Shown: positions 1 through 42,130 of the stretch, piece by piece
Position numbering within the stretch: position 1 is the stretch's first letter
Layout of the letters: the number at the start of each line of letters is the position of its first letter
Assembly: GCA_044449465.1 (NCBI GenBank)
Contig: JBIOHX010000001.1
Location: 1 to 42,130 of the forward strand
Reading direction: 5' to 3'
Length of the DNA: 42,130 bases
Origin: Gemmatimonadales bacterium
GTDB taxonomy: Bacteria; Gemmatimonadota; Gemmatimonadetes; Gemmatimonadales; Gemmatimonadaceae
Program-made: the position numbers and the translations under genes
The notes under the pieces: generated by a model
Databases searched by the model: none
What the model saw: only the letters and a program-made list of their open reading frames with translations
Told to the model about the DNA's origin: nothing

Positions 1-2607
1 AATCAACCGCGTTGCCGCAAGCCCCGGCGGCACGCCGTTGACGACTCCTATAATGGCGACGCGCGATGCTTCGCCGAGCTCCATTCGCGTCACATCGCCA
101 GGCTCCGCGCCGAGCGCGGCCCGCAACCCGAACTCGCTGGTGCGCTGGCTGGACGAATACGCCGTGACGCCGTACAGACCGAGCGCCGCGAGGACCAGCG
201 TGACGATGCAGAAGAAGATCGTCACTTGGACGAGAAGCACATCCTCCGAGACGGTGCCGCGCACGAGGTCGTTCACCGGGTCGACCGCGATCGGCAGCGT
301 CCCATCGACGTCTGCGATCGCGCGACGAATGGGTCCTACGAAGCGCGCGGGATCGCCGCGAAGGTGCACCGCGAGCTTGGCCATTCCCGAATTGCCCGTA
401 TTCGGATTGTTGAACACGACGTACATCTCGCGAAATGGCTTGCGGCGGACGTTGCTGCTTTCAAAATCCCGCACGACCCCGACGATTGTGTAGTGCAGGG
501 TGTCGGCGAGCGTCACCACGGCGCCGAGCGGATCACGAGCACCGAAATACTGCTTCGCCATCGTTTCGTTGATCACCACGGCGGGCGGGCCGCTCTCGAG
601 ATCGTGCCGGTCGACGTCGCGGCCGCGAAGCAGGCGCGCGCCGATGGCGTGGAGATAGTTTGGGCCGACCCGATCGACGGAAACCACGCGCTCCGAATCC
701 GCTTGCGGAACGAACCCCGACACATCGACGCGACCGCCGGACGCGCCCCCGCTGAACAATCCGCGATCGGCGAACGCCACCGCGTCCACCCCAGGTACAC
801 GGCCGACGCGGTCCGCGAGGTCGCGCCGCAATTGACCGAGGCGCGCGCCGACGTACTGCGTGCGAAACGTCCGTACGCGCACGGCAACCACGTGATCGCG
901 ATCCGTTCCGATGTCACCGTGCAGGAGCTGTTGCATGCTCCGCACGAGCAAGCCGCCGCCGACAAGCAGGAGCATCGACAGCGCCATCTGCGCTACGACG
1001 AGCGCGCGGCCGAACGGAATGCGGCCCCCGCCGACTCGCGCGGAGCCCATCAGGTTGCGGCCCTGCGAGCGCAATGACGTGGCAAGGTCGACACGCGTCG
1101 CGCGGAAGGCAGGCAACAGGCCGAACAGGAGCACGCAGGCAAGCGTCATGGCCGCGGTGAAAGCGAGAACGCGCGCATCGAGTGTCGTATCGATCGCGAC
1201 CGGGCCGGCGACAGCCGAACTGCCGCGCACCGTGGTGAGCAATACGCGGCTGCCCCATGTCGCCGCGAAGAGTCCGAGCACGCTCGACACGATCGCGAGC
1301 AACACGCCCTCGACGAGCAGCTGTTGAATCAACCGCCCGCGGCCGGCGCCGAGCGTCATGCGGACCGTCATCTCACGGCGGCGCGCAACGATGCGCGCGA
1401 GCATCAAACTCGACACGTTCGCACAGACGACGAGAATGACCAAACCGACCGCCGCCATCAGCACCCAGAGCGCGTTGCCGTACTCGGCGCGCCGTTCGGA
1501 GAAGCCGCGTGCGCCCGACACGACCTCGATGGGATTGGCCGCCAGGCCATCCTCGAACTGCGAGAGCGCACGGCCCGAAAGAGTTTCGCGAATCGAGCTC
1601 GCCTCGACCGCGCTTACCTCCTGACGCGCCTGCTCGAGCGTGACGCCCGGCTTCAGCCGGCCCATCATCATGAGCCAGGACCAGGCGCGGTTGTTCAACA
1701 GATTCATACTTGGCTGAATCGCGGGGTCCATCATCATCGGCAGCCAGAAGTCCAATGGCTGGCCGATGATATCGCCGCTGAAGCGGGGGGGCGTGACCCC
1801 GACGATCGTCACGGCGACGTCGTTGACGCGCATGACGCTGCCGATGGCGGCGCTCGAGCCCGAGAAGCGACGCTGCCAATAGTCGTACGTGATGACCGCA
1901 ACGGGGTCTTGTCCCGGCGTCTCGTCGTCGGCGCCAGTGAAGGTGCGACCGGCGTACGCGGGCACGCCAAGCACGGAAAAGAAATTGCCGGTGACGAATC
2001 GCGCGTGCGGCTGTTCCACCGTTGCCGCGGCCCCCGAACCCATCTGCACGTCGATCGGACCGGACCATCCGCTCGCGTACATGTCGGTGAACACCGTGTT
2101 GCGCGCGCGCACGTCCTTATAGAGTAGGAACGACACGAAGGCGGTAATCGGTGCGCCGACGTTGTTGTTATTCACCTGGGAGGGATCGCTCACGATCACG
2201 AGCTGCTCGGGATGCGACACCGGAAGCGCGCGCAAGAGCAGCGCGTCGACGAGCGTGAAGATCGCCGTGTTGGCGCCGATGCCGAGCGCGAGGGTCGCGA
2301 CAACCGTGAGCGTGAAGGCGGGGCGGCTTCTGAGCGAGCGCACCGCGTAGCGCAGATCGCGCGCGAGCGATTCGAGACGCGCGGTGCCGCGGGCGTCGCG
2401 GCTTGCGTCCTTGGTGGGTTCGAGGCCGCCGAAGTCGATCGCGGCGCGCCGGCGCGCCGCGTCGCGCGACAGGCCTTGCCGCTGATGCTTCTCGGCTTCG
2501 CGCTCGAGGTGAAAGCGCAGCTCGTCGTCGAGCTCCCGCTCGACGGAAGAACGCGACGCCAGCGCGCGCAGGCGATAACGAACGTCGCGGAATAGTTCAG
2601 AGAACAT
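1..2607 (-). CDS. ADOP-type (MacB/FtsX-like) duplicated orphan permease; C-terminus runs off the window start
   Basis: Absent from the ORF track because there is no in-window stop. The reverse complement from 2607 reads ATG TTC TCT GAA... = MFSELFRDVRYRLRALASRSSVERELDDELRFHLE.... The frame stays open to base 1, where it reads ...AALGAEPGDVTRMELGEASRVAIIGVVNGVPPGLAATRLI. The N-terminal motif and C-terminal FtsX-type motif match the paralogs at 3131..5794 and 38845..41292. Confidence 0.85.
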   Translation of the reverse strand, partial: MFSELFRDVRYRLRALASRSSVERELDDELRFHLEREAEKHQRQGLSRDAARRRAAIDFGGLEPTKDASRDARGTARLESLARDLRYAVRSLRSRPAFTLTVVATLALGIGANTAIFTLVDALLLRALPVSHPEQLVIVSDPSQVNNNNVGAPITAFVSFLLYKDVRARNTVFTDMYASGWSGPIDVQMGSGAAATVEQPHARFVTGNFFSVLGVPAYAGRTFTGADDETPGQDPVAVITYDYWQRRFSGSSAAIGSVMRVNDVAVTIVGVTPPRFSGDIIGQPLDFWLPMMMDPAIQPSMNLLNNRAWSWLMMMGRLKPGVTLEQARQEVSAVEASSIRETLSGRALSQFEDGLAANPIEVVSGARGFSERRAEYGNALWVLMAAVGLVILVVCANVSSLMLARIVARRREMTVRMTLGAGRGRLIQQLLVEGVLLAIVSSVLGLFAATWGSRVLLTTVRGSSAVAGPVAIDTTLDARVLAFTAAMTLACVLLFGLLPAFRATRVDLATSLRSQGRNLMGSARVGGGRIPFGRALVVAQMALSMLLLVGGGLLVRSMQQLLHGDIGTDRDHVVAVRVRTFRTQYVGARLGQLRRDLADRVGRVPGVDAVAFADRGLFSGGASGGRVDVSGFVPQADSERVVSVDRVGPNYLHAIGARLLRGRDVDRHDLESGPPAVVINETMAKQYFGARDPLGAVVTLADTLHYTIVGVVRDFESSNVRRKPFREMYVVFNNPNTGNSGMAKLAVHLRGDPARFVGPIRRAIADVDGTLPIAVDPVNDLVRGTVSEDVLLVQVTIFFCIVTLVLAALGLYGVTAYSSSQRTSEFGLRAALGAEPGDVTRMELGEASRVAIIGVVNGVPPGLAATRLI

Positions 2608-2659
2608 AGGTGTCTCCTTCAGCCGCAAACGCAGCGCGAGCGGGACGACCGGGGCTCCG

Positions 2660-2713
2660 CTTGTGCTTCTACAGGACAACGGCAATCTGCGACGGTCCTT
2701 GTAGAAGCGCAAG
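2660..2713. promoter_or_regulatory. Imperfect inverted repeat (about 18-bp arms, 17-nt spacer) in the divergent ADOP/padR intergenic region
   Basis: CTTGTGCTTCTACAGGAC (2660-2677) pairs with the reverse complement of GTCCTTGTAGAAGCGCAAG (2695-2713), with one mismatch and one bulge. It lies about 50 nt upstream of the minus-strand permease start. Any function is inferred only. Confidence 0.4.
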
Positions 2714-2757
2714 AGGTCAACGAGACGGCGGCCAGGCTCGCCTGAAACTTTCGGAAC

Positions 2758-2791
2758 CACTAGGCCGTCTAGTGCACTAGACAACCTAGTG
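2758..2791. promoter_or_regulatory. Candidate PadR operator: 34-bp near-perfect palindrome with four CTAG cores
   Basis: The sequence is CACTAGG-CCG-TCTAGTG|CACTAGA-CAA-CCTAGTG. The central 14 bp TCTAGTGCACTAGA (2768-2781) is a perfect palindrome, and the outer 7-mers (2758-2764 and 2785-2791) are exact reverse complements. The right edge overlaps the padR start codons (GTG 2789, ATG 2792). Confidence 0.5.
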
Positions 2792-3127
2792 ATGACCATG
2801 CCCACCATCGTCCCGCTCCTCCAAGGCACGCTCGATCTCATCGTCCTCCAGATGCTCCGCGCCGAGCCGACCAACGGCTACGACCTGAGCCAACGCATCC
2901 AGGCCGTGTCGAGTGACGTGCTGCAGGTCAACGCGGGCTCTTTGTATCCCGCGCTCTACCGGTTGGAGGAGCGGGCCCTCATTCGCGCGGCATGGAAGGA
3001 GACGGATACGGGACGTCGCGCCAAGGTCTATTCGCTGACCGCGGCGGGGCGAAAGCAGCTCGCCGAGCAGCGGGCGACCTGGGATCGCTTCGCCGGCGCC
3101 ATCGCCGCCATCCTCAAGAGGGCCTGA
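2789..3127 (+). CDS. padR: PadR-family transcriptional regulator
   Basis: A 112-aa ORF with the winged-helix PadR signature LQGTLDLIVLQML...NGYDL...GSLYPALYRLEERALI...KVYSLTAAGRKQL. It sits immediately upstream of, and 3 nt from, an ADOP permease gene. Confidence 0.9.
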   Translation: MMTMPTIVPLLQGTLDLIVLQMLRAEPTNGYDLSQRIQAVSSDVLQVNAGSLYPALYRLEERALIRAAWKETDTGRRAKVYSLTAAGRKQLAEQRATWDRFAGAIAAILKRA

Positions 3128-3130
3128 CCC

Positions 3131-5794
3131 ATGTCGTTCATTCGACGCCTGCTGCTTCGCTTGCGCGCCGTGGTGTTGGTCGATCGTTTGCGCCGCGAGA
3201 TGGACGAGGAGATGCGCGCGCACCTCGATCTCGCCGCGGAACGGTACATGGCGCGCGGGCTCTCACGCATTGACGCGCGCGTTGCGGCGCGGCGCGAGTT
3301 CGGCAACACCACCGTGCTCGCGGCCGATGCGCGTGCGGCGCGCGGGGCAGGGTGGTCGGAGTCAGTCGCGACGGACCTTAGACTCGCGCTCCGCGGGCTG
3401 CGGCGCACGCCGCTCTTTGCCGCCGTCGCGGTGGTGTCGATCGCGATCGGCGTCGGCGCGACGACGGGGATTCTGGCGGTCGCAAATGCGCTGCTCTTCC
3501 GCGCGCCGGCTGGTGTGGCTGCTCCGGATCGCGTCGTGACCGTGGCGGGCACGCAGAACGGCCACGGCTTCAACAGCATCTCGTACCCCGCGTACCTCGA
3601 CTACGCCCGCGCACCAAGCCTGAGTCGACTTGCCGCAGTCGACCTCGAACCGAAGGCGCTCAGTCTGCTCACGACGCACGGCAGTGAGGCGGTGAAGAGT
3701 AGCGCCGTGTCGGGAAACTTCTTTGCGGTGCTCGGTGCCGAGGCGGAGCTTGGCCGGTTGTTCGGCCCCGACGAAGACAGCGAGTCCAACGCGGCTTCCG
3801 TCGTGGTGCTGAGCGACGCCTATTGGCGCAAGCGCTTTCACGCCGACTCGGCCGTGGTCGGCCGGCCGGTTGCCCTCAAGGGCGCGGCGTTCACGATCGT
3901 TGGCGTGGCATCGCGCGGTTTTCAGGGGCCGTTCGTGATCGCGCCGGATATGTGGATGCCGATCCGCAGCTCGCTGCGGCTGAGCCACAGTGAGCCGATG
4001 CTGACCGAGCGTCATGACTTCTGGGTGATCGGCGTCGGGCGGCTGGCCGGCGGGGCATCGGTAGACGGCGCACAGGCGGAGCTGGGGACGATCACCGATC
4101 GGCTCAGGGCAGCGTATCCCAAGACTGTCGCCGGCATTCAGGTCAGCCCGCTATCGCTCGTCCCCGGTAATGGCCATCAGATCATCGCGGGCTTTATGGC
4201 GGTGCTCGTTGTCGTCGCGGGACTGGTCCTCGTCATCGCGAGCGCGAACGTCGCCGGCATGCTCCTGGCCCGCGCCGCGGCGCGGCAGCGGGAGGTCGCT
4301 GTGCGAATTGCCCTGGGCGCATCGCGATTGCGAATTGCTCGGCAGCTCGTCACCGAGAGTCTCGTCATCGGCGCGGCCGCGGCGGTGATTGGACTGCTGC
4401 TGGCGAACTGGCTCGTGCAAATGCTCATGGCTCTCGTGCCGCGACTGCCGGTTCCCCTCGTCGTGCATCCCACCCTCGACGGCCGTGTCGTGGCCTTCGC
4501 GCTCGGCATCACGCTCCTGACTGCGATCGTGACCGGGCTGCTGCCGGCGCTCCAGAGCACGAAGCCGGACCTCGTGCCCGCGCTCAAGCTAGACGCAGGA
4601 GCCACCCCGCGACGGCAACGGCTTCGCGGCGCACTCGTCGTTTCGCAGATCGCCGTGTCGATGCTCCTCCTGGTCGTCGCGGCGTTGTTCGGGCGAGCGT
4701 TGGTCAAGGCGCGCGCCGTCGACCCGGGGTTCCAGACGCATAACATCGACCTCGTCGACCTCGACCTGAGCCTCGCCGGGTACGACGATCATCGTGGCGC
4801 CACGCAGGCGGTGGCGCTGCTCGGCCTTGTCCGTCGAACGCCTGGCGTAGAGCGCGCCGCGCTGTCAGAGATGGTTCCGCTCACCGGTTCGGCGATGGGG
4901 TTCGGCGCCATCGATGTCGCGGGCCACCCCGCGCCGAAGCCGGAGAACGGTGTCGCGACCGGCTCCTGGTACGCCGACTGGAACGTGGTGAGCCCAGGCT
5001 ACCTCGAGGTGCTGGACATCCCGCTCGTCCGCGGCCGAGCCTTCTCCGACGCGGACCGGGAGGGCGCGCCGAGGGTCGCGATCTGGAACGAGACGTTAGC
5101 CAAGCACGTCTTCGGGACGACCGACGTCGTCGGTCGAACGTTCCGCAACGACAGCAGCACGGTGACCATCGTCGGCGTGGCTCGCGACGCCAAGTATCGC
5201 GCGCTCGACGATCCGCCGATCGACTTCGTCTACGTCCCGATGGCGCAGCACTATAGTGCGCACACCAATCTGTTCGTGCGCGTATCGGACGATCGGGATT
5301 TGTCGGGATCGCTGCGGCGACTGGTCGCCCAGTTCGATCCCCGTCTGCCGGTGCTCGATCAGAGCACGATGGACGACCAAGTCGCGTTCTCACTTTTCCC
5401 GCAGCAACTCGCGCTCTGGATCACTGGTTCGCTCGGCCTCGTCGCCCTGCTCCTGGCGCTACTCGGGATCTACGGCGTAATCGCGTACAGCGTCACGCAG
5501 CGCACGCGCGAGATCGGGGTTCGTGTCGCCCTTGGCGCGGCGCGCGGCACGGTGCTTCGCCTCGTGCTGCGCCAGGGATTGCGTACCGCCGCCGTGGGCG
5601 TGGTCGTCGGCGCGGCGTTGGCCTTCGGAGCCACGCGACTGATCGCGTCATTCCTTTTTGGCGTGTCGTCGACGGATGGCGTCGCGTTCGCGGCCGCGGC
5701 CGCGCTCCTCACTGCGGCCGCACTGACCGCGAGCTGGCTTCCGGCTCGTCGCGCGGCCGCGGTGGATCCGATGGTTGCGCTGAGGGCGGAGTGA
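3131..5794 (+). CDS. ADOP-type (MacB/FtsX-like) duplicated orphan permease
   Basis: An 887-aa ORF. The N-terminus MSFIRRLLLRLRAVV..REMDEEMRAHLD resembles the other copies, and there are two FtsX-like membrane modules. The C-terminus YGVIAYSVTQRTREIGVRVALGA...LPARRAAAVDPMVALRAE is typical of the family. Confidence 0.9.
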   Translation: MSFIRRLLLRLRAVVLVDRLRREMDEEMRAHLDLAAERYMARGLSRIDARVAARREFGNTTVLAADARAARGAGWSESVATDLRLALRGLRRTPLFAAVAVVSIAIGVGATTGILAVANALLFRAPAGVAAPDRVVTVAGTQNGHGFNSISYPAYLDYARAPSLSRLAAVDLEPKALSLLTTHGSEAVKSSAVSGNFFAVLGAEAELGRLFGPDEDSESNAASVVVLSDAYWRKRFHADSAVVGRPVALKGAAFTIVGVASRGFQGPFVIAPDMWMPIRSSLRLSHSEPMLTERHDFWVIGVGRLAGGASVDGAQAELGTITDRLRAAYPKTVAGIQVSPLSLVPGNGHQIIAGFMAVLVVVAGLVLVIASANVAGMLLARAAARQREVAVRIALGASRLRIARQLVTESLVIGAAAAVIGLLLANWLVQMLMALVPRLPVPLVVHPTLDGRVVAFALGITLLTAIVTGLLPALQSTKPDLVPALKLDAGATPRRQRLRGALVVSQIAVSMLLLVVAALFGRALVKARAVDPGFQTHNIDLVDLDLSLAGYDDHRGATQAVALLGLVRRTPGVERAALSEMVPLTGSAMGFGAIDVAGHPAPKPENGVATGSWYADWNVVSPGYLEVLDIPLVRGRAFSDADREGAPRVAIWNETLAKHVFGTTDVVGRTFRNDSSTVTIVGVARDAKYRALDDPPIDFVYVPMAQHYSAHTNLFVRVSDDRDLSGSLRRLVAQFDPRLPVLDQSTMDDQVAFSLFPQQLALWITGSLGLVALLLALLGIYGVIAYSVTQRTREIGVRVALGAARGTVLRLVLRQGLRTAAVGVVVGAALAFGATRLIASFLFGVSSTDGVAFAAAAALLTAAALTASWLPARRAAAVDPMVALRAE

Positions 5795-5834
5795 CGAGGT
5801 GGCGAGGGCCTAGCGTAGCATCGCCGACGAGCCG

Positions 5835-6230
5835 GTGACTCGAGGATCCACGCTCGCCGTTGCCGTGGGTCAGCCTGGGGCGACTGGTGTGGTGCGCGGC
5901 ACCATCTTCGGACAACTCCAGATACTCGCTAGCGACACGGTGGGCGCGGGCACGACGCCCGATCGTGTTGCCGGCGCGACGGTCGATGTGTCGCGAGAGG
6001 TCCGCGACTCGACGAGCGACAACGGCCCCGTCACCGTGACGACAACGCATATCGGAACGATCGTGAGCGACACCAGCGACCGCTTCACGCTGACGAACGT
6101 CGCGAAAGGCTACTACCAATTCGACGTCACGCCGCCGAGCGGATCGCCGTACAAGCCGGCGACGTTTTCCGGCCTGGCGTTCGACACCACCGATACGCAA
6201 GCAACCGCGGTGTTTCTTCACTCCAAGTAG
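5835..6230 (+). CDS. Hypothetical protein with a carboxypeptidase-regulatory-like (CarboxypepD_reg-type) beta-sandwich pattern
   Basis: A 131-aa ORF with a GTG start. The pattern GVVRGTIFG...AGATVDV...SD..DRFTLTNVAKGYYQFDVTPP resembles that domain. No signal peptide is visible and the start is uncertain. Confidence 0.4.
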   Translation: MTRGSTLAVAVGQPGATGVVRGTIFGQLQILASDTVGAGTTPDRVAGATVDVSREVRDSTSDNGPVTVTTTHIGTIVSDTSDRFTLTNVAKGYYQFDVTPPSGSPYKPATFSGLAFDTTDTQATAVFLHSK

Positions 6231-6422
6231 GAGATGGCCGACGTTCGTGAGAGGGGCTTACGGCTCGACCATCGTCTTTGGTGGGCGCCGACCATCATCA
6301 CCGTCGGAACACCCGATCCGGCCTGGTGGTTTTTCGTGCCATTTGCGAAAATCACCCGAACGGGTGACGCGAAAGCGCGAATCCGACCATAGAGTGCCGC
6401 CAACTCCAGCGAGGATATTCGT

Positions 6423-6965
6423 ATGAAGAAGACGGTTCTGAAGTTCGGCTTCCTCTCCGGCGCGGTCATGGCCGTGTTCATGGCCGCCTCGTTCCCGTTC
6501 CTCCACGACTTCGGGTTCGACACGGGCCTCGTCGTTGGATATACCGGAATCGTTCTAGCCTTCCTCCTCGTGTTCTTTGGGATCCGTTCCTATCGCGACA
6601 CCATGAATGGCGGCCGCATCGGCTATTGGCGCGGCGTTGTGGTGGGGACGCTCATCGCCGTGATCTCGAGCCTCTGCTACACGGCGACCTGGGAGGTCCT
6701 ATCCTATAAGTTCGCGCCGAACTTCGGCCAGAGCTACGCCGACGCGGCCGTCGCCAAGGCGCGCGCCGACGGGAAAAGCGACGCGGAGGTCGCGAAAGTC
6801 CGCGCGGACATGCAACAATTCGTCGAGAATTACAAGAATCCGCTCTACAGCAGCGCGATGACGTTCATCGAGCCGTTCCCCGTCGGCCTCGTCATCGCGC
6901 TCGTCTCGGCGGGCATTCTTCGGCGGAAGGAAGATGCGGACGAGGCGGCGCTGGCGACGGCGTAG
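6423..6965 (+). CDS. DUF4199-like integral membrane protein
   Basis: A 180-aa ORF with an ATG start. It has four predicted hydrophobic helices and a central amphipathic KARADGKSDAEVAKVRADMQQFVENYKNP segment, as I recall for DUF4199. Confidence 0.7.
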   Translation: MKKTVLKFGFLSGAVMAVFMAASFPFLHDFGFDTGLVVGYTGIVLAFLLVFFGIRSYRDTMNGGRIGYWRGVVVGTLIAVISSLCYTATWEVLSYKFAPNFGQSYADAAVAKARADGKSDAEVAKVRADMQQFVENYKNPLYSSAMTFIEPFPVGLVIALVSAGILRRKEDADEAALATA

Positions 6966-7307
6966 GAGAGAACACCGGCATCGAGCGCGATCGGACGGAC
7001 CGTTCGCAAGCTTCAATCGGCGCGCAGGGCCTCCGCGGGGTCGATTCGAAGCGCGCGCCGCGCATTATCCGACGTCGACGCCGCGCATTGGCCGGTGTCG
7101 TTCCACTAGGTTAGGGGAGATGATGAGAATGCTCGGGCGCGCGGTCAAGCGGCCGCGTCAGGCGCCTCGCCCGCCTCTCGGCATGCCAGACCGCGCCCCG
7201 GCTCGTGGCTGCTCAAACCCAGGCCGTTGCCGGGGTTGCCGAACGCCCAGCACCGAGCTACGGTAACTGCCCCAGTTGTCCGCCTGACCTCTTCCCAGAG
7301 GGGCATC

Positions 7308-7853
7308 GTGAGCGTTACCCAGTCGCTGACCGTCAACGGCACTACGGTCTCCGCGGACGTCGAGCCGCGAACTCTTCTCGTCGACTTCCTTCGGCAACAC
7401 CTCGGCCTCACCGGTACCCACGTCGGATGCGACACGGGCCAATGCGGCGCCTGCACTGTGCACCTGAACGGGATGGCGGTGAAGTCGTGCACTCTTCTCG
7501 TGGCGCAGGCCGCCGGGACGCACGTGACGACGATCGAAGGGCTCGCCGCCCCCGACGGCACGATGCATCCGATGCAGGCGGCGTTCAAAGACTGTCATGG
7601 ATTGCAGTGCGGCTTCTGCACGCCGGGGTTCGTGATGAGCGCGATCGACCTCGTGAACCGCATTCCGGACGCGTCCGAGGAGACGATTCGCGCCGAGGTC
7701 GAGGGTAATCTGTGCCGGTGCACGGGCTACCAGAATATTGTGAAAGCCATCCAGCAAGGGGGCGCGGCGATGAACGAAGCCACTGCCGCGAGCGCCCTGA
7801 AGGCGACCGCGTCGTATCCCTCTCGCAAGGAGGAAACATGGGCGCGAGCTTGA
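7308..7853 (+). CDS. coxS: Aerobic-type CO dehydrogenase / xanthine dehydrogenase family small subunit, 2x[2Fe-2S]
   Basis: Carries the motifs [27 protein letters not shown] and CRCTGYQNI. The track ORF starts at 7227, but the conserved N-terminus ([10 protein letters not shown]) begins at the in-frame GTG at 7308. Confidence 0.9.
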
Positions 7854-10195
7854 TCGGTCAGCCGGTTCGGCGCAAAGAGGACGCGCGCTTTCTCACCGGG
7901 AACGGACGATACACGAACGACCTCGCCGTGAGGAACGCGGCGCATGCGTTCTTCCTTCGCTCGCCCCACGCGCACGCGAAGATCAACTCGGTCGGCGTCA
8001 AGCGCGCGCAGCTCGCGCCCGGCGTGCTTGCCGTGTACACGGCCAACGACTTGACCGGAGTGAACGGGCTGCCCTGTGGTTGGTTGATCACCGGTACCGA
8101 TGGCAAGCCGATGGCCGAGCCACCGCATCCAGTGCTCGCGCAAGGAGCGGCGCGCTACGTCGGCGATCCGGTGGCGCTCGTCGTCGCCGATACGCTCAAC
8201 CATGCGAAGGACGCCGCCGAGTTGATCGAGGTCGACTACGACGTGCTGCCGGCGGTGGTGAATTGCGTCGACGCGCTCAAGGCTGGCGCACCGCAATTAC
8301 ACGAAAGTGCACCGGGCAACAAGTGCTACACGTGGGCGCTCGGTGACAAGGCGGCGGTGGACGCGGCGTTCGCGAGCGCCGCGCACGTGACGAAGCTCGA
8401 CATCGTCAACAATCGGCTGATCCCGAACGCGATCGAGCCGCGCGCCGTGGTCGCGTCGTACAGCCGCGGCGACGACATGTACACGCTTCATGTCGCCAAC
8501 CAGAACCCGCACCTCGAGCGTTTGCTCCTCTCGGCGTTCGTGCTCGGCCTGCCCGAGCAGAAGGTTCGCGTGATCGCGCCCGACGTGGGCGGCGGCTTCG
8601 GGTCCAAGATTTATCTCTATCCCGAAGAGACGGCGATGGTGTGGGCGAGCAAGAAAGTGAGTCAGCCGATCTCGTGGGTCGCCGAGCGAAGCGAGTCGTT
8701 CCTCGCCGATGCGCATGGGCGCGACCACGTCACGCACGCCGAGCTCGCGCTCGATGCGAACGGCAAGTTCCTGGCGATGCGCGTGCAGACTACGGCGAAC
8801 ATGGGCGCGTATCTGTCGACGTTCTCGACTTGCATTCCGACCATCTTGTACGCGACGCTGCTCGCCGGGCAGTACACGACGCCGGCGATCTATTGCCAGG
8901 TGACGGCGTCGTTCACGAACACCGCGCCGGTGGATGCGTATCGAGGCGCCGGACGGCCGGAGGCGACGTTCGTCGTCGAACGGCTCGTGCATCACGCGGC
9001 GGTAGAGATGGGCATCGCGCAGGACGAGATCCGTCGCCGGAATTTCATTCGGTCGTTCCCGTATCAGACGCCGGTCGCGCTTCTATATGACACGGGCGAT
9101 TACGACGCGTCGCTCGCGGGCGCGATGAAGGCCGCCGATGTCGTGGGATTCGCGGCGCGGAAGGCAGAGTCGGCGAACCGTGGTAAGCTCCGCGGCCTCG
9201 GCTACTCGGCGTACATCGAGGCGTGCGGGCTCGCGCCGTCGAACGTCGCCGGCGCACTTGGCGCGCGCGCGGGCCTGTACGAGGCGGGCGAAGTTCGCGT
9301 GAACCCCACAGGAAGCGTCACTGTGTTCACGGGATCGCACTCACACGGCCAGGGACACGAGACGACGTTCGCGCAGGTCGTCGCCGACCGCCTCGGCATC
9401 CCGCTCGAGAACGTCGACGTCGTGCACGGCGACACGGGCCGCGTGCCGTTCGGCATGGGCACGTATGGCTCGCGCTCGCTCGCCGTCGGCGGCTCGGCGA
9501 TCGTCAAAGCCGTCGATAAGATCATCGCGAAGGGAAGGAAAATCGCCGCGCACCTGCTCGAGGCCTCGGACGCCGACATCGAGTTCAAGGACGGCAAGTT
9601 CACGGTCGCGGGCACCGATCGCAGCAAGACGTTCGGCGAGATCGCGCTCACGGCGTACGTGCCGCACAACTATCCACTCGACAAGCTCGAGCCAGGCCTC
9701 GACGAAACGGCATTCTACGATCCGACGAACTTCACGTTCCCGGCGGGCACGCATCTTTGCGAGGTCGAGATCGATCCCGAGACGGGCGTGGTATCGGTCG
9801 AAGCATTCACGGCGTGCGACGACTTCGGCACCATCATCAACCCGATGATCGTCGAAGGCCAAGTCCACGGCGGGCTCGCGCAGGGCATCGGCCAAGCACT
9901 GCTCGAGCAGTGCGTCTACGATCAAGAGAGCGGACAACTGCTCACCGGCAGTTTGATGGATTACGCACTGCCGCGAGCGGACGATCTTCCGCACTTCAAC
10001 GTCTCGCACACCGTCACGCCATGTACGCACAACCCGCTCGGCGCAAAGGGCTGCGGCGAAGCGGGAGCGATCGGCGCACCGGCCGCGCTCATGAACGCGG
10101 TCATGGACGCGCTGGCGCCGGTCGGCGTGACACACCTCGACATGCCCGCCTCTCCGCACCGTGTCTGGCAGGCCATTCGCGCGGCGCGCGCCTAA
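7838..10195 (+). CDS. coxL: Molybdopterin-binding large subunit, form II CoxL-like (AYRGAGR active-site loop)
   Basis: ATG at 7838 is preceded by AAGGAGGA and gives [21 protein letters not shown].... The active-site loop AYRGAGR is encoded at 8936-8956. The track ORF start at 7712 is an upstream extension that overlaps coxS. Confidence 0.9.
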
Positions 10196-10210
10196 GGGAG
10201 GGCCATCACA

Positions 10211-11002
10211 ATGTACTCATTCGAGCTGGTACGTCCGACGACGCTTGCCGCGGCCTCCGCGGCGTTGACGAGCAGTGGCGGGAAGGCCCTTGCCGGCGGC
10301 CAAAGCCTGCTCGCGGCGATGAAGCTTCGACTCGCGCAACCAGGAACGCTCGTCGACCTCTCCGGAATCGCGGAGCTCAAGGGCATCGCGCGGAGCGCGG
10401 ATACCGTCACGATCGGCGCGTTGGCGACGCACACCCAGGTCGCCGAATCGAGCGTCGTACGCGAGGCGATTCCGGCGCTGGCGGAGTTGGCGCACGGCAT
10501 CGGCGACCGGCAGGTGCGCAATGTCGGCACGCTCGGCGGATCGATCGCGCACAACGATCCGGCGGCGTGCTATCCGGCGGCACTGCTGGCGCTCGGCGCG
10601 ACGATTCGCACGACGGCGCGCCTGATCCCCGCCGATGAGTTCTTCAAGGGCATGTACGAGACGGCGCTTGGCGATGGTGAGATCATCACGTCGGTGTCGT
10701 TCCCGATCCCGCGGAAGGCGGCGTATGTGAAGTTTGCCAATCCCGCGTCGCGGTTCGCGCTCGTGGGCGTCTTCGTTGCTCAGACGGCGACCGGCGTTCG
10801 CGTCGCGGTGACCGGGGCGGCACCGTCGGTCTTCCGCTCGAAGGAATTGGAAACGGCGTTCACTCGGAGCTTCACCGCTGACGCGGCCAAGGCGGTGACC
10901 GTGAGTGCGTCGGGCCTGAACGGCGACCTGCACGCGTCGCCGGAGTATCGGGCGCACCTCATTCCAGTGCTCGCGCGCCGTGCCGTTGCCGCCGCCGGCT
11001 GA
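10211..11002 (+). CDS. coxM: FAD-binding medium subunit of the CO dehydrogenase / xanthine dehydrogenase family
   Basis: A 263-aa ORF MYSFELVRP...LAGGQSLLAAMKLRL... with a FAD_binding_5-type N-terminus and a CO-dehydrogenase flavoprotein C-terminal domain. Confidence 0.9.
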   Translation: MYSFELVRPTTLAAASAALTSSGGKALAGGQSLLAAMKLRLAQPGTLVDLSGIAELKGIARSADTVTIGALATHTQVAESSVVREAIPALAELAHGIGDRQVRNVGTLGGSIAHNDPAACYPAALLALGATIRTTARLIPADEFFKGMYETALGDGEIITSVSFPIPRKAAYVKFANPASRFALVGVFVAQTATGVRVAVTGAAPSVFRSKELETAFTRSFTADAAKAVTVSASGLNGDLHASPEYRAHLIPVLARRAVAAAG

Positions 11003-11933
11003 AAAGCAGCCGGCGCGCGGCGCCTCGATCAAACTCTCGTCCGTCGACGACGTCGTCGAGCTGCTCGAGGCCCAAGACTACCTGGCCGATCGGCAACTGG
11101 CGACGTCGGTCTTTCTCAGCCTCACCATGGCGCGTCCCCTCTTTCTCGAGGGCGAGGCCGGCTGTGGCAAGACGGAGCTCGCCAAGGTCCTCGCGGCGGC
11201 GCTGGGCACACGGCTCGTGCGATTGCAGTGCTATGAAGGCCTGGACGTCGGGTCCGCGGTGTATGAGTGGAACTATCCGAGGCAGATGATCGAGATTCGC
11301 CTGGCGGAGGCGAGTGGCACCATAGATCGTGCGGGACTGGGTGCGGATATCTTCACGCGCCGGTTTCTGCTGCGGCGTCCGTTGCTCGAGGCGCTGGCGC
11401 CTGAGGACGGAGTCGCGCCCGTGCTCTTGATCGACGAGCTCGATCGCGCCGACGAGCCGTTCGAAGCGTATCTGCTCGAGGTGTTGGCGGAATATCAGGT
11501 GACGATTCCGGAGCTCGGCGTCATCAAGGCGGCGACCCCGCCGGTCGTGGCGATCACGTCGAATCGGACACGGGAGATTCACGACGCGGTCAAGCGCCGC
11601 TGCCTCTATCAGTGGGTCGGCTATCCGGATGCGCAGCGGGAGCTGGCGATCGTCCGGCGGAAGTGCCCTCGAGCGCCGGCGGCCCTGGCGCGCGAGATCG
11701 TAGAGTTCACGCAGCGGCTTCGCGCTTTAGAGCTGTTCAAATCGCCGGGCGTGGCGGAGACGTTGGACTGGGCGGAGGCGCTCGTGACACTCGATCGGGT
11801 GTCGCTCGACCGCGAGACCGTTGCCGACACGGCGGGGGTGCTGCTCAAGTATCAGGACGACGTGGGCGTGTTGACGCCGGATGTAACGGCGAGGCTCGTC
11901 GACGAAGCACGCGCCGCGGCAAGGTCGGCGTGA
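10980..11933 (+). CDS. coxD: MoxR-like AAA+ ATPase (CoxD-type maturation factor)
   Basis: Walker A GEAGCGKT and Walker B LLIDELDRAD are present, with a YEWNYPRQMIEIRL segment. A GTG start at 10980 overlaps the coxM end by 23 nt, and there is no later plausible start. Confidence 0.85.
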   Translation: MPLPPPAEKQPARGASIKLSSVDDVVELLEAQDYLADRQLATSVFLSLTMARPLFLEGEAGCGKTELAKVLAAALGTRLVRLQCYEGLDVGSAVYEWNYPRQMIEIRLAEASGTIDRAGLGADIFTRRFLLRRPLLEALAPEDGVAPVLLIDELDRADEPFEAYLLEVLAEYQVTIPELGVIKAATPPVVAITSNRTREIHDAVKRRCLYQWVGYPDAQRELAIVRRKCPRAPAALAREIVEFTQRLRALELFKSPGVAETLDWAEALVTLDRVSLDRETVADTAGVLLKYQDDVGVLTPDVTARLVDEARAAARSA

Positions 11934-11942
11934 TCGGCTGAG

Positions 11943-13130
11943 ATGATGCCGACGGGGCGCCTCGCCGAGAACATCGTGCATTTCGTGCGACTGCTGCGCG
12001 CGGCGGGAATTCCCGTTGGACCGGAGCGTTCGGTCGCGTCGCTCGAAGCCGTGCAAGCGGTGGGCATCTCGAATCGGGACGATTTCCGCGCGGCGTTGGC
12101 GGCGGTGCTGATCTCGCGCCAGGAGCATCGGGAGCTTTTCGATGAAGCATTCGGTGTGTTCTGGCGTAATCCGAAGCTTACGCAAAAGAGAATGGCGTCG
12201 TTGCTGCCGAAAGTGCAGGCCCAAGCCCCGCCCGAGGGAGAGCAAGTGTCCCCGAGGCTCGCTGCGGCGTTCGTCGGCTCGGCGGTTCGCGAAGCGTTCG
12301 ACAGCGAAATGGACGAGGTGCAGTTCGACGCGTCGTTCACATTCTCACCGACGGAGGTGCTGCGGCACCGCGACTTCGAGGCGATGACCGCCGACGAGCT
12401 CGCGGCGACTCGCTCGATGCTCGCGCGACTACGCCTGCCACTGCCCGAGCTTCCCACCCGGCGGAGCAAGCCAGCCGTTCGAGGGCAGGGCATCGATGTG
12501 CGCCGCACCATGCGACGGGCGACGACCGGCGCCGGCGCGCTCGTCCCGCTGGCGCGACGGCAGCGCCGGCGGAGAGGGCCGTCGCTCGTCATACTGTGCG
12601 ACATCTCGGGGTCGATGGACAGCTACTCGAGAATACTCATGCACTTTCTCCACACGGTCACGAACGATCGCGATCGCGTTCATGTGTTCGTGTTCGGGAC
12701 GCGGCTCACGAACGTGACGCGCCAGCTGCGGCATCGGGACGTGGACGTCGCGCTCAAGCGTGTGGGCGCCGCCGCATCCGATTGGGCGGGAGGGACGCGG
12801 ATCGGCGCTTGCCTCACCGAGTTCAACAAGCGGTGGTCTCGCCGCGTGCTCGCGCAGGATGCGATCGTGCTTCTCATCAGCGACGGGCTGGATGCCGACG
12901 CCGGCGAGGCGCTGGCGCCGCAAATGGACCGGCTTTCGAGATCGTGCCGGCGTGTGGTCTGGCTCAACCCGTTACTCCGTTACGACCGCTTCGAGCCGAG
13001 GCCGGCGGGGATTCGAGCGATGCTGCCGTATGTCGACGACTTTCTGCCGTGTCACAACGTGGACAGCGTCGTCGCGCTCGCGGCGGCGTTTGATGCGATG
13101 TCCGGGAACCGGAGCCGTGCATGGAGATGA
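11943..13130 (+). CDS. coxE: VWA-domain protein (CoxE-type)
   Basis: A 395-aa ORF. The N-terminus LAENIVHFVRLLRAAGIPVG and the MIDAS motif ILCDISGSMDSYS are typical of CoxE / VWA proteins paired with MoxR ATPases. Confidence 0.85.
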   Translation: MMPTGRLAENIVHFVRLLRAAGIPVGPERSVASLEAVQAVGISNRDDFRAALAAVLISRQEHRELFDEAFGVFWRNPKLTQKRMASLLPKVQAQAPPEGEQVSPRLAAAFVGSAVREAFDSEMDEVQFDASFTFSPTEVLRHRDFEAMTADELAATRSMLARLRLPLPELPTRRSKPAVRGQGIDVRRTMRRATTGAGALVPLARRQRRRRGPSLVILCDISGSMDSYSRILMHFLHTVTNDRDRVHVFVFGTRLTNVTRQLRHRDVDVALKRVGAAASDWAGGTRIGACLTEFNKRWSRRVLAQDAIVLLISDGLDADAGEALAPQMDRLSRSCRRVVWLNPLLRYDRFEPRPAGIRAMLPYVDDFLPCHNVDSVVALAAAFDAMSGNRSRAWR

Positions 13131-13705
13131 CGGGAACGAGCGACGTGCCGGCCGCGCCAGACGCAGTCTGGTGCGCGCTCAACGATCCAGCCGTGCTGCG
13201 GGCCTGCATCGCCGGCTGCGAGTCGCTCGAGCCCACTGGTGAGCATTCTTACGCGATGGTGCTGGCGGCGAAGGTCGGGCCGGTCGCCGCACGATTCACG
13301 GGCACGATGCGTCTCGCCGACATCGATCCGCCCCGATCGTACACACTGCGTTTCGAGGGAAGCGGCGGCGTGGCCGGCTTCGCGAAAGGCGAGGGGCGGG
13401 TGACGCTCGTTCCCACTGGCGGTGATTCCACGAAGCTCGAGTACGTGGCGACGGCACAAGTGGGGGGCAAGCTGGCGCAGATCGGATCGCGGCTCATCGA
13501 CGGCGTCGCGCACAAGATGGCCAACGATTTCTTCGAGCGATTCGTCGCATCGGTGAGCCCGCCGCCGGTGGCCGCTCCACTCGTGGCCGCGGCCGACAAC
13601 CCGCGCGCGCCGACGTTTCGCCATTGGCGCGGCCTGGGTTATGCCGTCATCGCGAGCCTGTTCGTGCTGCTCGCGATCATGCTATTCAGGCGTGGGGCGC
13701 CGTAG
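13121..13705 (+). CDS. coxG: SRPBCC-fold CoxG-type protein with a C-terminal hydrophobic anchor
   Basis: A 194-aa ORF. The pattern ...PDAVWCALNDPAVLRACIAGCESLE...GPVAARFTG...GGKLAQIGSRLIDGVAHKMANDFFERF matches CoxG. The tail GLGYAVIASLFVLLAIMLF looks like a transmembrane helix. Confidence 0.85.
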   Translation: MEMTGTSDVPAAPDAVWCALNDPAVLRACIAGCESLEPTGEHSYAMVLAAKVGPVAARFTGTMRLADIDPPRSYTLRFEGSGGVAGFAKGEGRVTLVPTGGDSTKLEYVATAQVGGKLAQIGSRLIDGVAHKMANDFFERFVASVSPPPVAAPLVAAADNPRAPTFRHWRGLGYAVIASLFVLLAIMLFRRGAP

Positions 13706-13720
13706 CGTTCAGGAGAAGCC

Positions 13721-14143
13721 GTGGCTGACGCCGACGTGCGGCAACGTGTAGAGCATTGGGCGCGGGCCTGTCGCGAGAAGGACATCGATGGCGTCATGTC
13801 CTTCTATGCGTCCACGATCGTGTCATTCGATCTCGGACCGCCCTTGCGCTACGCCGGCGGCGAGAACAAACGCCGTGCCTGGGAAGCAGTGTTCGATGCC
13901 TACTCGGGGCCCATCGTCTACGACGTACGCGACTTGAAGATCATGTCGGACGGCGAGCTCGCATTCGTTCACAGCCTCAACGATGTGAGCGGCACGCTGG
14001 CGAGCGGCCATGTCACGAGTCTCTGGGTGCGTTGGACGGCGTGCTTCCACCGAATCGATGGCGTCTGGCTGATCGAGCACGATCATGTCTCGGTCCCGGC
14101 GGACGTCGAGCATGGTCAGGCCGTTCTGAATCTCACACCGTGA
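13721..14143 (+). CDS. SnoaL-like / NTF2-fold (DUF4440-like) protein
   Basis: A 140-aa ORF with a GTG start. The pattern RVEHWARACREKDIDGVMSFYA...VRWTACFHRIDGVWLIEHDHVS is typical of the NTF2-like superfamily. It is the last gene in the same orientation as the cox cluster. Confidence 0.6.
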   Translation: MADADVRQRVEHWARACREKDIDGVMSFYASTIVSFDLGPPLRYAGGENKRRAWEAVFDAYSGPIVYDVRDLKIMSDGELAFVHSLNDVSGTLASGHVTSLWVRWTACFHRIDGVWLIEHDHVSVPADVEHGQAVLNLTP

Positions 14144-14182
14144 GCGCGGCGAGATTCCTTACAAGAACGTCCGTCTCGTCGG

Positions 14183-14728
14183 TCACCAGCCCCGCTGTTT
14201 GCGAAGCTCGGAGATGTGCGCCGTGTGGTGGTCGCCGTGCCACCGGCAGAGGTCGACCAGCCCGTCAATCGACACAACGCCCCAATCCGGATGCGTCGTG
14301 GTGCGACTGAATCGGTCCGGCGCCAGCGTCTCGAGGAAGTGCACCAGGCGCGCGTGCACCGCATCGAGGATAGCGAGCGACCCGTCGATCGGCATCCGCT
14401 TCGCATCGACGAGCTCGGCCCATGTGACTTCGTCCCACGTCTTGACCGGCGGGTTGTCTTCCGTTTGGGCAACCTTGACGCGCGTGTAGAGGACCATGTG
14501 AGCGTCGGCCACATGATGCACGACCTGGCGTACGGTCCAGCCGCCGGGACGATACGGCGTATCGAGCTGCGCGTCGGCCAGCCCCGCGACCGCGCGCCGG
14601 AGGTTGGCCGGCATTCGCTCGATCGACGCGATTGCGCCGGCGCGCGACTCAGCGGTGAATGACGTTCGTGGCGCGAACGTGCCGATCGGATAGCGGAGGT
14701 CGGGCATGTCGGCCCGTGCGGCGCTCAC
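14183..14728 (-). CDS. DinB/YfiT-family metal-dependent hydrolase or thiol transferase-like protein
   Basis: A 181-aa ORF. His-rich motifs VVHHVADAHM and WHGDHHTAHI sit in a DinB-type four-helix pattern. Its start overlaps the end of the upstream regulator gene by 4 nt. Confidence 0.8.
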   Translation of the reverse strand: MSAARADMPDLRYPIGTFAPRTSFTAESRAGAIASIERMPANLRRAVAGLADAQLDTPYRPGGWTVRQVVHHVADAHMVLYTRVKVAQTEDNPPVKTWDEVTWAELVDAKRMPIDGSLAILDAVHARLVHFLETLAPDRFSRTTTHPDWGVVSIDGLVDLCRWHGDHHTAHISELRKQRGW

Positions 14729-15432
14729 AGCCGTACTCCGAATCGCGCGAAGATCTCCCGGTCCCCGCGCGCGGTGACGCTCAACGCGCGACTATCGCGC
14801 TCGCGCACGACCCATTTTCTTTTCAGCGCATTTTCCAACAATGCGGCACCGAGTGCGCCGCCGAGATGCGGCCGTCGTTCGGTCCAGTCGAGGCACGCAT
14901 GGGCGAATCGGCGGCGGCGCGCACGCAGCGCGTCGACGTCGATCCCAAGCTCGGATATCGCGTTCGCGCCACGCGCCGTGAGGTCGCGGTCACGAAGACG
15001 ACTCGCGGCGCCGGTCGAAAGCCACCCGAGGGCGACCAGGCGGCTGTAGAGCGCAACGCCCAACGCTCCGGCGATGTGATCGTAACAGCTTCGCGCGACA
15101 CGCAAGCTGGACGCGATGGCGGGTGCGGGCTCGACAGGGGCGCGGCCGGCGAGGGAGCTCAGAGCCTCGAGTGCCGCCGCGACGTCGGTGCCGGCCAGGG
15201 TGTAGCAGCGGTGTTTACCTTGCGTCGTGACGCTCACCAACTTCCGTGCTCTGAGTTGCTGCAAGTGAATGCTCGCGGTCGAAGGCGTGACGTCGGCCAA
15301 GAGTGCCAGCTCCGTGCTCGTTCGCGCGCGACCATCCATCAAGCTGTAGAGCATGCGCGTACGCGCGGGAGCTGCAATGGCTGCCGCAATCTGCGGCACC
15401 GTTGCGTCGGGCGATAGCAGTTTCGCATCCAT
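14725..15432 (-). CDS. ArsR-like winged-helix transcriptional regulator with a C-terminal extension
   Basis: A 235-aa ORF. The segment RTRMLYSLMDGRARTSTELALLADVTPSTASIHLQQLRARKLVSVTTQGKHRCYTL is a canonical ArsR/SmtB-type HTH. Confidence 0.7.
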   Translation of the reverse strand: MDAKLLSPDATVPQIAAAIAAPARTRMLYSLMDGRARTSTELALLADVTPSTASIHLQQLRARKLVSVTTQGKHRCYTLAGTDVAAALEALSSLAGRAPVEPAPAIASSLRVARSCYDHIAGALGVALYSRLVALGWLSTGAASRLRDRDLTARGANAISELGIDVDALRARRRRFAHACLDWTERRPHLGGALGAALLENALKRKWVVRERDSRALSVTARGDREIFARFGVRL

Positions 15433-15483
15433 GGTTTGACACTACTCAAACCGTTGGCCACCAGCAAGCGACAGGATACCACG

Positions 15484-16326
15484 ATGAACGAGCTGGAAGC
15501 GCAGAGGAAGAAAGGCGAACGATTTCTGGAGCTACACGCCGGACCGGGCGCCTTTGTGATTCCGAATCCGTGGGACGCCGGCACGGCGCGCATGCTCCAG
15601 ACGATCGGCTTCGACGCGTTGACGACGACGAGCGCGGGGTTGGCGTTCGCGCTTGGAAAGCGCGACGGTGCACGAGAGATCACGCGCGGCGAGGCGCTTG
15701 CCAACGCCAAGGCGATCGCCGACGCGACCGATCTTCCAGTCGCTGCCGATCTCGAGAATGGATACGGCGACGCACCGGAGGCCGCCGCAATCACCATCCG
15801 CCTTGCGGGGACGGAGGCGGGACTCGTGGGCGCGTCGATCGAGGACGCGACCGGCGATCCCGCACGCCCCATCTACGATGTCGGCCACGCCGTCGAGCGG
15901 ATCGTGGCGGCGGTCGAGGCCGCGCGCGCGCTTCCGACGCCATTCGTGCTCGTCGCGCGCGCGGAGAACTATTTTCACGGACGACCGGATCTCGACGACA
16001 CGATTCGACGCCTGCAGGCGTTCGAGGCCGCCGGCGCCGACGCCCTGTACGCTCCGGGGCTCAGGACGCTCGAAGAGATCCGCGCCATTTGCTCGGCGGT
16101 GCGCAAGCCGGTGAATGTCGTGATGGGGCTCGGCCGGGTTTCCTTCTCGGTGGCCGAGCTTGCCGCCGCGGGCGTACGCCGGATCAGCGTGGGCTCGGCG
16201 CTGAGCCGCGCCGCGTTGACGGGGTTCGTGGCCGCGGCGCGCGAGATGAAGACACACGGCACGTTCCGGTTCGCCGAGGGGTCGTTGCCGTACGCCGAGG
16301 TCAACCGGTTGATGCAACGACCGTAA
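15484..16326 (+). CDS. Isocitrate lyase / PEP mutase family protein (2-methylisocitrate lyase-like)
   Basis: The sequence MNELEAQRKKGERFLELH...VIPNPWDAGTARM...AADLENGYGD... matches the family. I take the in-frame ATG at 15484 as the start rather than the track start at 15436. Confidence 0.8.
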   Translation: MNELEAQRKKGERFLELHAGPGAFVIPNPWDAGTARMLQTIGFDALTTTSAGLAFALGKRDGAREITRGEALANAKAIADATDLPVAADLENGYGDAPEAAAITIRLAGTEAGLVGASIEDATGDPARPIYDVGHAVERIVAAVEAARALPTPFVLVARAENYFHGRPDLDDTIRRLQAFEAAGADALYAPGLRTLEEIRAICSAVRKPVNVVMGLGRVSFSVAELAAAGVRRISVGSALSRAALTGFVAAAREMKTHGTFRFAEGSLPYAEVNRLMQRP

Positions 16327-17008
16327 CGGGTCGACCGCGTGCGCGGGGCGTTGCCACATAGAGCGTGTGCATCGGCCCGGCCGTGGTGTGTGCCCGTACG
16401 TGCAACGCGCGGACAGTGAGCCCCGCATGGCGGAGCGCTCCCGCGAACTTCCGGTCGTCAGCCACAGACCAATAGACGATCGACCCGCCGGGACGCAGCG
16501 CCGCCACGGTGTCGGCGATCCCGCGCGGCGCGTACAGATCCGCGTTCTCGGACATCAGCATTGCGTCCGGACCATTGTCGGTGTCGAGCATGATCGCATC
16601 GAAGCCGCCTTGGTTCCGCTGGAGCACGGCAAGGACATCCGCCTGGACCACGCGAACGCGCGGATCGGCAAGCGCGATGACGGAGAGGTCGTACGCCGGG
16701 TCTGCGTTCCACGCGATCACCTCGGCCAGCAACTCAGCCACGACGACTTCGGCGTCTTCGCGCAAGAGCTCCAGGGACGCTCGAAGCGTGAAGCCCAACC
16801 CGAGACCGCCGATCAACACCCTCGATCGCGGGGTCTCGCGGAGCGGCGCGCAGGCGACTTCGGCCAGGCGATCCTCGGAGAGATGGCGACGGCTCGACAT
16901 GAGCTCGACGCCGTCGGCGCGGACCAGGTAAGCGCCATCGTGCCGATACAGCGTGATCCGCGTTCCATTCGGCGTCCGCGCCTCGCCCAACTTCTCGAGA
17001 GGTTTCAT
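16301..17008 (-). CDS. Spermidine synthase-like SAM-dependent methyltransferase-fold protein
   Basis: A 235-aa ORF. The SAM-binding-like motif VLIGGLGLGFT and the segment FDAIMLDTDNGPD resemble the spermine/spermidine synthase-like family. Its 3' end overlaps the convergent gene by 26 nt. Confidence 0.6.
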   Translation of the reverse strand: MKPLEKLGEARTPNGTRITLYRHDGAYLVRADGVELMSSRRHLSEDRLAEVACAPLRETPRSRVLIGGLGLGFTLRASLELLREDAEVVVAELLAEVIAWNADPAYDLSVIALADPRVRVVQADVLAVLQRNQGGFDAIMLDTDNGPDAMLMSENADLYAPRGIADTVAALRPGGSIVYWSVADDRKFAGALRHAGLTVRALHVRAHTTAGPMHTLYVATPRARGRPVTVVASTG

Positions 17009-17017
17009 GATCGTTGA

Positions 17018-17689
17018 TTAGTTCCGTGCGACGCTCACGCCTGCATTGGCGGCTTCCGACGCCGTGACCTCGATGGCTCGCGCGCACATGATCAATCCCG
17101 CGAGCAACGCGATTGCGCCCGTCAGCCGGGCGATGCGCGCGCCGGTGGGCGCAGCACGCTCAGCGGTGATTGACGCCGTGATCACGAGCATCGTGCGCGT
17201 GTCCATGAGTCCCGTGACGAAAAATACCGCCATTGGCGCCGCGCAGCTCAGGGCGCAGTCGACGCCGAATCGGCAGCCGTCTCGCCATGCGGTAGTCACG
17301 TTCCCAGAGACCGTTTGCGCCGCGACAGACGCCTGATGGCAGCGGCGGAGTCGCTTCGCTTTCCAGCGCGAGCGCTGCACCGCGCCGATACACAGAACGG
17401 TCGCGCCTGCCGTCCACGCGCCGAACGACGGATGCGTCGGCGATGTTCCCGTCATCCGAGACAGTTCCGCAGTCGTCGCGAACAGCACCAGCCCAATCAC
17501 GGCCCATAGGCTCGCATATCCCGAAGCGAAGAGCGTGGTCCGCTGGCCGGCGCGCGACACTCCCATTGCGCGCAGCCGGCGATGATGGCGCCAGAGGGTG
17601 GGCGCGACCGACGGCAGCATCATCGCCACCATCATTGCGACCGTCACGAGCGCCATCACCGCCGGTGATGTCATTTGCATCGAGCTCAT
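17018..17689 (-). CDS. DUF2182-like integral membrane protein (predicted metal-binding)
   Basis: The hydrophobic ORF begins MSSMQMTSPAVMALVTVAMMVAMMLPS.... I take the ATG at 17689 as the start because it forms an ATGA overlap with the upstream DUF899 stop. The track start at 17764 is an Arg-rich extension. Confidence 0.6.
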   Translation of the reverse strand: MSSMQMTSPAVMALVTVAMMVAMMLPSVAPTLWRHHRRLRAMGVSRAGQRTTLFASGYASLWAVIGLVLFATTAELSRMTGTSPTHPSFGAWTAGATVLCIGAVQRSRWKAKRLRRCHQASVAAQTVSGNVTTAWRDGCRFGVDCALSCAAPMAVFFVTGLMDTRTMLVITASITAERAAPTGARIARLTGAIALLAGLIMCARAIEVTASEAANAGVSVARN

Positions 17690-18486
17690 CGCGCCGGGTA
17701 CTTGTCGCGGTGGCGCATCCAGACGCCATGCTCGTTGCGGCCGAGCGGGGCGCGGTCGAGCCACTGGTACATGCCCCAGAGACCGTCGAGCCCGCGCGCG
17801 AACGTGGAGTAGGTGTGATGGACAACTCCGTCGCGCACCGCGAACGCGCTCATCCCGGGGCGTTCGCGCAAAAACGTGGCGACATCAACGCCGGCAGAGG
17901 CGGCGATCTGGCCGACCGGCGCTTCGCTCCCCAGCTTCTTCCACTCTGGAAGCGTACGCTTCAGCGCCGAGTCCTGCATCGGAGACTCTCGGCGATAGTT
18001 GTAGTCGATTTCGCCGCTACGCTGCTCGAGCTCCGTGAAGGCGACGCTGAAGTCGAAGTTGAAGTCGCCGCCAAAGGAGGATGCCCATGGGAATGCCCAC
18101 CCCATGCGCTGCTTGTAGCCTTGCAGCTTGGCGAGTGGAGCGCGCGAGACTGCGTACAGCGACACGTCGTGATTCTCGAGATGGACGGCGATGCCATTGA
18201 AGCCGTCGGCGATGCTCGAGCACGACGGACAGCCCGCGGCGTAGTCCGGGCCGAACATGCAGTGGTATACGAGCAACTGCGAACGTCCGCGGAACAGGTC
18301 GGCCAGCGACGCGCTTCCGTCGTCCGTGTCGAACCGGTAGTCTTTCGCGACCGGCACCCAGGGCAAAGCCTGTCGTTGGCGCGCTACCTCGTCACCGCGA
18401 TGCGTCAAGTCTTTTTCGGCCTCGAGCAGGGCGAGGCGAGCGGTCAGCCATTCTTCGCGTGTTCCGGCGGTCATCGTCGTCGTCAT
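17686..18486 (-). CDS. DUF899 thioredoxin-like family protein
   Basis: ATG at 18486 is preceded by GGAGAGAACGACC. The sequence MTTTMTAGTREEWLTARLALLEAEKDLTR..YRFDTDDG..LFRGRSQLLVYHCMFGPDY..GCPSCS...YQWLDRAPLGRNE is characteristic of DUF899. The track merges it into a 702-aa ORF. Confidence 0.8.
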   Translation of the reverse strand: MTTTMTAGTREEWLTARLALLEAEKDLTHRGDEVARQRQALPWVPVAKDYRFDTDDGSASLADLFRGRSQLLVYHCMFGPDYAAGCPSCSSIADGFNGIAVHLENHDVSLYAVSRAPLAKLQGYKQRMGWAFPWASSFGGDFNFDFSVAFTELEQRSGEIDYNYRRESPMQDSALKRTLPEWKKLGSEAPVGQIAASAGVDVATFLRERPGMSAFAVRDGVVHHTYSTFARGLDGLWGMYQWLDRAPLGRNEHGVWMRHRDKYPAR

Positions 18487-18613
18487 GGTCGTTCTCTCCA
18501 GTAGCTTGTGTCGATGGGGCGGCGCGCCGTCGCATGACCAGCGCCCGGTGAACGAGCGATAGATTAGGAGCCGGCCAGTCGAGGGTGTGAGTAACAAGTG
18601 TGACGGGATTCCC

Positions 18614-19834
18614 ATGGACTCGATGATCGTCGCGGCCGGTCGCGCGCTCGCGGCGGGCGATCCGTTCGGCGCGCTGAACCGTGTGGCGCTGCGCGACGAC
18701 GCGGCGGCGCTCGCGTTGCGCGGGATCGCCATGGCGCAATTGGGAGATCTCGAACGCGCCCGCGTGCTGCTTCGGCGTGCGGCGAGAGCCTTTGGGCCGC
18801 GAGAGGCCGTGGCTCGCGCACGGTGCGTCGTCGCCGAGGCCGAGATCGCGCTCGTGACGCGGGATCTCGGCTGGCCAGTCAAGGCGCTCGAGGCAGCGCA
18901 TGCAACGCTAGCCGGGCAGGGCGATGTCGTGAATGCCGCCCACGCACGGCACCTCGCGGCTCGCCGGTTCCTTCTCACCGGACAGTTGGACCACGCGGAG
19001 CGCGCCATCGCCGATCTCGACGTGTCGGTGTTTCCGCCTGCATCGAGAGCCGCGTTCGAGCTCGTCGTCGCCGGCATCGCACTTCGCCGGCTGCGGACGC
19101 GGCCGGCGCGCGACGCACTCGCACGTGCCGCGATCGCGGCGAAAGCCGCCGGCATCCCGTCGCTCCTGGCCGAGGTCGAGCGGGCGTCTCTCGCTCTGGA
19201 TACACCGGCGGCGCGACTCATTCGGGCCGGCTCCGAACGACCGCTCTTGCTCGAAGACGTCGAAGCCGTGCTGGCGTCGGAGGCGCTGATCATCGATGCC
19301 TGCCGGAATGCCGTTCGGCACTCGGGCGCGTCGATATCGCTCGCGACGCGTCCCGTCCTCTTCGCCCTCGTTCGTGCGCTCGGCGAGGCCTGGCCAAACG
19401 ACGTCGCGCGCGATGTGCTTCTGGCGCGCGCCTTCGGCGCGAAGTACGTCGATGACTCGCACCGCGCGCGGTTACGCGTCGAGATCGGGCGGCTTCGCGT
19501 TGCCCTCCGCCGTGTCGCCAACATCCGCGCCACGAAGCGAGGGTTCGTGCTCGGACCGCGCCGCACGGGCGAGGTCGTGGTGTTGGCGCGGCCCATCGAA
19601 GAGGAGCATGCCTCGCTCCTCGCACTGCTCGACGACGGCGAAGCGTGGTCCACCTCGGCGCTCGCCCTGGCGATTGGAGCGAGCCAGCGCACGTTGCAGC
19701 GCGCGCTGGACTCGCTCGCGCGGGAAGGGAAGGTGCAGCCGTTCGGGCGCGGCCGCGCCCGGCGGTGGATCATGCCTCCCATCTCGGGATTCACGACAGC
19801 ATTGTTACTCCCCTCTGCGCTGCCGATCGAGTAA
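18614..19834 (+). CDS. Putative HTH transcriptional regulator (helical-repeat N-terminus, winged-helix-like middle, C-terminal HTH)
   Basis: The ORF runs 18587..19834, with the first ATG at 18614. The middle segment ISLATRPVLFALVRALGEAWPNDVARDVLLARAFG...RLRVEIGRLRVAL resembles an OmpR-type trans_reg_C domain. The C-terminal LLALLDDGEAWSTSALALAIGASQRTLQRALDSLAREGKV is HTH-like. It is divergent from the DUF899 operon. Confidence 0.55.
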   Translation: MDSMIVAAGRALAAGDPFGALNRVALRDDAAALALRGIAMAQLGDLERARVLLRRAARAFGPREAVARARCVVAEAEIALVTRDLGWPVKALEAAHATLAGQGDVVNAAHARHLAARRFLLTGQLDHAERAIADLDVSVFPPASRAAFELVVAGIALRRLRTRPARDALARAAIAAKAAGIPSLLAEVERASLALDTPAARLIRAGSERPLLLEDVEAVLASEALIIDACRNAVRHSGASISLATRPVLFALVRALGEAWPNDVARDVLLARAFGAKYVDDSHRARLRVEIGRLRVALRRVANIRATKRGFVLGPRRTGEVVVLARPIEEEHASLLALLDDGEAWSTSALALAIGASQRTLQRALDSLAREGKVQPFGRGRARRWIMPPISGFTTALLLPSALPIE

Positions 19835-19843
19835 GCTCACGCC

Positions 19844-20482
19844 ATGCGCCAATCCACTGCCGAGATCATTCGCGAGTACGGCCCGTTTCCGCGGGCGAAG
19901 AACATAGGCGGCGTCACCTACGATGGTCAGTCCGTGTGGTTCGCCGCCGGGGATGCCGTGCGCGCATTCGACCCCGCGACAGGCGAGGAGCGCGATGCGA
20001 TCGAGGTGCCGGCGCACGCTGGTACGGCGTTCGACGGCCAATTTCTCTATCAGATCGCCGAAGCACGAATCAACAAGATCGATCCAAAGACCCGGCGCGT
20101 GGTGTCGACGATTCCGGCACCCAGCGGGGGTGGCGATTCGGGACTAGCATGGGCGGAAGGGACGCTCTGGGTCGGCGAGTATCGCGCGCGAAAGATTCAT
20201 CAGATCGATCCGGAAACCGGAGCGATTCTTCGCACGCTCGAATCCAACCGGTTCGTCACGGGCGTTACGTGGGTCGAGGGCGAGCTGTGGCACGCCACCT
20301 GGGAGGGCGACGAGAGCGATCTTCGTCGCATCGATCCGAGCTCGGGCGCGGTGCTCGAACAATTGGAGATGCCCGCGGGCGTCAAGGTCTCGGGGCTCGA
20401 ATCGGACGGGAAGGATCGATTCTATTGCGGTGGTGGAAATAGCGAGACGGTGCGGGCGGTGCGTCGGCCGGGAAGGGCGTGA
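19844..20482 (+). CDS. Beta-propeller repeat protein, glutamine cyclotransferase-like
   Basis: A 212-aa ORF starting 10 nt after the regulator stop. Repeated blades such as KIDPKTRRVV, HQIDPETGAILRTL and RRIDPSSGAVLEQL, with W-containing strands, resemble plant/bacterial-type glutaminyl cyclase propellers. The family assignment is tentative. Confidence 0.5.
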   Translation: MRQSTAEIIREYGPFPRAKNIGGVTYDGQSVWFAAGDAVRAFDPATGEERDAIEVPAHAGTAFDGQFLYQIAEARINKIDPKTRRVVSTIPAPSGGGDSGLAWAEGTLWVGEYRARKIHQIDPETGAILRTLESNRFVTGVTWVEGELWHATWEGDESDLRRIDPSSGAVLEQLEMPAGVKVSGLESDGKDRFYCGGGNSETVRAVRRPGRA

Positions 20483-20483
20483 C

Positions 20484-20602
20484 GTGGGTCGTGGGTCGTG
20501 GGTCGTGGGTCGTGGGTCGTGGGTCGTGGATCGTGGATCGTGGATCGTGGATCGTGGATCGTGGATCGTGGATCGTGGGACGCGGGACGTGGGACGTGGA
20601 TG
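20484..20602. repeat. 7-bp microsatellite of 17 head-to-tail units
   Basis: Counted directly: 6x GTGGGTC (20484-20525), 7x GTGGATC (20526-20574), GTGGGAC, GCGGGAC, GTGGGAC and GTGGATG (20575-20602). The array starts 2 nt after the TGA at 20480-20482. Confidence 0.95.
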
Positions 20603-20652
20603 GATACGAGATTGGCGATTCCTTGCCTGGTGCGACGTCAAAGTGTTTAGAT

Positions 20653-20790
20653 CCGTTTGTGTCCGCTTGTGTCCGCTTGTGTCTTTCACCAATCGTTACG
20701 GCCAGCCCGAGCGGCAGTTCAGCGTCCTCGCCGCATGCAGACCATAACAATTGGACACCGATTAAAACGGACACAAGCGGACACGGGCGG
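20653..20790. repeat. Inverted 10-mer iteron pair flanking a spacer of about 86 nt
   Basis: Three direct units CCG(T/C)TTGTGT lie at 20653-20682. Inverted copies lie at 20767-20790 (ACGGACACAAGCGGACACGGGCGG). GACACAAGCGGACAC (20770-20784) is the exact reverse complement of GTGTCCGCTTGTGTC, which occurs in two registers (20659-20673 and 20669-20683). Confidence 0.9.
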
Positions 20791-20866
20791 ATGGCTGGGA
20801 CGCCCGATCGCGCGGTGGCCGCGCATGACTGCTCGGTCGCGTCGGCCGAAGCCGCGGTGACTTCGC

Positions 20867-21628
20867 CCGGTGCGGCTGGGAGTGCGTCCGGTGCGGTTGG
20901 GAGTGCGTCCGAAGCGGCAGGGAGTGCGTCCGGTGCGGTACGGAGTGCATCCGGTGTGGCACACAGTGCGTCCGAGGCGGCAGGGAGTGCGGGCCGCGAT
21001 CGAATCACTGCGTCCGGTCGTGGGCGCGCCGCGTCCGATGGCTCGGAGACCACGGAGTGACGACGTGTGAGCGCGCCATGCGGCTCGTGCACGGCGCCAG
21101 GTCGCCCGGAGACTGCGCCAGGAAGCAAAGCGACTGCGCCAGGAAGCAAAATGACCACGCCATGACATTCGGGGCCGGCGGGCGATCGCAGAGTCGCCGC
21201 GACGTGTCGCGGGTTTACGGCGGCATCTCGCAGGGTCGCGCGGCCGGATCGCAGAGTGACTTCGCCATGACGCAGAGTGGCCGCGCCTTGGCGCAAGGTG
21301 ACTACGCCGTGCTGCCCGATCGCCCGGGCAGACTGCAGGATCGCATCGGAGCAGTCCAGAGTGACGCCGGCCGATCGCAAAGTGGCGGCGACGTGGCGTA
21401 AAGTGGGATTGCCAGCTCGCAGAGTGGTGTCGGCAGCGGCGAAAGTCGCGGCGCCCAGCTGCAGGGTGGCGGCGGGATGCCCGGCGATGACGAGTCGATG
21501 CTGCAGACTCGTCGCGTCAGGTCGCAGAGTGAGCGCGGGGCAAAGCAAAGTGCGCGCGGGGCAAAGCAAAGTGAGCGCGGGGCAAAGCAGAGTGACCGCG
21601 AGGCAAAGCAGAATGAGCGCGCCTGAGG
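20867..21628. repeat. Degenerate tandem array with a strict 21-bp register (about 36 units, several sub-families)
   Basis: Six units of CCGGTGCGG(C/T)TGGGAGTGCGT type span 20867-20992, and 2x GACTGCGCCAGGAAGCAAA.. span 21111-21152. CGCAGAGT occurs exactly at 21187, 21250, 21271, 21418 and 21523, all offsets being multiples of 21, with 1-2 nt variants at 21229, 21292, 21376, 21397 and 21460. Five units of GCA(G/A)A(G/A)TG.GCGCGGGGCAAA type span 21524-21628. Confidence 0.9.
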
Positions 21629-21803
21629 GCGCGGTGGGCAGAGAGGTTGGCTGGCGGTCCGGCTTCGCCACTCGAGTCCGCACTGGGTTCGCGATGCTCG
21701 TCGCCGTGCGTCGTCATCGACGGAGCGCGTCTCGCGAAGCGGCGGCGCAAGGGGTGTCGCTGTAGCGGTTCGCCGGCGGGGCAGCGCGGGCGCTGTCGCG
21801 GAG

Positions 21804-22769
21804 CTACTTCATCTTGACGGCCCGCTGCCGCACGCCGCCTTGAACGAGCGTCAGCCCCGCGGCGTTACCGGCGTCGTCCAAGTCGAACTCGAGCGTCACG
21901 GCCGTCGTCGCTTTGATGAAAAACCTGGTGGGTGACTCGGCGAAGAGCTGAATGGGTAGCTGCTTCCCAGCTTGGAGCATCAGTTTGACGCCGTCGAAGG
22001 TGACAGCGAAGGTCGCGGTCGGGTTCAGCGAATACTCGCCGATGAGTCGCTGGAGCATCGCGGGCGAGAGCGGGATCTCCACTCGCGCCGCCTTGGCCGC
22101 CGCATCGGCGGCGTCGAAACCGGCGGCCAACCTCGCGGCGTCGAGCGACTGCACTCGCCGTGTCTCTTGGCCGCCTTCGCGCAGCGCGAGCAACCGTCCA
22201 TTCCGGTCGACACGTGCCCAGATCGCCGGCCCGATGTGGACCGAGTCGTCTCCGAAAAACTTCACGGGAAGGATTTGCGGGGGTCGGCGCACCTCGACTT
22301 GCTCGATCGCGATGCTCGCACTGTCCGCGTGCGCGGCGCGCGCTCGAGTGAGCGCGAGATCCCAAGCCAGGATCGAGATCGCGGCCATCGGATACGACCG
22401 GGTCGTGGCCACGCGCATGGTGACCGCCGTGGAGTCCCTCACCATGACACGGGTGGCGCTGTCGCGGCCGTAGGTGACGCTCATGAGAAAGGTGTGCGGG
22501 GCTGCGGTGTACAGCGACATGACGTATTGCGCGGGCCAGCCCTCGGCGTCGAGCACGAGCGTGTAGTCGTGCACGAGCGCGGTGCCTTGGTGCTGGATCC
22601 AGGCTCCCGTGATCGTGTGTCCGGCGCGGACGTATTGCTCGATCGACGTCGTGTCTTTGCCGCGCGTCGTCACGAACGACGTCGTGTCCGGCGTCTGGGC
22701 GACAAGGCCGCCGGCGAGGCATAGGGTGGCGACGACGAGGCGAGTGGCGAGCATCCGATGGTGTCGCAT
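21804..22769 (-). CDS. Secreted hypothetical protein
   Basis: A 321-aa ORF with a signal-peptide-like N-terminus MRHHRMLATRLVVATLCLAGGLVAQ. The C-terminal roughly 90 aa (LQRLIGEYSL..TFAVTFDGVKLMLQAG..PIQLFAESPTRFFIK..TLEFDLDDAGNAAGLTLVQGG) resemble the small beta-lactamase-associated C-terminal domain (DUF3471-like). That resemblance is tentative. Confidence 0.55.
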   Translation of the reverse strand: MRHHRMLATRLVVATLCLAGGLVAQTPDTTSFVTTRGKDTTSIEQYVRAGHTITGAWIQHQGTALVHDYTLVLDAEGWPAQYVMSLYTAAPHTFLMSVTYGRDSATRVMVRDSTAVTMRVATTRSYPMAAISILAWDLALTRARAAHADSASIAIEQVEVRRPPQILPVKFFGDDSVHIGPAIWARVDRNGRLLALREGGQETRRVQSLDAARLAAGFDAADAAAKAARVEIPLSPAMLQRLIGEYSLNPTATFAVTFDGVKLMLQAGKQLPIQLFAESPTRFFIKATTAVTLEFDLDDAGNAAGLTLVQGGVRQRAVKMK

Positions 22770-22887
22770 GAGGATGTGACGATGAGGTGTTGCCGTCGAC
22801 GGGGACCGGGGGGCGTCGGGCAGGTTACGGCGACAGACCGGCGGCGGGAATCGTCCGGAAGGCGCGACGAGCTACAACTTTTGGCGG

Positions 22888-23760
22888 ATGCGCTGCGTAC
22901 GGCAGCACGACACCATGACTATCATGACCGTCGCCTTTGGCGGGCCGGCGATCCAGCCGCTGTTCGCCACCAATGAACGGCTGTGGCTCCGCGTGTGGTT
23001 GGCGACGCAGACGGCGGCGCTCGGGGTCGTCGTTGGGTTGCGCGCCTATGGCTGGATGATCCGGCACGCTTGGGCGGTGGGTGTGTTCGTGCCGGCCGGG
23101 TGGGTCGACGTGCTGCTGTCGAATGCGGTGATGTTCGGCGTCCTGATGCTCTACATTCACCGCGCGAACCGCGGCGCGGCTACTCGGGCGCGCCTGCTGG
23201 GTCAGCTCGACGAGGCGCAGCGTGGTCTAGCCGAACGGGCGCACGAAGCCGGGGCGCAGGAAGAACGGCAGCGCCTGGCGCGCGACATTCACGATACGCT
23301 CGCGCAGGGATTCACGAGCGTCATCAAACATCTCGAGGCGATCGAGCTGTCATTCGAGCGGTCCCCGGCGATCGGCCACATCGTCACTCAGTGGAGTGAG
23401 GCGAACGCGATCGAGGCGACGTGCGTGATCGGAGAGCTGCCGGCGCTGCATCTCGGCGCCGAGGTGACCTGTCTGCGGGCCACGCAGGAGTCGTTGAGCA
23501 ATGTGGCGCGCCACGCGAACGCGTCTCGAGTTGCGGTCACCTTGGACTGCGTCGACGGCCTCCTTCTCCTCTCGGTGGAGGATGACGGCCGTGGTGTCGC
23601 CGAGGCCGAGGACACCAGTGCGGGGCGCATGGGAATCGCGGGAATACGGGAACGGGTTCGTCCGTTCGGGGGGCGGGTGATCGTCGAGAGCGGCGCCGGT
23701 ACCGGCACGAGCATCACCGTCGCACTCCCACTGGCGGCGATCGCGGCGGTTCAGGCGTGA
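22888..23760 (+). CDS. Sensor histidine kinase, HisKA_3 (NarL-partner) type, unusually compact
   Basis: A 290-aa ORF with a hydrophobic N-terminal region. The H-box is ERQRLARDIHDTLAQGF, the N-box region is LRATQESLSNVARHA, and a G-box region is present (DDGRGV...AGIRERV...GGRVIVESGAGTGTSITVALP). Confidence 0.8.
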   Translation: MRCVRQHDTMTIMTVAFGGPAIQPLFATNERLWLRVWLATQTAALGVVVGLRAYGWMIRHAWAVGVFVPAGWVDVLLSNAVMFGVLMLYIHRANRGAATRARLLGQLDEAQRGLAERAHEAGAQEERQRLARDIHDTLAQGFTSVIKHLEAIELSFERSPAIGHIVTQWSEANAIEATCVIGELPALHLGAEVTCLRATQESLSNVARHANASRVAVTLDCVDGLLLLSVEDDGRGVAEAEDTSAGRMGIAGIRERVRPFGGRVIVESGAGTGTSITVALPLAAIAAVQA

Positions 23761-24407
23761 TCGCCCCTCCGGATGGCCGAATTCGCATTCTCGTCGTGGA
23801 CGATCACCCAATCGTGCGGTGCGGCATCACCAGTGTGCTGGCGAGCCAAGCCGACGTCGACGTCGTCGCCGAAGCCGGGAACGGCGACGAAGCGGTGGCT
23901 GCGGCGGCGCGGCTCGAGCCCGATCTCGTCTTGATGGACCTGAGGATGCCGGTGCGCGGTGGCGTTGACGCCTCGGCCGCGATTTTGGCGAGGCGGCCGA
24001 TGACTCGGATCGTCGTGTTGACCACGTATGCGTCGGACGGCGAGGTGCTGCGAGCGATCGAAGCCGGTGCGGTGGGCTACCTGCTCAAGGATGTTCCGCA
24101 CGACGAGCTGTTTCGCGCGCTCCGCGCCGTGGCACGCGGCGAGCGCTATCTCGCTCCGGCCGTCACGGCGCGGCTGATGGCGCGTTGGCGGCAGCCGGCA
24201 CGGGTAACACTCACGGAGCGGGAGCTAGACGTTCTTCGATGCGTCATGCGCGGCGACGGGAACAAGCAGATTGCCGCCGCGCTTGGCATCGCGGAACCGA
24301 CGGTGAAAGCGCACCTCGTACATATCTTCGAGAAGCTCGGCGTCGAAAATCGAACGGCGGCCGCGCGAGTGGCGCGCGAGCAGAGGCTGATCGCAGCGGA
24401 CGAGTGA
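23757..24407 (+). CDS. NarL/LuxR-family response regulator
   Basis: The receiver domain is [13 protein letters not shown]...LVLMDLRMP. The LuxR HTH is [45 protein letters not shown]. The GTG start forms a GTGA overlap with the kinase stop. Confidence 0.9.
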
Positions 24408-24535
24408 CGGTGGCGGATTGGAACGCCCGGGCGCACGAACGCCAAACCGAGCCGGAGCGTTCAGCCGCCCGGCGGCCGGGCATAGCCGGCCGGGGCCCAG
24501 GTTTGTACTATAAGGATGTCTCCGCCTCCGCGGCT

Positions 24536-25027
24536 ATGAGCAAATACAACCTCAGCGTCAACGGCCAGTCCCACTCGGTGGACGTCACGCCGGATACTCC
24601 GCTCTTGTGGGTGCTGCGCGACTCCATTGGCCTCGTCGGCACGAAGTACGGGTGCGGCATCGGCGAATGTGGGGCGTGCACCATCCATCTCGACGGCAAA
24701 CCCACGCGCGCGTGCCAGACGCCGGTCTCGGAGGTCGGACGTGCGGCGGTGACTACCATCGAGGGCCTCGATGCTGGCGGGAAGCATCCGCTGCAGCAGG
24801 CGTGGGTTGAGCTCGACGTGCCGCAGTGCGGGTATTGCCAGGCCGGACAGCTCATGACGGCGGCGGCGCTGCTCAAGCGCAACCCGCACCCGACCGATGC
24901 CGACATCGACGCCACGATGGAGGGCAACTTGTGTCGCTGTGCGTCGTATGTCCGCATGCGCGCCGGGATCAAGCGAGCCGGCGAAATCGCCGCCGGTGCC
25001 ATGCCGGTGCAAGGAGGCCGGTCATGA
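24536..25027 (+). CDS. iorA: (2Fe-2S)-binding small subunit, isoquinoline 1-oxidoreductase alpha (IorA)-like
   Basis: The sequence is [17 protein letters not shown]...[16 protein letters not shown]...[11 protein letters not shown]...[10 protein letters not shown] take the ATG at 24536 as the start; the track start at 24185 is an Arg-rich extension overlapping the regulator gene. Confidence 0.9.
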
Positions 25028-27174
25028 GACGCGCCGTCAATTCACCGTCGCCGGTCGTGGACCGGCGTGCGTTCATCAAGGTCGGCGCTCTCGCCGGCGG
25101 CGGACTTCTGATCGGCACGTATCTGCGCTTTGGAGCTTCGCCCGCATTCGCGGAGAACGCGCCACTCGCGGGCGACAGCTTTGCACCGAACGCGTTCATC
25201 ACCATCACGCCGAGCGGCGCCGTCTCGATCATCGCGCCGAATTCAGAGATGGGGCAGGGGATCAAGACGGGACTTCCGATGATCGTCGCCGAGGAGCTCG
25301 ACGTCCCCTGGGAGCGGGTGACGGTCGTGCAGGGAGATTTGAATCCCGCCTATGGCCGGCAGTTCTCGGTCGGAAGCGGCTCGACGATTGGGAATTACGT
25401 GCCGCTTCGTCACGCCGGCGCGACCGCGCGCGCGATGCTGATCGAAGCTGCCGCGCAGACGTGGGGTGTTTCGGCCGGCGCGTGCACGACCGAGCGGGGC
25501 GCCGTGATTCACACCGCGTCGAAGCGTCGAGCGACGTACGGCGAGCTCGCGACGAAGGCTGCGACGCTCACGCCGCCCGCCGACGCTCCGCTCAAGGACC
25601 CCAAGGATTTCAAGCTGATTGGCACACGCGTGGCCGGGGTCGACAACAAGAAGATCGTAATCGGCGCGCCGCTCTTCGGCATCGACGTGAAGCTGCCCGG
25701 GATGCTGTACGCGACGTACGCGAAGTGTCCAGTGTTCGGCGGCACCGTCGTGAGCGCCAACTTGGACGAGGTGAAGAAGCTGCCCGGTGTGCGCGACGCG
25801 TTCGTGCTCGACGGCATCGAAGGGCTGACGCCGGGTGTCGCGATCGTCGCCGATTCGACGTGGAACGCATTCAGCGCCGGCGAGGGCCTGAAGGTCCAAT
25901 GGAACGCGGGGCCGGTCGCAAGTCAGAGCAGCGCGGAGATGGCGACGCAGGCGGAGCAACTCGCGAAGTCGACCCCCCCCGCGCCGCGTATGGCGGGCGC
26001 GAAAGTCATCGAGGCGGCGTACCACTATCCGTTCCTCGCGCACGCGACGATGGAACCGCAGAACTGTACCGCGGTGTTCAAGAACGGCGTGATGGAGATG
26101 TGGACGCCGACGCAGATTCCGGCGAGCGGCCAGGGCCTCGTCACGCGCGGCCTCGGCCTCGCGCCAGACAAGGTCATCGTGCACATCACGCGGCTCGGCG
26201 GCGGTTTTGGCCGGCGAGGAAGCAACGAGTATTCGATCGAGGCGGCCGCCATCGCGAAACGGCTCGACGGGACGCCGGTCAAACTCATGTGGAAACGAGA
26301 GGACGACTTCGCGCACGACAACTACCGGTCGAACGGCTGGCACTACTTCACCGCTGGCCTCGACGGTGCGGGCAAGGTGGTCGCGCTGCACGACGCGTTC
26401 GTGAAGATGCAGGGCGGCCCGGGCGACATGAATGCCAGCGGATTTCCGTTCATCGCGATCCCGGGTTCGGAAGTGAAGTCGAGCAAGCTGCCCGCAGGCA
26501 TTCCAACGGGGTATTGGCGCGCACCGGGTGACAACGGGAACGTCTGGGCGACACAGTCGTTCGTCGACGAGCTTGCCCACGCAGCCGGCCGCGATTCGCT
26601 CGCGTTCACGCTCGATTTGCTGGCCGCGGCTCCCGCGGCAACCGGCCGGGGCTTCGACCCCGCAAAGATGAAGACCGTGCTCGAGCGCGCGACTGAAAAA
26701 GCGGGCTGGGGCAAGTCGCGGCCGCGCGGCGAGGGACAAGGCTTCGCGATCACCCATACCAACAACGCCTACGTCGCGATCGTCGCCGATGTCACGGTGA
26801 GCCGCGAAGGCGAGCTGGCGATCAAGAAGCTGACCGCCGTCGTCGATGCCGGCACGATCATCAATCTCAGCGCCGCGGAAAATCAGCTGCAAGGCGCGAT
26901 GCTCGATGGCATCAGCGCCGCGTGGTTTCAGAAGCTCACGATAGAGCGCGGCGCCGCTGCGCAGGCCAATTTCAGCGATTACCGAATGCTGCGGATGAAT
27001 CACTCACCGCAAGTCGTCGACGTCGAGTTCATCAAGTCCGTAGCGCCACCGACGGGTTTGGGCGAACCGGGTCTTCCGGCGGCCGCGCCGGCGCTCTGCA
27101 ACGCGATCTTCGCCGCGACCGGCATTCGGGTTCGCACGTTGCCGATTGCCGATGGCAGTTTGAAGTGGTCGTGA
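25024..27174 (+). CDS. iorB: Molybdopterin-dependent oxidoreductase beta subunit (IorB-like) with a twin-arginine signal
   Basis: The ATG at 25024 forms an ATGA overlap with the iorA stop. [31 protein letters not shown] is Tat-like, and aldehyde oxidase / xanthine dehydrogenase a/b hammerhead and Mo-binding-type segments follow. Confidence 0.9.
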
Positions 27175-27223
27175 ACGCGGCGGCGCCCAGTCGCTCGTCA
27201 GTTCGCGCGTAGCGCCGGGAGCG

Positions 27224-27886
27224 ATGGCATCGGTTGACGCCCGTGATCGTCGGGCGTGGACCCTTCTTTCGATCGTCGCCGGTGTGGTGTGTATCGCCGG
27301 GTTCGTTGCAACCGGCGAGGCCGGCGACCGGACTCGGCGAAGCCTTGTCGATCGCACGGTGCAGCGCTGGATCGTCGCGCATCAAAACGGGTCGGTCGCG
27401 GACTTCTTCCATCAGGTGACGAACCTTGGCGGACCCACAGTCATGTGGGTCGTCGCGGCGTTGGGTGCGGGATATCTAGCGTTTCGTATCAAACGCTACC
27501 GGGTGGTGTTCGTCTGGTTGCCGTCGGCCATCACGATCGCGCTGCTGGACCGCGTCAAAGGCGCATACGGGCGGCCGAGGCCGACGGGCCCCGGAAGCGG
27601 AGTGGACAGCGACTATTCGTTCCCATCCGCGCACGCGACGGCCGCGGCCGCGGTATGCTGCACACTCGCGTTCGCCTTCTGGCGTGAGGGGCTGATCAGA
27701 ACGCGCACTGCAATTGCATTTGCGGTACTTCCCCCGCTGCTCGTGGGGCTCAGTCGCCTGTACCTCAATGCGCACTGGGTTACTGACGTCTTGGGGGGAT
27801 GGTGCGCCGGCCTGCTCATGGCATTAATCGCGGGATTTCTCTACGTGCTCGCAGAACGACACGAATCGATGGGCGGTAATCCATGA
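27224..27886 (+). CDS. PAP2-family membrane phosphatase
   Basis: PAP2 motifs KGAYGRPRP, SFPSAH and SRLYLNAHWVTD are present within multiple transmembrane helices. Confidence 0.8.
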   Translation: MASVDARDRRAWTLLSIVAGVVCIAGFVATGEAGDRTRRSLVDRTVQRWIVAHQNGSVADFFHQVTNLGGPTVMWVVAALGAGYLAFRIKRYRVVFVWLPSAITIALLDRVKGAYGRPRPTGPGSGVDSDYSFPSAHATAAAAVCCTLAFAFWREGLIRTRTAIAFAVLPPLLVGLSRLYLNAHWVTDVLGGWCAGLLMALIAGFLYVLAERHESMGGNP

Positions 27887-28725
27887 TAGGCCGACCGTCG
27901 CATCGCCATATGCTACGCGTGACGGTCGCGTTGCTTCTGCTAGGAACGCTCGCCGGGCAGCATGCGCGCGCGCAGGAAGCGCTGATTTCCGGCCGCGACA
28001 TCGCGCTTACGGCAGTGGCCACGGTTGGCGCGATCGGGTTGTCGCGCGAAGACAGTCGCATGGCGCGCGTGTTCAGCGATTCAGGTTTCCACGCGCGGCA
28101 CACGGGCTTCGAGACGGCGGCGAAGCGCGCGAGCTTCGTCACCGAGACGGTGCTCATGGGCACTGGTGGTCTGGTGTACGGCATCGCGCGCTGGCGGAAG
28201 GGCGACGGCACGGCCGATGTCGCCCTTCACTCGACGGAGTCGGTCGCCGGGGCGGCAATGTTCATTCAGGTCGTCCGCGGCGCGCTTGGCCGTGCGCGGC
28301 CGTATCTCGTCGACGACAACGGCAAGCGCCGCGACGGCGAGCCCTATGATTTCGACTTCTTGCACGGCTTCACGAGCTTCAACTATCGCTCATTTCCATC
28401 GATGCATGCGATGGCGAGCTTCGCGGTAGCCAGTGCGCTTACCGAGGAAATGCGCGTTCGCCACACGCCGGATCGCCAGGTCATCGGACCGGCTCTATAC
28501 GTTGGCGCCGCGATGCCGGCGCTCGCTCGCATGTATCTCGACGAGCATTGGCTCAGCGACATCGGCATGGGCGTGTTTCTGGGTGTGCTCTCCGGGCAGA
28601 AGGTCGTGCTCTACAGTCACGCGCACCCGAACAACGTGATCGATCGTAGGTTTCTTCGTCCGAGGGTGCAAGCGAACGTGCGAATCGACGCGCGTGGCGT
28701 GTCGTTCGCGATGTCGCCTTTCTGA
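27883..28725 (+). CDS. PAP2-family phosphatase (second, tandem copy)
   Basis: PAP2 motifs [15 protein letters not shown] and [12 protein letters not shown] are present. The start forms an ATGA overlap with the preceding PAP2 gene, and the N-terminus looks like a signal peptide. Confidence 0.8.
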
Positions 28726-28744
28726 CCCGTCGAGGAGCGAGCCG

Positions 28745-29026
28745 ATGGACATCAAACGCGCAGGCACGCAAGCGTCGGTAGTCGGCAATGCCGATTGGTT
28801 CACCGGGAGCGTTCGAATCGATCCGCTGTTTCAGGCGTCCGCTCCGGCGCGCGCAGCGGCAGTGCAAGTGACGTTCGAGCCTGGCGCGCTCCCTCCGGTG
28901 GAAAAGCGCTGGCACGGCGCGTCACCGACGACGGCCTTGACGCATATCGCGGTGCAAGAGTCGCTGGACGGCGGGAATGTCGACTGGATGGAGCAGGTGA
29001 CCGACGCACAGTATTCAGCGAGCTAG
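28745..29026 (+). CDS. Cupin-family protein remnant with an apparent in-frame internal deletion (possible pseudogene)
   Basis: The sequence [29 protein letters not shown]...VTFEPGA then jumps to [42 protein letters not shown]. The H-x-H metal-binding motif 1 expected between these blocks is absent. The product is 93 aa, versus about 130-150 aa as I recall for this family. Confidence 0.55.
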
Positions 29027-29110
29027 CAAGCAAACGAGGCGACGGGGCGCTCAGTGGCTGGAGGTGTCGGCGCTCGGCCCCTTGGATGCATGGGCTGAGT
29101 CAGAGCTATC

Positions 29111-29701
29111 TCAGCGCCCGAGCAGCGTTCGCTCGAGACCGATTCGCAACGCCGTATGCGTCTCGCCCTGGCCGCCGCGCTTGAACGTCGGCGCAGCGAC
29201 GACCGCCCAATGCGGCGCCGGTGCGAGAACGTAGCCGAGCAATCCGCCGGCGAGCATGCCGCCGATGGCGAGCACGTCGCCAGTGGTGACGTACGTTCGG
29301 TCGTACTGGGTGGCGATGTCGGCGCGGCGTCGCTCCTGGGCGCAACCGCTTTCGTCCTGGCGGCAGAGCCCGAAGTAATAGTATGACGCGCCGGCTGCGA
29401 CACCGAGCAGCGCGCCGACCGACGCCGATATGGTGCGGGCTCGCGCGTCGCGCTCGACCTCGAGACGCGTGATCTGCGAAAGCGGGATGTCGCGTGGCAG
29501 CGACGCGGAGTCGTCCGGCGCTAGCACGACCTGCTCGGGGTCCAATCGGACGACGTGGCCGACGATGGAGGCGCTGTCGCCCGCGGCCGAGAGGCGGACG
29601 TGATCGCCGCGCAGGAGCGGGCGTTGCGTATTCGGCAGTTGCGCTGCGGAACTGGAAAGTGCCAACCCGAAGGAGACGAAGACGAGTGCGAGGTAGCGCA
29701 T
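29111..29701 (-). CDS. Hypothetical exported/membrane protein
   Basis: A 196-aa ORF with a signal-peptide-like N-terminus MRYLALVFVSFGLALSSSAAQ and two Gly/Ala-rich hydrophobic segments. I recognise no family. Confidence 0.5.
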   Translation of the reverse strand: MRYLALVFVSFGLALSSSAAQLPNTQRPLLRGDHVRLSAAGDSASIVGHVVRLDPEQVVLAPDDSASLPRDIPLSQITRLEVERDARARTISASVGALLGVAAGASYYYFGLCRQDESGCAQERRRADIATQYDRTYVTTGDVLAIGGMLAGGLLGYVLAPAPHWAVVAAPTFKRGGQGETHTALRIGLERTLLGR

Positions 29702-29773
29702 GGGAAATCCGACTCGGGCTGGATGGACGGCGAACCGTCGTCGGCTCGATCCCGAATACCCGAGATTGATGCG

Positions 29774-30220
29774 TCAGGTTCCCCCGGTTGTCGGCGGCCG
29801 CTTCGTCTTCTTTTTGCCCCCAGCAACATTGAGCGCGACTGCGGCCTTCACCAGCGACTTGAACGCTCGCTCATCGAGGTCCTCGCCTTCGTGAATGTCG
29901 ATGGCACGGCGGACGTTGCCGTCGAGACTCGAGTTGAAGAGATGCGCCGGGTCCGGTAATGACGCGCCTTTGGCGAATGTGGTCTTCACGACGTTCTTGT
30001 ACGACTCGCCCGTGCAGATCAGTCCATCGTGCGACCAGACCGGCGTCCCCATCCACTTCCACTCCTCGACGACGTCGGGATCGGCGGCATGGATGGCCTT
30101 GCGGATCTTCGCCAGCATCTTGCCGCGCCAGTCTCCCAGCTCGGCGATCCTCTCGTCGATCAGGGTCGACGCGGATGCGCGAGCCGTTGATGTCGACGCC
30201 TTCTTGGCAGCAGGGGCCAT
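29774..30220 (-). CDS. DUF1801 (YdhG-like) domain protein
   Basis: The sequence from the ATG at 30220 is MAPAAKKAST...IDERIAELGDWRGKMLAKIRKAIHAADPDVVEEWKWMGTPVWSHDGLICTGESYKNVVKTTFAKGASL. The track ORF extends to 30547 through a non-protein-like extension that overlaps the VOC gene. Confidence 0.75.
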   Translation of the reverse strand: MAPAAKKASTSTARASASTLIDERIAELGDWRGKMLAKIRKAIHAADPDVVEEWKWMGTPVWSHDGLICTGESYKNVVKTTFAKGASLPDPAHLFNSSLDGNVRRAIDIHEGEDLDERAFKSLVKAAVALNVAGGKKKTKRPPTTGGT

Positions 30221-30261
30221 GCGCTTTTCTCCCGGGATAAGACTTCGTGAACGCCAGGTGA

Positions 30262-30660
30262 TCAACCTTGCCAGCGATCGAGCTTGACGATCTGGATGCG
30301 ATTGCCGCAAGTGTCGTTCAGCACGGCAATCGTGGAACCTGTCACTTTGGTCGGCGCCATCGTGAACTCCGCGCCGAGCGGTGTCATGCGGTCGAATTCG
30401 TGCTGTACATCGTCCACGTAGAACAACGCCACCGGCTGGCTCTGGTCGAACATCGCCTTCTGGTAAGCCTGGGCCGCCGGATTGTTGTTGAGGGCCAGCT
30501 GGAGCTCGGTACCGTCCGGCTCCTCGGGAGAGCGAACGGTCAGCCACCTGAAAGGGCCTTGGCTGAAGTCCGCCTTCTTCACGAAGCCCAGCACGTCGGT
30601 GTAGAAGCGCAGCGCTTTGTCCTGGTCGTTCACGTAGACGCTCGTGAGCTTGATCTTCAT
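30262..30660 (-). CDS. VOC / glyoxalase-bleomycin resistance family protein
   Basis: A 132-aa ORF, MKIKLTSVYVNDQDKALRFYTDVLGF...GTELQL...ALFYVDDVQHEFDRM..GAEF, showing the typical paired beta-alpha-beta-beta-beta pattern. Confidence 0.85.
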   Translation of the reverse strand: MKIKLTSVYVNDQDKALRFYTDVLGFVKKADFSQGPFRWLTVRSPEEPDGTELQLALNNNPAAQAYQKAMFDQSQPVALFYVDDVQHEFDRMTPLGAEFTMAPTKVTGSTIAVLNDTCGNRIQIVKLDRWQG

Positions 30661-30685
30661 GTCAATCTCTCCTATTAGGGTAGTG

Positions 30686-31234
30686 TCACGCGTTGGGGAG
30701 TGAGCTGGTCACTCCAAACTGCTCGGCATACTCGGCGTGCAGCCGTTGCCAGCCGAACTTCATCGCGGCTCCGCCGACGAGGCGGCCGATGGGCTGGCCT
30801 CCGAGCAACCGGTCGAGCACATCGAGGCAGATGTGCCAGCCGGCCGCGCCCATCGCGACGTAGCGGCGATCGATGTTGTGCCAGAGCGTGAGGCGCGTGC
30901 CGTTCGGCAACGGCTCGAGCTCCCAGCGGATGTCGTTTCCGCCCCAGCTGTACTCGAGCAGCCTCGGAGCTTCGGCCCGCGTGACGTTCGTCTCTGAGAC
31001 CTGTGGGGTAGGAGCAGCGACGGTGGAGAGCGTCGCGGGGCCAGTCGCACCGAGGTTCCGGTCGGCGTCGAACGGCGCCCACTCGCGCAGCTCTGCGGGA
31101 TCGGTGAGCGCTTGCCAGACCTTCGTTGGCGAATGATGCAGCTCTCGAACGAGCACGAGCGTCCATCGGTCGCCGTCCTTGCGGACGTGGGCACCAGCGG
31201 CGGGGCCCGATGCGTAGTCGGCGCGCGTGCTCAT
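30686..31234 (-). CDS. SRPBCC / AHSA1-like domain protein
   Basis: A 182-aa ORF with ...VRELHHSPTKVWQALTDPAELREWAPFD...RLLEYSWGGNDIRWELEPLPNGTRLTLWH.... Its start overlaps the end of the ArsR gene by 4 nt, which is the common ArsR-AHSA1 pairing. Confidence 0.8.
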   Translation of the reverse strand: MSTRADYASGPAAGAHVRKDGDRWTLVLVRELHHSPTKVWQALTDPAELREWAPFDADRNLGATGPATLSTVAAPTPQVSETNVTRAEAPRLLEYSWGGNDIRWELEPLPNGTRLTLWHNIDRRYVAMGAAGWHICLDVLDRLLGGQPIGRLVGGAAMKFGWQRLHAEYAEQFGVTSSLPNA

Positions 31235-31599
31235 CGCCTCGGTTCCTTTTTTGACGTGGTTGGTTTGGTCGGCTTCCTGGTCTTGGGAGCCGAGCGCTCC
31301 AGTCGGTCGAGGTGCCGCTCGAGCGCGTCGAGGTGGGCGGACCAGAAGCGCCGGAAGGGAGCGAGCCAGGCGTCGACTTCCCTGAGCGGCTCGGCTCTGA
31401 TCCGGTAGACGCGGCGTTGTGCGTCGACGCGCGCCTCGACGAGTCCGGCCTTTCGGAGCACGCCGAGGTGCTTGGAGACCGAGGGTTGCGGCATGCGGAG
31501 CTTGTGCTCGATCTCGCTGACGGAGCGCTCGGAGGAGGCGAGCAGGCTCAAGATCGCCCGACGGCTCGGCTCGGCGATGATGCCAAAGGCAGATTCCAT
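31231..31599 (-). CDS. ArsR/SmtB-family transcriptional regulator
   Basis: The sequence from the ATG at 31599 is MESAFGIIAEPSRRAILSLLASSERSVSEIEHKLRMPQPSVSKHLGVLRKAGLVEARVDAQRRVYRI. Confidence 0.85.
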   Translation of the reverse strand: MESAFGIIAEPSRRAILSLLASSERSVSEIEHKLRMPQPSVSKHLGVLRKAGLVEARVDAQRRVYRIRAEPLREVDAWLAPFRRFWSAHLDALERHLDRLERSAPKTRKPTKPTTSKKEPRR

Positions 31600-31733
31600 G
31601 GCCAGTATATACGCGATGGGGTATATACTTGTCAAGCCATGCTTATCGGGCGGATCTCTGGTGGCCGGGTAGCGCTTGCGCGGGCCCCGTCCTGTGCGGT
31701 AGCGTCACCTGCATCCCGAGACGAGATGGACAG

Positions 31734-33827
31734 ATGGTCAGCATGCACCGATATGCCAGGGCGATGGTCGCTCTCGCGTCATGTGTCGCGGCCGGGCCGG
31801 CCGCCGCCCAGTCGACGGCCCAAGCGCGGCATTTCCCGACGAATGAAGACCTGCGCCACACGCGCGCGGTCGACGATCCGCAGCTCTCGCCGGACGGACG
31901 GTACGTGCTCGCCGCCGTCGCCGACCCAACTGTCGATGGCGCGCGGCGTCATCTCTGGATCGTCGATGTCGCGAGCGGCGCAGCCCGGCAGCTCACGTTT
32001 TCGCCCACGGGCATGAAGAGCGGCGAGGCTCGCGGCCGCTGGTCGGCCGACGGCAGCTCCATCTTCTTCACTGCGCGCCGGGGCGACGAAACGCAACTCT
32101 TCAAGCTGCCGATGGCCGGCGGAGAAGCGGTGCCGTTCGATCTCAAGGTTGTTCCGCCGGTGGATGCATCGCGGGCGCGCGATGCGGTCGACGGCTCGCG
32201 TGAGAGCGCAGCACCGGCCCCGCTCGCGCTCGATGTGACCGGCTACGCACTGTCCCCCGACGGTGCGTACGCGGCCATCGTCGCCCGCGATCCAGCCACG
32301 CCGGGTGAGAAGAAGCAGCGGATCGACAAGGCGGACGCGGTCTGGGTCGACCACGATCTCCACGGAACCCGCGCCTATCTGCTCGACCTTCATTCCGGCG
32401 TGCTGCGCCCGGTCGCGGTGCCGCCAAACGTGGGCGGCGTCGCCTGGTCGCATGCGTCGGACCGCCTCGTGCTGGTGAGCGGCGCTACGAACGGCGCCGG
32501 CGATCTCGCCCCGGCGGATACCACGTGGCTCGTGTCGGCTGCCGATCCGCTTCATCCAAAGCAGCTCACGACCGTGCCACCGACCGTCGAGAGCGTGGTC
32601 TGGTCGGCCGACGACTCGCGCTTGTTCTTCACTGCCCAAGCCGAGTCTGACGCGCCGCCAGGCACCGTCGACCTGTTTGCGCTCACGCCGGCGACCGGCG
32701 CGATCAAGAATCTCTCAAAGGGCTTTCAGACCGCGCGCGACGGAGTTGGCGCCGCGGCGTTGGACGACGGCACTGGCGTCATCGCCGATGTGCTGCGAGG
32801 GACCGCGGCGGGCTATGCGCATGTCGATCCCGCAACCGCGGCATTCACGCCGATCGAGCTCGGCGCCGGCGTCGTGACGCAACTTGGGACGAACGCGCAT
32901 CGGACGGGCTGGGTGTACGCGCGCACCGCGGGCGATGAGCCCGCAGCGCTCTACTACACGCCGGCACTCGGCAAAGCGGCGACCCGACTGTCGCTGCCGG
33001 CGACAGCGGGCGATTGGCGCGCGATGAAGCCATTGGTAGTGCATTGGAAGAGCGATGGACTCAGCATTGATGGATTGCTCTTTCTGCCTCCCGAGGCCGC
33101 CTCGCGCCGCGTACCGCTCATTGTCAACGTGCACGGTGGTCCGGCCGGCGGATGGCGCGACAGCTATCAACCGCTCACGCAATTCCTGCTCGGGCAGGGT
33201 TGGGCCGTGCTCGAGCCCAATCCGCGCGGCAGCACCGGGTACGGCACCACGTTCGCCGCGGCGAACAAGAACGACCTCGGCGGCGGCGACTATCGCGACG
33301 TCATGGCCGGCGTCGACGCGGTCGTCCGCGCCGACTCGATCGATGCATCGAAGCTCGCGCTCATCGGCTACAGCTACGGCGGTGAGATGGCCGGATTCGT
33401 CGAGGGCAAGACCGACCGGTTCAAGGCCATCGTCTCGGGTGCGCCTGTGATCGACCAGTTCAGCGAGTACGGCACCGAGGGCGGCTCGTGGTACGACCGC
33501 TGGTATTTCGGCAAGCCCTGGGAGCGCATGGCGGATGCATGGCGGCAGAGTCCGCTGTCAGGCGTAAGTCACGCGAAGACGCCGTTTCTGCTGTTACAAG
33601 GCGAGGAGGATACGACCGATCCGATCGGACAGTCGCTCGAGATGTATCGTGCGCTGCGCCAGGCGGGCGTCGCCGCGGAGCTCGTGACCTATCCGCGCGA
33701 GAACCATGGGCCGCTGTCGGCGGGAATAAACGGAAGCCCCAGTCCAGAGCCCTGGCACGGTTTCGACGGTCGCCAGAGAATCGTTAACTTCATCTCGACG
33801 GCGTTCGGGGGGACGGCGCCGCGCTGA
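31734..33827 (+). CDS. S9-family serine peptidase (prolyl oligopeptidase / acylaminoacyl-peptidase type), secreted
   Basis: A signal peptide runs from the ATG at 31734 (MVSMHRYARAMVALASCVAAGPAAAQS), followed by a beta-propeller region. The catalytic motifs are GYSYGG, LLLQGEEDTTDP and YPRENHG. Confidence 0.9.
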   Translation: MVSMHRYARAMVALASCVAAGPAAAQSTAQARHFPTNEDLRHTRAVDDPQLSPDGRYVLAAVADPTVDGARRHLWIVDVASGAARQLTFSPTGMKSGEARGRWSADGSSIFFTARRGDETQLFKLPMAGGEAVPFDLKVVPPVDASRARDAVDGSRESAAPAPLALDVTGYALSPDGAYAAIVARDPATPGEKKQRIDKADAVWVDHDLHGTRAYLLDLHSGVLRPVAVPPNVGGVAWSHASDRLVLVSGATNGAGDLAPADTTWLVSAADPLHPKQLTTVPPTVESVVWSADDSRLFFTAQAESDAPPGTVDLFALTPATGAIKNLSKGFQTARDGVGAAALDDGTGVIADVLRGTAAGYAHVDPATAAFTPIELGAGVVTQLGTNAHRTGWVYARTAGDEPAALYYTPALGKAATRLSLPATAGDWRAMKPLVVHWKSDGLSIDGLLFLPPEAASRRVPLIVNVHGGPAGGWRDSYQPLTQFLLGQGWAVLEPNPRGSTGYGTTFAAANKNDLGGGDYRDVMAGVDAVVRADSIDASKLALIGYSYGGEMAGFVEGKTDRFKAIVSGAPVIDQFSEYGTEGGSWYDRWYFGKPWERMADAWRQSPLSGVSHAKTPFLLLQGEEDTTDPIGQSLEMYRALRQAGVAAELVTYPRENHGPLSAGINGSPSPEPWHGFDGRQRIVNFISTAFGGTAPR

Positions 33828-33866
33828 TCGCGGACCAACGTCTCAACCCAACGGTGCGATAAGCGT

Positions 33867-35180
33867 ATGGACATTCCGTCGAACCCATCGGCCGCTGATG
33901 TCTGGCAGGTCAATCCGATGCATTGGCTGGCCGCGATCGTCGACTCCTCCGACGACGCGATCATCGGGAAGACGCTGGACAGCATAGTTCGCAGCTGGAA
34001 TGGGGGAGCGACCCGAATCTTTGGCTACACGGCCGACGAGATGGTCGGGCGCTCGATCGTGACCCTGATGCCGCCGGACCGCCAGCACGAGGAGCCGGCG
34101 ATCGTCGCGCGCCTGTCGCGCGGTGAGCGGGTCGATCATTACGAGACGGTGCGCATGCGAAAGGATGGCGCGCTGATCGATGTCTCGATCAGCGTCTCGC
34201 CGATTCGCGACGACGCGGGCCGGATCGTCGGTGCGGCTAAGATCGCGAGAGACGTCAGCGAGGAGCATCGACTGCGCCGTGCCGAACGCGTGCTGTCCGA
34301 GCAGCTTCAGGAGCAGGCGATCGAGCTCGAGCAACAGGCGGCCGAGCTCGAACAACAGGTCGACGAAGCGCAATCGCTACAGGAGGAGCTCGAGCAGACG
34401 AACGACGAGCTGCATCGGTCGCTGGAGGTCGCGCGGACGGCCCAGGACGCAGCCGAAGAGGCGAATCGCGCGAAGAGCGCGTTCGTGGCGACGATGAGCC
34501 ACGAGCTGCGGACGCCGCTCAACGCGATCGCCGGCTACGTCGATTTAATGGAGATGGGCATTCGAGGGGCGCTCACCAGCGCCCAGCAGGCGGACCTCGG
34601 GCGCATCAAGCAGAATCAACAGACGCTGCTGCGGCTGATCGAAGACGTGTTGGACTTCGCGAAGATAGAATCGGGGCGGGTAGAATTCGATGTCGCGGAG
34701 GTCCCGCTCGATGAGCTGCTGCACACACTCGAAGTCTTCATCGCGCCGACGCTGCAGCGGAAGCAGATCGAGTATCAGTTCGAGCCCTGCGGCGGCGGCG
34801 CCGTCGCGCTCGCCGATCGCGGAAAGGTCGAGCAGATCCTGCTCAACCTTCTGTCGAACGCCGCGAAGTTCATCCAGTCGGGACGGATCGAAGTTCGATG
34901 CGTCGTGCAAGATCGCTCGCTCGAAGTCCGGGTGACGGACACCGGACCTGGTATTCGACCGGAGCTCCTCGACAAGATCTTCGAACCGTTCATTCAGGCG
35001 GATCAGCAACTGACGCGAACGGCGGAGGGCACGGGCCTCGGCCTGTCGATCAGCCGGCAGCTCGCGCGTGGCATGCGGGGTGACGTGGTGGTGTCGAGCG
35101 TCGTTGGACGCGGGTCGACGTTTGCGCTCTTGCTGCCGCGGGCACAGCCGGGCAACGGGCTGGCTCAGGCTCAGCGATGA
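33867..35180 (+). CDS. PAS-domain sensor histidine kinase (no adjacent response regulator)
   Basis: A PAS domain (IVDSSDDAIIGKTLDSIVRSWNGGATRIFGYTADEMVG...) is followed by an E/Q-rich coiled coil, the HisKA H-box SAFVATMSHELRTPLNAI, and a HATPase_c domain (NLLSNAAKF...DTGPGI...GTGLGLSISRQLA). Confidence 0.9.
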   Translation: MDIPSNPSAADVWQVNPMHWLAAIVDSSDDAIIGKTLDSIVRSWNGGATRIFGYTADEMVGRSIVTLMPPDRQHEEPAIVARLSRGERVDHYETVRMRKDGALIDVSISVSPIRDDAGRIVGAAKIARDVSEEHRLRRAERVLSEQLQEQAIELEQQAAELEQQVDEAQSLQEELEQTNDELHRSLEVARTAQDAAEEANRAKSAFVATMSHELRTPLNAIAGYVDLMEMGIRGALTSAQQADLGRIKQNQQTLLRLIEDVLDFAKIESGRVEFDVAEVPLDELLHTLEVFIAPTLQRKQIEYQFEPCGGGAVALADRGKVEQILLNLLSNAAKFIQSGRIEVRCVVQDRSLEVRVTDTGPGIRPELLDKIFEPFIQADQQLTRTAEGTGLGLSISRQLARGMRGDVVVSSVVGRGSTFALLLPRAQPGNGLAQAQR

Positions 35181-36391
35181 AGCTAGTGATCTTCGCCTTT
35201 GCTGCGGCGGCGGCGTGTAGTCAGAGCCGGCCGACGGAACGCTACGGGTTCGTCGCCCGACTCGGCAACGACACCGTTTCGCTCGAGAGCGTGACGCGGA
35301 GCGGGAGCACGCTGACGAGCGACGAAGTCGACCGGTTCCCGCGCGTGCGGCAGCGCCACAGCGAGATCACGCTCGCACCCGATGGCGGCATTCGGCATCT
35401 CGTCATGGACATCACGACGCCGAGCGAGCCCGCGAACGAACGCCAGCGACATGTGGTGGCCGACGTGACGGGTGATTCGGTTCTCATGACCAAGCGCGAC
35501 GGGGAGAGCAACAAGCGCTGGGCGTTCGCCACGGGCGGTGCCACGGTCATGGCGCACGTCCCCCAGATGTACGGTCTCTACGAGCTGTACTTCGCATCGG
35601 CGCTCGGCCGTATGAAAAGGTCGACGTCAACGCCGGGCGACACCGTGCAGATGCGGCAATTCTACATCGACCGCGAGTTCGATCGCTTTCCGCTGCACCG
35701 CGCCGTAGTGCATCGTCTGCCGGGCGGCAGAGCCGAGATCTGGCACGACTGGTTGTCGGGTATCGGTGAGGCAACGGTCGATTCGGCGGGGCGGATGCTG
35801 AGCTACAGCGGAGCAAGGACGACGTATAAGGTCGACGTGACGCGACTCAATGAGCCGCCGAACGTTCGAGCCGTCGCGGCGCGCTTCGCCGAGAAGGAGA
35901 ACAAGGCTGGCGGCGTCACGCAGCTAAGCGTGCGTGACACGGCGCATGGCACAATCGGCGCGGCGACGTTCACCGTCGACTACGGACGTCCGCTTGCGCG
36001 TGGGCGGCAGCTCCTCGGCGACGTCATCCCCTTTGGGTATGTGTGGCGCACTGGCGCAAACGCGGCGACGCAGTTTACGACGTCCGCGCCGATCATTCTC
36101 GCGGGAATGAAAGTGCCCGCGGGGAGGTACACACTGTGGACGCTGCCGCAGCCGAACGGGACGGAGCTCATCGTCAACAAGCAGATCGGGCAGTGGGGCA
36201 CCGAATACGGTCGCGCGAACGACCTCGGCAGGGCAGCGATGGCGTCAGACACCGCCGCACCGCCGGTCGAGCAATTCACGATCTCGATCGTGGCGGAGAA
36301 TGCGCAGCGCGGTGCGCTCGTGATGGAGTGGGGCCCGTTCCGGTGGACGGCGCCGATCGTGGTTGAAACTGGTCATCCGCGCTCCTCGTAG
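35177..36391 (+). CDS. DUF2911 domain protein
   Basis: The C-terminal half, DYGRPLARGRQLLGDVIPFGYVWRTGANAATQFTTSAPIILAGMKVPAGRYTLWTLPQPNGTELIVNKQIGQWG, matches my recollection of DUF2911. The ATGA start overlaps the kinase stop. Confidence 0.8.
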   Translation: MKLVIFAFAAAAACSQSRPTERYGFVARLGNDTVSLESVTRSGSTLTSDEVDRFPRVRQRHSEITLAPDGGIRHLVMDITTPSEPANERQRHVVADVTGDSVLMTKRDGESNKRWAFATGGATVMAHVPQMYGLYELYFASALGRMKRSTSTPGDTVQMRQFYIDREFDRFPLHRAVVHRLPGGRAEIWHDWLSGIGEATVDSAGRMLSYSGARTTYKVDVTRLNEPPNVRAVAARFAEKENKAGGVTQLSVRDTAHGTIGAATFTVDYGRPLARGRQLLGDVIPFGYVWRTGANAATQFTTSAPIILAGMKVPAGRYTLWTLPQPNGTELIVNKQIGQWGTEYGRANDLGRAAMASDTAAPPVEQFTISIVAENAQRGALVMEWGPFRWTAPIVVETGHPRSS

Positions 36392-36406
36392 GGATTCCCG
36401 GGCCAA

Positions 36407-36718
36407 ATGGAGGCGGGTGTGCGCATTCTCTGGACGCTACTCAAGATCGCGATCGGACTCGCCATTGCGATCCCGGTCGGGCTGTTCGTGATGGCGATGA
36501 CGGTCGGCATCGTCGGCACGGTGGTGGGATTGGTGGCGATGGCCGTGCGCCTCGCGTGCATCGGGCTGGTGGGCTACGGACTGTACCGAGTCGGGCGCTT
36601 CTTCTTCGCGCCACGGGGCAGGGCGAGGCATGAGATGCCCGTTGTGCGGGAGCTGCCGAGCGCGGATCCGTACTACGCGGCAGCAATGCGAGAGCTCGAT
36701 TCCGAGCTGCGCGGGTGA
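36407..36718 (+). CDS. Small hypothetical membrane protein
   Basis: A 103-aa ORF with an ATG start. Two long hydrophobic helices (ILWTLLKIAIGLAIAIPVGLFVMAMTVGIVGTVVGLVAMAVRLACIGLVGYGLY) precede a charged tail. I recognise no family. Confidence 0.45.
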   Translation: MEAGVRILWTLLKIAIGLAIAIPVGLFVMAMTVGIVGTVVGLVAMAVRLACIGLVGYGLYRVGRFFFAPRGRARHEMPVVRELPSADPYYAAAMRELDSELRG

Positions 36719-36720
36719 CC

Positions 36721-37033
36721 GGTCAGATTTGAGGCGTCAGGCTCGAGATGTCAGGGTGACGCCTCGAGGGCGGCGTGCGGGGGTTTGGATCGCGACGTTT
36801 CTGAACGAGACCAAGCGTCGGGATTTCAGGGTAGAGGTACGAGGATGGAGATAGGGGCGAACTCAGACGTCGACGGTCTAGGCCGGCGCGTCTCGTTTCG
36901 CCCTTAGCTCGCTTCTGCCGTCTGGACGCCGAGTTCTCGACGCTTGGGCTCGCTCTGCGACGTCGCGATCTCGATCAGCCCCCGCGATCCCGAATCTCGA
37001 CTGACATCTCGAGTCTGAGGCCTCAGATCTGAG
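36721..37033. repeat. Long imperfect palindromic intergenic element (MITE/REP-like), copy E1
   Basis: The terminal inverted repeats TCAGATTTGAGGCGTCAGGCTCGAGATGTCAG (36722-36753) and the reverse complement of 37000-37031 match at 29 of 32 positions. Internal arm segments also pair: 36776-36797 with 36959-36984, and 36806-36826 with 36929-36950. The perfect palindrome CCTCAGATCTGAGG lies at 37020-37033. The element starts 3 nt after the stop codon at 36716-36718. Confidence 0.85.
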
Positions 37034-37094
37034 GGGCGCGGTAAGTCAACGGAGTGGCGCCACTTCCGGCCCCGGCGTGTCGTGTGATGTTTAG

Positions 37095-38699
37095 TTGCCA
37101 CGCGGCACCACCTGCGATTGGGAGCGCGAAGTGGGGAGACTACCGCCCGGGGATACCCCGGTTTTCATCGTCGGCGCCGGGCCGACCGGACTGGTGCTCG
37201 CGCTGGTGCTGACCAAGCTCGGCGTTCGGGTGCGGCTGATCGACCAAACGCCCGGGCCGGCCCGTTACTCGCGCGCGCTCGGCGTCCACGCGCGCACGCT
37301 CGAGTTCTACCGGCAGCTGGGTTTCGCGGACGCCGTCATGGAGGGCGGCGTGGTGGCCAAGGGGGTGAGCCTGTGGGTCAAACGCGCGCGCGTGGCTCGC
37401 CTGCCGCTGGCAAATGCCGGCGATGGGCTGACGCCGTTCCCGTTCGTGCTCAGCTTCGCGCAGAATGACCATGAGCGTCTCCTGATCGAGCAACTTGAGC
37501 GCTTGGGTGTGACGGTGCAGCGCGAGACGCGGCTGGCCCACTTCGAGATGACTGACGGAGGCGTACGTGCGACGCTCGCACGGGCGGACGGCGCGGAGGA
37601 GGTGTGCGACGCGCTGTACATCGCCGGCTGCGACGGCGCGCACTCGGTTGTGCGCGAAGGGCTGCGCCTCGGTTTTCCCGGCGGCACTTACACGAAGCTG
37701 TTTTATGTCGCCGATGTCACCGCCACGGGACCGGTGACGGACGGCGACTTCCACGTCGATCTGGACACGAACGATCTGCTCGCCGTGTTCGCGATGAAGG
37801 GTAAGGGCCACGTCCGTCTCGTCGGTACGATCCGCGACGACGCGGCGCCGGCCGAGCAGGAGTTGACGTTCGACGACGTCAGTCACCATCTGATGACCCA
37901 GCTCGGGATCACGATCGAGAGCGTCCACTGGTTCTCGACCTACCGCGTCCACCACCGGGTGGCGAGCCGGTTTCAATCGGGCCGAGCATTTCTCCTGGGC
38001 GATTCAGCGCACATTCACAGCCCGGTCGGCGCCCAAGGAATGAACACCGGCATAGGCGACGCGATGAATCTCGGGTGGAAGCTGGCGTCCGTCCTTCAGG
38101 GAACGGCGGCTCCCGCGCTTCTCGATACGTACGAGCCCGAACGAATCCGGTTCGCACGGCGGCTCGTCGCGACGACGGATCGCGCGTTCGTGCTTGTGTC
38201 GACGCCGAGTCGACTGGCAGCGTTCGCGCGGACGCGGATCGTGCCCATTGTATTTCCGTTCGTGTTGAGCATACCACCGGCGCGGCGTTGGCTCTTTCGA
38301 ACGATCTCGCAGATCGCGATCAACTATCGGCACAGCCGGCTGAGTCACGGGACGGCGGGCGATGTTCACGGCGGGGATCGATTGCCATGGGTCGCGCCCG
38401 AACCGGGGAGTGACGGCAAGACGGACAATTTCACGCCGCTCGAGACCATGGCTTGGCAGGTCCACGTGTACGGCGAGGCTCGCGCGGACTTTGCGGCTGC
38501 CTGCGCGGAGCTCGGACTCGAGGTTGTGGAGATCGCGTGGCGTCCGGCGATGCGAGCGGCGGGTTTGGCGCGCGATGCCGCGTACCTCGTGCGGCCCGAT
38601 GGCTACGTCGCCCTCGCGGATGCGGCGGCTGACGCGGGGACGCTCAGCGCATTCATCGCGAGGGCCGGGATCGAGCAGACGAGAGCGATTGCGCCTTAG
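37095..38699 (+). CDS. FAD-dependent aromatic-ring monooxygenase (PheA/TfdB-type)
   Basis: The dinucleotide-binding motif is VFIVGAGPTGLVLALVL, and CDGAHS and GDSAHIHSPVGAQGMNTGIGDAMNLGWKLA are also present. The start is uncertain: TTG at 37095 per the track, with an in-frame GTG at 37131 also possible. Confidence 0.85.
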   Translation: MPRGTTCDWEREVGRLPPGDTPVFIVGAGPTGLVLALVLTKLGVRVRLIDQTPGPARYSRALGVHARTLEFYRQLGFADAVMEGGVVAKGVSLWVKRARVARLPLANAGDGLTPFPFVLSFAQNDHERLLIEQLERLGVTVQRETRLAHFEMTDGGVRATLARADGAEEVCDALYIAGCDGAHSVVREGLRLGFPGGTYTKLFYVADVTATGPVTDGDFHVDLDTNDLLAVFAMKGKGHVRLVGTIRDDAAPAEQELTFDDVSHHLMTQLGITIESVHWFSTYRVHHRVASRFQSGRAFLLGDSAHIHSPVGAQGMNTGIGDAMNLGWKLASVLQGTAAPALLDTYEPERIRFARRLVATTDRAFVLVSTPSRLAAFARTRIVPIVFPFVLSIPPARRWLFRTISQIAINYRHSRLSHGTAGDVHGGDRLPWVAPEPGSDGKTDNFTPLETMAWQVHVYGEARADFAAACAELGLEVVEIAWRPAMRAAGLARDAAYLVRPDGYVALADAAADAGTLSAFIARAGIEQTRAIAP

Positions 38700-38844
38700 C
38701 GAAGGTGTCCGTTTTCGGACGATGCGTCCCACTGATGGACAAGCGTCGTCATCGCCGGGGCCGCGGATCTGCGTCTAAGTGCTTGGGGGGCATGGCGATC
38801 GCGACGTACGAACGGGGCACACCGGATGCACCTACCCCGGCGCC

Positions 38845-41292
38845 ATGACGACCTTCCTTCGCGACGTTCGCTACGCAGTTCGCAAGCTGCTGTCGACGCC
38901 CGGCTTCACCGTTGTCACGCTGATCACGTTGAGCGTCGCGATCGGCGCGACGACGTCGATGTTCAGCGTCGTGAATAGCATTCTGCTCAAGCCGCTGCCA
39001 TTTGCGGATCCGGCCGGGCTCGCGTTCATCGAGTCGACCGATCCCAGTGGCCAGCCAATGCCGCTGTCGCCGCAGGACCTCGCCGACTATGGGAAGGGAA
39101 GCACGGCCTTCACGGCGATTGCCGCAGTCGACGGCGGCAAGAGCGCGAACCTCGATCGCACGAACGCGGCCGCGGCACGCCTGAACGAGGCGCGCGTTGG
39201 CGCGGACTTCTTTTCCATCCTCGGGGTCCGGCCCGCGCTGGGCCGTTTCTTCGCGCCGGGCGAGGACTCGTTGTCGTCACCCAAAGTGGCGGTGCTCTCG
39301 CAGATGGCCTGGGCGAAGTACTTCGGCGGTGATACGCGGGTCATCGGCCAGTCGATCGTACTGGACGGCAAGGCGTTTCGAGTGGTTGGGATCGCGCCGC
39401 CGACGCTCACCTATCCCGGCAACCCAGAGATCTGGATTCCGGCGGCCTGGCAGTCGTACGAGATCGGCGAACGGGCGCGCGGGTACCACTCGGTCACCGC
39501 GATCGGCCGCCTTGCGCCTGGAGCGACGACGGAAAGTGCAGCGCGCCAGCTCCAGACGATCGCAGCGCGTCTCGCGCGGGAGCATCCGGAATACAACGCG
39601 AAGGTCGGTGCGTTCGTGAATTCGCTCCAGGAGCAGATCGTCGGCGACGTGGGTCAGGCGCTGTGGCCGATGCTCGGAGCTGTGGCGTTCGTGCTGCTGA
39701 TCGCGTGCACGAACGTGGCCAATCTGCTGCTCGTTCGCGCGGCCGGCCGAGCGCCGGAAATAGCGGTGCGCTCGGCGCTTGGCGCGGATCGCGCGGGCAT
39801 CGTTCGGCAGCTCGTGGTCGAGAGTCTGGTGCTCGCGGCCGGGGGTGCAGTGCTCGGGACGCTGGTTGCGCTCTGGATACTGAGCGCGCTGGCGACGCTT
39901 GGGCCGCGCTCAGTGCCGCGCATCGGCGAGATTGCCGTCGACGGCCGCGTCCTCGCCTTCACCGTGTGCGTCGCAATCGTGACTGGGTTGCTGTTTGGAT
40001 TGGCGCCGGCAATTCACGCGGCGCGCTCGGACACCTCCGCGCTGCTGCGCGGCGGACGCGGCTCGAGCGGCGGCACGAGGCGCGTCCGCTCGACGCTCGT
40101 CGTCGCGGAGACCGCGCTGTCGATGGTGCTGCTAGTAGGCGCAGGGCTGCTCATGCGCAGCTTCGATCGGCTCACGCGCGTCGATCCTGGGTTTCGCGCG
40201 AACCATCTCGTGGTGTTCAATACCGCGCTCTCGAACCATAAGTATGACTACGAGAACGCGGTGATCCAGTTCGCGAGCGATGTGCGCTCTCGCCTCTCTG
40301 CGCTTCCCGGAGTACAAGCCGTCGCCGTGGCAGCTGACCGGCCGTTCGACCCAGAGCCCCAGTTCGGCGCCTCCACCTCGTTCACGATCGAGGGGGACCC
40401 GAAGCCGCAACAGGGCACAGAGCCCGAGTCGCGCATCCTGCCGGTGACGCCGAGCTTCTTCACGACGTTGGGAGTGACGCTCAAGCGGGGGCGGGCATTC
40501 GATGAGACGGAGAACCGACTAGCCGCGCTGCCCGTCGTGGTCGTCAATGAAGCGCTGGCGAAGCGGTACTTCCCGGGGCGCGATCCGATTGGCAAGCACC
40601 TCACCTTTGGCCTTTCACACAACACGACGCCGGACCCCGCTGACACGGTGCGACTGCGCGGCGAGGTGATCGGAGTCGTGAAGGACGTGACGAACTCCGC
40701 ACTCGGCGCAGTGCCCGGGCCGGCCGCGTACTTCCCGTACAACGCGGCGCCGTTCGCGGCGACATTCGTGGCACGGGTCACCGGCGATCCGTCGCTGGTG
40801 GAAGGGGCCGCGTATCGCATCGTGCACGACGTCGACGCGAGTGCCGCTGTGTACGAAGTCGGCACGATGGACGACGCGATGTCTGCGACGGTGGCGCAAC
40901 CGCGCTTCTATACAATACTGCTCGGAGCATTCGCGGGGGTCGCGCTGCTGTTGGCGACGCTCGGGATCTTCGGGGTCGTGTCGTACTCAGTGCGCCAGCG
41001 CACGCGCGAGTTCGGCATTCGGATCGCGCTCGGCGCGCAGGCGGAACGCGTCGCCGGCGGCGTGGTCCGCGGCGGCCTCCAGCTGGCGTTCGTGGGGATC
41101 GTCGCGGGAGCCATAGGAGCGGGGGTGATGACGCGTGCGATCCGCGGGATGCTGTTCGGAACGGATCCGCTGGATGTGGCGACGTACGTTGGGGTGGGGG
41201 CGCTGCTGGTGGGCGTGGCGGCGGTAGCGGCGTGGCTGCCGGCGCGGCAGGCGGCACGAGTGGATCCGGTGATCGCGATGAAGGCGGAATGA
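38845..41292 (+). CDS. ADOP-type (MacB/FtsX-like) duplicated orphan permease
   Basis: The sequence from the ATG at 38845 is MTTFLRDVRYAVRKLLSTPGFTVVTLITLSVAIGATT.... The C-terminus is FGVVSYSVRQRTREFGIRIALGA...LPARQAARVDPVIAMKAE. The track start at 38779 is an upstream extension. Confidence 0.9.
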   Translation: MTTFLRDVRYAVRKLLSTPGFTVVTLITLSVAIGATTSMFSVVNSILLKPLPFADPAGLAFIESTDPSGQPMPLSPQDLADYGKGSTAFTAIAAVDGGKSANLDRTNAAAARLNEARVGADFFSILGVRPALGRFFAPGEDSLSSPKVAVLSQMAWAKYFGGDTRVIGQSIVLDGKAFRVVGIAPPTLTYPGNPEIWIPAAWQSYEIGERARGYHSVTAIGRLAPGATTESAARQLQTIAARLAREHPEYNAKVGAFVNSLQEQIVGDVGQALWPMLGAVAFVLLIACTNVANLLLVRAAGRAPEIAVRSALGADRAGIVRQLVVESLVLAAGGAVLGTLVALWILSALATLGPRSVPRIGEIAVDGRVLAFTVCVAIVTGLLFGLAPAIHAARSDTSALLRGGRGSSGGTRRVRSTLVVAETALSMVLLVGAGLLMRSFDRLTRVDPGFRANHLVVFNTALSNHKYDYENAVIQFASDVRSRLSALPGVQAVAVAADRPFDPEPQFGASTSFTIEGDPKPQQGTEPESRILPVTPSFFTTLGVTLKRGRAFDETENRLAALPVVVVNEALAKRYFPGRDPIGKHLTFGLSHNTTPDPADTVRLRGEVIGVVKDVTNSALGAVPGPAAYFPYNAAPFAATFVARVTGDPSLVEGAAYRIVHDVDASAAVYEVGTMDDAMSATVAQPRFYTILLGAFAGVALLLATLGIFGVVSYSVRQRTREFGIRIALGAQAERVAGGVVRGGLQLAFVGIVAGAIGAGVMTRAIRGMLFGTDPLDVATYVGVGALLVGVAAVAAWLPARQAARVDPVIAMKAE

Positions 41293-41666
41293 CTCAGATC
41301 TGAGGGTCTGAGAGATATGAGATATGAGATGTGAGGGTTCAGGGCGGCGCCTGGGGCGGTGCGCTGGGCGGATATCGCGACGTCGTTGAGCGAGATCAAG
41401 CGTCGAGATGTCAGCGTCGAGATGGCAGAACGGAGATAGGGGCGATGCGAGATGGCAGAACGGAGATAGGGGCGATGCGAGATGGCAGAAGGGGAGATAG
41501 GGGCGATGTGAGATGGGCCGGGGCATACCGCCGACGTCTGACATCGCTGTCATCTCCGGACTTGGATCTCGCAGCTGATTTCTCGAAGCTTGGTCTCGTT
41601 TAGAGACGTCGGGGTCTCGAACGACAAGCGCGCTCTCCAACGTCGACTGAGAACTCCAATCTCAAC
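41293..41666. repeat. Long imperfect palindromic intergenic element (MITE/REP-like), copy E2
   Basis: It fills the whole gap between two convergent ADOP genes. It begins with the palindrome CTCAGATCTGAG (41293-41304) directly after the TGA at 41290-41292. The left-arm core 41376-41414 and the reverse complement of the right-arm core 41575-41613 each match E1 36790-36828 at 32 of 39 positions. Confidence 0.85.
41421..41511. repeat. Three tandem copies of a 30-bp unit inside E2
   Basis: GATGGCAGAACGGAGATAGGGGCGATGCGA occurs at 41421-41450 and identically at 41451-41480. A 31-bp variant lies at 41481-41511. Each copy contains the 14-mer GGAGATAGGGGCGA, which is also present in E1 at 36846-36859. 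Confidence 0.95.
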
Positions 41667-42130
41667 TCATCCGGATCGGAGGGCCTCGGATGGATCGACT
41701 GCGGCTGCGCGCCGTGCTGGGATCCAGCTGGCGGCGAGGGCAACGAGGAGTAGGGTGACGCACGTTCCGACGAGAATCGTGGGGTCGGTGGGGCTCACGT
41801 CGTAGAGCAACGAGCGCAGGAACCTCGTCACGCCGATGGCCGTGGCGACGCCGATGGCGACGCCGATGGCGGCGAGGCCGACGCCGTCGCGCGAGATCAT
41901 TCGCCGGACCTGCGACGGTTGCGCGCCGAGGGCGATGCGCACGCCAATCTCGCGCCGCCTCAGGCTCACGCCGTAGGCCATGACCGCGTAGAGGCCGACT
42001 GCGCCGAGGACGAGTGCGAGAAGGCTGGCGACGGCGACGAGGAGCAGCATTTCGCGGGCGCGTGCCGACGCGGCGCTGACGAGGTCGCCGAGGGGCTTCT
42101 CACCGTACGTCGGCAGCGACGGGTCGAGCG
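41667..42130 (-). CDS. ADOP-type permease, C-terminal part only (N-terminus beyond the window end)
   Basis: The frame is open to base 42130 (...LDPSLPTYGEKPLGDLVSAASARAREMLLLVAVASLLALVLGAVGLYAVMAYGVSLRRREIGVRIALGA...IPARRAAAVDPSEALRSG). The track lists only the part from an internal Met. Confidence 0.85.
   Translation of the reverse strand, partial: LDPSLPTYGEKPLGDLVSAASARAREMLLLVAVASLLALVLGAVGLYAVMAYGVSLRRREIGVRIALGAQPSQVRRMISRDGVGLAAIGVAIGVATAIGVTRFLRSLLYDVSPTDPTILVGTCVTLLLVALAASWIPARRAAAVDPSEALRSG

Follow-up and report, generated by a model that had tools for sequence, protein, structure and literature searches.

A 39-unit array of 21-bp repeats between convergent genes of a Gemmatimonadales contig: probably a lineage-specific, non-coding minisatellite

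The VNTR minisatellites of bacteria (mycobacterial MIRU, MLVA markers) are intergenic and consist of units of tens of bp set head to tail, in a few to about 15 near-identical copies whose number varies between strains. They are lineage-specific and show recently amplified sub-families and higher-order periods. Iterons and partition centromeres (R6K and RK2 iterons, F sopC, R1 parC, pSK41 parC) are direct repeats of about 20 bp at helical-multiple spacing, which places them on one side of the DNA. They comprise 3-12 well conserved copies beside the rep or par genes of their replicon. Type III antitoxins of the ToxI kind come from a few tandem repeats of about 34-45 nt that lie immediately upstream of a ToxN-type toxin gene. 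Heptameric simple sequence repeats (SSRs) are found between bacterial genes as the cyanobacterial STRR, the Xanthomonas GGGAATC and the Nostoc GGGGAYT repeats; they sometimes form inverted pairs between convergent genes, vary among close relatives and have no established function (PMC4692102).

The array described here was found in a window of 42,130 nucleotides, the whole stretch of DNA that was analysed, which is a contig of a soil Gemmatimonadaceae bacterium. It sits in a 1.3-kb gap between convergent genes with stop codons at 20482 and 21804. A heptamer microsatellite, a palindrome and then the 21-bp array follow one another in this gap:

ends at 20482, left of the gap, convergent: 212-aa beta-propeller protein (SGL/Glu_cyclase_2, Pfam)
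20483..20599, plus strand: heptamer microsatellite, (CGTGGGT)n passing into (CGTGGAT)n (TRF period 7, 16.7 copies, 95% matches)
20651..20792, no strand assigned: imperfect palindrome with 10-bp direct repeats, GTGTCCGCTT three times, plus inverted copies (TRF period 10, 3.2 copies)
20804..20866, no strand assigned: three core-type 21-bp units (matrix scores 11.9, 4.0 and 5.4, all best at offset 0)
20867..20992, no strand assigned: sub-family A, six units of CCGGTGCGGCAGGGAGTGCGT (TRF period 21, 6.0 copies, 79% matches, 0% indels)
20993..21097, no strand assigned: five strongly degenerate units (matrix scores -2.5 to 3.4)
21098..21622, no strand assigned: 25 core-type units with the consensus CAGGTCGCAGAGTGACCGCGC (TRF, lag identity, weight matrices), including the core sub-families CAGGAAGCAAA at 21119-21160 and GGCAAAGCARAGTGAGCGCGG at 21539-21622
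20382..21683, minus strand: open frame of 433 aa that runs across the array, not regarded as a gene
ends at 21804, minus strand, right of the gap: DUF3471 protein (Pfam)

The microsatellite begins one base past the TGA of the upstream gene and is, with the 21-bp array, part of a repeat-rich gap. The inverted repeats of the palindrome have arms of 56 nt (I1, 73% complementary) and 22 nt (I2, 91%), and between the convergent genes it may be a bidirectional stem-loop. The contig looks like Gemmatimonadaceae DNA: for both flanking proteins, the best relatives that carry a name are from Gemmatimonadaceae MAGs. Its remaining genes encode cox-type molybdoenzymes, MacB/FtsX permeases, peptidases and two-component systems, a content that looks chromosomal. 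Other tandem periodicity in the 42 kb is confined to 41386-41573, within a convergent gap (41293-41690) that is likewise repeat-built. G+C is at least 55.5% in every 200-bp window of 19500-22799, with no AT-rich element apparent. A MITE-like element was considered and set aside: the terminal inverted repeats around the array amount to one 21-nt pair, 71% complementary, judged to be at chance level.

The 21-bp periodicity of the array is real. Over 20867-21650 the self-identity at lags of 21, 42, 63 and 84 is 0.57, 0.54, 0.52 and 0.50, compared with a level of about 0.29 for all the remaining lags. At lag 21, identity over 20804-21622 reaches 0.581, whereas the maximum in 500 first-order Markov resamples across lags 4-100 is 0.372. 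The shared columns are visible by eye once the sequence is set in rows of 21 nt. TRF reports the better conserved stretches of the array only, namely 20867-20991, 21109-21162, 21250-21308 and 21524-21621, all with period 21 and 0% indels. The motif CGCAGAGT, which the initial annotation had placed at 21187, 21250, 21271, 21418 and 21523, is present at all of these positions and each offset is a multiple of 21.

A weight matrix built from the units of 21182-21622, with leave-one-out scoring, places 19 of the 21 units of this stretch best at offset 0 with a positive score; one further unit scores just 1.0 and one is unrecognisable. Weight-matrix scoring also finds the units at 21119 and 21140 strongly in phase, and adds units at 20804, 20825 and 20846, whose register is that of units lying 250-800 bp downstream. 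These upstream units have their nearest in-phase relatives as far as 27 units away, with 5-6 of the 21 positions different. With a second matrix, made from 31 units of the whole array and run over the whole contig, 25 of the 26 plus-strand matches scoring at least 9 inside 20804-21622 fall at phase 0. Because the matrix adds three in-phase units upstream of the reported start, the array comprises 39 units and occupies 20804-21622. It is thus 39 x 21 bp, head to tail and gapless, in a single register and with no indel. The exact register and the lack of indels had been recognised from the outset, but the extent first given, 36-38 units over 20867-21650, has to be replaced. A CRISPR array can be discarded, the units being contiguous and without spacers.

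Sub-family A shows a 63-bp higher-order period as well (TRF period-63 row). It keeps the register because its length of 126 bp is 6 x 21. The claim that this 5' sub-family is in register therefore stands as regards length, but not as regards sequence: its in-phase similarity to the core family is weak or marginal, and the sub-family aligns best with blocks C and D at a shift of 17 instead of 0. The degenerate units of 20993-21097 differ from their nearest in-phase neighbours at 6-10 positions; out-of-phase 21-mers of the same DNA differ at 15.0 +/- 2.0, with a first percentile of 10. Across the array, neighbouring units differ at 9.3 positions on average versus 11.05 for units at least 17 apart, and unit distance shows a weak trend with dissimilarity (Spearman r 0.19, permutation p 0.0055). 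That neighbours are slightly more alike is as predicted by local duplication.

The array is best explained as a lineage-specific, non-coding minisatellite that has grown by in-register duplication of whole units, a reading to which a probability of roughly 0.55 is given. A 21-bp unit, sometimes in blocks of two or three, would have been copied head to tail many times in the spacer between the two convergent genes, most likely through replication slippage or unequal recombination, and the copies would then have diverged by point substitution. At least two phases are proposed, an old layer in which units are about 45-50% diverged and later local bursts from which sub-family A, the CAGGAAGCAAA pair and the GGCAAAGCA block would have arisen. 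The register would be inherited because the copying moves whole units. No protein would be made, and the open minus frame would be the by-product of a G+C-rich unit that lacks stop codons by chance. Most likely, then, this is an ordinary repeat expansion whose spacing has been kept unusually exactly; the periodicity, the register, the missing coding signal, the absence from relatives and the repeat-rich setting are observed, the duplication mechanism and the absence of a function inferred.

Some properties of the units argue against a minisatellite of this kind. The closest relative of many units is located far off in the array. To connect the 39 units, a minimum spanning tree requires at least about 223 substitutions, yet no base has been gained or lost in any unit. 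Bacterial indel-to-substitution ratios would lead one to expect about 4-20 indels from neutral decay over that many substitutions. Plain neutral decay from one ancestral unit also does not predict columns as uneven as those observed. Mismatches to the consensus range from 0/30 to 19/30 per column (chi-square 85.7, 20 df, p = 4e-10), a value that the kinship of the units inflates, though probably too little to remove it. Column 19 has no mismatch in 30, column 18 has 3, column 6 has 4, column 7 has 5, column 12 has 6 and column 15 has 7, while columns 1, 4, 16 and 20 have 16-19. The conserved columns are position-specific, form short contiguous blocks without a period of 3, and make up the skeleton GC-N3-GT-N2-C-N2-CG. 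Together, the zero indels and the uneven columns could fit a phased protein-binding array, an unusual mutation regime or repeated in-register conversion.

In a phased binding array, each 21-bp unit (two helical turns) would be the contact site of a putative protein that touches G6 C7, G11 T12, C15, C18 G19 and C0, and that would coat one face of the DNA as a nucleoprotein filament or scaffold. It might serve as a titration site, as a barrier between the convergent transcription units or as a segregation or anchoring site. The lack of any indel over about 223 substitutions, the single register of 39 units, the position-specific columns that do not follow a period of 3 and the scattering of similar units along the array, not only side by side, all speak for this explanation, which is nevertheless unlikely. 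In the unit itself no clear dyad symmetry is seen when the consensus is inspected by eye, and one unit in four is too degenerate for scoring. No candidate gene for a binding protein specific to the locus was found, and none of the 26 ORFs scanned against Pfam is a rep, par or initiator gene. In the remainder of the 42-kb contig the motif shows no enrichment, with 14 matrix matches against 26.5 +/- 5.2 expected. The more specific proposal, of a selected, helically phased landing pad with 39 predicted sites spaced by exactly two helical turns for a putative DNA-binding protein, forming a one-sided filament or superhelical nucleoprotein body between convergent genes on a Gemmatimonadaceae chromosome, is doubtful to a slightly greater degree. 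It would explain how the spacing and the skeleton survived while half of the other positions changed.

The minus strand offers a different explanation of the register, since 21 bp is exactly seven codons. The open frame exists as first described and overlaps the neighbouring gene by 101 nt. It is the sole frame that is stop-free across the array, and the three most variable columns (1, 4 and 16) are its third positions. The initial annotation had considered a cryptic heptad-repeat protein, here formulated as a real gene for a basic protein of R-x-G-A-V-T-L heptads, possibly beta-helical, on the minus strand from 21683 to 20382. Such a protein does not appear to be encoded, and its existence is regarded as very improbable. 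With codon log-odds trained on 15 contig genes, the open frame scores -0.10 per codon, against +0.42 +/- 0.09 for true gene frames, whose minimum in windows of 780 nt is 0.15, and all six frames of the array are at or below -0.05. At four-fold sites the open frame has a G+C of 0.685, below the range of 16 contig genes (0.844, range 0.789-0.893). The four-fold site of the 'Arg' codon would be column 4, which varies freely and yet has only 35% G+C.

The substitutions between units point the same way. It had been argued that the variable core positions are all synonymous for Thr-Leu-Arg, but this was selective: over all units dN/dS in the open frame is 1.02 for adjacent pairs and 0.97 for all pairs, no lower than in other frames. 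Of the three codon positions the second varies most, and the most conserved column, 19, falls on a third position. The 'Gly' codon is NNC in 24 of 25 units, with its first two bases varying so that the residue is G, P, A, V, L, D or S. Rare codons (ACT, CGA, CTT, TTG) dominate the conserved 'Thr', 'Arg' and 'Leu' positions. Codon log-odds, codon-position GC, four-fold G+C, dN/dS and entropy by codon phase thus give no coding signal in any frame or strand.

The frame also lacks the attributes of a gene. A GTG is its sole start, with zero ATG in frame and no RBS-like sequence upstream, and its path crosses the microsatellite and the palindrome before running antisense into the neighbour. The arguments against coding made at the outset (low GC3, rare codons, missing RBS, overlap with the neighbouring gene) all hold on checking. 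In column-shuffled arrays the minus frame is stop-free in 4.3% of cases and some frame is stop-free in 6.6% (about 1 in 15). An open frame is therefore weak evidence of coding, a 4-7% chance event. A read-through extension of DUF3471 was also rejected; it would use the same frame as the 433-aa ORF, but two stop codons lie between.

Searches with the 433-aa ORF find no Pfam family and, in a word-indexed search of 5.8 billion proteins, no match, not even a gene call from this contig. The neighbouring DUF3471 gene call is present in the same set. HMMER against 1.84 billion representatives returns 30 matches, the best at 1.8e-17. They are mixed heptad or low-complexity repeats, comprising a eukaryotic Mab-21 protein whose tail reads AAVLRQS, beta-helix repeats (DGRLTVR and ATLTSGN heptads) and coiled coils, and represent a resemblance among periodic sequences, not a family. 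AlphaFold2, given the ORF as a single sequence, yields a mean pLDDT of 40.4 and a pTM of 0.21. Heptads of the form x-T-[LV]-R-D-G-x or x-T-L-T-x-G-x do occur in real proteins, whose repeats match beta-helix Pfam families. The R-x-G-A-V-T-L of the minus frame superficially resembles the x-T-[LV]-R-D-G-x of the heptad beta-helical proteins (PF21930, DUF4097, DUF6799; P0032 and P0036 with DGRLTVR), but it differs from them in having none of those Pfam matches, a non-coding composition and substitution pattern, and no confident structure. The heptad protein thus has codon usage, four-fold G+C, dN/dS, conserved columns, homology and structure all against it, and the non-coding half of the original interpretation is supported by the coding tests.

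An element acting as RNA is another way in which the array could have a function. It would form the 3' tail of the transcript of one or other convergent gene, and could then provide an extended zone of Rho loading or termination, or a sponge for a putative RNA-binding protein at the repeated GUCACUCUGCG motif. Both convergent genes have the array directly downstream of them, and in the gap neither a sigma-70-like promoter nor an intrinsic terminator was found. GC skew of the plus strand is +0.1 to +0.25; a minus-strand transcript from the DUF3471 side would thus be C-rich and G-poor. Neighbouring gaps in the lineage carry repeat-built, terminator-like hairpins. That the transcript is compatible with a Rho-type termination zone is only an idea, and an RNA-level role is improbable overall. 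No RNA role requires an exact 21-nt register, the missing promoter-like site counts against it, and the array is not conserved in relatives. A structured RNA was rejected: on both strands shuffled sequences fold at least as well as the array (z +0.71 and +0.37), no Rfam family is found at gathering threshold, and at relaxed thresholds the sole match is a weak microRNA model on the palindrome.

None of the 15 related loci examined contains the array, an absence that weighs against a selected binding array as well. Six of these contain DUF3471 relatives (60-71% aa); in two of them, L001 and L002, the next convergent gene follows immediately. The other nine contain relatives of the beta-propeller protein (88-89% aa) and keep the upstream block of DUF899, YCII, a 406-aa regulator-like protein and the beta-propeller, while the downstream gene is different in each lineage. 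The nearest relatives found reach no more than 71% aa for DUF3471 and 88-90% aa for the beta-propeller, and they too are without the array. With the upstream block kept, the downstream gene variable and the array absent, the gap marks a break in synteny and the array is specific to this lineage. At related Gemmatimonadales loci, the 3' ends of genes bear other tandem arrays, and under the minisatellite reading the spacer would belong to a lineage in which such places tend to collect repeat-built DNA.

Wider scans give a similar picture. A search of genome contigs for three GCARRGTG cores at 21-bp spacing yields, among the matches listed, mostly heptamer microsatellites of (GCAGAGT)n and coding 21-bp repeats. 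With a stricter skeleton, a metagenome scan yields at least 120 21-bp arrays, unrelated among the matches listed, and in neither scan does any match listed have a unit resembling that of the array. A plasmid or phage origin was rejected, as the locus has no blastn match in the plasmid and phage collections. The specific functions suggested in the initial annotation, such as a centromere- or iteron-like role, find no support in the 26 ORFs, in these collections, in the contig motif scan or in the 15 loci. Its overall interpretation is borne out in part: the non-coding character is supported, the heptad protein is not, and a constraint at the DNA level keeps some probability in view of the zero indels and the very unequal columns.

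That the array is an artefact, a collapsed or chimeric join of repeat-bearing reads in a metagenome assembly, is highly improbable. The contig does come from an uncultured lineage, and the near-identical sub-families (A and D) and the 117-bp microsatellite are of the type that short-read assemblers collapse; among the matches listed, similar microsatellites are often at contig ends in other assemblies. Most units, however, are at least 4 positions away from every other unit, so that k-mers are mostly unique and the assembly path is well defined, and the flanking genes are intact with orthologues on both sides. Doubt about the assembly is limited to the copy numbers of the youngest sub-families.

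If the array is no more than a minisatellite, its value is of a practical kind: it cautions against taking long open frames over G+C-rich tandem repeats for genes, and it is an example of convergent gene ends in Gemmatimonadales gathering repeat-built DNA. If instead the spacing and the skeleton are selected, it would rank with the largest phased binding arrays yet found in any bacterial chromosome and would point to a new DNA-organising protein in a poorly studied soil phylum.

Set beside the known systems, the array is unlike a ToxI-type repeat: its unit is 21 nt, it has 39 copies, neither strand has a co-oriented gene directly downstream, and there is no Rfam match. It shares with iterons and centromeres the direct repeats of about 20 bp, the helical-multiple spacing and the one-sided arrangement, but has 39 diverged copies where those have few and well conserved ones. 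An iteron origin is not supported by its flanks, the beta-propeller and DUF3471 genes, or by the 26 ORFs scanned, among which there is no Rep protein. A partition centromere (parC, sopC, parH) is likewise unsupported, with no parA/parM and adaptor pair among these ORFs and no match in the plasmid collection. The Pfam scan of the 26 ORFs finds no replication or partition genes and no Rep, ParA, ParM, ParB or ParR domain. The heptameric SSRs resemble it in that a (CGTGGGT)n array occupies the same gap and 21 is 3 x 7, but the 21-bp units retain no trace of a 7-bp period: for lags of 7 and 14, identity is at the background level of 0.28. A heptamer origin of the array is therefore not supported, and derivation from a 7-bp repeat was rejected.

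The closest likeness is to the VNTR minisatellites. The array lies outside protein-coding sequence and its head-to-tail unit is within 10-100 bp, and like VNTR loci it is intergenic and lineage-specific, with recently amplified sub-families and higher-order periods. It differs from them in having 39 units, most of them about 50% alike, and no length variants, and whereas VNTR copy number is compared between strains, the array is read here from one assembled sequence. It is thus a known kind of feature, a bacterial tandem repeat, made unusual by how many diverged units it has and by the exactness of its phase.

The 1.3-kb gap that holds the 21-bp array follows a block conserved throughout the Gemmatimonadaceae. 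When window 17443-20482 is compared with nine loci carrying relatives of the beta-propeller protein (L246-L254), the block comprises DUF899, YCII, a regulator-like protein of 406-415 aa with a weak winged-helix match at its C-terminus and the beta-propeller protein of 212-214 aa. Thousands of metagenome proteins match the latter, and the best 120 of them show 81-90% identity. Downstream of the beta-propeller gene everything varies from one lineage to another. In the window, two further repeat structures lie in this gap and another convergent gap is also built of repeats:

20483-20599, heptamer microsatellite, (CGTGGGT)6 followed by (CGTGGAT)7 and then GGGACGY units
20651-20792, palindrome of tandem 10-bp units, GTGTCCGCTT three times, about 30 nt, then inverted copies of the AAGCGGACAC type
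41293-41690, second repeat-built gap, flanked by two convergent MacB/FtsX permease genes

The microsatellite begins one base past the TGA that ends the beta-propeller gene. With its G3-N4 spacing, the plus strand can form a G-quadruplex, and so can the transcript of that strand. In a short-read assembly the copy number of the heptamer may be collapsed. The palindrome has arms of 56 nt with 73% complementarity and, lying between convergent genes, it could form a long bidirectional stem-loop. The left part of the second gap (41312-41516) holds 7-, 14- and 30-bp repeats containing GAGAT, and its right part carries ATCTC/GTCTC motifs complementary to them.

The HMMER search with the 433-aa minus-strand ORF across the array also matched P0032 and P0036, real proteins in which the heptad DGRLTVR or DGRVTVR recurs over long stretches. 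They have a common C-terminal motif, GLGL[VL]TKIASMKNPPV.W.DCDLIA, and in one case a clostripain (Peptidase_C11) domain is fused to the protein. The repeat family is unrelated to the window and seems to have received little description so far.

Among the matches listed from the contig pattern scan for three GCARRGTG cores at 21-bp spacing (L003-L121), heptamer microsatellites of the types (GCAGAGT)n, (GCAAAGT)n, (GCAGGGT)n and (GCAAGGT)n turn up in numerous genomes from numerous phyla, including Bacteroidota, Planctomycetota, Acidobacteriota, Chloroflexota, Gemmatimonadota and Verrucomicrobiota. In these matches they are frequently found at contig ends, and one genome can carry several (e.g., Planctomycetaceae Th196P3bin88 and Blastocatellaceae SRP189682_co1_249). 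Repeats at gene 3′ ends are seen in relatives within the Gemmatimonadales:

L064 317-471, 2619-2750 and 6114-6306, paired microsatellites in a MAG
L073 715-912, paired microsatellites in a MAG
L008 594-676 and 4274-4362, paired microsatellites in a MAG
L243 10960-11135, (GTTCGTAGTTCCG)x7 and then inverted copies, directly 3′ of a DUF3471-gene stop between convergent genes

In the MAG pairs a purine-rich heptamer array starts at or within the stop codon and is separated from a C-rich 7-8-mer array by about 13-43 nt, with two of the sites having a spacer of about 40 nt. Two L064 spacers (~2661-2701 and ~6161-6201) resemble each other, and one contains a promoter-like TTGACG-N18-AATACT. The DUF3471 protein of L243 is a paralogue or orthologue of that in the window (63% aa); the structure behind its gene has the same architecture as the window gap but differs in sequence and in period, which in L243 is 13 bp.

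Follow-up and report, generated by a model that had tools for sequence, protein, structure and literature searches.

A 313-nt imperfect palindrome from a soil Gemmatimonadaceae bacterium as a member of a small family of foldback repeats

The locus and the structure of the palindrome

The window, i.e., the whole 42,130-nt stretch of DNA analysed here, carries a non-coding segment between the gene of a small membrane protein and that of an FAD-dependent mono-oxygenase. This segment, referred to as E1, is an imperfect palindrome spanning all of its 313 nt (Table 1). The stop codon TGA of the upstream gene (36716-36718) is followed by CCGG, and the terminal repeat of E1 starts 4 nt past the stop codon, the G-rich arm being the one that adjoins it; on the other side, the mono-oxygenase gene begins with a GTG start codon. 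The best GTDB match of the mono-oxygenase is only 49% identical and, because of this, the gene was useless for a synteny-based search for orthologues. The location of E1 is a synteny breakpoint, 3' of the conserved small gene.

No transposase or RAYT Pfam domain was detected among the 47 window ORFs tested (some of which are overlapping alternative frames), in agreement with a first-pass annotation of the same DNA. Likewise, the 42-kb contig contains no Y1 transposase, TnpB or integrase domain and no parent IS or transposase, and no retron, CRISPR or tRNA-linked feature was found in the window.

Table 1. Coordinates of the repeats, of their parts and of the genes flanking E1 (positions in the window).
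Feature	Position	Strand	Remarks
Upstream gene, 99-aa small membrane protein	36419..36718	+	177 homologues; family conserved in Gemmatimonadaceae; called product P0121
E1, foldback repeat	36721..37033	+	Arm pairing and fold energy in the text
Left terminal inverted repeat (TIR) of E1	36723..36754	+	Units of ~14 nt initiated by TCAG; 29/32 vs right terminus
Most conserved core of the family (GATCGCGACGT ... GAACGAGACCAAGCGTCGRGAT ... GGAGATAGGGGCGA)	36783..36867	+	Conserved in 4/4 window arms
Right TIR of E1	37001..37032	+	29/32 vs left terminus
Non-palindromic spacer, E1 to mono-oxygenase start	37034..37130	+	Absent along with E1 in L147
Downstream gene, FAD-dependent aromatic-ring mono-oxygenase	37131..38699	+	FAD_binding_3, 9e-81; gene call in L146
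E2, second family copy, 374 nt	41293..41666	+	Arm HMM; boundaries via synteny with L083
Three tandem ~30-nt units (CGAGATGGCAGAACGGAGATAGGGGCGATG), left-centre of E2	41418..41516	+	Single right-arm counterpart; GAGAT every 13-16 nt

The palindrome is genuine and well above chance. Watson-Crick pairs occupy 113 of the 146 aligned arm positions, with 12 further G·T pairs, and the alignment of E1 with its own reverse complement scores 214, the corresponding values for 300 random 313-nt segments of the window having a mean of -9, a standard deviation of 24 and a maximum of 86. The first-pass annotation had described arms of about 150 nt, termini matching at 29 of 32 positions and internal blocks with partners on the opposite arm, all of which were recovered. 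The 32-nt termini are 91% complementary and read TCAGAT...ATCTGA; with up to three mismatches allowed, the terminal 32-mer occurs at two sites only, i.e., the two termini, 100 shuffled sequences giving an expectation of 0. The helix blocks 36788-36799 and 36811-36823 pair with 36959-36970 and 36935-36947, respectively, and the opposite-arm partner of the core is located at about 36897-36970. The nested hairpin formed by GAGGCGTCA and TGACGCCTC is also present, its coordinates (36731-36739 and 36757-36765) being each one base further right than had been reported, and the perfect palindrome CCTCAGATCTGAGG was located at 37021-37034.

The free-energy check that had been proposed yielded a stable fold: the + strand RNA of E1 folds at -202.4 kcal/mol (z = -9.2), a value that none of 100 shuffled sequences equalled, and the longest unbroken helices measure 18, 13, 13, 12 and 10 bp. 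As DNA, the same strand folds at -106.5 kcal/mol (z = -8.8). In keeping with the earlier statement that E1 encodes no plausible protein, its ORFs do not exceed 74 aa (90 aa across E1 and E2) and have no homologues, and the six-frame peptides of both elements matched nothing at E <= 1 among 5.8 billion proteins. No promoter-like site was found at E1 or E2. Intrinsic (Rho-independent) terminators consist of a GC-rich hairpin followed by a U-tract. No terminator-like site with a U-tract is present on either strand within or at the end of the two elements, the sole terminator-like prediction (37147) being inside the downstream gene. Since it has no U-tract, E1 is not a canonical intrinsic terminator.

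The arms of E1 are built of short sub-repeats. The sequence shows autocorrelation at lag 14 and lag 28 (z = 3.6), with a periodicity of 7/14/28 nt, and the left TIR contains one extra unit of about 14 nt in run X4 and in L145, a strain 99.5% identical, this unit being the 14-nt duplication GTCAGATTTGAGGC. Together with the 30-nt units of E2, these features point to slippage. The L145 assembly breaks off inside E1, therefore assemblers struggle at this element; the E1 sequence was nonetheless recovered by separate assemblies from ENA, from NCBI and from several Logan runs.

Other copies and the occupancy of the sites among relatives

The second copy, E2, whose existence the first-pass annotation had indicated, occupies all of the intergenic DNA that separates two convergent ADOP/FtsX permease genes, from one stop codon to the other, and matches the arm HMM with E-values of 1e-39 to 1e-46. 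Its RNA has a minimum free energy of -189.8 kcal/mol on the + strand (z = -6.3) and of -139.5 kcal/mol on the - strand (z = -4.6); its arms are merely 63% complementary and its termini are more degenerate than those of E1.

At least two extra loci (E3 and E4) were disclosed, at 84-92% identity, in low-coverage soil metagenomes, i.e., in short contigs of 2-5x depth. E3 is a 400-nt contig whose sequence, a reconstruction from a difference table, is about 89% identical to E1 across 36788-37029; the similarity ends at 37029 and is followed by an unrelated flank (CCGTCGTCAACGGCC...). The E4 contig measures 794 nt and shares 92% identity with positions 41374-41447 of E2 and 84% with the E1 core. In each soil run, 2-4 additional contigs match the core at 83-92% and then diverge into unlike sequence, and the sequencing depth of the core is 2-4x that of the unique flanks; the extra copies are placed in the same genome on similar depth alone. 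The copy number is low: the 42 kb contain 2 copies, and each genome-equivalent has a few at >=80% identity. Each copy abuts a stop codon, and within the family conservation is stronger in the core than at the termini. These alignments establish E1, E2, E3, E4 and the core fragments as a dispersed, small and previously undescribed family of repeats predicted to form hairpins, and its being specific to one uncultured soil Gemmatimonadaceae lineage would be the best explanation of the data.

Searches of wider collections returned no further member. Against Rfam 15, the entire window gave no match at the gathering thresholds; by E-value, the sole match was the plant miRNA precursor hairpin MIR1437, at 37 bits versus a gathering threshold of 168, and it is structure-driven. 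The TIR pattern had no match in the GTDB species genomes, and the 59 single hits of the core pattern in them (L001) are chance matches in coding DNA. Three matches in the Polyangiaceae MAG SMAG_U4764 belong to an unrelated repeat having one 19-mer in common with the element. The single match of the core/TIR pattern in JGI metagenomes (L002) is due to chance, as are 39 matches in IMG/VR, the best two of which by nhmmer are phage coding sequences, and a blastn search of plasmids and phages gave no match to the element. A look-up of RNA-seq runs with the E1 locus listed none, no other long palindrome was found in the relatives' loci, and the reads and contigs of eleven soil runs showed no junction that bypassed E1 or E2.

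The comparison of orthologous sites, on short contigs of 2-5x depth, establishes that both window sites vary in occupancy among relatives. In an 84%-identical relative (L147), positions 36720-37134 (415 nt, comprising E1 and a 101-nt spacer) are replaced by 8 nt. A relative of about 88% identity retains the right arm of E1, the spacer and the gene start, and in an 80% relative (L148) a diverged family-like sequence lies directly after the same stop codon, identical at 73 of 98 positions (alignment score 48, shuffle maximum 32). As for E2, 44 nt separate the two stop codons in L083 where the window has 374 nt; they contain a 32-nt piece identical to the E2 right arm at 26 positions, with a score matched by none of 1000 shuffled sequences and by none of about 1000 random 44-mers. 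Since L083 keeps this remnant, and since L147 is also without the 101-nt spacer, these "empty" sites more closely resemble places where an old element was deleted than ones that it had yet to enter. The dispersed or mobile interpretation of the first-pass annotation, which would have fallen had E1 no relatives apart from E2 and had no empty site been seen, thus survives, being supported by E2, E3, E4 and the core fragments, by the unoccupied L147 site and by the near-empty L083 site.

No convincing direct repeat that might represent a target-site duplication was found at E1 (flanks CCGG and GGGG) or E2 (TGA and TCA), and both unoccupied sites are too unclean to define a target. All arm pairs are about equally diverged (65-78% alike), in a star-like pattern. 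No excess of compensatory change exists between E1 and E2, pairing being kept in 6 of 17 double changes and in 14 of 37 single ones, not above the chance level. The equal divergence of the arms and the lack of such an excess suggest that the elements are old insertions that are decaying and being deleted.

Strand bias and alternative readings

Among the arm mismatches of E1 and E2, those forming G·U on the + strand outnumber those forming it on the - strand by 28 to 6 (p = 2e-4), and they occupy different columns in each element. In the relative of about 88% identity, the E1 arm shows 5 differences in 100 positions versus 16 in 101 for the adjacent spacer (Fisher p = 0.019). This bias and the slower divergence of the E1 arm hint at constraint or strand bias. 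The bias could be partly due to strand-biased C>T/A>G mutation, since the + strand GC skew is positive (0.05 over the window).

A host-selected function might be read in these data, E1 and E2 being 3'-UTR RNA hairpins that would act on termination, insulation or mRNA half-life in the + orientation and that would have been spread by recombination or old mobility; they would now be preserved by purifying selection and would not be selfish DNA. The G·U bias, arisen independently in the two elements, would fit this reading, as would the slow divergence of the E1 arm, the position of all copies next to stop codons and the greater stability of the + strand RNA, by 34 kcal/mol in E1 and 50 kcal/mol in E2 (the fold z-scores of E1 are equal for the two strands). 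It would also fit the L148 element, 74% identical to the left arm of E1, whereas the gene next to it shows only 59% identity at third codon positions. The fold energy of E3 equals that of E1 (-118.0 vs. -117.8 kcal/mol) despite about 10% divergence, but this carries no information, as equal energies would also result if both had decayed neutrally from a single ancestral element. However, compensatory changes are not in excess between E1 and E2, both elements have disappeared or been largely deleted in close relatives, with nothing taking their place, the arms of E2 have the low complementarity reported above, and neither a terminator tail nor an Rfam match exists. Overall, we consider a host-selected hairpin possible, though rather unlikely.

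It is quite improbable that E1 and E2 derive from palindrome-associated elements of the IS200/IS605 type, or other single-strand elements, moved as folded ssDNA by a Y1 transposase whose gene would lie elsewhere in the genome. In favour of this reading, the bias in pairing depends on the strand, G·T being tolerated on the + strand only, and the ssDNA fold of that strand is stable; moreover, both window copies begin right after TGAC(...)TCAGAT, and the missing target-site duplication fits this class, because it makes none. Yet two or three copies are too few to establish a common target motif, the contig encodes neither a Y1 transposase nor TnpB, and the known ends of these elements are short subterminal hairpins, whereas the arms here measure 150 bp. 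Members of the IS200/IS605 family are not known to have terminal inverted repeats, whereas E1 has true TIRs.

REP/BIME sequences are described, among other features, as extragenic palindromes at gene ends that are proposed to act in termination and to protect mRNA (PMC2817692). They may also lie between convergent genes. E1 and E2 resemble them in being intergenic, palindromic and repeated at gene 3' ends, E2 lying between two convergent genes. The REP/BIME-like label of the first-pass annotation had nevertheless to be abandoned: the unit is far too long (313-374 nt versus 20-40 nt) and consists of a single foldback rather than an alternating array of short palindromes, no GTAG-type head is present, the copy number is low and the window encodes no RAYT, so that an element of this type served by a RAYT transposase is highly improbable. 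Equally hard to credit is a local palindrome born of template switching or inverted duplication, devoid of family and mobility, or even an assembly artefact: the break in the L145 assembly and the slippage of the sub-repeats would be in its favour, but the same sequence was assembled independently several times, and the related copies E2, E3 and E4, at other loci with different flanks, rule it out as the sole explanation.

Integron attC sites are imperfect palindromes of 57-141 nt with RYYYAAC ... GTTRRRY core sites, located downstream of a cassette ORF and close to an integrase; E1 and E2 (313-374 nt) are too long, have no GTTRRRY at their ends, and no integrase domain occurs in the window. 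The reading of E1 and E2 as the borders of a composite transposon was also rejected, because the gene order is unchanged in relatives that lack the elements.

A probable old MITE-like foldback element and its significance

ERIC sequences, like E1, are whole-length imperfect palindromes of intergenic regions that are transcribed, in many cases immediately 3' of a gene, and their copies are reportedly old, largely immobile and more conserved than the surrounding spacer. A further likeness concerns the RNA hairpin, since ERIC effects depend on orientation and can change mRNA stability (PMC3184786). However, ERIC is about 127 nt long, E1 and E2 being 2.5-3x longer, and no sequence similarity exists, the ERIC2 core 22-mer being absent from the window at <=3 mismatches, although this is a weak test. 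E1 also differs in having no TA flanks, in its phylum (Gemmatimonadota), in its far lower copy number and in arms made of 7/14-nt sub-repeats.

The Correia elements of Neisseria have 26-bp TIRs, a TA duplication, hundreds of copies, IHF sites and promoters. The family shares with them (CREE/NEMIS), and with RUP, Nezha, Chunjie and MaeMITE, the non-coding nature, the TIRs, the intergenic dispersal and the presence/absence among strains. Correia and other bacterial MITEs are also alike in forming co-transcribed hairpins, some MITEs reaching about 400 bp (PMC3184786). Unlike in Correia elements, no target-site duplication, parent IS or promoter-like site was found for the E1 family, and its core, not the TIR, is best conserved. 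Foldback-type elements and plant MITE-derived hairpins are similar in that nearly the whole element consists of two long inverted arms of short sub-repeats; the resemblance to plant MIR1437 is one of shape only, this being a eukaryotic system with an Rfam score far below threshold.

More generally, MITEs of up to about 400 bp are known to form long stem-loops, to lie at gene 3' ends, to be co-transcribed and to be able to change mRNA stability (PMC3184786). E1 and E2 possess TIRs, are 313 and 374 nt long without a transposase ORF, exist in several dispersed copies and show insertion polymorphism, both cases of which resemble losses. Hence "MITE-like", a term already used in the first-pass annotation, is the best label: its dispersed non-coding family and site polymorphism were found, whereas a readable target-site duplication and a transposase within reach were not, and recent mobility, like a role as terminator or stabiliser, would be conjectural. 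We regard it as probable that E1 is a copy of a low-copy, non-autonomous foldback (MITE-like) family of one lineage, old and decaying, with a putative role as a 3'-end hairpin.

According to this model, a near-perfect palindromic master element, built from GAGAT-containing units of about 7/14 nt in inverted arrays, would have been copied into intergenic sites at gene ends by a trans-acting transposase. The insertions would date back at least to the divergence of lineages that today share 80-84% identity in their genes; afterwards, the arms would have drifted independently, slippage of the sub-repeats would have altered element length, and deletion would have removed copies in some lineages. 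Since E1 follows a stop codon, it would be transcribed by read-through from the upstream gene, its + strand RNA forming an interrupted hairpin of about 150 bp. By analogy with ERIC and Correia repeats, this hairpin would probably be a 3'-end barrier, i.e., a terminator or insulator without a U-tract, a block to 3' exonucleases or a target of RNase III/E, a side effect that may account for the retention of E1, its G·U-biased mismatches and its divergence slower than that of the spacer.

Some observations run counter to a MITE: conservation is higher in the core than in the termini, whereas TIRs recognised by a transposase would be expected to show the reverse, and there are no transposition footprint, no clean empty site and only a low copy number. 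It is doubtful, though conceivable, that the family represents instead either an orientation-specific RNA duplex module of about 150 bp maintained by selection, such as a terminator or insulator that needs no U-tract or a site dedicated to RNase III-type processing, or the fused ends of a transposon with arrays of GAGAT-type binding sites of about 14 nt. If either were true, long foldback elements would gain a new functional class.

Nothing in the E1 findings overturns current understanding. For annotation, E1 and E2 account for two unusually long, ORF-free intergenic gaps; the element breaks short-read assemblies, and masking it is advisable in place of calling small ORFs there. The location of E1 at a synteny breakpoint fits the idea that such repeats mark genome plasticity. 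To our knowledge, no interspersed repeats have been described in Gemmatimonadota, and, among soil Gemmatimonadaceae, the MITE-like family of E1 would be the first family of interspersed foldback repeats to be reported. Its orthologous sites give a natural series (intact, diverged, remnant, absent) that may be used to measure the decay of hairpin repeats and whether RNA-level constraint slows it.

Structure and genomic setting of the E1 palindrome

E1 is a genuine imperfect palindrome along its whole length, as claimed in the first-pass annotation. Its terminal 32 nt are complementary at 29 of 32 positions, and a search with the terminal 32-mer, allowing up to three mismatches, retrieved two sites in the window, i.e., both E1 ends, where shuffled sequences would be expected to give none. 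When E1 was aligned with its own reverse complement, Watson-Crick pairs were formed at 113 of the 146 arm positions, with 12 additional G·T pairs; the self-alignment score was 214, versus -9 ± 24 (maximum 86) for 300 random 313-nt segments of the window. The + strand is predicted to form a stable fold both as RNA (-202.4 kcal/mol, z = -9.2) and as DNA (-106.5 kcal/mol, z = -8.8); the longest uninterrupted helices (18, 13, 13, 12, and 10 bp) include the internal paired blocks noticed at first. The nested hairpins are also present, with coordinates one base off those first assigned to them, as is the perfect palindrome. ORFs within E1 do not exceed 74 aa, in agreement with the statement that it encodes no plausible protein. 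The coordinates of these and other features are reported in the Table.

Table. Positions of the E elements and of the other features discussed in the text.
Feature	Sequence	Position
99-aa small membrane protein gene	window	36419-36718
Stop codon upstream of E1	window	36716-36718
E1	window	36721-37033
E1 terminal 32 nt	window	36723-36754; 37001-37032
Nested-hairpin segment GAGGCGTCA	window	36731-36739
Nested-hairpin segment TGACGCCTC	window	36757-36765
Perfect palindrome at E1 right end, CCTCAGATCTGAGG	window	37021-37034
Core of E1	window	36783-36879
E1 plus spacer (absent from L147)	window	36720-37134
Mono-oxygenase start as called (GTG)	window	37131
E2	window	41293-41666
Permease-end inverted repeat	window	41260-41292; 41667-41700
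Permease-end inverted repeat	L083	3146-3172; 3319-3345
Additional 14-nt unit at E1 left end	L145	5240-5300
First CoxSLM-like gene set	window	7227-13705
Second CoxSLM-like gene set	window	24185-27174
Low-GC patch	window	20560-20800
Short tandem units, CGTGGAT/CGTGGGA-type	window	20560-20605
Inverted repeat of TGTGTCCGCT units	window	20651-20706; 20737-20792
SMAG_U4764 dispersed repeat	L091	150-330
SMAG_U4764 dispersed repeat	L125	2880-3060
SMAG_U4764 dispersed repeat	L136	2190-2339

The terminal repeat of E1 starts four bases past the stop codon of a gene coding for a 99-aa small membrane protein, and on its other side lies a gene for an FAD-dependent aromatic-ring mono-oxygenase. The 99-aa protein gave no match in a Pfam search; it has 177 homologues, and those named come from Gemmatimonadaceae. 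Further downstream, a duplicated MacB/FtsX ('ADOP') permease gene and a convergent second permease gene are found; for the permease as for the small protein, every named homologue belongs to a 'Gemmatimonadaceae bacterium' MAG. No transposase, integrase, or Y1/RAYT domain was disclosed by a Pfam scan of 47 window ORFs (some of them overlapping alternative frames), which upholds the earlier remark on transposase and RAYT genes; the window also contains no tRNA genes and no Rfam family at threshold. It does contain molybdopterin dehydrogenase (CoxSLM-like) genes in two separate sets; CoxD-like AAA, CoxE-like VWA, and CoxG accessory genes accompany the first. Such sets are ordinary in soil Gemmatimonadaceae, and their presence shows that the contig, whose full 42,130 nt the window covers, is chromosomal rather than a mobile island. 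A non-coding-looking, low-GC patch with a run of short tandem units and an inverted repeat (56-nt arms, 73% complementary) resembles an operator or a regulatory array.

Members of the E family

A blastn search of E1 against the window revealed a second element (~41293-41670), E2, whose limits were set by synteny with L083, a contig related at the E2 site. An HMM of the four arms recovered exactly these arms from the window (E 1e-39 to 1e-46), with no additional match. E2 exactly occupies the gap between two convergent stop codons, has a predicted fold of -189.8 kcal/mol (z = -6.3), and contains a tandem of three ~30-nt units at left-centre. The best conserved portion across arms is internal, where GATCGCGACGT is followed by GAACGAGACCAAGCGTCGRGAT and then by GGAGATAGGGGCGA. 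The two convergent permease genes at E2 end in a conserved C-terminal peptide (…DPVIAMR/KAE and …VDPSEALR.G); since both genes end in the same peptide, the spacer is bracketed, independently of E2, by an inverted repeat of their 3' coding ends, and hairpins or rearrangements could be favoured at this place.

E1 and E2 were also compared with Logan contigs from eleven soil metagenome runs, in whose assemblies the window sequence is present at 2-5x depth. As expected, the contigs of the source genome itself were recovered, together with two to four additional contigs per run, 83-92% identical to the core and then continuing into unrelated sequence. Among them, E3 (a 400-nt contig) aligns to 36788-37029 with 23 substitutions and four indels, and its likeness to E1 ends at 37029, where it passes into CCGTCGTCAACGGCC..., the flank being identical in three runs; E4 (794 nt) is 92% identical to E2 at 41374-41447 and 84% to the E1 core. 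The E elements are thus a dispersed family, as first proposed. Read depth over the core is ~2-4x that of the unique flanks, and the family is low-copy, not high-copy; the similar depth is the basis for placing the extra copies, probably, in the same genome as E1 and E2. On the opposite strand of the E3 right flank (runs X11 and X2, past the 37029-equivalent), the reading frame ...ADDQKAVDDGI is followed by a TGA falling within the terminal GATCTGA of E3; judging from a consensus of only 30 nt, the terminal TCAGATCTGA motif may provide a convergent gene with its stop codon.

Outside these assemblies, two core patterns and a TIR pattern gave chance matches or none in 185,579 GTDB species genomes, one core pattern gave a single chance match in JGI metagenomes, and an IMG/VR scan gave chance matches only. 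No match was obtained by blastn against plasmids and phages, or with a six-frame peptide query aimed at spurious ORFs annotated in other copies. At a permissive threshold, the sole Rfam match was a plant miRNA hairpin, driven by shape (37 bits, with a gathering score of 168). A literature search found no paper joining Gemmatimonas and MITEs. A separate dispersed repeat occurs on three contigs of a Polyangiaceae MAG, SMAG_U4764, with two GGTCAAGCKTCGAAAAC / GAGACCAAGCGTCGGGATC motifs flanking a GC hairpin; the 19-mer ACGAGACCAAGCGTCGGGA is common to this repeat and the E core, and nhmmer found no similarity beyond it, so the likeness is probably a coincidence.

Orthologous sites in relatives and divergence of the arms

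Related contigs were found via the flanking proteins. E1 is intact in L146 (99.8% identical), and L145 (99.5%) carries an additional 14-nt unit at the E1 left end (TCAGATTTGAGGCG twice); the same duplication occurs in run X4 at window position 36721, and is a strain-level slippage polymorphism. The NCBI contig of L145 stops inside E1, and therefore short-read assembly breaks at the palindrome. In run X7, a contig of 246 nt (~88% identical) covers the right arm of E1, the spacer of 101 nt, and the mono-oxygenase start. In L147 (small gene 84% identical), just 8 nt separate the stop codon from the mono-oxygenase coding sequence, both E1 and the spacer being absent. L148 (80% identical to the window, 77% to L147, with 84% between the window and L147) appears to be the outgroup, and its 104 nt directly past the same stop codon, up to the contig end, match the E1 left arm (E1L) at 73 of 98 positions (score 48; shuffles 16 ± 5, maximum 32) and the other arms about as well. 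Relatives at 73-75% protein identity lack the element and have different downstream genes. The 99-aa gene lies just downstream of a DUF2911 gene in most of the loci compared (L145, L147-L153), and gene order breaks immediately after it, the mono-oxygenase and permease following in close relatives and other genes at 73-75%; E1 thus stands at a synteny breakpoint.

At the E2 site, the two flanks are collinear between L083 (permease 87% aa, ~82% nt) and the window, with 44 nt between the stop codons in the former versus 374 in the latter. Within the 44 nt, a 32-nt stretch matches the E2 right arm at 26 of 32 positions and the equivalent part of E1 at 24 of 32, a score that neither 1000 shuffles nor ~1000 random 44-mers from the window reached. 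L084 and L085 (75% and 69% aa) have short spacers unrelated to E2. Most simply, both insertions would be older than the split of these lineages, with whole or partial deletion later in some; in L148, the same spot could also have received an independent insertion.

Whether taken within one element or across both, all six arm pairs were 65-78% identical, and the arms of one element resemble each other no more than they resemble those of the other; this is the signature of what was probably once a near-perfect palindrome whose arms drifted independently. When the 131 predicted pairs of E1 were compared with E2, pairing was retained in 14 of 37 one-side changes and in 6 of 17 two-side changes, about the chance level (34-44% when partners were slid by 1-3 columns), and for this reason the seven 'compensatory' pairs of RNAalifold carry little weight. 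The elements also change via sub-repeat slippage, as evidenced by the TCAGATTTGAGGCG duplication, the three 30-nt units, the autocorrelation within arms at 7, 14, and 28 nt (z = 3.6-5.6), and the density of GAGAT/ATCTC (16-40/kb versus 2.5/kb in the remaining window).

Strand bias, classification, and possible action at gene ends

Transition-type arm mismatches are strongly one-sided toward G·U on the + strand (12:2 in E1, 16:4 in E2; total 28:6, binomial p = 2e-4) and arose independently in the two elements, since their alignment columns differ. The + strand gives the more stable RNA (by 34 kcal/mol in E1 and 50 in E2), although the z-scores of the two E1 strands are equal; for both elements, the gene directly upstream has + as its sense strand. 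In the ~88% relative, 5 differences are listed over 100 nt of the E1 arm versus 16 over the 101 nt of spacer (Fisher p = 0.019). For L148, identity with the window is 74% in the element (versus E1L) and only 59% at third codon positions of the neighbouring gene. Both the bias and this slow divergence agree with selection acting on an RNA hairpin transcribed in the + direction. Duller explanations are strand-biased C>T/A>G mutation, with which the + strand GC skew of the window (+0.05) agrees, conversion among copies, and small-sample noise from single low-depth contigs. A more novel reading, of low probability, takes the family as an orientation-specific long RNA duplex module maintained by selection, or as an unknown transposon's ends fused together.

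The E elements are multi-copy non-coding foldback repeats directly adjoining stop codons, variable in presence among relatives and without recombinase genes nearby. They share with MITEs the TIRs, the small size without a transposase, the dispersed copies, and the site polymorphism; no target duplication could be demonstrated at E1 or E2. Unlike typical MITEs, they are long and low-copy, with a core conserved above the termini and arms composed of short sub-repeats. They lack the features that define REP/BIME, attC sites, intrinsic terminators (no U-tract), and every Rfam family. Of the first interpretation, the MITE-like dispersed palindromic repeat stands, while the REP/BIME, terminator, and recombination hotspot readings are unproven or contradicted. 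We regard the elements as a new family within an already known class; the family is first noted here, in Gemmatimonadaceae.

By analogy, the family would behave like an ERIC/Correia-type MITE: it may have spread through a transposase acting in trans, with insertions, now old and decaying, persisting only in gene-end spacers. E1 and E2 start 4 and 0 nt after the stop codon with no terminator between, and for this reason would be transcribed along with the upstream gene. A look-up among RNA-seq runs returned none containing the locus. A search for U-tract terminators at both elements found none; the ~150-bp interrupted RNA duplex would be expected to stall or terminate the polymerase without a U-tract, and might block 3' exonucleases or draw double-strand or RNase E-type cleavage, effects of the kind on record for MITEs located at the 3' ends of genes, ERIC among them (PMC3184786).

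Follow-up and report, generated by a model that had tools for sequence, protein, structure and literature searches.

Two homologous long-palindrome repeats at gene 3' ends in an uncultured Gemmatimonadaceae bacterium and their strand-asymmetric predicted fold

Three repeat loci on a soil contig from an uncultured member of the Gemmatimonadaceae begin directly at stop codons. This raises the question of whether they form one dispersed family that targets gene ends, as an original prediction had proposed, and of what such elements might do. The window analyzed here is the complete contig of 42,130 nt, with 66.5% G+C and ~40 genes. Its gene content includes several ADOP-type duplicated permeases with PadR regulators, a CO-dehydrogenase-like cluster and histidine kinases. 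Named homologs of the window permease are found at 50-58% identity, all of them in Gemmatimonadaceae. Searches for exact protein matches to two ORFs of the window gave no entry. No tRNA and no Rfam family match was detected in the window, and the genes of the 42-kb contig include neither a transposase nor an integrase. At 7227-13705, genes for a MadB-like AAA ATPase, a MadC-like VWA protein and CoxG come after a CoxSML-like molybdenum hydroxylase cluster, which is ordinary context and bears no relation to the repeats.

The two loci at the center of this study are termed E1 and E2. They had been described as modular elements with a simple-sequence head, a core and a long palindrome. This plan turned out to be a mis-parse, as the core sits in both arms of one palindrome that spans the whole element (Table 1). 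Both elements have arms with a 7/14-nt periodicity composed of degenerate GAGAT units. In E1 the hairpin base begins at 36718 and the terminal motif 4 nt past the stop codon of a small membrane protein gene, whose GC3 of 0.83 is as usual for coding sequence here. The terminal inverted repeats of E1 pair 36723-36754 with 37001-37032 over 32 nt at 91% complementarity. The start of E2 lies 1 nt past the stop codon at 41292, and its last bases are the stop codon of the convergent gene; its right end lacks the terminal motif CTCAGATCTGAG.

Table 1 Positions of E1, E2 and their parts in the window.
Feature	Position	Strand	Remark
E1	36719-37045	+	One whole-length imperfect palindrome, ~327 nt; apex near 36876-36887
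E1 left arm	36719-36881	+	
E1 right arm	36882-37045	+	
Stop codon (TGA) of the small membrane protein ORF upstream (103 aa, 36407-36718)	36716-36718	+	
E1 left terminal inverted repeat	36723-36754	+	Begins with TCAGATTTGAGG
E1 left-arm core	36789-36823	+	ATCGCGACGT..CGAG..CAAGCGTCGGGA; exact pattern match, alignment of halves
E1 right-arm core	36935-36969	-	Left-arm core box inverted; pattern match, alignment of halves
E1 right-arm stretch like sister-species spacer	36959-36990	+	25/32 identical to L012 3189-3220
E1 right terminal inverted repeat	37001-37034	+	Includes perfect 14-nt palindrome CCTCAGATCTGAGG (37021-37034)
TGA stop of permease 38779-41292	41290-41292	+	Position kept in 87%-identical ortholog
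E2	41293-41669	+	Imperfect palindrome, ~377 nt; whole stop-to-stop spacer of two convergent ADOP-type permease genes
E2 left terminal motif CTCAGATCTGAG	41293-41304	+	Small local hairpin with 41305-41312
GAGATAT x3.4 (simple-sequence head of E2)	41312-41335	+	
E2 left-arm core	41374-41408	+	Pattern match, alignment of halves
30-nt tandem repeat x3.3 in E2	41418-41516	+	Two copies identical, third 96%
E2 right-arm core	41581-41615	-	Inverted; pattern match, alignment of halves
E2 right-arm stretch like sister-species spacer	41604-41635	+	26/32 identical; flanking genes 82-84%
Convergent permease stop	41667-41669	-	Within outermost E2 stem

Two tandem expansions, GAGATAT x3.4 and the 30-nt unit x3.3, are present in E2 and absent from E1. 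The heptamer array is a slippage expansion of a GAGATGT unit that occurs singly in E1 (36746-36752). The 30-nt array looks like recent slippage because two of its copies are identical, it is confined to the left arm and the extra copies are mostly unpaired near the apex. Thus the elements change by slippage, as the perfect 30-nt and 7-nt tandem duplications in E2 show. The heptamer expansion also places a TGA in all three frames just past the permease stop.

An assembly artefact can be ruled out for E1, as E1 is an imperfect palindrome in the contig interior and was also recovered in an independent assembly. That assembly is an ENA contig (L004), the only other public sequence of the host species; it is 99.8% identical and carries E1 with a single SNP. 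This independent confirmation covers E1 only, not E2. The middle 2690 nt of the ENA contig are 99.78% identical to the window, and its ends (1-33 and 2724-2730) do not match, owing either to an artefact at the assembly ends or to rearrangement in the population sampled.

Neither element appears to code for protein. The open frames of E1 and E2 have no homologs: six-frame translations of the joined elements used as a protein query returned no match at E <= 10, and an HMMER search of the 124-aa minus-frame ORF of E2 against 1.84 billion representatives retrieved unrelated low-complexity repeat proteins only. At the Rfam gathering score no match to E1 or E2 was obtained. In E-value mode the only match, below threshold, was to the plant family MIR1437 at 36777-36985 (37 bits versus a gathering score of 168, E 1e-4), which reflects a generic long-hairpin shape only.

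Are E1 and E2 related to each other? Their shared blocks had been called too long for chance, and this holds: the core pattern, a 30-nt degenerate pattern with up to 3 mismatches allowed, gives 4 matches where 0.00 are expected. In a blastn comparison of E1 with the rest of the window, only E2 was retrieved, with E-values of 8e-17, 4e-14, 1.5e-13 and 4e-8, and all matches outside E2 had E >= 0.47. The individual blocks are real, although some coordinates needed correction by one position. E1 36790-36828 matches E2 at 32/39 positions as proposed, but at 41375-41413 rather than 41376-41414; its match to the reverse complement of E2 lies at 41576-41614 with 31/39 identities, not at 41575-41613 with 32/39. 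The 14-mer GGAGATAGGGGCGA does occur four times, at 41432, 41462 and 41493 and, in E1, at 36847 instead of 36846. The start motif TCAGATYTGAGG is present at 36723 and 41294, and again at 37023 at the right end of E1, but is missing from the third repeat locus, near 20.5 kb.

Moreover, all four half-elements, i.e., the ~150-nt arms, align with one another in both the half-element profile and blastn. Whole E1 and E2 share a consensus hairpin of 119 pairs, 6 of which are kept through two-sided changes and ~17 through one-sided changes. The four arms are equidistant, with ~60% identity overall and ~80% in the core. Arm columns of the types AABB, ABAB and ABBA number 4, 7 and 6, so that within-element compensatory columns are not in excess, as far as two copies can tell. 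Because the arms are about equidistant and a compensatory excess is absent, the copying is old, and both copies have remained hairpins ever since. Taken together, the alignments support the assignment of E1 and E2 as homologous copies of one element type.

The locus near 20.5 kb had been counted, tentatively, as a third member. A convergently flanked, non-coding spacer of 1.3 kb (20483-21803) opens directly past the stop at 20482 with a (CGTGGGT/CGTGGAT) x16.7 heptamer array. It further contains a separate palindrome of 142 nt (20651-20792) composed of decamers TCCGCTTGTG, with z -7.1 on the plus and -8.9 on the minus strand, as well as ~750 nt of 21-nt periodic arrays (20846-21023, 21109-21162, 21250-21308 and 21524-21621). 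A coding reading of these repeats was rejected; since no frame shows the GC1/2/3 coding signature of the genome, the 433-aa ORF on the minus strand (20382-21683) is probably spurious. The proposed resemblance of 20603-20640 to E2 did not survive, as its best local alignment score of 18 was equalled by 261 of 1000 shuffles. The half-element profile found 0 matches at this locus even at E 10, and blastn of E1 gave nothing there. With profile, local alignment and blastn all negative, the 20.5-kb locus was rejected as a family member. Its palindrome is unrelated in sequence to E1 and E2, and palindromes composed of short tandem units therefore occur in the contig in two independent forms. The idea of one family thus stands for E1 and E2 and falls for the third locus.

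All three loci do adjoin stop codons, as had been noted, with the E1 base at 36718, E2 after 41292 and the heptamer array at 20483 after 20482. This adjacency is no proof of targeting, since every element filling a 3' spacer will start at a stop codon.

The predicted RNA folds of both elements are very stable and depend on the strand. On the plus strand, E1 reaches -199.2 kcal/mol (z -12.8) and E2 -185.9 kcal/mol (z -7.1), compared to -168.0 and -138.5 kcal/mol on the minus strand, so that the plus folds are better by 31 (E1) and 47 (E2) kcal/mol. For both elements the plus strand is the sense strand of the gene directly upstream. Base composition explains part of the energy gap, and inter-arm mismatches were therefore counted directly. 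The arm alignment of E1 comprises 113 Watson-Crick matches, 12 transition mismatches that give G.U on the plus strand and 2 that give G.U on the minus strand; the corresponding numbers for E2 are 95, 14 and 3. Both elements together thus show 26 G.U-on-plus versus 5 G.U-on-minus mismatches (binomial p 1.9e-4), whereas strand-symmetric decay of a DNA palindrome, taken as the null, predicts 1:1. In the minimum free energy structures, 24 inter-arm G.U pairs form on the plus and 6 on the minus strand. The sole SNP in E1 between the window and the ENA contig changes a U-A pair into U.G on the plus strand. Strand-biased deamination could have contributed to the asymmetry; the background skew is weak. 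E1 and E2 have one orientation in common, relative to transcription as well as to replication.

The preference for the plus fold and the 26:5 asymmetry point to selection on a single-stranded fold, the simplest form of which would be an RNA hairpin in the 3' untranslated region. With moderate confidence, we favor an explanation in which a lineage-restricted long-palindrome repeat that does not code for protein is represented by the two copies E1 and E2 and acts as a 3'-end RNA hairpin. Each element of ~330-375 nt, with its two ~150-nt arms of degenerate 7/14-nt GAGAT-type units, would be transcribed as the 3' untranslated end of the upstream gene, transcription being an assumption of the model. 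On the sense strand it would then fold into an interrupted RNA stem of ~100-110 bp beginning at the stop codon. Sense-strand transitions that keep a G.U pair would be tolerated and those giving A.C purged, which would mean that the fold itself is under selection. By analogy with ERIC-, Correia- and REP-type repeats, the predicted role is that of a 3'-end barrier, acting as a termination or a stability/processing structure. The second copy may have arisen by trans-mobilization in the manner of a MITE or by ectopic copying.

An intrinsic (Rho-independent) terminator was considered and rejected; no terminator-like site is predicted at the ends of E1 or E2, and no U-tract or T-run follows the stems.

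The asymmetry does not separate RNA from single-stranded DNA, because G.T wobble also stabilizes ssDNA hairpins, and strand-asymmetric wobble is likewise seen at sites recognized as ssDNA. Integron attC sites, moreover, lie at gene 3' ends and so resemble E1 and E2 in placement. E1 and E2 might accordingly be read as strand-specific ssDNA hairpins for a recombinase or transposase, comparable to attC, IS200/IS605 or REP-RAYT substrates. However, no integrase, HUH or Y1 transposase gene is found in the contig, no RYYYAAC/GTTRRRY core sites are present at the element ends, and attC or REP are shorter than E1 and E2 by a factor of 3-6. In addition, the stretch that separates E1 from E2 is ancestral in a sister species that lacks E2. 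We therefore consider an ssDNA substrate very improbable. Direct comparison with attC (RYYYAAC...GTTRRRY, 57-141 nt) led to the same rejection: the elements end in TCAGATYTGAGG / CTCAACTCA, exceed 300 nt and have no integrase in the contig.

Still more improbable, in our view, is an array of protein-binding sites in duplex DNA, in which GAGAT boxes recur every ~14-15 nt, direct within an arm and inverted between arms, for instance a site for nucleoid, partition or regulator proteins, or else a cruciform. The 7/14-nt periodicity, the repeated GAGAT units and the palindromic terminal box with its GATC would suit such an array. The strand-specific wobble asymmetry, on the other hand, is unexpected for duplex sites, and further points against an array are the degeneracy of the units, the lack of a linked candidate binding protein and the absence of anything similar in relatives. 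Beyond the terminal box CTCAGATCTGAG, several arm units also hold GATC (AGATCT, GGATCG and CGATC within 36716-37045 and 41290-41669).

How old are the elements, and how did the second copy arise? Orthologs of the window permease form a graded series with 87, 75, 69, 59 and 58% identity. The closest one lies on a contig from a JGI soil metagenome (L012), which is syntenic on both sides of the E2 site, with both stop codons conserved and flanks of 81.7% and 84.4% nucleotide identity to the window. E2 is missing there, and the stop-to-stop spacer measures 44 nt versus 374 nt in the window; E2 was therefore gained or lost since the species split. The site qualifies only in part as an empty orthologous site: the spacer is short, but it keeps a 32-nt piece resembling the right arms of E2 (26/32) and E1 (25/32) and is not clean. 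The similarity of the 44-nt spacer to E2 (score 34) was above all 2000 shuffles and all 1975 control 44-mers, and the score of 29 against E1 was equalled by 3 of 1500 control 44-mers. The identity of the 32-nt piece to E2 is about equal to that of the flanking genes. From this identity, the piece may be a relic of an ancestral element or the ancestral seed of E2, as it fits either. The more distant permease homologs (L013, L014, L018 and L015-17; 75, 69, 59 and 58%) have other downstream neighbors and 37-201-nt spacers free of unusual hairpins, and neither a long palindrome nor a profile match was found at these loci. A homolog of the FAD-monooxygenase with 68% identity (L005) was rejected as a comparison, as it is not syntenic.

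Further copies were sought in several sequence sets. Within the window, profile, motif and blastn searches gave no third copy or relic of E1/E2, and the half-element profile found no further copy in ~150 kb of fetched loci, of which ~64 kb are distinct DNA of relatives. Scans with the core patterns of 185,579 GTDB species genomes, JGI metagenomes and IMG/VR, sets that do not include the host genome, yielded no copies; most copies diverged by 20% would escape exact core patterns. The matches obtained, 1 in GTDB (an actinobacterial spacer), 2 in JGI (in apparently coding DNA) and 6 in IMG/VR, were treated as chance because only the ~30-nt pattern region fits the half-element profile. A blastn search of E1 against PLSDB plasmids returned no match, and the two protein-space searches described above, which could also have revealed copies annotated as ORFs, brought none to light. 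The known copies are therefore two, 4.6 kb apart within the 42-kb contig, and two copies are a thin basis for a family.

These results bear on a local origin, which is the main rival to our explanation and which we regard as possible, if rather unlikely. Here slippage and template switching (inverted duplication) would have built up the palindrome within a single 3' spacer, and ectopic recombination or repair would have copied it once to a neighboring spacer 4.6 kb off, with neither dispersal nor targeting. A local origin would account for finding only two copies, which bracket the FAD-monooxygenase and permease genes, and no others in GTDB, JGI, IMG/VR, protein-space searches or the fetched loci. 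It would also suit the 32-nt piece of the sister species, which resembles an orthologous ancestral spacer taken into E2, and the ongoing slippage in E2. Furthermore, the tandem-built palindrome at 20651-20792 implies that the host genome makes such structures. However, E1 and E2 have unrelated flanks, which means that copying was confined to the element, and the left boundaries at TCAGATYTGAGG are sharp. The equidistant arms imply old copying with both copies retained as hairpins, and the searches covered the contig and relatives rather than the rest of the host genome.

A scan over all boundary choices found no target-site duplication, with just a 2-bp 'GG' around E1 and nothing at E2. Together with the lack of a transposase in the contig, this is in line with a local origin and speaks against a classical DNA-level MITE, i.e., a deletion derivative of an IS that is moved in trans by a transposase recognizing the terminal inverted repeats, with the hairpin as a by-product. 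The 32-nt terminal inverted repeats of E1 with their 91% complementarity, the terminal motif CTCAGATCTGAG common to both elements, the two copies at non-homologous sites, the presence that differs between close species, and a size and foldability within the MITE range (PMC3184786) all fit a MITE. Yet E2 lacks the right terminal motif, the 'empty' site of the sister species is not clean, no transposase or IS lies within the 42 kb and no copies occur in the public data scanned. In addition, the 26:5 G.U asymmetry would not be expected if only the duplex DNA form of the structure mattered. A classical MITE is thus unlikely.

The original prediction had stated that no such element family is described. 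This is wrong in kind, as long-hairpin repeats of the MITE and ERIC type are known from gene 3' ends (PMC3184786). For MITE-type repeats of up to ~400 bp located at the 3' ends of genes, long RNA stem-loops, co-transcription and an effect on mRNA stability have been described (PMC3184786). Those with whole-length hairpins include Correia/CREE, Nezha, Chunjie and MaeMITE (150-435 bp), and like these E1 and E2 are non-coding and intergenic with very stable predicted long RNA stem-loops (PMC3184786). Their size falls into the reported upper range and, as for hairpin MITEs, their presence varies between close relatives (PMC3184786). Small size (<~400 bp) without a transposase gene applies to both E1 (327 nt) and E2 (377 nt), and terminal inverted repeats are found in E1 (32 nt, 91%) and partly in E2, which has the left motif only. 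E1 and E2 differ from MITEs in that they are known in only two copies, lack a target-site duplication and have no cognate IS or transposase in the contig. E2 furthermore lacks one terminus, the sister-species site keeps an internal arm piece, and the arms are made of 7/14-nt tandem units. We claim only that the elements work like MITEs and are of the same kind, because the target-site duplication is lacking and copy number and empty sites leave membership undecided.

The best functional analogy is ERIC (IRU, including its Yersinia relatives), with which E1 and E2 share the form of imperfect palindromes with a conserved core. ERIC elements lie in transcribed 3' regions, are co-transcribed, fold in the mRNA and alter upstream mRNA stability (PMC3184786). 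ERIC-, Correia- and REP-type repeats are in general co-transcribed, form stable RNA stem-loops and influence mRNA stability, and REPs favor convergent spacers (PMC3184786). ERICs are ~127 bp long, flanked by TA and present in many copies in Enterobacteriaceae; E1 and E2 are ~330-375 nt long, have no TA flanks and belong to Gemmatimonadota, a distinction drawn by description rather than by consensus comparison. Membership in ERIC/IRU was rejected on length (327-377 nt), TA flanks and host. Similarly, REP/BIME elements are G+C-rich extragenic palindromes with a convergent-spacer bias and an effect on mRNA stability (PMC3184786), in which E1 and E2 are alike. REPs are stem-loops of 20-40 nt, usually clustered and tied to RAYT transposases, whereas E1 and E2 show one interrupted stem per site with ~100-110 inter-arm pairs and no RAYT, and REP/BIME membership was rejected as well. 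Reportedly, REPs near a stop codon can interfere with translation termination, as Liang et al. are said to have described in 2015. Cyanobacterial STRR sequences are short tandem heptamers located in intergenic DNA downstream of genes, which recalls GAGATAT x3.4 in E2 and CGTGGGT x16.7 at 20483. In contrast to these plain tandem arrays, the E2 heptamers belong to an arm of a long palindrome; the units also have unrelated sequences. On balance, we judge the E1/E2 family to be small, lineage-restricted, hairpin-forming intergenic repeats of the familiar MITE/ERIC kind.

A further reading combines local birth with spread. Native stop-adjoining 3' spacers would be turned into long palindromes by slippage and template switching, selected as RNA or ssDNA hairpins, and would then reach the ends of further genes through a copying process that is specific for the hairpin or the strand and uses neither target-site duplication nor a classical transposase. 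We consider this improbable. If true, Gemmatimonadota would have a palindromic 'satellite' of gene 3' ends that is independent of transposases, and the palindrome at 20651-20792 would be a second, independent birth.

Returning to the 3'-end RNA hairpin, its weight depends on how far the family extends. If it proved to span the genome, no long-hairpin intergenic repeat would have been described in Gemmatimonadota before it, and it would offer a handle on the shaping of mRNA 3' ends in a phylum with almost no molecular genetics, and the asymmetry of G.U versus A.C would serve as a sequence-only test of RNA versus DNA selection on such repeats. As it stands, it is a two-copy element of one uncultured species and opens no new question. 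For annotation, E1 and E2 should not be called as ORFs; they explain oversized spacers and mark spacers that are labile.

The surroundings of E2 show a symmetry of their own. The C-terminal coding DNA of the ADOP permease paralogs at 40939-41040 and 41920-41998 is 72-74% identical, and the similarity extends at 72-74% to 103-204 and 5441-5539. Since the C-termini of the paralogs are alike, the convergent pair around E2 constitutes a gene-scale inverted repeat with E2 at its center. The sister-species contig, without E2, carries a gene-scale permease inverted repeat too (3146-3172 / 3319-3345).
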